This document shows positions 1 to 38,124 of a DNA stretch of 38,124 bases, piece by piece. The position numbers were made by a program, and so were the translations under genes. This DNA is from Fidelibacterota bacterium. Lineage in GTDB: Bacteria; Fidelibacterota; UBA2242. Under the pieces are notes generated by a model that made no database searches, was not told the DNA's origin, and saw only the letters and a program-made list of their open reading frames with translations. Numbering within the stretch: position 1 is the first letter of the stretch; the number at the start of each line of letters is the position of its first letter. The DNA lies in the NCBI GenBank assembly GCA_049975265.1, contig JBNGDF010000021.1, positions 3,599-41,722 of the forward strand. The letters are read 5' to 3'.

Positions 1-165
1 CGTCCTCTCCGGTTCCTGGATCTGAAATTTGGTGTGCAGCTTAATCCTGACCGATATTCCGGCGGTCTTGCGCTCCATCTGAAAGGGTTGAGTATCGATC
101 TTGCCTATCAGCACCATCAGGTGCTGCCCTATACTATTTATTACGGCATTGGATGCGGTTTCTGA
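1..165 (+). CDS. Partial (3' end) outer-membrane beta-barrel-like hypothetical protein
   Basis: Frame 1 is open from base 1: RPLRFLDLKFGVQLNPDRYSGGLALHLKGLSIDLAYQHHQVLPYTIYYGIGCGF*. It shows alternating beta-strand patterns and a terminal Phe, and its TGA overlaps the next ATG (TGATG 163-167). Confidence 0.6.
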   Translation, partial: RPLRFLDLKFGVQLNPDRYSGGLALHLKGLSIDLAYQHHQVLPYTIYYGIGCGF

Positions 166-1979
166 TGAAAATCGCAAAATTCCTGGTGCTCTCGGTGGTC
201 TTACCCTTATGCATTTTCGGCTATGATCTGAGTGATACCGGCATCGACTTGTCACTGTTGGAGGAGCAAATTTCAGAGGAGCAACTGGAAAATTACCTGG
301 AGGATTTTATCAGCAACCCGCTGGAATGGAACCGCTCAACAACGGCGGATATCGAAATGCTGCCGCTAAATGATGCGTTGATAGACCGGCTGGTGGCGCT
401 GAAAAAGAACAGCCCCGGGTTTGACGACTGGCAACAGTTTCAGGATGCGGCGCAGCTGGATCAACGCAGCCTGCAGACAGTGAAGCTGTTTTTTCGAATC
501 GATGGGGACCGTTTTAACCGGGCGATGAATCTGGTGAATTATATTTCGGTTCACCAGAAGGAGGAGGTAGATTTAAACAGGAGTCAGCTGCGGGGCAACA
601 TCGTGGCGCAGCCCCGCCTGACGATCGGATTTATTGTCGAGCGCGACCGGGAAGAGAAGCAGCTTTTTGATTACCGGAATATGAGTGTTACCACACACCC
701 CTTTTCGGATTTCTACACTGTCGGGCTTGCCGCGTATAAATTGAACTGGGGTCACGGATTGCTGTTTTCACGCAGCAATCTGGCGTTCAAAGGTACTTCA
801 GTCAGTGGGAATGTCATGGCGGGAACGCCGCGGCTCAGCCCACACAACAGTGCCGATGAAAACCGCTATCTGTGGGGTGGCTATTTCAGCAGGGAGGGAC
901 ACCGTTTGACGCTGTTCTCCTTTGTCTCCCGGCAGCGCCTCGATGCAACTATTGAGGATTCGATGGTATCCGGTTTTCGGGAAACCGGAACCCACAGTAC
1001 GGATTCCGAATGGGCTGCCAAAGATACCCTGCTGGAAAACACTATCGGTGGCGGTCTGCATCTGAAAAGCGATTGGGTGTTTCTGGGATTAATGGTTTTT
1101 CAGTCCGTCTATTCCCATCCCATCGCTGCATACGGCAATCAAAACCGGCGGCGGGGTGTTTCGCTTTTCCACAAATTTCGGTGGGGCGACTGGCGTTTCT
1201 CAGGCGAAATAGCGCTGCTCAATCCGCAAAATTATGCTCTCATGCAGGGATTTGTCTGTCGGGTAGAAAACATCAGTATTGGTGTTCAATACCGCTATTT
1301 TTGTGACCATTACGGCACACGGTTGATGTCGGTGATGAAGGAATACACCAGTGTCGGCGGAAACGAGCAGGGGCTGTATATGGGTCTGGAGTGCCGTTTG
1401 AAAAAGGGGTTCAAAACCGGCGGATACATTGATTTTTTTGCCCAACACCGCTCCTTGGCAAACGGAACCGAACCGCACGGAGGTACGGAAGCCGTTGCCT
1501 TTCTGGACCGCATCTGGGTGGGACACCATAGTCTGAGGCTGCGTCTGAAACGGGCAATAAGCGGAACAGCGAATGCCAGGCACCAGCTATCTGCTGTCGG
1601 GCGATACTATGTTTGGTCAGGGATAAATCTGACATTAAGGGGCGTTGTGAACGCAGTGAATCGACAGTATTCGTCTGCCGCCAGCATCGCCGGTACCTTC
1701 CGAAAGCAGGACAACCTGTCGCTGACCTTGGGGACAACACACTTCTTTTCACCGAACTTTGATACTCGCATCTATCTCTATGAAGCGGGTATTCCCATGC
1801 GTTTCAACATGGTGTCGCTGACGGGTACCGGACGGCGCTATTTCGGGACCATGCAACACCACTTTGAAAACGGCACGAAGGCGGCTGTTTCACTGAAAAC
1901 TCAAAAGCGGCGACTCCTGGCGGACACCAAAGCCAGCCGCACTTTTCTGCTGGAATTCCAGATGGTAGTTGATTTATGA
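165..1979 (+). CDS. ComEA-like helix-hairpin-helix domain protein with C-terminal beta-barrel (FCB-type HhH protein)
   Basis: Signal peptide MKIAKFLVLSVVLPLCIFG; degenerate HhH region NPLEWNRSTTADIEMLP; WGHGLLF, ENRYLWG, GTHSTDSE and RIYLYE motifs typical of this family. ATG at 165 chosen because it is coupled to the upstream stop. Confidence 0.65.
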   Translation: MKIAKFLVLSVVLPLCIFGYDLSDTGIDLSLLEEQISEEQLENYLEDFISNPLEWNRSTTADIEMLPLNDALIDRLVALKKNSPGFDDWQQFQDAAQLDQRSLQTVKLFFRIDGDRFNRAMNLVNYISVHQKEEVDLNRSQLRGNIVAQPRLTIGFIVERDREEKQLFDYRNMSVTTHPFSDFYTVGLAAYKLNWGHGLLFSRSNLAFKGTSVSGNVMAGTPRLSPHNSADENRYLWGGYFSREGHRLTLFSFVSRQRLDATIEDSMVSGFRETGTHSTDSEWAAKDTLLENTIGGGLHLKSDWVFLGLMVFQSVYSHPIAAYGNQNRRRGVSLFHKFRWGDWRFSGEIALLNPQNYALMQGFVCRVENISIGVQYRYFCDHYGTRLMSVMKEYTSVGGNEQGLYMGLECRLKKGFKTGGYIDFFAQHRSLANGTEPHGGTEAVAFLDRIWVGHHSLRLRLKRAISGTANARHQLSAVGRYYVWSGINLTLRGVVNAVNRQYSSAASIAGTFRKQDNLSLTLGTTHFFSPNFDTRIYLYEAGIPMRFNMVSLTGTGRRYFGTMQHHFENGTKAAVSLKTQKRRLLADTKASRTFLLEFQMVVDL

Positions 1980-2011
1980 GGTGTTAGTTCGTAATTTCCT
2001 GCCGGAATGGA

Positions 2012-3565
2012 ATGAAACACAGACTTTTTTTTATATTCATAGCACTACAGTTAATACTGGTCGGAGCGGTACCGGAAAAGCTGCTGATCAGCCAACCGGT
2101 GCCTAAAAAGCCGGATCAGAACATTACCGTCCTCACGATCGGTGCGATCCGCTATGTCTCGGCGCAGGATTTTGCCGACGCGCTGGCTGTGCGGACTTAC
2201 TACCGGAAAGAGACCGGTAAAATCGTTCTCTTCTTCGACCGGAACAAGGTAAAATTAACGGCGAACAACTGTTTTTTGATGGTAGATGCCCAGGTATTTC
2301 AGATGTCTGCTCCGGCGCGTCTGATCGATGACGAAATATTTGTTCCGGTGACTTCGTTTTTGTCGTTATTAAAGCAAAATTCTCTGCCCGAATTGCGCTA
2401 CACGATAGAGAAGACGGGAGGTTCGGTCTTTGTCCATGAAAACCGGGTGTCGCACCAAAAGCCACCGTCCGTGTCTCCCGTGGGCGGACCGAAAACTCTG
2501 GCCGGTATTCAGTTCGAGGAGAAAGCCAACGGCGTAGAGGTGCGGATCAGGACGCTCGGATCCTTTACTGATTCGGATTTTTCCAGCTTTTTTAAGGGAG
2601 ATAACTGGTTTTATCTGACGATTAACGGAGCCGATGGTGACTCCGCCGGTCTCTCATCTATCTATCCCACCAATTCCTTTCAACGGGTCATTGCGTTGCC
2701 TACCGGCTCCTCCGTTCAGATCGGGTTTCAGCTGAACCGGCGTTTTAAATCGGCGGATGTCCATTTCGATTTGCGAAAAAGCGAGATTTTGCTCTCGCTG
2801 TTCTTGCCCCTGAATCGCGATATCCGGCGAAAAATTGAGGAGGCGAAGACCGCCTGGATCATTGATACGATCGTGCTGGATCCCGGACATGGCGGCAAGG
2901 ACGGTGGCACACCCGGTCATTGGGGCTATATGCATGAAAAGGATATCGTGCTGGATATTGCCTTGCGCGTCGGGCGTCTGCTGGAGAAAAACACCGATAT
3001 TAATGTTGTTTATACTCGTAAAACTGATGTATTCGTACCCCTTTGGAAGCGTGCTGAGATCGCCAACAAAGAGGGTGGCAAACTCTTCATCAGCCTGCAT
3101 GTCAATGCCACGCCGAAAATCTCGAACGCTGAGGGGCTGGAGTTTTATCTGCTGCGCCCCGGTCGATCCGAAGAGGCGATTAAAATCGCCGAAGCGGAGA
3201 ACTCGGTTATCCATCTGGAAGATGAGGAGGACAAACTGAAGTATCAGGGCTATGATGACATTACCAATATTCTCGCCAATATGGTACATTCGACCAATAT
3301 GAAAGATAGTGAGCTGATTGCCAGCATTATGTCCAAAAAATTCACACAGCTGGTGCCCCAGAAGAACCGCGGTATTAAACAGGCGGGATTTTATGTTCTC
3401 GTCGGTGCCGATATGCCAAAACTGCTTTGCGAGCTGGGGTATAATACCAACAAAGAGGAGGCCCGGAAATTAAACAGCGCCAAGCATCGCCAGAAAATTG
3501 CCGAAGCGATATACCGGAGTATCCTCGAATTTAAGGAGGTCAGTGATAAATCCCTTTCCGGATAA
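2012..3565 (+). CDS. N-acetylmuramoyl-L-alanine amidase (Amidase_3) with N-terminal accessory domains
   Basis: Signal peptide; Zn-ligand motifs LDPGHGGKD, EKDIVL, FISLHVN and LCELGY; RGIKQAGFYVL. Confidence 0.92.
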   Translation: MKHRLFFIFIALQLILVGAVPEKLLISQPVPKKPDQNITVLTIGAIRYVSAQDFADALAVRTYYRKETGKIVLFFDRNKVKLTANNCFLMVDAQVFQMSAPARLIDDEIFVPVTSFLSLLKQNSLPELRYTIEKTGGSVFVHENRVSHQKPPSVSPVGGPKTLAGIQFEEKANGVEVRIRTLGSFTDSDFSSFFKGDNWFYLTINGADGDSAGLSSIYPTNSFQRVIALPTGSSVQIGFQLNRRFKSADVHFDLRKSEILLSLFLPLNRDIRRKIEEAKTAWIIDTIVLDPGHGGKDGGTPGHWGYMHEKDIVLDIALRVGRLLEKNTDINVVYTRKTDVFVPLWKRAEIANKEGGKLFISLHVNATPKISNAEGLEFYLLRPGRSEEAIKIAEAENSVIHLEDEEDKLKYQGYDDITNILANMVHSTNMKDSELIASIMSKKFTQLVPQKNRGIKQAGFYVLVGADMPKLLCELGYNTNKEEARKLNSAKHRQKIAEAIYRSILEFKEVSDKSLSG

Positions 3566-4385
3566 GACGAATGTCAACCCGCGACCGATCGGCGTTTTTG
3601 ATTCCGGTCTGGGTGGTCTGACCGTCGTGAAACAGCTGATGGTGCACCTTCCTCGGGAGTCGATAATCTATTTCGGCGATACCGCCCGGGTACCCTATGG
3701 TACAAAGAGTCCCGAGACTATCCAGAAGTATGCCATTGAGATTGCCCGGTTTCTGCAGACGCAAGGTGTCAAACTGATTGTGGTCGCCTGCAATACCGTT
3801 TCCAGCGTTGCCATGGAAGAGGTCAAGGCGGTCAGCACGGTTCCAGTCGTCGGGGTGATCGAACCCGGGGCGCGGGCGGCGCTGGCGCAGAGTACCGGCA
3901 AGCGAATCGGCGTTATCGGGACAAGCGCGACGGTTTCCGCCGGAAAATATACCGTCGTACTCCAGACTATGGATTCCGCTGTAATGGTGTATTCACAGGC
4001 TTGTCCGCTCTTTGTGCCCCTTGTGGAAGAGGGCTGGATCGATAACAGGATTACCGAAATGGTGGCACGTGTTTACCTGGAACCTCTGGCACGGCAGTCC
4101 ATCGATACACTGATCCTCGGCTGCACCCATTATCCGATCATCAAGAACACGATCCGTAAAGTCCTTGACGGAAATATTGCGATTGTAGACAGCGCCGTTC
4201 AGACCGCCCTGGAGGTTCGCCGGCAGATTTCGGTGAACGGGCTGGCAAATATAACCGGAAAAACAGCCGATTATCGGTTTTATGTCAGCGATTTTCCTCA
4301 GAGATTTGAAGAAATTGCCCGCCGGCTGTTGGGTCAGTCGCTGAGTAATATCCAGCGGATTTCGCTTGACCACTGTCACCCATGA
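3543..4385 (+). CDS. murI: Glutamate racemase
   Basis: IGVFDSGLGGLTV, VACNTVS and LGCTHYP motifs. GTG at 3543 follows AAGGAGG; the start is approximate. Confidence 0.95.
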   Translation: MINPFPDKTNVNPRPIGVFDSGLGGLTVVKQLMVHLPRESIIYFGDTARVPYGTKSPETIQKYAIEIARFLQTQGVKLIVVACNTVSSVAMEEVKAVSTVPVVGVIEPGARAALAQSTGKRIGVIGTSATVSAGKYTVVLQTMDSAVMVYSQACPLFVPLVEEGWIDNRITEMVARVYLEPLARQSIDTLILGCTHYPIIKNTIRKVLDGNIAIVDSAVQTALEVRRQISVNGLANITGKTADYRFYVSDFPQRFEEIARRLLGQSLSNIQRISLDHCHP

Positions 4386-5683
4386 CCCGCCCCCCGCTTC
4401 ATCCAAGTAATTTTCAACAGCAGCTGGATTACCTCTACAGTCTGGACGGCAGGGGGATTAAGCCGGGGCTGAGGCGGATTCTAGAATTTCTGGACAGAAT
4501 CGGAAATCCCCAATCAATGCTGACGACTATCCATGTCGCCGGAACCAACGGTAAGGGCAGCACCTGCGCAATGCTTGCATCTGTGTTGCAGGCAGCCGGT
4601 CTGCGTGTCGGAATGTACACATCTCCCCATCTCGTCAGATTCAATGAGCGCATTCGCATCAATCAGGATCAAATCAGCGACGGTGAAATTGTCGCGTTTC
4701 TGGACAGACACCAGCCGCTTATTGAGGAGTTGGATACCACCTTTTTTGAAACCACTACGGCAATGGCGCTGGAATATTTTGCTGACCGGGCAGTGGATGT
4801 TGCCATTCTGGAAACCGGCATGGGCGGTCGGTACGATGCCACCAATGTCACTACACCGCTGATGTCAATAATTTCGCCTATTGGTAAGGATCACGAAGAA
4901 TTTCTGGGAAAAACCCTGGCGGGCATTGCCCTGGAAAAAGCCGGCATCATCAAACCCGGGGTACCGGTGGTCTGCGCCGGGCAGAAACCGCATATCCGAA
5001 AGTTACTCACACAGGAAGCAGGTAAAAAACAGGCTCCTTTTTTCTATGCTCCCGAGATCGGTCATATCAAAGTAACGGCACGCTATCCGGATCGACAGAT
5101 CCTCCGGATCTGCTCGGACAAATATCCACTTGACTGTCAGGAATTTCCCTTTATAGGAGATCATCAAATCGACAACCTGATGACGGTTCTTGCCGCCGTA
5201 GGCAAACTGAGCGTTTTTCCGGTTTCCGGCGCTGCCGTGGCATCCGGCTTGTCGACTGCCCGTTGGCCTGGTCGTCTGGAACTCCTGTCCCGGGAGCCGC
5301 TGATATATTATGATGTTGGGCATAATGTACACGGTATCCGCCAGGTGATTTTCACCCTTAAGCGCAACTTTCCCGCCGAAAAATTCAACCTGCTGATTGC
5401 CCTTGGCGCCCCCAAAAAGGTTGGGCATCTGGGGAAAATCCTTCGTAATATCGCTAAGGCGGTCTGGGTCTCCGAGATACCGGGGAAAAAATCCATTCCG
5501 GCAGACGTTCTGGCAACCGCCCTGAAACGCGATCTGCCTCAGATACCGGTGACCGCGGATGCCGATTTCAGCCGGATATTCCGCCGTTTAATGGGGTCTC
5601 TCAGAGCCAACGACCGATTGTTAATTCTGGGCAGCCACTACTTCTCGTCGGTGATTTACGATTTCTTTAAAATAAATGTTTGA
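4382..5683 (+). CDS. folC: Bifunctional folylpolyglutamate synthase/dihydrofolate synthase
   Basis: HVAGTNGKGS, YTSPHL, ETGMGGRYDATN, WPGRLE and DVGHN motifs; ATGA overlap with murI. Confidence 0.95.
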   Translation: MTRPPLHPSNFQQQLDYLYSLDGRGIKPGLRRILEFLDRIGNPQSMLTTIHVAGTNGKGSTCAMLASVLQAAGLRVGMYTSPHLVRFNERIRINQDQISDGEIVAFLDRHQPLIEELDTTFFETTTAMALEYFADRAVDVAILETGMGGRYDATNVTTPLMSIISPIGKDHEEFLGKTLAGIALEKAGIIKPGVPVVCAGQKPHIRKLLTQEAGKKQAPFFYAPEIGHIKVTARYPDRQILRICSDKYPLDCQEFPFIGDHQIDNLMTVLAAVGKLSVFPVSGAAVASGLSTARWPGRLELLSREPLIYYDVGHNVHGIRQVIFTLKRNFPAEKFNLLIALGAPKKVGHLGKILRNIAKAVWVSEIPGKKSIPADVLATALKRDLPQIPVTADADFSRIFRRLMGSLRANDRLLILGSHYFSSVIYDFFKINV

Positions 5684-5707
5684 CAATCGCCGAATAGTCA
5701 TTATATT
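5680..5707 (+). promoter_or_regulatory. Sigma70-type promoter for rho
   Basis: TTGACA (5680-5685), 16-nt spacer, TATATT (5702-5707), about 95 nt upstream of the rho ATG. Confidence 0.6.
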
Positions 5708-5801
5708 TCCCGGTGTGAATAGTTAGGCCACATTTTCGACCTGCCAATTAACAGAAAATCACTTTTGAACTAATTCTATCTAATAATAGGAAAAATTAAT
5801 A

Positions 5802-7061
5802 ATGGAAAAAGAACTGACGATTGCATCGCTTCAAGCAATGCGAATCAAGGACCTGACCGATCTGGCGGTGAAACTGGAAATACCGGAGCATACCGGTTTA
5901 AAGAAGATTGACCTGATCTACAAGATCCTGGAAGCCAGTGCCCAAAAAGAGGGTCGCATCTTTTCTCAGGGTGTTTTGCAGGTAATGGATGAGGGTTACG
6001 GTTTTCTGCGTTCGGAAGAATTCAGCTACCTGCCCGGTCCCGATGATGTCTATATCTCCCCCTCCCAGATCAAACGATTCGGTTTGCGTACCGGTCATAT
6101 TGTTTCCGGGCAGATTCGACCTCCCAAGGATAATGAGAAATTTTTTGCGCTGCTGCGGGTGGATGCGGTGAATATGCTGGATCCCGAAGAGGTAAAAACG
6201 AAAAAACCCTTTGATACGTTGACCCCGCTTTATCCCGAAAGCCGAATCCAGCTGGAGACCGACCACAAGAATCTCTCCATGCGGGTGATGGACCTCTTAT
6301 GCCCGATCGGCAAGGGTCAGCGCGGCTTGATCGTTGCCCAGCCGAAAACCGGGAAAACAATTCTGTTGCAGCAGATCGCCAACAGTATTACAACGAATCA
6401 TCCCGAGATCATCCTGATCGTTCTGCTGATCGATGAACGTCCGGAAGAGGTGACAGACATGGAGCGCTCGGTGAAAGCGGAAGTGGTCAGTTCTACTTTT
6501 GATGAACCACCGGAGCGGCATGTTCAGGTATCCGACATGGTGCTGGAAAAAGCCAAACGCATGGTGGAGCTCGGTTTCCATGTGGTCATTCTGCTGGATA
6601 GTATCACCCGGCTTGCCCGGGCTCACAATGCTGTAGTGCCTCACAGCGGCAAGATTTTATCCGGCGGTATCGATGCCAATGCCCTGCACCGTCCGAAACG
6701 GTTTTTTGGCTCGGCGCGGAATATCGAGGAGGGCGGCAGCCTGACGATTATTGCCACTGCTCTGATAGATACCGGCAGCCGGATGGACGATGTGATCTTT
6801 GAGGAGTTTAAGGGCACCGGCAATATGGAACTCGTCCTGGACCGCCGGCTGACCGACCGCCGCGTGTTTCCGTCAATTGACGTAAACCGCTCCGGAACCC
6901 GCAAAGAGGAACTGCTGATGTCCTCGGCTGAATTAGCCCGGGTCTGGGTGCTGCGCAAACTGCTGAACGAAATGAATCCCGTAGAGGCAATGGAGTTTCT
7001 GCTGGAAAAAATGAAGCGGGTCAACAGCAATCGCGAATTTCTCAAGTCCATGAACCAGTAG
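5802..7061 (+). CDS. rho: Transcription termination factor Rho
   Basis: [54 protein letters not shown]; 419 aa with no N-terminal insertion. Confidence 0.98.
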
Positions 7062-7319
7062 CCGCTCCGGATCGCGCTTTGCTGTTCTGAATAAGCCGGC
7101 TCGGCTGTTCTACCCGACGTGGGGTTGCAAAAGATACCGTTATGGATCGGGGTCATATCCCAAGCGATTGTTTGGTTCGTCTGAAAAGAAACTCTTGACA
7201 ATTCCAGATATATCTATGAATTTAGCACGGGAACAAAGCAACGTTTTATATTTGGAAAATACAGGTGACATGTTAAGTCAAGTCAATGAAAGATGATGAG
7301 CAACCGGAGAGATATCTGA

Positions 7320-7556
7320 ATGACGGATAAATACAACGCCAGTAAGAAAAAAACGAAACTTCCCTATGATTCCAAAATTGATGAAAAATGTCAGAAATGT
7401 TCCGGCAATATTGTCTACCGGAGGAGTTCGTATTTTGGCAAAAAGACCTATTTCAAAATTTGTAACAATTGTGGCTGGTACAAACTGATGGATGCCGAAT
7501 CCTGGGCAAGGGCAATTGCCGATCATGGTGCTGCCGGTGAAGAGGGTATCGATTAA
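7320..7556 (+). CDS. Small putative zinc-ribbon protein
   Basis: 78 aa with CQKC and CNNC pairs about 20 aa apart; GGAG upstream; a TTGACA at 7195-7200 suggests a promoter ahead of it. Confidence 0.65.
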   Translation: MTDKYNASKKKTKLPYDSKIDEKCQKCSGNIVYRRSSYFGKKTYFKICNNCGWYKLMDAESWARAIADHGAAGEEGID

Positions 7557-7568
7557 TTTCGGGTATTA

Positions 7569-8189
7569 TTGAATTTTATCATTCCAGTTGCTTTAAACCG
7601 TGAGCTGACTCCGCTGCGACAGCATCTGTCAGCGGTGTTTGCCGGCGAGCAGGATGTCCGTCTGATATTTAAAAAGATAACACCCGGTTTCCGGCAGCCG
7701 GCAGAGATCGGAAGGATTACCGGCGATGTGGCTATCAATGCCGGGACCGCCGGTGCCATTGACGAGATGATAACACCCCTTCAGACTTTTTTGGCATCTT
7801 CCTTTATTAATCATCAGGGGCAAATCATCGATCAGCCCGAATTATTCCATAATTATAAATTTCTGGAAACCTTAATGCCGGTTCATTGGCAAAGGGGTCG
7901 GCTTTTGACTGTGTCGGAACCGGTGTTGTCTGCCCGCACTAGACAGCAGTTCCAGACCGGTTATCAAGCCGCCGCAGTGGATATGGAGGCTTTTACCGTT
8001 GCCCGCTACTGTCTTCAAAAAAAAATGTCCTTTCTTTCGCTGAAAGTGATTTCCGATACGGCGGATTCCGAAACTTTACTTAAATTTAAACAGAATTTGG
8101 ACAAAGCGATTGAAATTTTAAGTGAGCAGCTGGTCATTTTGATCAAAATCCTGCAGGAAAATCAGGAGCGAATGTTTCTCAATGGATGA
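7569..8189 (+). CDS. Nucleoside phosphorylase/MTA-SAH nucleosidase-like protein (PNP_UDP_1 superfamily)
   Basis: VALNREL, INAGTAGA, GRLLTV, AVDMEA and LKVISD motifs; the TTG start is uncertain. Confidence 0.75.
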   Translation: MNFIIPVALNRELTPLRQHLSAVFAGEQDVRLIFKKITPGFRQPAEIGRITGDVAINAGTAGAIDEMITPLQTFLASSFINHQGQIIDQPELFHNYKFLETLMPVHWQRGRLLTVSEPVLSARTRQQFQTGYQAAAVDMEAFTVARYCLQKKMSFLSLKVISDTADSETLLKFKQNLDKAIEILSEQLVILIKILQENQERMFLNG

Positions 8190-9054
8190 TCCGGGCAAAG
8201 TATCGGTAATCATTCCCACTTATAATCGGGGTGAAGTGCTGGAGCGGGCGATCAAATCCGTCCTGAACCAGACCTATCAAAACTATGAAATTATCGTGGT
8301 GGACGATGGCTCCACGGATAACACCCATCGAATTCTGAAGAAATACGGTAACAAAATCCGTTACTACTCCAAGCTGCACGGCGGGGTCTCTTCCAGCCGT
8401 AATTTCGGACTGGAAAAATCCGAAGGCAGCTGGGTCGCATTTCTGGACTCTGATGACTACTGGCTGCCGGAAAAGTTGGAAAGGCAGATAGAATTTGTCC
8501 AGCAGAATCCGGAATTCCTGATTGTGCAGACCGACGAAAAATGGATTCGCCACGGAAAGTTTGTCAATCCCATGAAGAAACACCGCAAATACGGCGGCTG
8601 GATTTTTAAACAGTGTCTGCCGCTCTGTATAGTAAGTCCGTCGGCGGTTATGGTGCATCAACGGGTCTTCAACGATGTGGGAGTGTTTGATGAAAATCTT
8701 CCGGTTTGTGAGGATTATGACCTCTGGTTGCGGATCTCCCGCAAATATCCAATCGGTTTGATCGAGGAGAAACTAATCGTAAAGACCGGTGGTCACGCGG
8801 ATCAGCTCTCCCGGCAGTACTGGGGCATGGATCGCTATCGAATTATGGCATTGGAGAATATTCTCAATAATGAGCTCAGCGCCGAGCAGTATGGGCTGGT
8901 ACTAAAGGAAATCATTAAAAAACTCACCGTGCTGGAAACCGGTCGCCGGAAACGTCACGATCTGCCGAACATTTTCGCCGGTAAGCTCAGCGAGTATCGG
9001 AGTAAACTTGAAGATTTTCGGAAAACCGGTCATCCTGACCACCGAACAGCTTGA
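8182..9054 (+). CDS. Glycosyltransferase family 2 (GT-A)
   Basis: VSVIIPTYNR, VVDDGSTD, AFLDSDD and EDYDLWLR motifs. Confidence 0.92.
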   Translation: MDDPGKVSVIIPTYNRGEVLERAIKSVLNQTYQNYEIIVVDDGSTDNTHRILKKYGNKIRYYSKLHGGVSSSRNFGLEKSEGSWVAFLDSDDYWLPEKLERQIEFVQQNPEFLIVQTDEKWIRHGKFVNPMKKHRKYGGWIFKQCLPLCIVSPSAVMVHQRVFNDVGVFDENLPVCEDYDLWLRISRKYPIGLIEEKLIVKTGGHADQLSRQYWGMDRYRIMALENILNNELSAEQYGLVLKEIIKKLTVLETGRRKRHDLPNIFAGKLSEYRSKLEDFRKTGHPDHRTA

Positions 9055-9943
9055 TCAGGAGGATCGCCGCTTTGATCTGTTTCTGCCTGACCGGCAGGAA
9101 TACGATATTACGCAGACGATTTTAGTGCAGCAAACTGACCGGAAATACCGCATCGTTGACGGTTTTGAAATTTTGACCGCCGGTTTACCCGCCGACCGGC
9201 AAGTCCCGGTGGTGGTTTTTCCACCCAATGCGCAAGTGCTGGATATTTTGCAGACGCTTGTACTCATTAAACAGAATCGGCGTCCGCTGTTGCCTGTCGA
9301 AATCTGCAGGATTTTCCAATTTGCCGGAAGTCAGAATAGCAGTGATGCCGAGATTATCGAGACGCTGTACCCGGCATTGGGTTTTCGGAAGGACCCCAAA
9401 ATCATCAAACAGTATCGCGACCTGGCGTCAATCGGTGCACCGCTTGATCAGTTTTTAATTGCGAAAAAAGCACCGCTAAAAATATGGCAGCTGGTCGCGA
9501 AACAGTACCGGAAAGTCCGGCATTATCTGGAAATGCTGATTCCTCTGCGCCCGACTTTGAGCCTTTTTGAAGAGTTGATTATCCATCTGTATGAAATAAG
9601 CCAGCGGGACAGCCTTTCCCCGGAAAAGCTGTTTGCGCAGCTCCGCTGGCAGGCATTATTACAGGCTGAAAATCAGACACCGCAAGAGCGGCTACAAAAA
9701 ATCCGGGTAGCGGTTTTCCAACGCCGTTATCCCGTATTGTCAGCTCATCGGGAAAAAGTGCGGGCGCGCCTCGAAAAAATATCCCTCCCGGACAATGCCA
9801 CCTTGCTTTGCGATGATACCTTTGAGAAGAAGGAGATCCGGCTGGTATGGTCTCTATCATCTCCGCAGGATCTGGTGAAGATGCAGGAGTTTTATTTTGC
9901 CGAGACAATTCAAAAACTGCGGAAACTGCTTGACACAATATAA
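9008..9943 (+). CDS. Hypothetical protein with degenerate ParB/Srx-like N-terminus
   Basis: ILVQ..KYRIVDGF..VPVVV resembles the ParB N-terminal fold; the remainder is helical with RRYP. Overlaps GT2 and abuts the radical SAM gene; start uncertain. Confidence 0.55.
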   Translation: MKIFGKPVILTTEQLDQEDRRFDLFLPDRQEYDITQTILVQQTDRKYRIVDGFEILTAGLPADRQVPVVVFPPNAQVLDILQTLVLIKQNRRPLLPVEICRIFQFAGSQNSSDAEIIETLYPALGFRKDPKIIKQYRDLASIGAPLDQFLIAKKAPLKIWQLVAKQYRKVRHYLEMLIPLRPTLSLFEELIIHLYEISQRDSLSPEKLFAQLRWQALLQAENQTPQERLQKIRVAVFQRRYPVLSAHREKVRARLEKISLPDNATLLCDDTFEKKEIRLVWSLSSPQDLVKMQEFYFAETIQKLRKLLDTI

Positions 9944-11119
9944 ATGAACCACAATAACCATTATCGGCGAATTTACATTTCGAAATCGGCTCTCCGGGAC
10001 GAAGCAACCGAGGCGATTCTCAGTAAATATCCGCGTCGAATTCAGCGTGTGATTCCTGATGACTATGACATTGCCGGCGAGACCGCCGGGATGGAACCGA
10101 AAACAGTTTTATGGCTCAACCGCTCAAAGGGCGATGTCGTCAAAAGCTGCCCCGGCACCGCCGAACAATATCTATGCTGTAATTATCAGGTCATTAACCA
10201 AACCCTGAACTGCCCCATGGGCTGCAGCTACTGTATTTTGCAATATTATCTCAATCAACCCGCGACAATAGTATACACCAATTTTGATGAAATCTTTACT
10301 GAGGTGCAAACAGAGCTTCAACGTCAGCCCCGGCGCTTTTTTCGGATCGGCACCGGTGAGCTGGGCGACAGTCTGGCGCTAGCCGGCTCGGCTCATTTTG
10401 CCAGGCGGGCTATCGAATGGTTTGCCGATATACCGAATGCATTGCTGGAGCTGAAAACCAAAACAACGGAGATTGAGGACCTGCTGAATTTGAGGCATGG
10501 CGGGCACACCGTCCTTGCCTGGTCACTCAATCCGCAGCCAATCATTGATCGGGAGGAACATAAGACCGCGCACCTGATGCCCCGATTAGCAGCAGCTAAA
10601 CGGGCGGCGGAAGCGGGTTACCTGCTGGCTTTTCACTTCGATCCGATATTGCATGTTCGGGATTGGAAGGAGCTCTACGGTGACCTGCTTGATGAACTGT
10701 ATCTGCAAATTGATCCCTCCCGGATTGCCTGGATCAGTATGGGGTCGCTGCGCTTTCCACCATCGATGAAAGCGAAAATAATCGCCCGTTATCCCCGGTC
10801 AACCGTCAGCTATGCCGAGATGGTGCGCGGTATGGACGGCAAACTGCGTTATCCGCGCCCTTTGCGTGTGCCGATGTATCGTTTTATATATCAAAGGTTG
10901 ACATCGATTTCATCACCGCCCTTCCTCTATTTTTGTATGGAAAGCCCGCTGGTCTGGCGCGAGGTTTTCGGCAGCGCCCCGGAAAGCAATGCCCATCTGG
11001 ATTTTATGTTTGCCGAAAGTCTGTACCGCCGTTTTCCGGGACTGCTGACCAAAGAGCCGCAACGAATAGATTATGAGCGGGGCTGGGGACTCGAAATGAC
11101 AGATAACGGGGAGCTCTAG
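9944..11119 (+). CDS. Spore photoproduct lyase-like radical SAM protein
   Basis: NCPMGCSYC (CxxxCxxC), IGTGELGDSL, LELKTK, AWSLNP, FHFDPI, DGKLRY and YFCMES motifs of the SplB-like family. Confidence 0.88.
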   Translation: MNHNNHYRRIYISKSALRDEATEAILSKYPRRIQRVIPDDYDIAGETAGMEPKTVLWLNRSKGDVVKSCPGTAEQYLCCNYQVINQTLNCPMGCSYCILQYYLNQPATIVYTNFDEIFTEVQTELQRQPRRFFRIGTGELGDSLALAGSAHFARRAIEWFADIPNALLELKTKTTEIEDLLNLRHGGHTVLAWSLNPQPIIDREEHKTAHLMPRLAAAKRAAEAGYLLAFHFDPILHVRDWKELYGDLLDELYLQIDPSRIAWISMGSLRFPPSMKAKIIARYPRSTVSYAEMVRGMDGKLRYPRPLRVPMYRFIYQRLTSISSPPFLYFCMESPLVWREVFGSAPESNAHLDFMFAESLYRRFPGLLTKEPQRIDYERGWGLEMTDNGEL

Positions 11120-11691
11120 TGGATAAAGTGATTTCTGCGGCGGGAGTTTCGCAGAATCTCGTTTAGCCAGAACAGCCCGATCAGGGTTTTGGCATCAGAG
11201 ATCTCTCCATTAAAGGCGGCGGCAATGGCGTCTTCAGCCGGGAGAGTAACAATGGCAAGATTTTCATCATCATCGGTGTGCTGCCGACTCGCTTTCAGGT
11301 TCCCGGCCCAGTAGAGATGCAGGAGCTCATTACTGTAGCCGACACAACTGTGAATCCGGCAGACCGGTAGCAGTCTGTCCGATTGGTAGCCGATTTCCTC
11401 TGCCAGTTCCCGCTGGACTGTATCGTCAGGCGATTCGCCGGGATCAATCTTGCCCGCAGGCAGCTCCAGCATCACTGCTCCGACGGGATAGCGATACTGT
11501 TTGACCATGATAATGCGATTGTCGCCCAGGTAGGGAATGGCAACAACGGCGCCGGGATGCTTAATGTACTCACGGGTGGATCGGCGTCCATCGGGTAATA
11601 ATATGTTGTCCCGGTAGACGTGCAGTAACCGCCCGGAAAAAACCTTCTGCGAGTCCAGTGTCTGCTCTGTAAAAAGTCCGTCTTTCACCAT
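11116..11691 (-). CDS. NUDIX hydrolase, ADP-ribose pyrophosphatase (NudF-like)
   Basis: Nudix box GKIDPGESPDDTVQRELAEEIG; HPGAV, QYRYPV and ISDAKT. Start at MVKDGL (11691) matches the typical family length. Confidence 0.9.
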   Translation of the reverse strand: MVKDGLFTEQTLDSQKVFSGRLLHVYRDNILLPDGRRSTREYIKHPGAVVAIPYLGDNRIIMVKQYRYPVGAVMLELPAGKIDPGESPDDTVQRELAEEIGYQSDRLLPVCRIHSCVGYSNELLHLYWAGNLKASRQHTDDDENLAIVTLPAEDAIAAAFNGEISDAKTLIGLFWLNEILRNSRRRNHFIH

Positions 11692-11733
11692 TCTGTGTAT
11701 CCGGAATCCGGATGATAATTGTGAAAAAGTATT

Positions 11734-11842
11734 GAGGAGAATGATCCAGAAAAGGGAGAAGTTCCCATGGATGGAGGGAATTAATTGGATGGAATCGCCG
11801 GGTGTAGATTGCCGACAATTCCGGAAATGGACCATTCTCCTC
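11734..11842. repeat. 15-bp inverted repeat closing a multi-stem structure
   Basis: GAGGAGAATGATCCA (11734-11748) pairs with TGGACCATTCTCCTC (11828-11842); the single mismatch is a G-U pair on the minus strand. Confidence 0.7.
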
Positions 11843-12017
11843 GTAGAATCGGATTATTCAAAAAACCAACAGCTCGTCAGGGTTCGTCGTTTGGGAGCGA
11901 CCCGGTATTCAATTTTGCCTTCGTAATATACGAAAATTTTCATCAAGCGGAACAAAAAATTTTTCCCCGAGTAGTTACTCTTGTCAGACTGGCTGCTAAA
12001 GTTCGGGGTGAGGCGGT

Positions 12018-12046
12018 TTGGATTTTTGCCATTGACCGTTTATACT
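12018..12046 (+). promoter_or_regulatory. Putative sigma70 promoter for the KamA-family gene
   Basis: TTGGAT, 17-nt spacer, TATACT; GAGAGGA RBS before ATG 12074. Confidence 0.45.
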
Positions 12047-12073
12047 ACCTGGTAATGGAAACAGAGAGGATAG

Positions 12074-13948
12074 ATGATGCAAAATATTTTTAATTATTTA
12101 GTAAACAATGACTTATCTGGTGATTATCAACGTACCGGCGGGCTGCTTTCACCCGGTGCGATGCGGCGTAAATGGGATGTTCTGTGGAGATTCAATCCCG
12201 ACATTCATTCCATTTTGCGGGATGCGGATGATCTGGAAGGCGCCCGCAAGGGGCTTCTTGAATATCTGAATCTCAGAGAGGCAAATATTCTGAATGATAC
12301 CGAACGCTACCATATACTAGAAAAGAGCACTATTCTGGAAGCAATAACCGTCTTCAAGGTGATAATTTCACGATCGGCAGAAAGGGAAACCGGGATCAGC
12401 AACCTTAGAATGTTGTACAAATTGTCCCGGGGCGAAGAGGTGGAGCTGTCGGAGGGTTTCATTCTGGAATATGTTCATCTGTTCAAGGCGATTGACGGCA
12501 AAGCCGAGGTATATAGTCATTCGAAGGTGCTGGATGAAGGCGCCGATTTTCATCAGAAAAGAGGGCGCGAGGCGGCAGTTCAGCGGTCCCGCACCCTGGA
12601 CCGGGAGGTTCGTCAGATAGATGACTTTCTGAGCAGATATCCCAGCGGTATGGAGCCGGAGGTGATTGAAGATCGCCGACGGCACAAAGGGAGGATTTTG
12701 CGCTATTTCGGTGCCACGGACGATGATTGGAACAACTATCACTGGCAGTTGAAACATGTCATCCGAAAAGCCGATGTGTTGAAAGAGATCATCAATCTGA
12801 CCGAGGAAGAGGAGCGTTCGATCCGGCTGGCGAATCAAAACCGGATACCTTTTGGGATTACTCCGTATTATGTCTCCTTAATGGATAAAAATTCGTCGCG
12901 GAAACGGGACCATGCCGTACGTGCGCAGGTGATTCCACCGCTCCATTACACCCAGACAGTGGCGGAGAATCGGGAATCCCGTTCGGAAATGTTTGATTTC
13001 ATGGGAGAATACGATACGTCACCGATCCCACTGGTAACCCGGCGTTACCCTCAGATTGCCATTCTGAAACCCTATAACACTTGCGCCCAGATCTGTGTTT
13101 ACTGTCAGCGTAACTGGGAGATCAATCAGGTGCTTGACCCGCACGCTTTTGCCCGGTCTGAAACGGTGGCAACGGCGCTGCAGTGGTTCGAGGAGCATCC
13201 GGCTATCCAGGAGGTGCTAATTACCGGCGGCGATCCGCTGGTCATGAGTGATGCCAAAATTCATACACTTTTAGAGCGTTTTGCCGCCATTGAACATATT
13301 CAGCGGATTCGGATCGGCACGCGCATGCCGGTAGTGCTGCCCCAGCGCTTTACCGACGATCTAGTAAATATATTGACTAAATATCACGAATTTGGGAAAC
13401 GGGAAGTCGCCGTGGTCACCCATTTTGAGCACGTCTGGGAAATCACGCCGGCTGCTGTCGAGGCGATAAAAAAAATCAGGGATCGGGGCATCGGGATTTA
13501 CAACCAGGCGGTTTTTACCTTTGAGAACAGCCGCCGGTTTGAGCTGGCTGCCCTGCGCCGGCAGCTGCGGCTGGCAGGGGTGGACCCCTATTATACCTTT
13601 AACGCCAAGGGCAAAGAGGAGACCCGTGCCTACCGGGTGCCGATTGCCCGGTTGCTGCAGGAGCGCAAAGAGGAAGCCCGGCTCCTACCGGGTCTCGACC
13701 GTACCGATGAGCCGGTCTTTAACGTCCCCCGACTGGGGAAAAATCACCTGCGCGCCGGGCAGGATCACCAGTTGCTGGCGATTCTACCCGATGGACGGCG
13801 ACTTTACCGCTTTTTACCCTGGGAAAAGAATATCAAGCTCGTTCCGACCTACGTCCACCGGGATGTCTCCATCTACGATTATCTAAAAATGCTACACAAG
13901 CGGGGTGAAGATATTGCAGATTACCAGACGATCTGGTACTATTACTAA
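12074..13948 (+). CDS. KamA-family radical SAM/PLP aminomutase, long form, glutamate 2,3-aminomutase-like
   Basis: WNNYHWQLKH, ITPYY, TRRYP, CAQICVYCQR, LITGGDPL, IRIGTRMPVVLPQRFT, THFEH, PYYTFNAK and FNVPRLGK motifs. Confidence 0.9.
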   Translation: MMQNIFNYLVNNDLSGDYQRTGGLLSPGAMRRKWDVLWRFNPDIHSILRDADDLEGARKGLLEYLNLREANILNDTERYHILEKSTILEAITVFKVIISRSAERETGISNLRMLYKLSRGEEVELSEGFILEYVHLFKAIDGKAEVYSHSKVLDEGADFHQKRGREAAVQRSRTLDREVRQIDDFLSRYPSGMEPEVIEDRRRHKGRILRYFGATDDDWNNYHWQLKHVIRKADVLKEIINLTEEEERSIRLANQNRIPFGITPYYVSLMDKNSSRKRDHAVRAQVIPPLHYTQTVAENRESRSEMFDFMGEYDTSPIPLVTRRYPQIAILKPYNTCAQICVYCQRNWEINQVLDPHAFARSETVATALQWFEEHPAIQEVLITGGDPLVMSDAKIHTLLERFAAIEHIQRIRIGTRMPVVLPQRFTDDLVNILTKYHEFGKREVAVVTHFEHVWEITPAAVEAIKKIRDRGIGIYNQAVFTFENSRRFELAALRRQLRLAGVDPYYTFNAKGKEETRAYRVPIARLLQERKEEARLLPGLDRTDEPVFNVPRLGKNHLRAGQDHQLLAILPDGRRLYRFLPWEKNIKLVPTYVHRDVSIYDYLKMLHKRGEDIADYQTIWYYY

Positions 13949-13974
13949 CAAGCTGTTACAGTGTCAGCAACTAC

Positions 13975-14003
13975 TTGAATGTTGGGAATAAATATGATAA
14001 CTT
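13975..14003 (+). promoter_or_regulatory. Putative sigma70 promoter for ppdK
   Basis: TTGAAT, 17-nt spacer, TAACTT with a TGn extended -10; GAGGT RBS before ATG 14051. Confidence 0.45.
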
Positions 14004-14050
14004 TTGCGCTAGGAAAAATAGAGATGAACAATTAATTAAAGAGGTATTTT

Positions 14051-16774
14051 ATGTCCAAATATGTGTATACGTTCGGTGCCGGAAAAGCCGAAGGAAGAGC
14101 CACCGATAAGAATCTATTGGGAGGTAAAGGTGCCAATCTGGCAGAGATGAACCGCATCGGTGTTCCGGTGCCAGCCGGATTTACGATTACGACGGAAGCC
14201 TGTACCATCTGGACAAAAGAGGGCGCGGAAAAAGCCGCTGCCCTGATAAAGGCAGAGGTGGAAGCCGGTGTGAGACATATTGAAAAGATCATGGGAGCCA
14301 AATTTGGTGACAAGGAAAATCCCCTGCTGGTATCGGTCCGTTCCGGCGCCCGGGTTTCAATGCCCGGTATGATGGATACCGTACTGAATCTGGGACTAAA
14401 TGATGAAACCGTTGTCGGGCTGGCGAAAAAATCCAATAACGAACGTTTTGCTTGGGATTCCTACCGGCGTTTCGTTCAGATGTACGGTGATGTGGTGCTG
14501 GGTCTGAAGCCGGAAAGCAAGGAGGATGTGGATCCCTTCGAGGAGATCATTGAATCCGTGAAAGAGGCTCGGGGAGTTGAACTGGATACCGAGCTTACCA
14601 CTGCAGACCTGAAGGATCTGGTGAAAAAATTCAAGGCAGCTGTCAAGAAAAATACCGGTCATGATTTTCCCACGGACCCCTGGGATCAGCTGTGGGGTGC
14701 CATCGGCGCAGTTTTCGGTTCCTGGAATAATGAGCGAGCCATTGTCTATCGACGCATGGAGAACATTCCGGACGATTGGGGAACCGCCGTGAATGTTCAG
14801 GCGATGGTCTACGGGAACATGGGTAAAAACTCCGCCACCGGTGTGGCTTTTACCCGGGACGCCGCCACCGGCGAGGATATTTTCAACGGAGAATATCTGA
14901 TTGACGCCCAAGGTGAGGATGTGGTAGCCGGCATCCGGACGCCGCAGCAGATTTCCCTGGAAGGTTCCAAACGATGGGCACAGCTGGCGAATATTTCCGA
15001 AGAGGAGCGCAAATCCAAATACCCCTCTCTGGAAGAGACAATGCCGGAGGTATACAAACAGCTCTTTGACATTGAGACCAAGTTGGAAAATCACTATAAA
15101 GACATGCAGGACCTGGAGTTTACCATTCAGGACGGAAGGCTCTGGCTGCTCCAGACCCGCAGCGGCAAGCGCACTGGTGCAGCGATGGTGAAAATCGCCA
15201 TTGATATGCTGGAGGCGGGTATGATAGATGAAAAGACCGCTGTCATTCGGGTTGCCCCGCATCGGCTTGACGAACTGCTGCATCCGGTATTTGACACTGA
15301 GGCGCTGGCTCAAGCAAAGGTGATCGCCAAGGGTTTACCGGCATCACCCGGTGCAGCCACCGGCAAGATCGTATTTTTTGCCGATGAAGCCCAGGAATGG
15401 GCAGCCCGGGACGAGAAGGTTATTCTGGTGCGGATTGAAACCTCTCCCGAAGACCTGGCGGGAATGCATGCTGCGAAAGGTATTTTGACAGCCCGGGGCG
15501 GGATGACATCCCACGCCGCGGTCGTTGCCCGGGGCATGGGCAAATGCTGTGTGTCCGGTGCCGGTAGTATTAAAATCAATTATAAAGCCCGTACCATGAC
15601 GGTTGATAGTCATACCTACAATGAGGGCGACTGGATTTCACTAAACGGTTCCACCGGTGAGGTCATGGAGGGAAAAGTCGAGACGAGAGACCCGGAACTC
15701 AGTGGCAACTTTGGCAAATTGATGGAGCTTTGTGACAAGTATACCCGGATGTATGTCCGTACCAATGCCGATACACCGAAAGATGCCCAGGTCGCCCGGA
15801 ATTTCGGCGCCCGGGGCATCGGTCTGACCCGCACCGAACACATGTTTTTCGAGGGTGACCGCATCAAGGCGATGCGGGAGATGATCCTGGCGGATGATGA
15901 AAAGGGTCGGCGAAAAGCATTGGAGAAACTCCTGCCGATGCAGCGGGGCGACTTTGAGGGTATTTTTGAGGCGATGGACGGTCTGCCGGTGACCATCCGA
16001 CTGCTGGACCCGCCGCTGCACGAGTTCGTTCCTCACGAAGAGGCGAATCAGAAAGAGATGGCGGAAGAGATGGGCGTTTCGGTGGAAGAAGTCCGGCACA
16101 AGGTCGAATCGCTGGCGGAATTCAATCCCATGCTGGGGCACCGCGGCTGCCGGCTGGGGATTACCTATCCGGAGATTACGGAGATGCAAGCCCGGGCGAT
16201 TATCGAGGCAGCGCTGAACTGCAAAGCCCGCGGTATTGACGCTATGCCGGAAATTATGGTTCCTCTCATCGGTACCAAGGCGGAATTTGTGAAGCAGGAG
16301 GAGATTATCCGAGCCACCGCCGAAAAGGTCTTTGAGGAGAAAGGCGATAAAATTGATTTCCTGGTGGGAACGATGATCGAAATTCCCCGGGCGGCACTGA
16401 CCGCCGATGAAGTGGCGGAAGCCGCCGAATTTTTCTCCTTTGGAACCAACGATCTGACCCAGATGACTTACGGCTATTCCCGTGATGATGCCGGTAAATT
16501 CCTGTCCATTTATATTGATAACGGAATTCTGGAGGTTGATCCCTTCCAGGTACTGGATCAGGTCGGCGTCGGGCAGCTGGTTGAAATGGGAACCAAAAAG
16601 GGACGACGTACCCGACCAGATTTAAAAGTCGGTATCTGTGGCGAACACGGGGGCGAACCGAGCTCCGTAAAGTTTTGCCACAGGGTCGGGATGAACTATG
16701 TATCCTGTTCGCCCTATCGGGTGCCGATTGCCCGTTTGGCGGCGGCTCAGGCGGCGATTGAAGAAGCAAAGTAG
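14051..16774 (+). CDS. ppdK: Pyruvate, phosphate dikinase
   Basis: GGKGANLAEM, SVRSGA, GEDVVAGIRTP, GGMTSHAAVVARG (phospho-His) and GICGEHGG; 907 aa. Confidence 0.98.
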   Translation: MSKYVYTFGAGKAEGRATDKNLLGGKGANLAEMNRIGVPVPAGFTITTEACTIWTKEGAEKAAALIKAEVEAGVRHIEKIMGAKFGDKENPLLVSVRSGARVSMPGMMDTVLNLGLNDETVVGLAKKSNNERFAWDSYRRFVQMYGDVVLGLKPESKEDVDPFEEIIESVKEARGVELDTELTTADLKDLVKKFKAAVKKNTGHDFPTDPWDQLWGAIGAVFGSWNNERAIVYRRMENIPDDWGTAVNVQAMVYGNMGKNSATGVAFTRDAATGEDIFNGEYLIDAQGEDVVAGIRTPQQISLEGSKRWAQLANISEEERKSKYPSLEETMPEVYKQLFDIETKLENHYKDMQDLEFTIQDGRLWLLQTRSGKRTGAAMVKIAIDMLEAGMIDEKTAVIRVAPHRLDELLHPVFDTEALAQAKVIAKGLPASPGAATGKIVFFADEAQEWAARDEKVILVRIETSPEDLAGMHAAKGILTARGGMTSHAAVVARGMGKCCVSGAGSIKINYKARTMTVDSHTYNEGDWISLNGSTGEVMEGKVETRDPELSGNFGKLMELCDKYTRMYVRTNADTPKDAQVARNFGARGIGLTRTEHMFFEGDRIKAMREMILADDEKGRRKALEKLLPMQRGDFEGIFEAMDGLPVTIRLLDPPLHEFVPHEEANQKEMAEEMGVSVEEVRHKVESLAEFNPMLGHRGCRLGITYPEITEMQARAIIEAALNCKARGIDAMPEIMVPLIGTKAEFVKQEEIIRATAEKVFEEKGDKIDFLVGTMIEIPRAALTADEVAEAAEFFSFGTNDLTQMTYGYSRDDAGKFLSIYIDNGILEVDPFQVLDQVGVGQLVEMGTKKGRRTRPDLKVGICGEHGGEPSSVKFCHRVGMNYVSCSPYRVPIARLAAAQAAIEEAK

Positions 16775-16794
16775 CTGCTGAATAATAGGATAGA

Positions 16795-16829
16795 AAAAAG
16801 GGGGCTTATCCGATGGGTAAGCCCTTTTT
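16795..16829. terminator. Bidirectional intrinsic terminator
   Basis: A-run, GGGCTTATC stem, loop, GGGTAAGCCC, then TTTTT, between convergent ppdK and the GAF gene. Confidence 0.85.
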
Positions 16830-16838
16830 GTATTCTCC

Positions 16839-17717
16839 CTATTTTTTCTCGTCTTTCGGATTGAAGCAGAACTCGGGATACAATTTCTGCATACAATCGG
16901 GACAAATGCCGTGGGAAAAGGCGGCATCGGTATGTTCGCTGATGTATTGTTCCACCTGATTCCAGTAACCCTTGTCATCGCGGATTTTTTTACAGTGGGA
17001 ACAGATCGGGATCAGACCGCTGAGCGTTTTTACTTTATTAGAAGCTTCCTGCAGCTGCCGTAACAGAGACTCTTTTTCCAGAACGGTTTTATGATATAAA
17101 ATAGCCTCCGTCACCTGTAGAGCAATATTATGAATGCGATCGATTTCCCAGGCTGTAAAGGCGGTTTTTCTGGAAATATCCAGAATCCCCAGCGCCGTGT
17201 CGCCGGACTTTAAGGGAAAGAGAACGACATGGGCAACGCCGAGCGCTTTTTGGAGAGCCGGGATAAATTTTTTGTATCTTGCATTGGTGGTGAATTCAGC
17301 GATGAGCCGGGAGATGCTGTCGAAATCATTTAAAATTGTCGGCTTGCCGGCGCGGAGAGTGCCGAAATAGAGACTGGCGGGAGTGTTCCGGATCGTAACG
17401 TCGGGCACCTTGATACCGAGAATGTTTTTGACGGTTTTCAGGGTTTTAGCGGGGATGGTGCTGGCCTGCATTATAAGTTGATTGTTGTCGTTACCAAGCA
17501 GATAGATGCCGACACCGTGGGTTTTGAAATGCTTGATAAAGAGTCGGGAGAGAGTAACAAAAATATCGGTCACCGGTTTTTTCTGAATGACGGCTGTACT
17601 GATTTTGTTGATGATCATCAGGTCGGCTGTTTCCGCGATTCGTTCGGAAAGAGTCTGCCGCAGTTTTTGAATTTCGGCGAGCAGCTCTGCCTTTGTAAGC
17701 GACTCATTATCGTTCAT
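16839..17717 (-). CDS. GAF-domain protein with C-terminal Cys-rich (ICxxCKKIR...FSHGICPxC) domain
   Basis: GAF-like core (GVGIYLL, VLFPL, LGILDI, FTAWEI), a coiled coil, then LSGLIPICSHCKKIRDDKGYWNQVEQYISEHTDAAFSHGICPDC. Start MNDNES (17717) preferred. Confidence 0.8.
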   Translation of the reverse strand: MNDNESLTKAELLAEIQKLRQTLSERIAETADLMIINKISTAVIQKKPVTDIFVTLSRLFIKHFKTHGVGIYLLGNDNNQLIMQASTIPAKTLKTVKNILGIKVPDVTIRNTPASLYFGTLRAGKPTILNDFDSISRLIAEFTTNARYKKFIPALQKALGVAHVVLFPLKSGDTALGILDISRKTAFTAWEIDRIHNIALQVTEAILYHKTVLEKESLLRQLQEASNKVKTLSGLIPICSHCKKIRDDKGYWNQVEQYISEHTDAAFSHGICPDCMQKLYPEFCFNPKDEKK

Positions 17718-18005
17718 ACCATCCGCCGAATAAATGGACAGAGAGAATACCGAAACCGATAAATTACCGCACGACATTTCTCCATCATAATAATACTACC
17801 AATTTTGTTGCTGGAAATTGTTAATTAATTTCAGTAATGTCAATAAAAATTTTATAAACAGACTCTTGAAATGTGATATTTGCCAATGGATTAACCGTAT
17901 TTTCTATGTACATTTATGGATGTTATTTTGGGAAAATGAAACGAGATATTTTTCATTGCAGCGGATAAAACCATTGTTGTTCATAAAAATATGGATTGGT
18001 GAGTG

Positions 18006-19964
18006 ATGACATTGGGTTATAAAACTGGTCTGCTGTTGGGATTGTTGGTACTGCGATTGACATCGGCGGTTGCCGACGGTCAACCGGAGGAGCTGGTTAC
18101 ATTGGATTCCCTGCTGAATATCCGGGTCAGTGCCGCGATGAAGTATGAGTTGCGCTCCGGTGAATCACCCGCCTCGATTAGTGTCCTCACTGCGGATGAT
18201 ATCCGGCAATACGGCTATACCACCCTGAGCGAAGCGCTGGCGGGTATGCGGGGTGTATATTTGCGCAGCGACCGGAATTACGAGTATCTGGGTATCCGGG
18301 GATTCAGCCGCCCCGGCGACAATGACAACCGCACACTCCTGTTGCTTAACGGGCAGCGCCTGAACGAGAATTTTTACGGGTCGGCGTTTATCGGCAACGA
18401 TCTGGGCGTCAACCTGGCAAGTGTGGAGCGGATTGAATTTGTGCGCGGACCATCATCGGCGCTTTACGGCAGCAATGCCATGTTTGGGGTGATGAATATT
18501 GTTACCAAAAAGGGGCAAGACATAGACGGTTTGGACCTGAATTTTGAAGCCGGTTCACGGAACACCCGGCGGGTGGGGGTTGCGTTCGGTAATCTAATCC
18601 GCCGGAAGCTGGATTTTACCCTGTCCATGCAAGCCGGGGATAGCGAGGGTGAGAACCTGTATTTTGCCGAGTTTGACAGCGGCGGCACGGGGGGGATCGC
18701 CCGGAATCTGGATTGGGAACGCTTTGTCAATGTTCACTCGGCACTGCTCTTTGGAGCCTGGAAGCTGGAGGTATTTTATAACGACCGTCTGAAAGGAATT
18801 CCCACCGCCGCCTGGGGTATGGAATTCAACAATGCCGATGCCCGTTCCCGAGACCGCCTGGGAATGCTGAATCTGGTCTTTGACAAGGAGCTTGACTTTG
18901 CCAGTCGGCTGACCCTGCGAACATTTTACAACAGCTATCTCTATGAGGGTGTTTATCCCTATGCCGAGGGCAACTGGTGGGACGCCAACGATTGTCACTG
19001 GGTTGGTATTGAGGGACAGCTGCGCCGGGATATCAGCGCCCAAAACCGGCTCTTCTGCGGAGCCGAATACCAACAACACCTGTCGGCGGACTACAGGTCC
19101 TGGGATGCAGATTCAATCTACTTCGATCGGAATTTTCCCCATTCCGTAATGGCACTTTTCCTGCAGGACGAACTCCAGGTGTCCGGCAAATTCGCCCTGA
19201 TTACCGGTATGCGCTATGATCAGCACTCATTGTCAAAAGGCAGTCTGACACCCCGAATCGGCGTGATCTTGAATCCCTTTTCCACAAGTACCCTCAAGCT
19301 GCTCCACGGCAGCGCCTTTCGTTCGCCCAACGTCTACGAAATGCACTATGAGGACCCTGGTTTCGCCAAGGGCAACCGCGTCCTGAAGCCGGAAAGGATC
19401 ACCACCAGTGAACTGATCTGGGAGCAGACTCTGTTATCGGTGGCACTGACCGAAATCGGCTGTTACTATTATTCTATGCAGAACCTGATTGATCAGGCGC
19501 TCGATCCGGCGGATTCGCTGATGCAATTCAATAATATCGCCGAGGTCCGGGCTTACGGTTTCGAATGGGGGCTGCGCGGGAATCTGAAGAGCGGTTTAAA
19601 CGCCTATGTGAACCTGAATATTCAGAAAACCTATGATGCGGAGTCCGGTGACCGGCTCTCCAACTCACCAGGATTCATTTTCAAGGCGGGTGTTTCTGTG
19701 CCGTTGGATCCGCGGATCCGTTTATATGCCGAAGGGATTTATGAAAGTGGTCGCTATTCGATCCGGTACTACCCCACGCCCGATTATTTTTTATGCAATG
19801 CCGGTTTGAGGCTTGTGAACCTCTGGAGAGGACTCAGCTGTTCGCTGCGGGTAAGGAACCTTTTCGATAACGAGTTTATGCTGCCGGCGAGTTTGGAGCA
19901 TGCGCAGGACCTGATTGTACAACCTCGCCGTTATGTGGGCGTGATTATCACCTATACCCTTTAA
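18006..19964 (+). CDS. TonB-dependent receptor
   Basis: Signal peptide; plug motifs SPASISVLTADDI, IRGF, LLLLNG and IEFVRGPSSALYGSNAMFGVMNI; AFRSPN; VRNLFD. Confidence 0.92.
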   Translation: MTLGYKTGLLLGLLVLRLTSAVADGQPEELVTLDSLLNIRVSAAMKYELRSGESPASISVLTADDIRQYGYTTLSEALAGMRGVYLRSDRNYEYLGIRGFSRPGDNDNRTLLLLNGQRLNENFYGSAFIGNDLGVNLASVERIEFVRGPSSALYGSNAMFGVMNIVTKKGQDIDGLDLNFEAGSRNTRRVGVAFGNLIRRKLDFTLSMQAGDSEGENLYFAEFDSGGTGGIARNLDWERFVNVHSALLFGAWKLEVFYNDRLKGIPTAAWGMEFNNADARSRDRLGMLNLVFDKELDFASRLTLRTFYNSYLYEGVYPYAEGNWWDANDCHWVGIEGQLRRDISAQNRLFCGAEYQQHLSADYRSWDADSIYFDRNFPHSVMALFLQDELQVSGKFALITGMRYDQHSLSKGSLTPRIGVILNPFSTSTLKLLHGSAFRSPNVYEMHYEDPGFAKGNRVLKPERITTSELIWEQTLLSVALTEIGCYYYSMQNLIDQALDPADSLMQFNNIAEVRAYGFEWGLRGNLKSGLNAYVNLNIQKTYDAESGDRLSNSPGFIFKAGVSVPLDPRIRLYAEGIYESGRYSIRYYPTPDYFLCNAGLRLVNLWRGLSCSLRVRNLFDNEFMLPASLEHAQDLIVQPRRYVGVIITYTL

Positions 19965-19975
19965 CTTTGAATTGA

Positions 19976-20578
19976 ATGTCAATGTCATCAATTACAGCGG
20001 GATTTCAAAGCATCAGGCAGACAGGACTCCTTCTCCTGCTTTTTCTGTTGCCTAACCCCGGTCGTTCGCAGGAGATGCCGCTGCCCGTTCCGTTGCAGTA
20101 CCAGTTGTTTTTGAAAATTTTATCCTTTGATAAAAACCTGACTGCACGGTCTGCCGATACTCTGCACATGGCGGTGGTCTATCAGAGCCTCCTGCGCTCT
20201 TCGGCAAAGACAGCCCGTGCTTTTCTGGCGGAGACAGCGAGCGGAGAACAGCCGCAGGTTAAAAATCTTCCCCTGAGTATCCGGTGCTACGACCTGAAAA
20301 CACTGCCGGAGTTGCGGGCGTTTCTGGTAAGAGGAAGAATTGATCTGGTATACATTGCGCCCCTGCGGGCGGTGGCGGTAAGCGATATGACGGCGCTGAC
20401 CCGGGAACTGAATATCCTGTCCCTGAGCGGCGTGACGGAATATCAGCGGTCCGGAGTGGCGGTTAATTTGAATGTTCGGGGCGAGACGCCGGAAATCTTG
20501 ATTCATCAAAAAAATGCCGGAGAGGAGGGCGCCGATTTCAGCTCCCGCCTGCTGCACCTCGTCACAATTATTAATTAA
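19976..20578 (+). CDS. YfiR/HmsC-family periplasmic protein (DUF4154-like)
   Basis: Signal peptide; LFLKILSFD; C-terminal GADFSSRLLHL; lies between a TBDR and a HAMP sensor as expected for this family. Confidence 0.75.
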   Translation: MSMSSITAGFQSIRQTGLLLLLFLLPNPGRSQEMPLPVPLQYQLFLKILSFDKNLTARSADTLHMAVVYQSLLRSSAKTARAFLAETASGEQPQVKNLPLSIRCYDLKTLPELRAFLVRGRIDLVYIAPLRAVAVSDMTALTRELNILSLSGVTEYQRSGVAVNLNVRGETPEILIHQKNAGEEGADFSSRLLHLVTIIN

Positions 20579-20595
20579 GCTGAGATTAATGACTT

Positions 20596-21825
20596 ATGAA
20601 GAGACATCTGATTAGAATAACGGTGCGTGGAAAACTGATTTTGATTGTTGCCGCCCTGATTGCCGTGATTACGACCTTCATCTATATCTATTTTCCGATG
20701 AAACTTGAAAATATATTAACGGAGTCTCTGCGCACCAGCGCCCAACAGGTGACCCGTACGGTTGCCTATGGTGCAACCCCGGCGCTCTTTTTTGAAGATC
20801 GGGAGGCGCTGCAGGAGATTTTTACGGCGCTAAGACATCATGAAGAGCTGCTGTCGCTTCGGATTTTTTCCGCTGACAGCACTATTTTTTCTGAATATCG
20901 GTGTGATACCGGGTCCGGTTTGGTTCGCAAGTCAGATCACTCTCTGGAGACTCAATTCGAATGTCTTACTCTGGTTCAGGAAATGGAGTATGACAATCGA
21001 CGGATCGGTCACCTGCAAGCCTGTTTTTCCCTGGAGGGATTGCAGGTAGAGGTTCAACACACCCGTTACCGGATATTACTGATCTGTCTGATCCTGTTTG
21101 TTTTTGGCGTAATGGCAATTGCTCTGCTCAGTCGCATTATCACCATGCCGCTGAAATGCATGGTTCGAACCGTAGAGAAGATCATTGCAGGGAATCTTGA
21201 GGAGCGGGCGAATATTCGGGGCAATGATGAAATCGGGTTCCTGGCGAAAGAGTTTGACAATATGATGGACCGGCTGGCATCGGCATATCAGAAGTTGGAC
21301 GAGCTGAATCAGAAGTTGGAAATCCGCGTTGAATCCCGGACAGCCGCCCTGCGCCTGACCAATGCCCAACTAAAATCGGAATTGAACGAGCGTAAAAAGA
21401 TAGAAAAAGAACTCTCGGCGGAACGATTGCGGCTGATGACAATGCTCGGTAAAATCAGCGACGCGGTGATTATTACCGATACGGAAAACCGGATCAGCAC
21501 CATCAATCGCGTGGCGGCTGAGCTGACCGGCTGGGACGAAATCAATGCCATCGGAAAGCCCATCGGTGATATACTAAAATTACCGCCGTCGGGAGATAAC
21601 GGAAAAACCGTTCAGACAATCCAGGAGTATATTCGCGAACAGACCGGCGAGGATAGCGGCATGCTGACCATTCTGGATACCAAATCACAAGCGCGGCGGC
21701 TGAAGATTACCATCGTCCCGATCCGCACATTGTACGGCGAAAAATCCGGTACAGTGTTCATTTTCCGATTAGCCCATCGGGCTGCGGATGCCGGAATGTC
21801 CGATCTCAAAGAGTATCAGGCTTGA
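20596..21825 (+). CDS. Membrane sensor: 2 TM + periplasmic domain + HAMP + PAS, no output domain
   Basis: Two TM segments; HAMP (ITMPL..GNL..DEIGFLAKEFDNM); S-helix (VESRTAAL); PAS (DAVIITD..INRVAAELTGW..AIGKPI). The ORF ends just after the PAS domain. Confidence 0.85.
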   Translation: MKRHLIRITVRGKLILIVAALIAVITTFIYIYFPMKLENILTESLRTSAQQVTRTVAYGATPALFFEDREALQEIFTALRHHEELLSLRIFSADSTIFSEYRCDTGSGLVRKSDHSLETQFECLTLVQEMEYDNRRIGHLQACFSLEGLQVEVQHTRYRILLICLILFVFGVMAIALLSRIITMPLKCMVRTVEKIIAGNLEERANIRGNDEIGFLAKEFDNMMDRLASAYQKLDELNQKLEIRVESRTAALRLTNAQLKSELNERKKIEKELSAERLRLMTMLGKISDAVIITDTENRISTINRVAAELTGWDEINAIGKPIGDILKLPPSGDNGKTVQTIQEYIREQTGEDSGMLTILDTKSQARRLKITIVPIRTLYGEKSGTVFIFRLAHRAADAGMSDLKEYQA

Positions 21826-21827
21826 AT

Positions 21828-22487
21828 ATGTCTGAAATTTCCGGACGATTGAATATTCTTTATGAAGATAATCATCTGCTGGTGCTCTGCAAGCCAGCCG
21901 GAATGCTGGTGCAGGGCGACCGGACGGGCGATGTAACCCTGCTGGATTTGGCGAAAGACCACATTCGTGAGAAGTACGCAAAACCGGGCAAGGTCTACCT
22001 GGGACTGGTACACCGGCTGGATCGTCCGGTGTCCGGTGTGATCCTTTTTGCCCGTACGTCCAAAGCGGCGGGGCGGCTGATGAGGCAGTTCCAGCAGCAG
22101 CACCCCCGGAAAATATACCACTGCCTGACGGAGGGAGAAATACCCCTCAGCGGCGAGTGGCGGGACCAGATCGAGCGGCGGGGAGCAACGAGTGTTATCG
22201 GTAGCGGCGGAGCCAATGCGGTGTTGCGTTTTCAGCGGGTTAAATTCACAGCGGGTGTATCACTGGCGGAGGTAGACCTGCTGACCGGAAAACACCACCA
22301 GATTCGGGTCCAGTTTGCCGGGCGCGGATTCCCGCTGCTGGGGGACTTTCGCTACGGGTCGAAAATCAAATTTCCCGGGCGTTCCATTGCCCTCCACGCC
22401 AGGGAGCTGCAGATTGTTCACCCCACCCGGCAGGAAACGCTTACCTTTCGCTGTGATCTACCGGACTATTGGCGGGAATATGTTTAA
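21828..22487 (+). CDS. RluA-family pseudouridine synthase
   Basis: ILYEDNHLLVLCKPAG, VHRLDRPVSG (catalytic Asp), TGKHHQIRVQ, PLLGDFRYG and LHAREL motifs. Confidence 0.93.
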   Translation: MSEISGRLNILYEDNHLLVLCKPAGMLVQGDRTGDVTLLDLAKDHIREKYAKPGKVYLGLVHRLDRPVSGVILFARTSKAAGRLMRQFQQQHPRKIYHCLTEGEIPLSGEWRDQIERRGATSVIGSGGANAVLRFQRVKFTAGVSLAEVDLLTGKHHQIRVQFAGRGFPLLGDFRYGSKIKFPGRSIALHARELQIVHPTRQETLTFRCDLPDYWREYV

Positions 22488-23427
22488 TGAAGTGATTCAA
22501 ATCGCGGGAATAATCGATCGCCGCGAAGCCGAAATGCTCCTGGAGTGCGGCGTTGACCTGCTCGGTTTTCCTCTGCGACTGGCAGTACACCGTGAAGATC
22601 TGAGTGAAGCGGAAGCCGCCCGGATCATCCGCCAGCTACCCGACCCCTCCCGCGCCGTATTGATTACCTATCTCGATAACGCCGGTGAGATTGTTGAGTT
22701 CTGCGCCGAGTTGGGTGTCGGTATTGTGCAGCTCCACGGACCGGTTGCCGTAACGGAATTGCGAAGGCTTCGGAAAATCCAACCGGAACTGAGAATTGTC
22801 AAAAGTCTGGTGGTTCATAAAAACAACCGCAGGCAGTTGTTGCGTGAGATGGAGCAGCTCAGCTCACTGGTGGATGCGTTTCTTACCGACACCTATGATC
22901 CGGACAGTCGGGTTTCCGGCGCCACCGGCAAAGTTCACGACTGGCGAATCAGCCGGGAACTGGCGGAGCATCCGCCAAAACCATTACTTCTCGCCGGTGG
23001 TCTGACGCCGGAAAATGTCTATAAAGCCATTCGGTTTGTCAAACCGGATGGCGTGGATGCCCACACGGGGGTCGAAGCGCCGGATGGTCGCAAGGACCGG
23101 AAAAAGGTACTCCGTTTTGTCGCTGAAGCCCGCCGCGCCTTTGCCGAGCTGTATACAACCGACACGGTCACGCTTCCGATTGATGGCGTACTGGACCTGC
23201 ATAGCTTTAGTCCCCGGGAAGTGAAGGATTTGGTGCCTGAATATTTAAGCGCCTGCCGGGAAAAGGGAATCTTTTCGGTGCGGATCATTCACGGCAAAGG
23301 CACCGGCACGTTGCGGCGCACGGTGCAATCCATCCTGACAAAATCGCCGCTTGTAGAGTCTTTTGAAACGGTGGATGACAGCGGCGGCGGCTGGGGTGCG
23401 ACGAGTGTAAAAATATGTGAATTTTAA
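22480..23427 (+). CDS. Phosphoribosylanthranilate isomerase-like (TrpF) domain fused to an Smr/MutS2-type nuclease domain
   Basis: N-part: IQIAGI, VQLHG, FLTDT, GATGKVHDW, LAGGLTPENV, GVDAHTGVE. C-part: LDLHSF, RIIHGKGTG, GGWGAT. One continuous frame; ATG 22480 overlaps the rluA end. Confidence 0.88.
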   Translation: MFNEVIQIAGIIDRREAEMLLECGVDLLGFPLRLAVHREDLSEAEAARIIRQLPDPSRAVLITYLDNAGEIVEFCAELGVGIVQLHGPVAVTELRRLRKIQPELRIVKSLVVHKNNRRQLLREMEQLSSLVDAFLTDTYDPDSRVSGATGKVHDWRISRELAEHPPKPLLLAGGLTPENVYKAIRFVKPDGVDAHTGVEAPDGRKDRKKVLRFVAEARRAFAELYTTDTVTLPIDGVLDLHSFSPREVKDLVPEYLSACREKGIFSVRIIHGKGTGTLRRTVQSILTKSPLVESFETVDDSGGGWGATSVKICEF

Positions 23428-23438
23428 TTCGTCATAAT

Positions 23439-23465
23439 CTCTGTGAGCCCTGTGCCCTCTGTGGG
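23439..23465. repeat. Three imperfect 9-bp tandem repeats
   Basis: CTCTGTGAG CCCTGTGCC CTCTGTGGG between convergent genes. Confidence 0.5.
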
Positions 23466-23472
23466 TTAACTT

Positions 23473-24678
23473 CTACTTATAAATACTCGCCGCTACCACA
23501 TTCGCTACTTTGCTGCGCAGGGCAATGACGCAACCATCGGGCATGTGGACACGATTGCTTAATAAAATCACCATGGTCTCGGTTTCCGGGTCGATCACGA
23601 TGGAGGTTCCGGTAAAGCCGGTATGCCCGTAGGAGGATGGGGGGAAAATATCGCCCATGTTGGAGGAATAAGCGGAATGAATGTCCCAGCCCAGTCCGCG
23701 CCCGGCAAATTCCAGCCCGGGATAGAGGCGGGTCATCGCCTGCACCGTGAGGGGCGCCAGAATGCGAATCCCCCTATAAATGCCACTGTTCAGCATCATC
23801 TGGGCAAAAATCGCCAGATCGCCGGCAGTAGAGAAGAGACCGGCGTTGCCGGATTGACCGTTCAGCAGTTGTGCCAGCGGGTCGTGAACGAAACCTTTCA
23901 GCGGTACGCCGTCAAAGACCTCCGTGGGTGCGATGCGCGGGAGCAATTCAACCGGTGGAGAAAAGAGGCTGTTGTGCATATTCAGGGGTTCGAAGATATT
24001 GACCCGGGTAAATTCTCCGATCTCCAGCCCTGACACCCGTTTAACGATCTCCGCTAGCGTAATGAAGCCCAGACAGCTGTAGGCAAAGTGCTCTCCCGGG
24101 GGATGCTGCTTTTCGATGGTGGCGATGTACTGAATGACCGCCTCCGGACAGGGTTCGCCGAATCTGTTTTTCAGGGCGTTAACGTCGGTATAGGGTGGCA
24201 GTCCCGAAGTGTGGGTGAGCAGATGATAAAGCCGGATGGGTTCAGCGGGCAGACCGTCAGGGCGGATAAAGCGGGTGTATTCGGGGATGAATTTTTCCAC
24301 GGGGTCCATGAGGCGGAGCTGACCGCGTTCAACCAAGATCATAACGGATGTCGCCGTGGCAACGGGTTTGGTAACTGATGCCATATCGAAAATGACATCT
24401 TCAGTCATCGGCAGGGTATCGGGAAAAACCTGGACATTGCCGTAGGTTTTATGGAGGACTATGACACCTTTCCGGGCGACCAGCAGGACGGCGCCCGGCA
24501 AATTCTGCTTTTCGATTTCCGTGGTGATCAATTCATCAATTTGCGCAAGTTTTGCAGCGTCCATACCAACGCTGGCGGGTGAACCGCGCCGCAGAACCGG
24601 AGATTCAGGCTGGCTTCCGCAGCCGGCAAATATTATCAGTAAAATAATGAAAGCGGCGGGATAGATTTTTGGATACAT
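23473..24678 (-). CDS. Serine hydrolase, beta-lactamase/AmpC family; putative lipoprotein
   Basis: Lipobox FAGC; SxxK (MASVTK); LLTHTSG; YSC; GHTGFTG; AGAGGAG RBS. Confidence 0.9.
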   Translation of the reverse strand: MYPKIYPAAFIILLIIFAGCGSQPESPVLRRGSPASVGMDAAKLAQIDELITTEIEKQNLPGAVLLVARKGVIVLHKTYGNVQVFPDTLPMTEDVIFDMASVTKPVATATSVMILVERGQLRLMDPVEKFIPEYTRFIRPDGLPAEPIRLYHLLTHTSGLPPYTDVNALKNRFGEPCPEAVIQYIATIEKQHPPGEHFAYSCLGFITLAEIVKRVSGLEIGEFTRVNIFEPLNMHNSLFSPPVELLPRIAPTEVFDGVPLKGFVHDPLAQLLNGQSGNAGLFSTAGDLAIFAQMMLNSGIYRGIRILAPLTVQAMTRLYPGLEFAGRGLGWDIHSAYSSNMGDIFPPSSYGHTGFTGTSIVIDPETETMVILLSNRVHMPDGCVIALRSKVANVVAASIYK

Positions 24679-24699
24679 ATCGGCTCCTCTGAAAAAAGC

Positions 24700-25326
24700 T
24701 TAAAGCTGGTCAAGATCAACATCCAGTATCGGCTGATCCTGATATCCTTTGTAATTGAAATGCCACCATTCCGAATCGATGCCGCTGAAACCGTGGCGAG
24801 CCATGGTTTCCTGCAGGATTCGGCGATGCCGGATCGCCTCTTCGGGACAATCCAAGTAATCGAGATGAGCCCGTTCGGAGAAGTCGTCAAATTTGGAAGG
24901 CATTGGAACCTCATTGCCATCCAAATCAAGCAGGGTAACATCCACCGAGTAGCCGCGGTTGTGATTGGAACCGTTAGCCGGATTGGCAACATAGCGGCTA
25001 TCGGGCAGGATTTCCCACATGCGTTTCTGGACCGATAAAGGGCGATAGCCGTCGAAGACTTTCAGGCGGTAGCCCTGCTTTTTCAGGTCGGCTTGAACCT
25101 TTTTCAACGCCATTGCCGGTGCCTTTGCCAGAAAGCAGCGGGCACTGGGATAGAGCACTTCGCCGACAAAGTTATCAGTCGTGGCATAGCGGATATCCAA
25201 CACTATATCCGGGATAATTTCTTTGATCTCGACGAGACCATGGGAGGGCTTCGGCTGGCAGCTACCCAGGACAATCAACAGTGCCAGACTGAGCAACCGG
25301 AACGGGAAATTGGAATTTCGCTGCAT
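24700..25326 (-). CDS. ddpX: D-alanyl-D-alanine dipeptidase (M15D, VanX/DdpX family); putative lipoprotein
   Basis: IRYATTDNF, FDGYRP, SNHNRGYSVD and EWWHF motifs; lipobox LGSC. Confidence 0.9.
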   Translation of the reverse strand: MQRNSNFPFRLLSLALLIVLGSCQPKPSHGLVEIKEIIPDIVLDIRYATTDNFVGEVLYPSARCFLAKAPAMALKKVQADLKKQGYRLKVFDGYRPLSVQKRMWEILPDSRYVANPANGSNHNRGYSVDVTLLDLDGNEVPMPSKFDDFSERAHLDYLDCPEEAIRHRRILQETMARHGFSGIDSEWWHFNYKGYQDQPILDVDLDQL

Positions 25327-25502
25327 GAGATGACTCCCCAATTTTACTATGAATGAAATAATGGTTAATTTAATCAATCGGGGAGAAAATTTCAGGATAT
25401 TTCAGCGCAGGATTAAATCAAGACAATTGATGAGGGGACACAACTTGCCGGTTTTGAAATTTGACAAATGAAGACCTTCCCTCACGGTCGTTGTGAAAAA
25501 CC

Positions 25503-25533
25503 AAAAAAACAGCCGCCCAACCGGACGGCTGTT
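25503..25533 (-). terminator. Intrinsic terminator of the V/A-ATPase operon
   Basis: Minus strand AACAGCCGTCC-GGTT-GGGCGGCTGTT running into a T-run, about 25 nt after the subunit K stop. Confidence 0.85.
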
Positions 25534-25557
25534 CATACTCAGAATGTCGGCGGGCAA

Positions 25558-25980
25558 TTACAGGATCAGGAGCAGGAAAACCATCACAAACAGTGCGACG
25601 GTTTCTACGATACCGATTACCATAAAGTAATTGGCGGTGCCTTTACCGGTTTCCGCCAGTGAATCCGCCGCCCGTGCGGCTACTTTGCCCTGAAAGAAGG
25701 CGGAAAAGCCCATCGCCATGCCGCCGAAAACACCGGCAGCCAGCAGCATCAGCGGATCCTTGTCGCTGCCGCTGATGAAAAGCATCAGCAGAAAACCATA
25801 AATCGTCTGGGTCAGTGCTACCCCGGAAAAAGCCACCAGCATAAAAGGCGCCGGTTTGTTGTTGGCGAAACACTTTTTCCAGCCGCCGACCGCAGCCTGT
25901 GAGGCGATTCCGGTTCCAAAGGCAGAGCCGACAGCGGCTAACCCCAATGCTGCCGCGGGTCCAATCATTCCAATATTCAT
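25558..25980 (-). CDS. atpK: V/A-type ATP synthase subunit K (4-TM proteolipid)
   Basis: Four TM helices; LTQTIYG, FFQGK and GIVETVALF motifs. Confidence 0.93.
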   Translation of the reverse strand: MNIGMIGPAAALGLAAVGSAFGTGIASQAAVGGWKKCFANNKPAPFMLVAFSGVALTQTIYGFLLMLFISGSDKDPLMLLAAGVFGGMAMGFSAFFQGKVAARAADSLAETGKGTANYFMVIGIVETVALFVMVFLLLIL

Positions 25981-27824
25981 TCTATTTCCCCTTCTGTTTT
26001 ATTTTGTTTTTTATCACTAAACGGCTTGTACTCATAACCGGTCCACTCCATGCCCAGTTGTCCGGAAAATTCCAACACATTAAGACGGATGCCGTGCACA
26101 ACCACCGAGAGCAGCCCCATGACAATATTCAGTCCGTGTCCAATCAGCAGGACCAGAATTGCCGCCGGAAATGCGAATCCCTTCATCATCGGTGCGGCGA
26201 TATTATTGAAGCTGGAGGCGATTGCCACCGTCGCCATGCCCACCGCAAAGAGGCGGATGTAAGAGATAATATTTGAAAACGAGCTGATGGAATCGAGAAA
26301 GGTATTAAACGCACCGCCCAGCCCAGCCAGTACGCCTTTCATAAAGCTGACCCCTTTTTCCTGTTTCATAAATAGAATGACCATCAGCAACCCAACGGTG
26401 ATCAGCGGTACCGTGAAGCCCGGAATTTCCATCCCCAGAACCAGATTGAGTACCACCAGGAACAACCCCGCCATCAGCGCCGTCCAGCCCAGATGGGCGA
26501 TGCTCTTCAGCTCCGGCAATGCGTTGAAAAAGTTCATGATATTCGCTAGACTCAATTGCGTAATGGCGATTATGAAGCAGATGAACATGACTTTCTGTTG
26601 CGGATCGACGGTCAGTTCCGGAAAAAGTTCGGGAAATGTCGCCAGCTGCGGAATCGTCAGTGCCTTAAAAAAGGGCAGTGCCGCAATCTGAACAGCACCG
26701 AACCAGTTCCCGGTTATCGTTCCCCAAGCAATTGTTGTGGCGCTGAGCACATAAAACAGTTTGATCGCCAGCGGCAGGGATTTCCCGCTTTTCAGCGATT
26801 TGTAGTGAGCAACCATGCACAGGAGCAGGAATATAAATCCGTACCCTGCGTCCCCGATAATCATTGCCACAAAGATGGCAAAAAAGACGAGAAAGTATTT
26901 GCTGATATCGTATTCCCGGTAGCCGGGCACGGTTCCAAGAAAGTCAAAGACCGGTTTGATGATTTGGGTCCATTTACTCATTTTCAGCAGGGTGGGCGGA
27001 TTGTCGGTCAGCTCCGGCTCTTCCGCCAGAATACCCCAGCCGTTCTTTTCCGCGGCTTTGAACAGGTCCCCGATTTTTTCCTCGGGGCAATAGCCCTGCA
27101 GATAGAGGATTTCGGTCACATCCTGCATGCCGGCTTTAGCCTGCTCAAATTCCAGCTGTTTTTCCAGCTTTTCCTGATAATTTGCAATGAGCTCCTGTGC
27201 GCCCAGCAGGCGTTGCAGGCGGAGATCGATATCTTCACGCCGGACGCTCAATGAAGCCAGCTCTTTCGAAACAGCCGTATGTGTCTCAGGGGGTGGAAAT
27301 TCCTCTTTGATATCCAGGCGGATATCCGGAGATTCAGACATCAGGGCGATTTTCAGCTGGTTTTTCTCCTCCTGAAGGATCTCTATAATTGCCCCCTCGG
27401 GCAGTTTTTTCAACACCATTTTGTCCGTGTTGTAGAGTCGGAGATAGATTCCTTCTTGCCTTAGCTCTTCAATATCCTGCGCAGAAACCTTGCCCCAGGT
27501 TTCAAACCAGTTCAGCAGGCTCTTTTTCTCTTCAATGTCTGCCTGAATCTGCTGTTTCTCGGCAGCCAGCGACAATACCTCTGCGACGACTTTCGGGGCG
27601 GAAATCTTAATAGCCTGCGGAGTCTCTTCAGGCGTGACGTTGCTCAGAATCTGCCGGCATTTTTCCGTTTGGCGCAATGCTGTTTCCAGCTCTGCAATAT
27701 TTTCTGATTGAGGTGGTTTGATATGCTGAATATGGATCACCCCGACGCTGCGCAGCTCCTTCAGCGCCGCTTCCCGATAGGGAGCGCTGATAAAAAGGGT
27801 CACTTTTTGCATCGGAACGATCAT
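25977..27824 (-). CDS. atpI: V/A-type ATP synthase subunit I
   Basis: NPPTLL, GDAGYG, SYIRLFAVG and HGIRLNVLEF motifs. Confidence 0.95.
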   Translation of the reverse strand: MIVPMQKVTLFISAPYREAALKELRSVGVIHIQHIKPPQSENIAELETALRQTEKCRQILSNVTPEETPQAIKISAPKVVAEVLSLAAEKQQIQADIEEKKSLLNWFETWGKVSAQDIEELRQEGIYLRLYNTDKMVLKKLPEGAIIEILQEEKNQLKIALMSESPDIRLDIKEEFPPPETHTAVSKELASLSVRREDIDLRLQRLLGAQELIANYQEKLEKQLEFEQAKAGMQDVTEILYLQGYCPEEKIGDLFKAAEKNGWGILAEEPELTDNPPTLLKMSKWTQIIKPVFDFLGTVPGYREYDISKYFLVFFAIFVAMIIGDAGYGFIFLLLCMVAHYKSLKSGKSLPLAIKLFYVLSATTIAWGTITGNWFGAVQIAALPFFKALTIPQLATFPELFPELTVDPQQKVMFICFIIAITQLSLANIMNFFNALPELKSIAHLGWTALMAGLFLVVLNLVLGMEIPGFTVPLITVGLLMVILFMKQEKGVSFMKGVLAGLGGAFNTFLDSISSFSNIISYIRLFAVGMATVAIASSFNNIAAPMMKGFAFPAAILVLLIGHGLNIVMGLLSVVVHGIRLNVLEFSGQLGMEWTGYEYKPFSDKKQNKTEGEIE

Positions 27825-28432
27825 ACTGCCGCCGTCTCCTTTTTCTTTTCAATCTTGGCTTTGGAGATTTTCCCGCGCACCACCTCCGAGGTCCGCTCGT
27901 CGCCAAGGTAAATCTGAATCACCCGGATATTCTCCCTGGTCTCGGGAATTTTGACCTTGTCAAAGAGGTTGATTCGTTGAACCGTGATCCGGAGCTCTTC
28001 CTGCAATACCGCCATCTGTTTTTCGAGGGTTTTAATTTTCAGCTGCTGGCGGATTTTCTCTTTGCAGGCTTCGATTCCGGCATCCACCCACAGCGGCATA
28101 TCGAAACGATCGTAGTCTTCATCCGTGAAAATGACCTTTTCGAAAATTTCAATGTCAATGCCCGCTATGTTCCCGCTGGTGGTGACGACCTCCTCGATGG
28201 AAAAGAGGGCACCGATATCAATCTCTTCGCCAAAGACATCCACCCACTGAAAAATCTCCTTTTCGAAGCGCTCTATTTCGGCTCTGATTTTATCGATCTG
28301 CTGAGAGATTTGACGGATCTCCGCCACCAGCTGGGTCTTTTTCAACTCCAGCGTCGGCAGATAACGAGTATAGCGTTTCAGTGCCTCTTTCTGCTTTTTC
28401 AGTTCGTTCTTGGTGAGTTTGATTTTAGCCAT
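27821..28432 (-). CDS. atpD: V/A-type ATP synthase subunit D
   Basis: YLPTLELKK, QRINLFDKVKIP and IQIYLGD motifs. Confidence 0.95.
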   Translation of the reverse strand: MAKIKLTKNELKKQKEALKRYTRYLPTLELKKTQLVAEIRQISQQIDKIRAEIERFEKEIFQWVDVFGEEIDIGALFSIEEVVTTSGNIAGIDIEIFEKVIFTDEDYDRFDMPLWVDAGIEACKEKIRQQLKIKTLEKQMAVLQEELRITVQRINLFDKVKIPETRENIRVIQIYLGDERTSEVVRGKISKAKIEKKKETAAV

Positions 28433-28444
28433 GGAATCTGCCGC

Positions 28445-29962
28445 TTATTTGCGCTTTTTCCTATCTTTGCGAGCTGATTTTGTTTGCCTGGATTTTTTCT
28501 TTTTGGATTTTTTCGTATCGCTTTCCGGGGCGGTCTCTTTTTCCGGCGAGCTGTTCTTGTCCGGCTGTGTCTCTTCTGGTGTATTCTGAGCGGAGTCTGT
28601 CGCTTCCTCCGGTTCACCCTTTTTCACCTCTTTATGGTCTTTATCTCCGGATTCGGTTTTGGCGTTGTGGTTTTTCGGCCAGAACTTTTTGATCAGATCG
28701 GTTCGGAAGCCGGTTTCATCGGGATTAAAGCACTCCGCCAGGGTTTCCCAGCCGCTGTCCAGCGCTTCTTCCAGGGATATATTGACCTTCAGATTCATCA
28801 TCCGGTCTTCAAAGAGTTTTCCGTATTTCAGTAATTTTTTGTCCCAGTCACTCATCCGGAAGCCCATGGCGCGCTTTTCTTCGGTCTCGTTGTACTGGGC
28901 GTAAAGCTGGATCATGCCATCCATAATGGCGCGGTGATCATCGCGGGTTTTGTCATTCACCTGCTGTTTCAGGCGGCTCAGGGAGCCGAAGGGTTCGATG
29001 CGTCCGTTGCGCAGATAAAATTGTCCTTCGGTGATATAGCCCGTATTGTCGGGTACTGGATGGGTGACGTCGTCGCCGGGCATGGTGGTTGCCGCCAGTA
29101 CAGTTACGGAGCCGGCGTCATCAAAGTCCACCGCCTTTTCATAACGTGCCGCCAGCTGGGAATAGAGGTCTCCGGGGTAGCCGCGATTCGACGGTACCTG
29201 CTCCATGGTGATGGCGATCTCCTTCAGGGCGTCGGCGAAATTGGTCATATCGGTCAGCAGAACCAGGACATTTTCCCCCTTCAGGGCAAATTTCTCCGCC
29301 ACCGCCAGACAGAGGTCCGGTACCATTAATCCTTCCACAATCGGGTCGGAGGCGGTATGGATGAAAAAGATCGAACGGCTCAGGGCACCGCCCTCTTCCA
29401 GGGTATTTTTGAAATACATGTACTGATCATATTTCAGACCGATGCCACCCAGAATAATCATGTCCACTTCCGCCTGGAGCGCGATCCGTGCCAGCAACTC
29501 GTTGTAGGGTTCACCGGAAACCGAGAAAATCGGCAGCTTCTGTGATACCACCAGCGAGTTGAACACATCGATCATGGGGATGTTGGTCCGGATCATGTTA
29601 CGGGGGATAATCCGTTTTGCCGGATTGACCGACGGACCGGCAATCTCAATCAGGTTTTCGGTCAGTGCCGGTCCTTTGTCCCGGGGAATCCCGCTGCCGT
29701 TGAAGATCCGACCGAGCATGTCATCCGAAAAGGTGACTCGCATGGGATTTCCCAAAAAGCGGACCTCATCGTTGGTGGAGATGCCCTGACTACCGGCGAA
29801 CACCTGCAGCGAGACGATATCCCGGTCCAGCTTAATGACCTGAGCAAGTGATTTGCCGCGGGAGGTGCTGATTTCCGCCAACTCCTCGTAGGAGATATCC
29901 TCCGCCTTGACCGTGATGACATTTCCGGTAACACTTAAGATTTTATTGTACACTTTCTGCAT
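28445..29962 (-). CDS. atpB: V/A-type ATP synthase subunit B with long charged C-terminal tail
   Basis: [45 protein letters not shown] and PFGSLSRL motifs. Confidence 0.96.
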
Positions 29963-29993
29963 GGTCTGAGATTTCCTCTTCTACAGCGTTTAT

Positions 29994-31847
29994 TTATTTT
30001 TCCTTTTGTTTCGTTTCTTTGGATTCCTCCTGGTCGCCGGCGTCCGGTTTTTCTTCATCTTCTGGCGTGTTCTTCTCCTCTGGCTGCTTCTCTTTTGGTA
30101 TTTTTTCTGCGGATTCTGTGTCTGAGGTATTTTCTTCAATCAGACGGGAGATTTTGGTTTCCTGTTTTTTAAATTCATCATCCTTCATATCGATATAATT
30201 CCAATCGATAAAGAGCTGCCGCAATTTATTGAAAAAATTGCGGGCTTCATCTTTTTCCGTCAGAGTGAAGTGGTGACTCAGGACATTGTACACATAGTTG
30301 AAAATATATTTCTGGCGTTCTGGCGATGTTGCACCGTCGACCGCATCAAAGGAATTTTGCTGAAGATAGACATTATCCAGAAATTCGGATTTCAGATAAA
30401 TTAAAAAATCTTCGATGGAGGTGCCCTCTTCTCCGACAACCAGCATCATCTGGTGAACATCGTGCCCTTTGCGCAGAATGTCGCGGGCATACTCGATCTG
30501 TTCGCTTTCGATAAAACTGTCGTATTTCGACCAGCTCTCCAGTGGGTCGATGGCGGGATAGCGTCTGGCATTGGAGCGATCCCGGGAGAGACCGTGGAAA
30601 GCGCCAACCACTTTCAGAGTTGACTGGGTCACCGGTTCTTCAAAATTGCCGCCCGCCGGGCTGACGGTACCGCCGATGGTCAGACTGCCGAAGCTGCCAT
30701 CTTCAAATTCAACCAGACCGGCGCGCTCGTAAAACTGGGCGATGCGGGACTCCAGATAAGCCGGGAATGCCTCTTCGCCGGGGATCTCTTCCAGGCGTCC
30801 GGAGAGCTCGCGCATGGCTTGCGCCCAACGGGAGGTGGAATCAGCCAGCAGCAGCACATCCAGTCCCATCTGTCGGTAATATTCTCCCAGCGTCGCCGCC
30901 GTATAGACCGAGGCTTCCCGGGCGGCGACGGGCATGGAGCTGGTATTACAGATGATGATTGTCCGTTCCATCAGCGATTTCCCGGTGCGTGGATCGGTGA
31001 TTTCCGGGAATTCCCGCAGCGTTTCCACCACCTCACCGGCGCGCTCACCGCAAGCCGCAATGATGACGATATCGGCTTCGGCAAAGCGGCTGGTAACCTG
31101 CTGCAAAACGGTTTTGCCGGCACCGAAAGGTCCCGGGATACAATAAGTTCCGCCTTTGGCAACCGGAAAAAAGGTATCAATGATCCGGGTCTGGGTAACC
31201 AGCGGCTCCTCGGGAAGTTGTTTCTCGCGGTAGAATTCAATCGGCAGCTTCACAGGCCATTCAAAATACATGCTCAGTTCGTGCTTTTCGCCCTTATCGT
31301 TTGCAATGGTCGCAATGGTGTCGGTGACTGTGTATTTTCCCTTTTCCACAATGGAAACGACCTGATAATCTCCCTGCAAGTGAAAGGGTACGAAAATCTT
31401 ATGATCAAAAATACCCTCCGGAACAGTACCCAGCAAGCTGGCAGCCTTGACCGGATCCCCCTTTTTAATCGCCGGCGTAAATTCCCATTTCTGCTTGAAA
31501 TCCAGGGCATCCAGAATCACGCCGCGCTTCAGGAAAAAGCCGTGCAGTTCCGCCAGCTCATTCAACGGGTTTTGCAAACCGTCGTAGACCATGCCAAGCA
31601 GTCCGGGTCCCAGCTGTACCGACAGCATCTCACCGGAAAACTCCACCGCATCGCCGACTTTCAGCCCCTTGGTGATTTCGAACACCTGCATATAGGCGAT
31701 GTTGCCCCGAATCTTGACCACTTCGGATTTCAGGCGGTCCTCACCGGTAATGGCATAACCTACCTCGTTCTGGATAATATTACCCTCAAATTCCACGGAA
31801 ATCATGTTCCCGTTAATGCTGATAATTGTACCTTTAGTCTTGTTCAT
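29994..31847 (-). CDS. atpA: V/A-type ATP synthase subunit A with acidic C-terminal tail
   Basis: Walker A GPFGAGKT; CGERAGE; NTSSMPVAAREAS; ADSTSRWA; PGEEAFPAYL. Confidence 0.97.
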   Translation of the reverse strand: MNKTKGTIISINGNMISVEFEGNIIQNEVGYAITGEDRLKSEVVKIRGNIAYMQVFEITKGLKVGDAVEFSGEMLSVQLGPGLLGMVYDGLQNPLNELAELHGFFLKRGVILDALDFKQKWEFTPAIKKGDPVKAASLLGTVPEGIFDHKIFVPFHLQGDYQVVSIVEKGKYTVTDTIATIANDKGEKHELSMYFEWPVKLPIEFYREKQLPEEPLVTQTRIIDTFFPVAKGGTYCIPGPFGAGKTVLQQVTSRFAEADIVIIAACGERAGEVVETLREFPEITDPRTGKSLMERTIIICNTSSMPVAAREASVYTAATLGEYYRQMGLDVLLLADSTSRWAQAMRELSGRLEEIPGEEAFPAYLESRIAQFYERAGLVEFEDGSFGSLTIGGTVSPAGGNFEEPVTQSTLKVVGAFHGLSRDRSNARRYPAIDPLESWSKYDSFIESEQIEYARDILRKGHDVHQMMLVVGEEGTSIEDFLIYLKSEFLDNVYLQQNSFDAVDGATSPERQKYIFNYVYNVLSHHFTLTEKDEARNFFNKLRQLFIDWNYIDMKDDEFKKQETKISRLIEENTSDTESAEKIPKEKQPEEKNTPEDEEKPDAGDQEESKETKQKEK

Positions 31848-32340
31848 AAGTCAATTCTGTATAGGTTAAAAATTTTTCTTTGCCTCTTTCCTTGTCAAAA
31901 CTGCTGAGACGTACCAGGATTTGCAGCTTCAGATGGTATAGAATGAAAAACGCCATATCCGAATAGTGACCAAACTCCATTTCGTCGAGCAGCTGCCAGC
32001 GCAGGCGCAGCAGCTTTTTCTCCACCTCCAGTGGATTGCCCTCTTTCAGAACCGCTGGCGGGAAGAGGCGCGGCTTGTGTTCCTGCCGGCTTTTCAGCGC
32101 CTGCCGGTATTGCAGCAGTTCGCGGCGCAGGGCGTGCTCGAAGAGCTGGTAGGCACGGTAAACGGGCAAATCATCCTTCTGCGGAGTGGTTGCATTTATG
32201 GAAACCGCCGTGAGAATCTGATAGTCACCGGAACTCATCCACTTTTGTCCTTCGGTGAGAAATGCCCCGACCCCGATCGCCGGTTCCTGATCGAAAACCA
32301 GCATCGGAAGCTGTGCCGCATAGTAGATATATTTGTCCAT
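31834..32340 (-). CDS. DUF2764-family protein (V-ATPase subunit C-like)
   Basis: YYAAQLP N-terminus and LLRLRW..YHLKLQILVR; position between subunits E and A. Confidence 0.8.
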   Translation of the reverse strand: MDKYIYYAAQLPMLVFDQEPAIGVGAFLTEGQKWMSSGDYQILTAVSINATTPQKDDLPVYRAYQLFEHALRRELLQYRQALKSRQEHKPRLFPPAVLKEGNPLEVEKKLLRLRWQLLDEMEFGHYSDMAFFILYHLKLQILVRLSSFDKERGKEKFLTYTELTYEQD

Positions 32341-32936
32341 CAGGCTTTGTTTAATATCTCTCTAATCCGGGGATTCAGAAATTCACCCAGGAATTCGGCG
32401 ATGCTCTCGTCGGTAAAATCGTAATAGACCGCCTCGTCTTTCAACCCGATCCGAAAACCGTTGGAGATTCCCTTATCGACTTTGATCGTAACCGTCTCTT
32501 TTAGTTCTTCACGCGCTTTTTTAAAAAGCAGCTCCTGTAACTTTTGCAGGTCTTTTTCGGAAACCAGTGCCTCCAGCTCCTTGCCGGCGCCCCAGCTTTC
32601 TACAATTTTGATAATCAATTCCTTGACAAATTCCGGTGACAGTGTGGCGCCCAGCTCTTTTTTGAAAGCGGTGTCGAAAAGCTTTTGCAGCTTTTCCCTG
32701 GTCACCAGCACTGTATCACGGGAGGCCTGCTTCAGAGCCGCTTCGGCGTTGGATTGCAGCTTTTCAGCCTCTTTTTGGGCGGCAGCAATGATTTTCTCCG
32801 CCTGAGCCTCGGCGTTTTGAATGATCTCATCCGCCTCCTTCCGGGCATTTTTCGTGATCTCCGCAGCGGATTTCTTCGCCTCTTCAATGCCGTCGGATTT
32901 GATTTTCTCGATTAAGTGTTCGAGTTTCGACTCCAT
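32340..32936 (-). CDS. atpE: V/A-type ATP synthase subunit E
   Basis: LIEKIKSDGIEEA coiled coil; GFRIG..YYDFTDE..LNPRI; AGAGGAG RBS. Confidence 0.9.
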   Translation of the reverse strand: MESKLEHLIEKIKSDGIEEAKKSAAEITKNARKEADEIIQNAEAQAEKIIAAAQKEAEKLQSNAEAALKQASRDTVLVTREKLQKLFDTAFKKELGATLSPEFVKELIIKIVESWGAGKELEALVSEKDLQKLQELLFKKAREELKETVTIKVDKGISNGFRIGLKDEAVYYDFTDESIAEFLGEFLNPRIREILNKA

Positions 32937-33072
32937 GCAAACGCTCCTCTATCAACGGTTTTTGCGATAAATTAATGGTACTCTGGAGATAGTTTATTCC
33001 TCTCAGAGGGTTTATTTGGGAAATGGACGCTGGTCCCCAATTTCGTTCATCTCGGTATCAAAAACGACTTTG

Positions 33073-33101
33073 AATTTAACTGTCACGGGTTGATATGTCA
33101 A
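33073..33101 (-). promoter_or_regulatory. Sigma70 promoter of the V/A-ATPase operon
   Basis: Minus strand TTGACA (33101-33096), 17-nt spacer, TAAATT (33078-33073). Confidence 0.7.
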
Positions 33102-33204
33102 GGTCGTTCGTGGACTTTACTCCCGGTGCAACCCGTTGTTTTTATGTCCGGGTAGCGTCCGATCCAATGGTTGCAAAGATGAAAAATTTCCTGCAGATTT
33201 CGTC

Positions 33205-34824
33205 ATGTTCAATATCTGTCTGATCCAGCCGCCTATCGAAGATTTTTACGCCACACCGATTCGCAATATCCCGCTCGGACTGCTCTCCATCGGTGCCACT
33301 CTGAGCGCCAGGCATCGGGTGCGCCTGCTGGACCTGCGGCAAAGCAAACGGCGCACGGTGCCAGTTCCTGCGGATTTATCCGCCGTCGCCCCCTACTACC
33401 GGGCTGCCGATGCGTCGCCTTTCGGGCTATATAAGCGTTATGCCCGCTACGGATTAACAGCGGCGGAAATAGCGGCTTACATTTCCCGGGATGATGACGT
33501 TTTTCTGATCTCGGCGCTCTTTACTACTTATATCCATGAGATTCTTGAAATGTTGCCCCTGATCAGGGAAAAGTGTCCCCAAAGCTGGATTGTCATTGGT
33601 GGCGGCGGTGCATGTTCCCGGATCGGGGAGTTTTTCCGGGCGGGCGCCGACTTTGTGATTGCCGGAGAGGGTGAAATCGCCGTGCTGCGTCTGCTGGCTG
33701 AGTTGCAAAAAACGCGACCCGATTTTGCCGCCGTACCCAATTTAATCTGGCGGAAGCAGGACAGAACCGTTCACAATCCGATGGAATTCATCCAGCCGCT
33801 GGATGAATTGCCTTTTCCGGATTACACCCTCAGCGGTGTTCCGGAATACAATCTGGCGGGGAAAAAACATGCCATGCTGATGACCAGCCGGGGCTGTCCG
33901 CACCGCTGTGAATTTTGCGCTGTTCCCAGCCTGTTTGGAGAGAGGTACCGTCTGCGGTCCGTCCCGAATGTGCTGACCGAGTTGTCTGAAAAAATTCAGC
34001 AAGGCTTTCGTTCTTTTGATTTTGAGGATGACCACTTTGGCGGTAAGCGGCGCTGGCTGGCGGATTTATTGGACGGTATCGCCGTCAATTTTGGTGCTTA
34101 TGAGCTCTCTTTTCAGGCGATGAACGGTATTACCGCAACCAATCTCGATAGAAGCATCCTGACAAAAATGAAACAGGTGGGATTTACGGAGATCAACCTT
34201 TCACTGGTCACACCCCGCCGTGACCGGCAGGATGCCCTCCGGCGTCCGTTCCATACGCGACAGTTTATCGATGTGGTGGCAGCCGCCTACGGGATCGGCT
34301 TGACAATAACCGCCTATCTGATCATCGGTCTGCCCGGTGATACCGTGGAAGACAATCTTGAGGCGATTCTCTTTCTATCTGAGTTGCCGGTGCGGATCGG
34401 TCCATCGCTTTTCTATCTGGTGCCGGGGGCTCCGCTTTTTGATACGTTGAGGCGGCAAAATGCTGTGCCGACAGCGGTTCGCTGTTACCGCTCAAGCTAT
34501 TTCCCCTGTGAGCAACCCGGTTTCTCGCGGACTTCCGCCATGACACTGTTCCGCATTTGCCGTATTATCAATTTTCTAAAAGCTGTTCGGGAGACTGGTG
34601 ACCAACCGACGGCTTACCAGATTCGGGACGAAGCGGTCGTTTTGCCGGATCAGCTGTCCGGGAGACAGAGCCGGATCACATTGGGATTCGCCCTGCTGGA
34701 GCTGTTGAGGGAACGGGGAATTTTGTACGGCACCGACAAAAAGAGGAATGGTCACTATCCGCTATACCCGGAGCGGGTGGACAACCGGTTGATCGACCGG
34801 TTTCGCCGGCGATGGTTACGATAA
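33205..34824 (+). CDS. Cobalamin-binding radical SAM protein
   Basis: LIQPP..PLGLLSIG; IVIGGG, DFVIAGEGE; TSRGCPHRCEFC; FEDDHF; YLIIGLPG. Start MFNICL (33205) preferred. Confidence 0.9.
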   Translation: MFNICLIQPPIEDFYATPIRNIPLGLLSIGATLSARHRVRLLDLRQSKRRTVPVPADLSAVAPYYRAADASPFGLYKRYARYGLTAAEIAAYISRDDDVFLISALFTTYIHEILEMLPLIREKCPQSWIVIGGGGACSRIGEFFRAGADFVIAGEGEIAVLRLLAELQKTRPDFAAVPNLIWRKQDRTVHNPMEFIQPLDELPFPDYTLSGVPEYNLAGKKHAMLMTSRGCPHRCEFCAVPSLFGERYRLRSVPNVLTELSEKIQQGFRSFDFEDDHFGGKRRWLADLLDGIAVNFGAYELSFQAMNGITATNLDRSILTKMKQVGFTEINLSLVTPRRDRQDALRRPFHTRQFIDVVAAAYGIGLTITAYLIIGLPGDTVEDNLEAILFLSELPVRIGPSLFYLVPGAPLFDTLRRQNAVPTAVRCYRSSYFPCEQPGFSRTSAMTLFRICRIINFLKAVRETGDQPTAYQIRDEAVVLPDQLSGRQSRITLGFALLELLRERGILYGTDKKRNGHYPLYPERVDNRLIDRFRRRWLR

Positions 34825-34845
34825 AATTTCACTGATTCGGAGAGT

Positions 34846-36309
34846 TTAGAGACCCATTTCCGCCAGCGCCTGTTCAATCAGTTTGTCGCTGACTTTTTGG
34901 ATGGCGCGCTGTCCGGCGGTTTCGGGGGAATTTCCGGCGTTTTTATCTTCCAGCAGGTAGCTTCCGACAACGGTTTTCTGTTGAATGTTGTAGATTTTCA
35001 GCACACCGCGTGCCCGGGCGAACCAGAAGCCGTCCTGAATCTTGTTGGTCTGTCCGGATGACATAGTCCCCAGAATGATCAGATCAGCACCGGAATTTCC
35101 GATCATTCGGGCAATTTGGTCGGGTGATTCATTGACGCTGTTTTCGGTGATCGGGGGCAGGGGATCATTCTCCAAAACCTTAAAACCTGTGGTGGTCAAT
35201 TTTTCCAGCAGGGCGTTTTCCAGATAGGAAATCTCCACCGGCTGATCCAGGTTTTTTTCGATGATTTTGACAATGACCCGGTTGTCGGGCAGCAGGCTAA
35301 ATGTATAGGTACTATTCGTGATATTGAATTTCTCGGGGAAATGAACGGTTGCCTGAATATCCACATTGCCGGCAGATGCCAGATTTTTCACCACGCATCG
35401 GGCGGTTCCGGTCTGATCGGTTTTGGCAAGCGGCTCCAGGACCGCCTTGCCGCGCAGAACCATAAACTCCACATCCAGGTCGGGAATCGGAAAGTGCTGA
35501 TCGCCGTCGACCCAGAAAACCTTCAGCACCAGCGGCTCAGGCAGCGGAAGTCCCATTTTCGCCGGTTGATCGGCACCAGACCCTTCGATCCGAATGCTGG
35601 CGGTAATCCGCTCCATGGTGGCGGCGAGCTGTTCATTGAAACGATTCAGACGGGACATATCCTGGGGTGAGAGACCGGTAAAGCGGGTCAAAGGAAGAAC
35701 ATTTGCCTGGATCGCCTTGAACTGTTCCAGCGCCAGACCAATTTGTCCGTTCTGAGCCAGTTCCATGGTTTCCCGAAATCGCGACTCGCCCAGCGTGACG
35801 GTTTCGTCAATCAGTTCGCTCATAAATTGCCGGTGACGTTCTTCGGAAAAGGGCACTGCTACAAAGACCTGGTACTCTGTTCGCGAGCGAAAACCCTCCC
35901 GGATTTTCCACTCTTCCAGGAAGACCTTTTCCGGTTTGACGGCAAGAATATTGCGGGAGACGACTTTGATACGGGAGCTGGTGAAAGCGTCGTTACTGGT
36001 CACTGTGCCGGACTGCTCGACGATCTGATCGATGAATTCACTTTCGATAATGCCGCCGAGGGTTTCGATAATCTGGCGTTTGGCATCAGCCAGGGCGTCT
36101 TCCCGGGCGTCGGCTTCGGAAGCAAAACGATGGGAAACGCCCACATAGAGACCGGGTGTGATCTTGTTGACCCAATCGGGGCGCGGTTCTTTGGTGACGC
36201 GTTTTTGAGCCGGCACCTGACTACCCAGCAGAACCAGAAAAACCGCAACCATTATCCAGCGGAACCCGGACCTGCGGACAGACATTAAAGAGAACGGATA
36301 TATTTTCAT
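34846..36309 (-). CDS. Exported hypothetical protein (LPP20-like N-domain, Ig-like domain, C-terminal alpha/beta domain)
   Basis: Signal peptide; RPDWV..YVGVS..AREDALADAK; Ig-like PIPDLDVEF..TDQTGTA; GADLIILG; GGAG RBS. Confidence 0.6.
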   Translation of the reverse strand: MKIYPFSLMSVRRSGFRWIMVAVFLVLLGSQVPAQKRVTKEPRPDWVNKITPGLYVGVSHRFASEADAREDALADAKRQIIETLGGIIESEFIDQIVEQSGTVTSNDAFTSSRIKVVSRNILAVKPEKVFLEEWKIREGFRSRTEYQVFVAVPFSEERHRQFMSELIDETVTLGESRFRETMELAQNGQIGLALEQFKAIQANVLPLTRFTGLSPQDMSRLNRFNEQLAATMERITASIRIEGSGADQPAKMGLPLPEPLVLKVFWVDGDQHFPIPDLDVEFMVLRGKAVLEPLAKTDQTGTARCVVKNLASAGNVDIQATVHFPEKFNITNSTYTFSLLPDNRVIVKIIEKNLDQPVEISYLENALLEKLTTTGFKVLENDPLPPITENSVNESPDQIARMIGNSGADLIILGTMSSGQTNKIQDGFWFARARGVLKIYNIQQKTVVGSYLLEDKNAGNSPETAGQRAIQKVSDKLIEQALAEMGL

Positions 36310-36403
36310 GGATACTCCGGTTTGCTTGTGTTGATGTAAGAATAATCAGAAATTATTAAAAATTCAATCAAAAGTTCAAATAGAATAACGACCTCAACAA
36401 AAC

Positions 36404-36432
36404 CTGACATTGTTTCGTAAATTTTGTATATT
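36404..36432 (+). promoter_or_regulatory. Putative sigma70 promoter for the DUF4835 gene
   Basis: CTGACA, 17-nt spacer, TATATT; GAGGAG RBS before ATG 36505. Confidence 0.5.
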
Positions 36433-36504
36433 TATTATACATGATTAGTCGACAGCCGATTCAAGTTCAGCAATTTTGAAAGATAATGTGAGGAGAACCA
36501 TACC

Positions 36505-37353
36505 ATGAAGCCGGGGAAAATGATTCTTGTCGGGATGTTGCTTTCGCTCCTGATTGTCGGCGGATTCGCCCAATTTCACGATGTCACTGTGGAGATATCC
36601 GTCGATCGCATGCCGGAAAAGGAGCGCATGGACCTCAAAACCCTGGAGCAGATGCTGCCGGCTTATTTCGAAAATTACGAATGGTTCGACAATACCTACG
36701 GAATCGAAATCCCTGTTAAAATTAGCATGTTTCCCGAAGCCGTCAGTGCCAGTGGATTTGAGCGGGTTTTCACCAGCCAGTTTTTGATCTCCACTGCTTC
36801 GGGCGACCAGCGCTTTTTTGAGAAGAGCTTCAAATTTGTATACAATACCAATGACCCTTTAATGCATACCGATCTGGTCCGCCCACTGACCGGCACCCTG
36901 GATTTTTACGCCTATATGCTGATCGCCGGTGAAATGGATACCTACGAACCGCTGGGGGGCAACAATATTTACGACAAAGCCCGGGATGTCGCCACCCGGG
37001 GACAGATGTCGGACCGTGCCAGCGGCTGGAAGTCCCGCCTGCAGGAACTGGACGAGATTCAGCGCCTGCGCGACTACCGTCTCTTCAAATACCATTATTG
37101 GTTGGCGATTGATAATATCGATGCCGAAAAACCGAAAGAGGCGCGGGCTGCCATTGATAAAATGCTGGAACATCTGGAGCGCATGTTTCAGGTCAACGCC
37201 CGCGAACGCTATACTCATGTCTTTCTCGATGTACATGCCCGGGATATCGCCGAAATCATCCGCGATTTCGGGACACCAAAACAGCTCAGTAAGATCATCG
37301 CACTGGACCCGGACAACGAAGCAATTTACAAAGAGCTCGGCGTGCGGAAGTAA
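36505..37353 (+). CDS. DUF4835-family protein (T9SS-associated PorD-like)
   Basis: Signal peptide; FKFVY..LTGTLDFYAYMLIAGEMDTYEPLGG..Y..A, SGW and C-terminal LDP motifs of DUF4835. Confidence 0.72.
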   Translation: MKPGKMILVGMLLSLLIVGGFAQFHDVTVEISVDRMPEKERMDLKTLEQMLPAYFENYEWFDNTYGIEIPVKISMFPEAVSASGFERVFTSQFLISTASGDQRFFEKSFKFVYNTNDPLMHTDLVRPLTGTLDFYAYMLIAGEMDTYEPLGGNNIYDKARDVATRGQMSDRASGWKSRLQELDEIQRLRDYRLFKYHYWLAIDNIDAEKPKEARAAIDKMLEHLERMFQVNARERYTHVFLDVHARDIAEIIRDFGTPKQLSKIIALDPDNEAIYKELGVRK

Positions 37354-37392
37354 AACGTCGGACCTGCCAGAGGTTTTGTTCAAACCATCTGA

Positions 37393-37950
37393 TTAAAAAG
37401 TAAATCTATAGTAGATATCAACGGTATAGAAATTGTGTTTACCGAATTGAAAAGTACCGTCAATCCCGAAATCAAAAATTTTCGTCTGAAAAACGGTATA
37501 ATCAACGAGACAGTAGCCGGCAACGTTGATATCGAAGGCAAGCGCAATATTAGTGGTCATTTGATTGCTGATATCCCTGTACTCATGAATATACGTCTGT
37601 TGCACTAAAGATGAATTTATTCCTGCTCCGAAGGCAATTTTTCCCAAGGGTGGAAGTCTGTAACAGAGCCCCAATCCAAAATCATAATATGACTCCATAC
37701 TTTCCGATTCTGACCCTAATATATCAGTTATAAGGGTAGAAACCTGGATTCTTGGTACAAGGGCAATATTTTTGTTGAGATTTTGGCTGTACTCAATAGT
37801 TAATGCAGGTCCAATTTTATCGTTGCCATACTTCGCTCCGATCCCATTTTTCAAATACCTGTTATCGCTGTCCGAACCGTCGGCGCAAGTTGTTAGAATT
37901 CCCAATATTAGTGCTATTGAACTAATCCTGATCATTACGTATCCTTTCAT
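37393..37950 (-). CDS. Small outer-membrane beta-barrel hypothetical protein, AT-rich
   Basis: Signal peptide; amphipathic strands (YYDFGLGLCYRL, FDFGIDGTFQFG); terminal YYRFTF. Start is 37950 or 37935. Confidence 0.6.
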   Translation of the reverse strand: MKGYVMIRISSIALILGILTTCADGSDSDNRYLKNGIGAKYGNDKIGPALTIEYSQNLNKNIALVPRIQVSTLITDILGSESESMESYYDFGLGLCYRLPPLGKIAFGAGINSSLVQQTYIHEYRDISNQMTTNIALAFDINVAGYCLVDYTVFQTKIFDFGIDGTFQFGKHNFYTVDIYYRFTF

Positions 37951-38124
37951 TTTACCCATCCGCCCGGCTACATCAGCCGGATTGATTGATATCAATCCCG
38001 GAAAAACCCATAATCACCGATGAACCGAAGAGCTGAATATTTCTGTAGACAAGTATTATCCGGGGCAAGCGGTATATCTGTACGAATTCCTTCGCCTAAA
38101 CGAGAAATCCATTTCAAAGATCGT

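Follow-up and report, generated by a model that had tools for sequence, protein, structure and literature searches.

A nucleosidase, a GT2 glycosyltransferase, a ParB-like protein and a radical SAM enzyme resembling spore photoproduct lyase (SPL) form a single-copy chromosomal module that is conserved across many bacterial phyla. The module was identified in a 38,124-nucleotide stretch of DNA from a Fidelibacterota bacterium (contig JBNGDF010000021.1; hereafter, the window). Its parts have known folds; the gene set falls outside every known system against which it was compared. No published description was found in the open-access literature, as judged chiefly from listings, and the module thus appears to be undescribed, as a preliminary description had proposed. 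Our preferred reading, tentative and at less than even confidence, is that the module would glycosylate thymine in DNA, as in the thymine-dioxygenase/ParB/GT-A (base-J-like) route but independently of oxygen. What we observe is the set of genes, how it is conserved, the protein folds and the altered residues; the steps of the mechanism are inferred.

Operon structure and conservation

Five ORFs lie on the plus strand: a Zn-ribbon protein (78 aa; 7320-7556), an MTAN/HpnG-like nucleosidase of PNP_UDP_1 fold (206 aa, TTG start; 7569-8189), a soluble GT2 of GT-A fold belonging to a distinct subfamily (290 aa; 8182-9054), a divergent ParB-family partner (311 aa, TTG start; 9008-9943) and the SPL-like radical SAM enzyme (391 aa; 9944-11119). 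The junctions are, in gene order, a 12-nt gap, an 8-nt overlap, a 47-nt overlap and an abutting pair. A TTGACA hexamer on the same strand (7195-7200) probably serves the operon promoter as its -35 element. When 17 upstream regions of relatives are aligned, 14 have it at the equivalent position; a consensus scanner did not include it in its list of sigma-70 pairs. Re-analysis confirmed the five-ORF operon, with its overlaps and TTGACA element, as initially described. The upstream regions are those of a plain conserved promoter, no conserved palindromic operator being seen by eye in the 17 aligned sequences. No Rfam family or tRNA was found within the window.

The first gene stands outside the core module. 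The Zn-ribbon protein carries two invariant CxxC pairs (CxxC...CxxC), and 13 of 17 members give weak matches to Zn_ribbon_Top1. Its gene is present in 33 of 201 genomes of the phylum, all from one order, and lies apart from the operon in 7. We conclude that it is an order-restricted passenger and not, as was originally thought, a component of the system.

Among 38 loci from relatives, the nucleosidase, GT2, ParB-like and SPL-like genes are contiguous in 24, the Zn-ribbon gene also being present in 20 of these. The other 14 include 4 loci consistent with this order but cut by a contig end, 3 whose upstream side is cut off, 1 with the ParB-like and SPL-like genes only, 5 with the SPL-like gene alone and 1 with a different paralog. 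Co-occurrence was assessed in 201 Marinisomatota, 151 Desulfobacterota and 300 Gammaproteobacteria genomes, where the GT2 subfamily was found in 112, 88 and 41, respectively. The SPL-like gene accompanies it in 110/112, 84/88 and 39/41 of these genomes, against 21/89, 7/63 and 6/259 of the GT2-negative ones. Pooled over the three phyla, the presence of the GT2 predicts that of the SPL-like enzyme in 233 of 241 genomes. Conversely, the GT2 is missing from 21 of 131 SPL-positive Marinisomatota genomes, an absence that a repeat search confirmed in 5. In Marinisomatota, the nucleosidase and SPL-like genes occur together in 125 genomes, singly in 4 and 6, and are both absent from 66; the nucleosidase accompanies the SPL-like enzyme in 125/129 genomes. 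Fusions to the SPL-like enzyme involve the ParB-like part in three cases (P0169, P0220, P0236) and the nucleosidase in five (P0231, P0237, L182, L305, L377). Synteny, fusions and matched presence and absence thus bear out the proposal of a conserved cross-phylum neighborhood, and the GT2-SPL-like pairing holds in all three phyla.

Composition varies between branches of the family. In other branches, a short-chain dehydrogenase (SDR) gene replaces the ParB-like gene; the gammaproteobacterial set is GT2-nucleosidase-SPL-like-SDR, and in 30 gammaproteobacterial SPL loci an SDR lies within 1.5 kb in 16 and a nucleosidase in 20. No recurring LPS or EPS genes were found among the 30 commonest neighbor clusters, and the neighborhoods show no recurrent transporter or lipid gene. 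Genes for dus adjoin or lie near the GT2 in 9/80 loci and in 3/60 gammaproteobacterial loci, tRNA synthetase genes are nearby in some other loci, and uvrD and topA are neighbors in some lineages. The viral contigs searched yielded no member of the SPL-like subfamily, and viral GT2 matches are generic (36% identity over about 200 residues at best). Plasmid and phage records returned distant SPL or GT2 homologues only; searches of phage, plasmid and defence collections, among them a PADLOC model test, recovered no member of the module.

Relationship of the proteins to known families

The SPL-like enzyme matches Pfam SPL (PF20903, E 2.2e-29), has its CX3CX2C motif (C90/C94/C97) in 108/108 members, and has SPL as its sole strong structural match (Foldseek TM 0.70-0.72 to 4FHC-type structures, E about 1e-24; next 6e-5). 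It nonetheless fails SplB membership, with 117.2 bits against a cut-off of 400 for TIGR04070 and 54.9 against 437.55 for TIGR03886, despite the SPL fold and kept phosphate-binding residues. Besides fold and motif, it shares with SplB (G. thermodenitrificans structures PDB 4FHC-4FHG, 4RH0) the SAM ligands Lys174/Ser195. The phosphate-binding Arg273/Lys309 and base-binding Tyr339 of SPL, as given in PMC3467042, map to R270 (108/108), K300 (105/108) and Y329 (108/108). Other positions differ. The H-donor Cys140/141 (Bacillus position) is replaced by Glu139 (E in 104/108) and the Tyr98/99 radical relay by Ile98 (Tyr in just 10/108), a loss in keeping with a radical whose fate is more than simple quenching. 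Both thymine-O4 ligands are changed (Arg193 to Ala192, Glu268 to Gly267), and a six-residue deletion removes the hairpin tip with Arg304/Tyr305 in all 19 non-SplB sequences aligned, from three branches. These branches were separated, and no more than separated, with a quick tree in which SplB sits on a long branch. The enzyme further differs from SPL in its partner genes and in four extra conserved cysteines (Cys69, Cys78, Cys79, Cys331). According to PMC3467042, Clostridium SPL keeps an alternative H-donor cysteine in the loop at the Ser76 position; Cys69 coincides with this S76C in one alignment and is one residue off in another, and we have accordingly softened the reading that the catalytic cysteine is simply missing. 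In branch C, neither the K300/Y329 equivalents nor the extra cysteines are present. The suggestion that the host is unlikely to sporulate is consistent with the absence of a Spo0A_C match in its 95%-complete genome, B. subtilis serving as positive control.

The nucleosidase (PNP_UDP_1, PF01048, E 2.8e-12) retains the catalytic and ribose-binding features of MTA/SAH nucleosidases, namely Glu12/Asp197 (MTAN numbering) and a Met-Glu pair; the residues here are Glu12, Asp163 and Met139-Glu140, all invariant or nearly so. The loop that follows the GxAG motif in MTAN is missing, which suggests a substrate with a bulky 5' substituent. Its best NCBIfam match is HpnG (TIGR03468, E 3e-13), and scores are below the cut-offs for both TIGR01704 (35.4 bits vs 73.8) and TIGR03468 (49.7 vs 187.1). 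Its tracking of the SPL-like gene in Marinisomatota argues against a general 5'-deoxyadenosine sink. In Desulfobacterota, different MTAN-like lineages adjoin the SPL-like enzyme, an arrangement that fits generic 5'-deoxyadenosine removal.

A Pfam search with the ParB-like protein gave no match. Its structural model matches KorB, ParB and Noc, and profile comparison pairs it with canonical ParB (hhalign probability 96.6%, E 5e-10), so that the ParB N-domain and helical domain are recognizable by both structure and profile. The N-domain is followed by HTH-like helices and then by a conserved helical domain at about residues 178-245; the last part is a C-terminal domain. Unlike ParB/Spo0J, KorB and Noc, the protein has a degenerate CTP-binding GxRR box (DGFEI), an added helical domain and no adjacent parA, none being found in the window; a separate canonical ParB is encoded on another contig of the host genome. 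The second Arg of GxRR is kept in 31/31 partners from other phyla and in 2/27 from Marinisomatota. A full ParB partner is absent from two of the three branches. The helical domain is matched in 15/17 long representatives of branch A, while the short partner segments of branches B and C match it with hhalign probabilities of 18% and 0.5%; one helical domain universal to the three branches is thus unconfirmed.

Conservation within the set is highest for the GT2 (PF00535, E 7e-39). The protein contains DSDD and EDY motifs together with a basic/aromatic patch of conserved residues (W121, R123, K133, H134, K136, W140, R220, K247, K257, R258). Of the 8,000 candidates scored, at least 7,978 clusters of 90% identity fall within its subfamily at E<=1e-60. 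The best named matches are the polysaccharide enzymes TuaG and EpsE, and all NCBIfam scores are below cut-off. The GT2 is soluble, as initially described, and by these scores and its neighborhoods does not belong to LPS or capsule clusters. The R...DDD...EDY/F motif attributed to DNA-modifying GT-A enzymes in bioRxiv 10.1101/2023.12.21.572611 is present (R...DDD...EDY); as it is general to GT2 enzymes, it is weak evidence for DNA modification.

Proposed thymine glycosylation and alternative readings

To our knowledge, the known thymine-glycosylation systems are those of phages and trypanosomes. A DNA or nucleotide target is suggested here by SPL being the sole strong structural match, by the kept phosphate and base ligands, by the ParB-family partner and by a soluble GT2 with a conserved basic patch. 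In the proposed scheme, the ParB-like protein would use its helical domain to bind the radical enzyme, which it would hold on DNA. The 5'-deoxyadenosyl radical would abstract a hydrogen, probably from the 5-methyl group, of a thymine lying in the dipyrimidine/phosphate pocket. Where SPL quenches via Cys141, a putative second metal site (Cys69/78/79/331), postulated from cysteine conservation, would oxidize the thymine radical, and addition of water would yield 5-hydroxymethyluracil, whose hydroxyl the GT2 could then glycosylate. Each turnover would use up SAM, and 5'-deoxyadenosine would be removed by the nucleosidase; in branches where an SDR takes the place of ParB, this SDR would reduce an over-oxidized (formyl) product.

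The scheme finds a parallel in phage thymine dioxygenases, for which PMC13229309 describes ParB-dependent and ParB-independent subclasses, a ParB that works without its CTP-binding residues, and glycosyltransferases as commonest neighbors. The division into branches with and without ParB, and the degeneracy of the GxRR box, mirror this pattern. With phage 5mYOX/ParB/GT and trypanosome JBP/JGT base J systems, the module would share a ParB-family activator whose CTP residues can be dispensable, this branching, a GT-A with R...DDD...EDY and, presumably, the thymine target. It differs in that the oxidizing enzyme is a radical SAM protein and not an Fe/2OG dioxygenase (no Pfam match to an Fe/2OG thymine dioxygenase was found within the operon), in being chromosomal and single-copy rather than phage-borne, in the HTH-like helices kept by its ParB, and in the added nucleosidase and, sometimes, SDR. 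Several observations count against DNA glycosylation: the base-flipping hairpin tip is deleted and the thymine-O4 ligands replaced; the module resides on chromosomes, and searches of viral contigs, phage records and plasmids did not find it; ParB is missing in two branches, and branch C has neither K300/Y329 nor the extra cysteines; and some SPL-positive Marinisomatota genomes (21/131, above) have no GT2. Of the two functions initially put forward, base modification or glycosylation coincides with the reading preferred here, itself an inferred one, whereas spore-type repair is unlikely, as lesion-binding and H-donor residues are changed.

Replacement of the ParB-like gene by an SDR gene in other branches leaves room for a small-molecule or lipid pathway, which we consider rather unlikely, though a serious contender. 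In hopanoid side-chain synthesis, HpnH, HpnG and HpnI combine a radical SAM enzyme, a PNP-fold nucleosidase and a GT2 in one pathway. By the same logic (adenosylate, deadenylate, reduce, glycosylate), the radical enzyme would add 5'-deoxyadenosyl to an unsaturated acceptor, or modify an NDP-sugar; the nucleosidase would remove adenine, the SDR reduce the freed ribose and the GT2 add a sugar, the helical domain being merely a structural subunit. The HpnG match (far below cut-off), the missing MTAN loop, the tracking of the SPL-like gene by the nucleosidase in Marinisomatota, the gammaproteobacterial SDR and the loss of the DNA-flipping hairpin are all in keeping with such a route. However, the radical enzyme is SPL-like and not HpnH, all scores being below cut-offs, and a ParB partner that retains its Arg in every non-Marinisomatota case is hard to explain. 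The differing MTAN-like lineages of Desulfobacterota fit generic 5'-deoxyadenosine removal, and the neighborhoods lack a recurrent transporter or lipid gene. The host genome (95% complete) contains no PF13243 match that would denote a squalene-hopene cyclase, which led us to reject a hopanoid substrate, and no dedicated SDR was found in it (best 113 bits, against at least 265 for members).

The same radical and glycosylation chemistry might act on a tRNA or rRNA pyrimidine, e.g., ribothymidine 54 or a dihydrouridine pair, a target for which no base-flipping hairpin would be needed. Loss of the dsDNA hairpin with retention of the phosphate ligands, the single-copy housekeeping distribution, the dus and synthetase neighbors and the abstraction of H from a dihydropyrimidine by SPL (PMC3467042) speak for this target; yet the ParB-family partner is a DNA-associated protein and these neighbors are lineage-specific housekeeping context, not recurrent across phyla, and we regard the proposal as improbable. 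Slightly more improbable still is non-spore repair of DNA carrying SP-like lesions or other pyrimidine adducts; the ParB-like protein would load the enzyme, the nucleosidase would remove 5'-deoxyadenosine, and the GT2 would be accessory or only historically linked. The SPL fold, Cys69 in the loop of the Clostridium alternative H-donor and the uvrD/topA neighbors would suit it, as would the SPL homologues for which a repair role in Nautilia (PMC2628731) or LexA regulation in alpha/beta-proteobacteria (PMC3323433) has been proposed; these homologues may or may not belong to the module's subfamily. Repair does not explain why the GT2 predicts the SPL-like enzyme across three phyla; the lesion-binding residues and hairpin are changed, and the upstream regions show no operator-like palindrome. 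As for an ordinary cell-surface GT2 lying by chance beside unrelated housekeeping genes, the TuaG and EpsE matches point that way, but cross-phylum synteny, fusions, matched presence and absence and the lack of recurring LPS/EPS genes make it highly improbable; the co-occurrence data largely refute it.

Distribution and significance

The module is common across the sampled Marinisomatota, Desulfobacterota and Gammaproteobacteria. In its broadest form, the thymine reading would have thousands of bacterial species, described as mostly anaerobic and microaerophilic, carry in their chromosomal DNA a glycosylated hydroxymethyluracil ("bacterial base J") made by O2-independent radical-SAM chemistry and loaded by a repurposed ParB; we rate this extension as unlikely. 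If true, it would represent an unrecognized DNA mark of cellular organisms, epigenetic or protective in role, and the first SPL-family enzyme to modify rather than repair DNA. Whether the product is a DNA glyco-mark, a small molecule or a glyco-modified tRNA, each would, if true, entail new radical chemistry and a new modification. In many annotations from probably non-sporulating organisms, the radical enzyme of the module goes under the name "spore photoproduct lyase" or "DNA photolyase".

Organization of the operon

Inspection of the DNA bore out the preliminary description of five plus-strand reading frames, preceded by a TTGACA at 7195, that encode a Zn-ribbon protein (7320-7556), a nucleosidase (7569-8189), a GT2 protein (8182-9054), a ParB-like protein (9008-9943) and a 391-aa radical SAM enzyme resembling spore photoproduct lyase (SPL-like; 9944-11119). 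The junctions, in order, are a 12-nt gap, an 8-nt overlap, a 47-nt overlap and an abutting pair, again as described. None of the five proteins has a transmembrane segment (maximum 19-residue hydropathy ≤1.46). A domain search of the window showed the operon to be flanked by rho and a convergent NUDIX gene, with housekeeping genes around; its G+C content (46-53%) is similar to that of the surrounding DNA. The nearest named homologues of its products are in Marinisomatota (Neomarinimicrobiota) MAGs, and every operon gene is single-copy in the host genome (2.86 Mb, 95% complete).

The convergent gene, NudE-like, occupies 11116-11835 on the minus strand, an arrangement shared by many relatives belonging to this order and absent from the loci read in other phyla. 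Further along, the window carries a KamA-family radical SAM gene (12074-13948; 624 aa, with a long N-terminal extension), of which contig C2 carries a second, 57%-identical copy and contig C3 a shorter one. Phosphoribosylanthranilate isomerase and Smr domains are fused in one frame at 22315-23427, and a minus-strand V/A-type ATPase operon spans 25558-32936 (subunits K, I, D, B, A, DUF2764 and E).

Conservation and distribution

The SPL-like gene is present in 38 of 41 related genomes. At 24 of 38 loci read the nucleosidase, GT2, ParB-like and SPL-like genes are contiguous, with the Zn-ribbon gene in front in 20; four more are consistent with this order but cut by a contig end, five hold the SPL-like gene alone, three lack the upstream side, one has the ParB-like and SPL-like genes only, and one is another paralog. 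GT2 is the best-conserved member among relatives (59-84% identity, alignment A1) and the ParB-like protein the least (21-75%). The TTGACA is retained in 14 of the 17 upstream regions compared, and no obvious operator was found in these regions. Neither the SPL-like, GT2, nucleosidase nor Zn-ribbon gene was found in G007, a genome of the same family (90% complete), reflecting either loss of the whole operon or an assembly gap. The Zn-ribbon protein, initially counted as part of the module, is instead a passenger, since it occurs in 33 of 201 genomes of the phylum, none of them outside this order, and in seven its gene sits apart from the operon.

Conservation of the neighbourhood across phyla, raised in the preliminary description as a point to check, is supported by synteny, by gene fusions and by matched presence and absence in three phyla. 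Scanning with a GT2 profile gave 80 loci among the matches listed, of 572 confirmed; those listed fall in Marinisomatota, Calditrichota, Desulfobacterota, Omnitrophota, Acidobacteriota, Nitrospirota, Spirochaetota and Gammaproteobacteria. In 50 of the 80 genomes, picked among those without an adjacent copy, the SPL-like gene was sought elsewhere and found in 47. Matched searches (thresholds, set by us, of 1e-55 for GT2, 1e-30 for SPL-like and 1e-12 for the nucleosidase) gave counts that are descriptive rather than tests, kin genomes not being independent: both GT2 and SPL-like genes in 110 of 201 Marinisomatota genomes, GT2 only in 2, SPL-like only in 21 and neither in 68; 84, 4, 7 and 56, respectively, in 151 Desulfobacterota genomes (three of the four GT2-only cases resting on weak matches); and 39, 2, 6 and 253 in 300 scored gammaproteobacterial genomes (one more was unscored). 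Nucleosidase and SPL-like genes occur together in 125 Marinisomatota genomes, the former alone in 4, the latter alone in 6 and neither in 66. The nucleosidase link is loose in Desulfobacterota, where 69 of 151 genomes have a match, many being HpnG- or MTAN-looking and located elsewhere, and where the gene adjoins the SPL-like gene at 5 of 30 loci read. This loose link and the absence, on recheck, of the GT2 subfamily from five SPL-like-only genomes speak against a strict four-gene rule. The module is real and widespread. No member was found in viral contigs, phage records, plasmid records or PADLOC. A search of an open-access literature library found no description of the module; as far as searched, it is an undescribed gene system assembled from known folds, with a putative function.

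Fusions, branches and partner proteins

Gene fusions tie the parts of the module together. Among the best 150 representatives, 17 are long: three ParB-like+SPL fusions (P0169, P0220, P0236), two joining nucleosidase, helical domain and SPL (P0231, P0237), and 12 joining the helical domain to SPL. Loci L182, L305 and L377 encode additional nucleosidase-SPL fusions. The SPL-like family divides into three branches. In branch A, which includes the enzyme of the window, the partner is the ParB-like protein or just its helical domain; branch B has an N-terminal extension; branch C lacks the extra cysteines described below, and its nucleosidase is C-terminally extended. An SDR gene is frequent with branches B and C (≤1.5 kb away at 16 of 30 gammaproteobacterial SPL loci), and no SDR of this type was found in the host genome. 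A separate sub-branch (L323 and L324, in genomes G298 and G333) has a ParB-like gene nearby and no GT2 subfamily member found genome-wide.

The predicted ParB-like structure (pLDDT 91.4) matches KorB, ParB and Noc, and its profile aligns with canonical ParB across 160 columns. A canonical ParB is encoded separately in the host genome. All 31 partners examined outside Marinisomatota retain the GxRR arginine, versus 2 of 27 within that phylum, a lineage-specific loss. The nucleosidase is nearest to MTAN structures and retains the catalytic Glu/Asp; its loop after the GxAG motif is shortened. Four other PF01048 matches exist in the host genome; among those inspected, which rank below the two strongest, one resembles AMP nucleosidase and another is a weak PNP-like match. 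GT2 carries DSDD and EDY motifs, together with invariant basic and aromatic residues specific to its subfamily.

Folate genes (metF, folD, cyclodeaminase) recur near GT2 in Omnitrophota (loci L093, L097, L100, L115 and L133, mostly from that phylum); in Desulfobacterales and Gammaproteobacteria, dus genes are the recurring neighbours. L397, L401 and L414 belong to the same set. A gammaproteobacterial neighbour is presumably a 5-formyl-THF cyclo-ligase-like gene. These folate and dus neighbours are probably housekeeping context. At L080 a PD-(D/E)XK nuclease-like gene (6347-6787) sits between nucleosidase and GT2, the SPL-like gene being elsewhere.

The SPL-like enzyme and its candidate function

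SPL is the sole strong structural match of the SPL-like model (pLDDT 94.5); RadicalSAM.org gives SPL only as a subgroup (PMC9477430). Residues were mapped onto B. velezensis SplB, with roles taken from PMC3467042. The enzyme retains the SAM ligands as well as Y329 and the phosphate ligands R270 and K300. Glu139 stands in place of SplB Cys141 and Ile in place of Tyr99; other residues replace Arg194 and Glu269, and a deletion removes the tip of the hairpin. Extra cysteines are conserved among 108 sequences (Cys69 in 106, Cys78 in 91, Cys79 in 107, Cys331 in 108), Cys69 falling at the Clostridium-type H-donor position in one alignment and one residue off in another. The enzyme is not a spore-type SPL.

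On the linkage, folds and residue changes we base a tentative proposal, that the module might carry out oxygen-independent, base-J-like glycosylation of thymine in DNA. An SPL-type pocket, which binds thymine and in repair forms a thymine allylic radical, would be a natural anaerobic stand-in for a thymine dioxygenase. If the active site does not quench the radical, SAM would be consumed, and the nucleosidase would be present for that reason. The nearest experimental precedent is provided by phage thymine dioxygenases, which comprise ParB-dependent and ParB-independent subclasses and whose most frequent co-occurring genes are GTs (31%); mutating the CTP residues of the phage-system ParB was without effect, and the word "radical" is absent from the main text of that report (PMC13229309).

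The proposal is weakest in three respects: the hairpin is lost, ParB-less and SDR-bearing branches exist, and the distribution is chromosomal and housekeeping-like. Three other readings stay alive for these reasons. A small-molecule pathway, for which we assume HpnH/HpnG/HpnI logic as the model, seems rather unlikely; in its hopanoid form it is at odds with the host genome, where no cyclase was found. That tRNA is the target strikes us as improbable, and lesion repair as slightly more so. Of the possibilities first put forward, base modification or glycosylation and non-spore repair, glycosylation is the one we favour, its chemistry being what we infer, with repair kept as a lesser rival.

A more distant SPL-family domain occurs in an 802-aa frame at locus L064 (5736-8144; contig C2 of genome G008), fused to type I restriction specificity domains (Methylase_S). 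With an N6-methylase/HsdR-N gene and AbiEii, RadC and Fic genes as neighbours, it looks like an SPL-family enzyme within a restriction-modification-like island.
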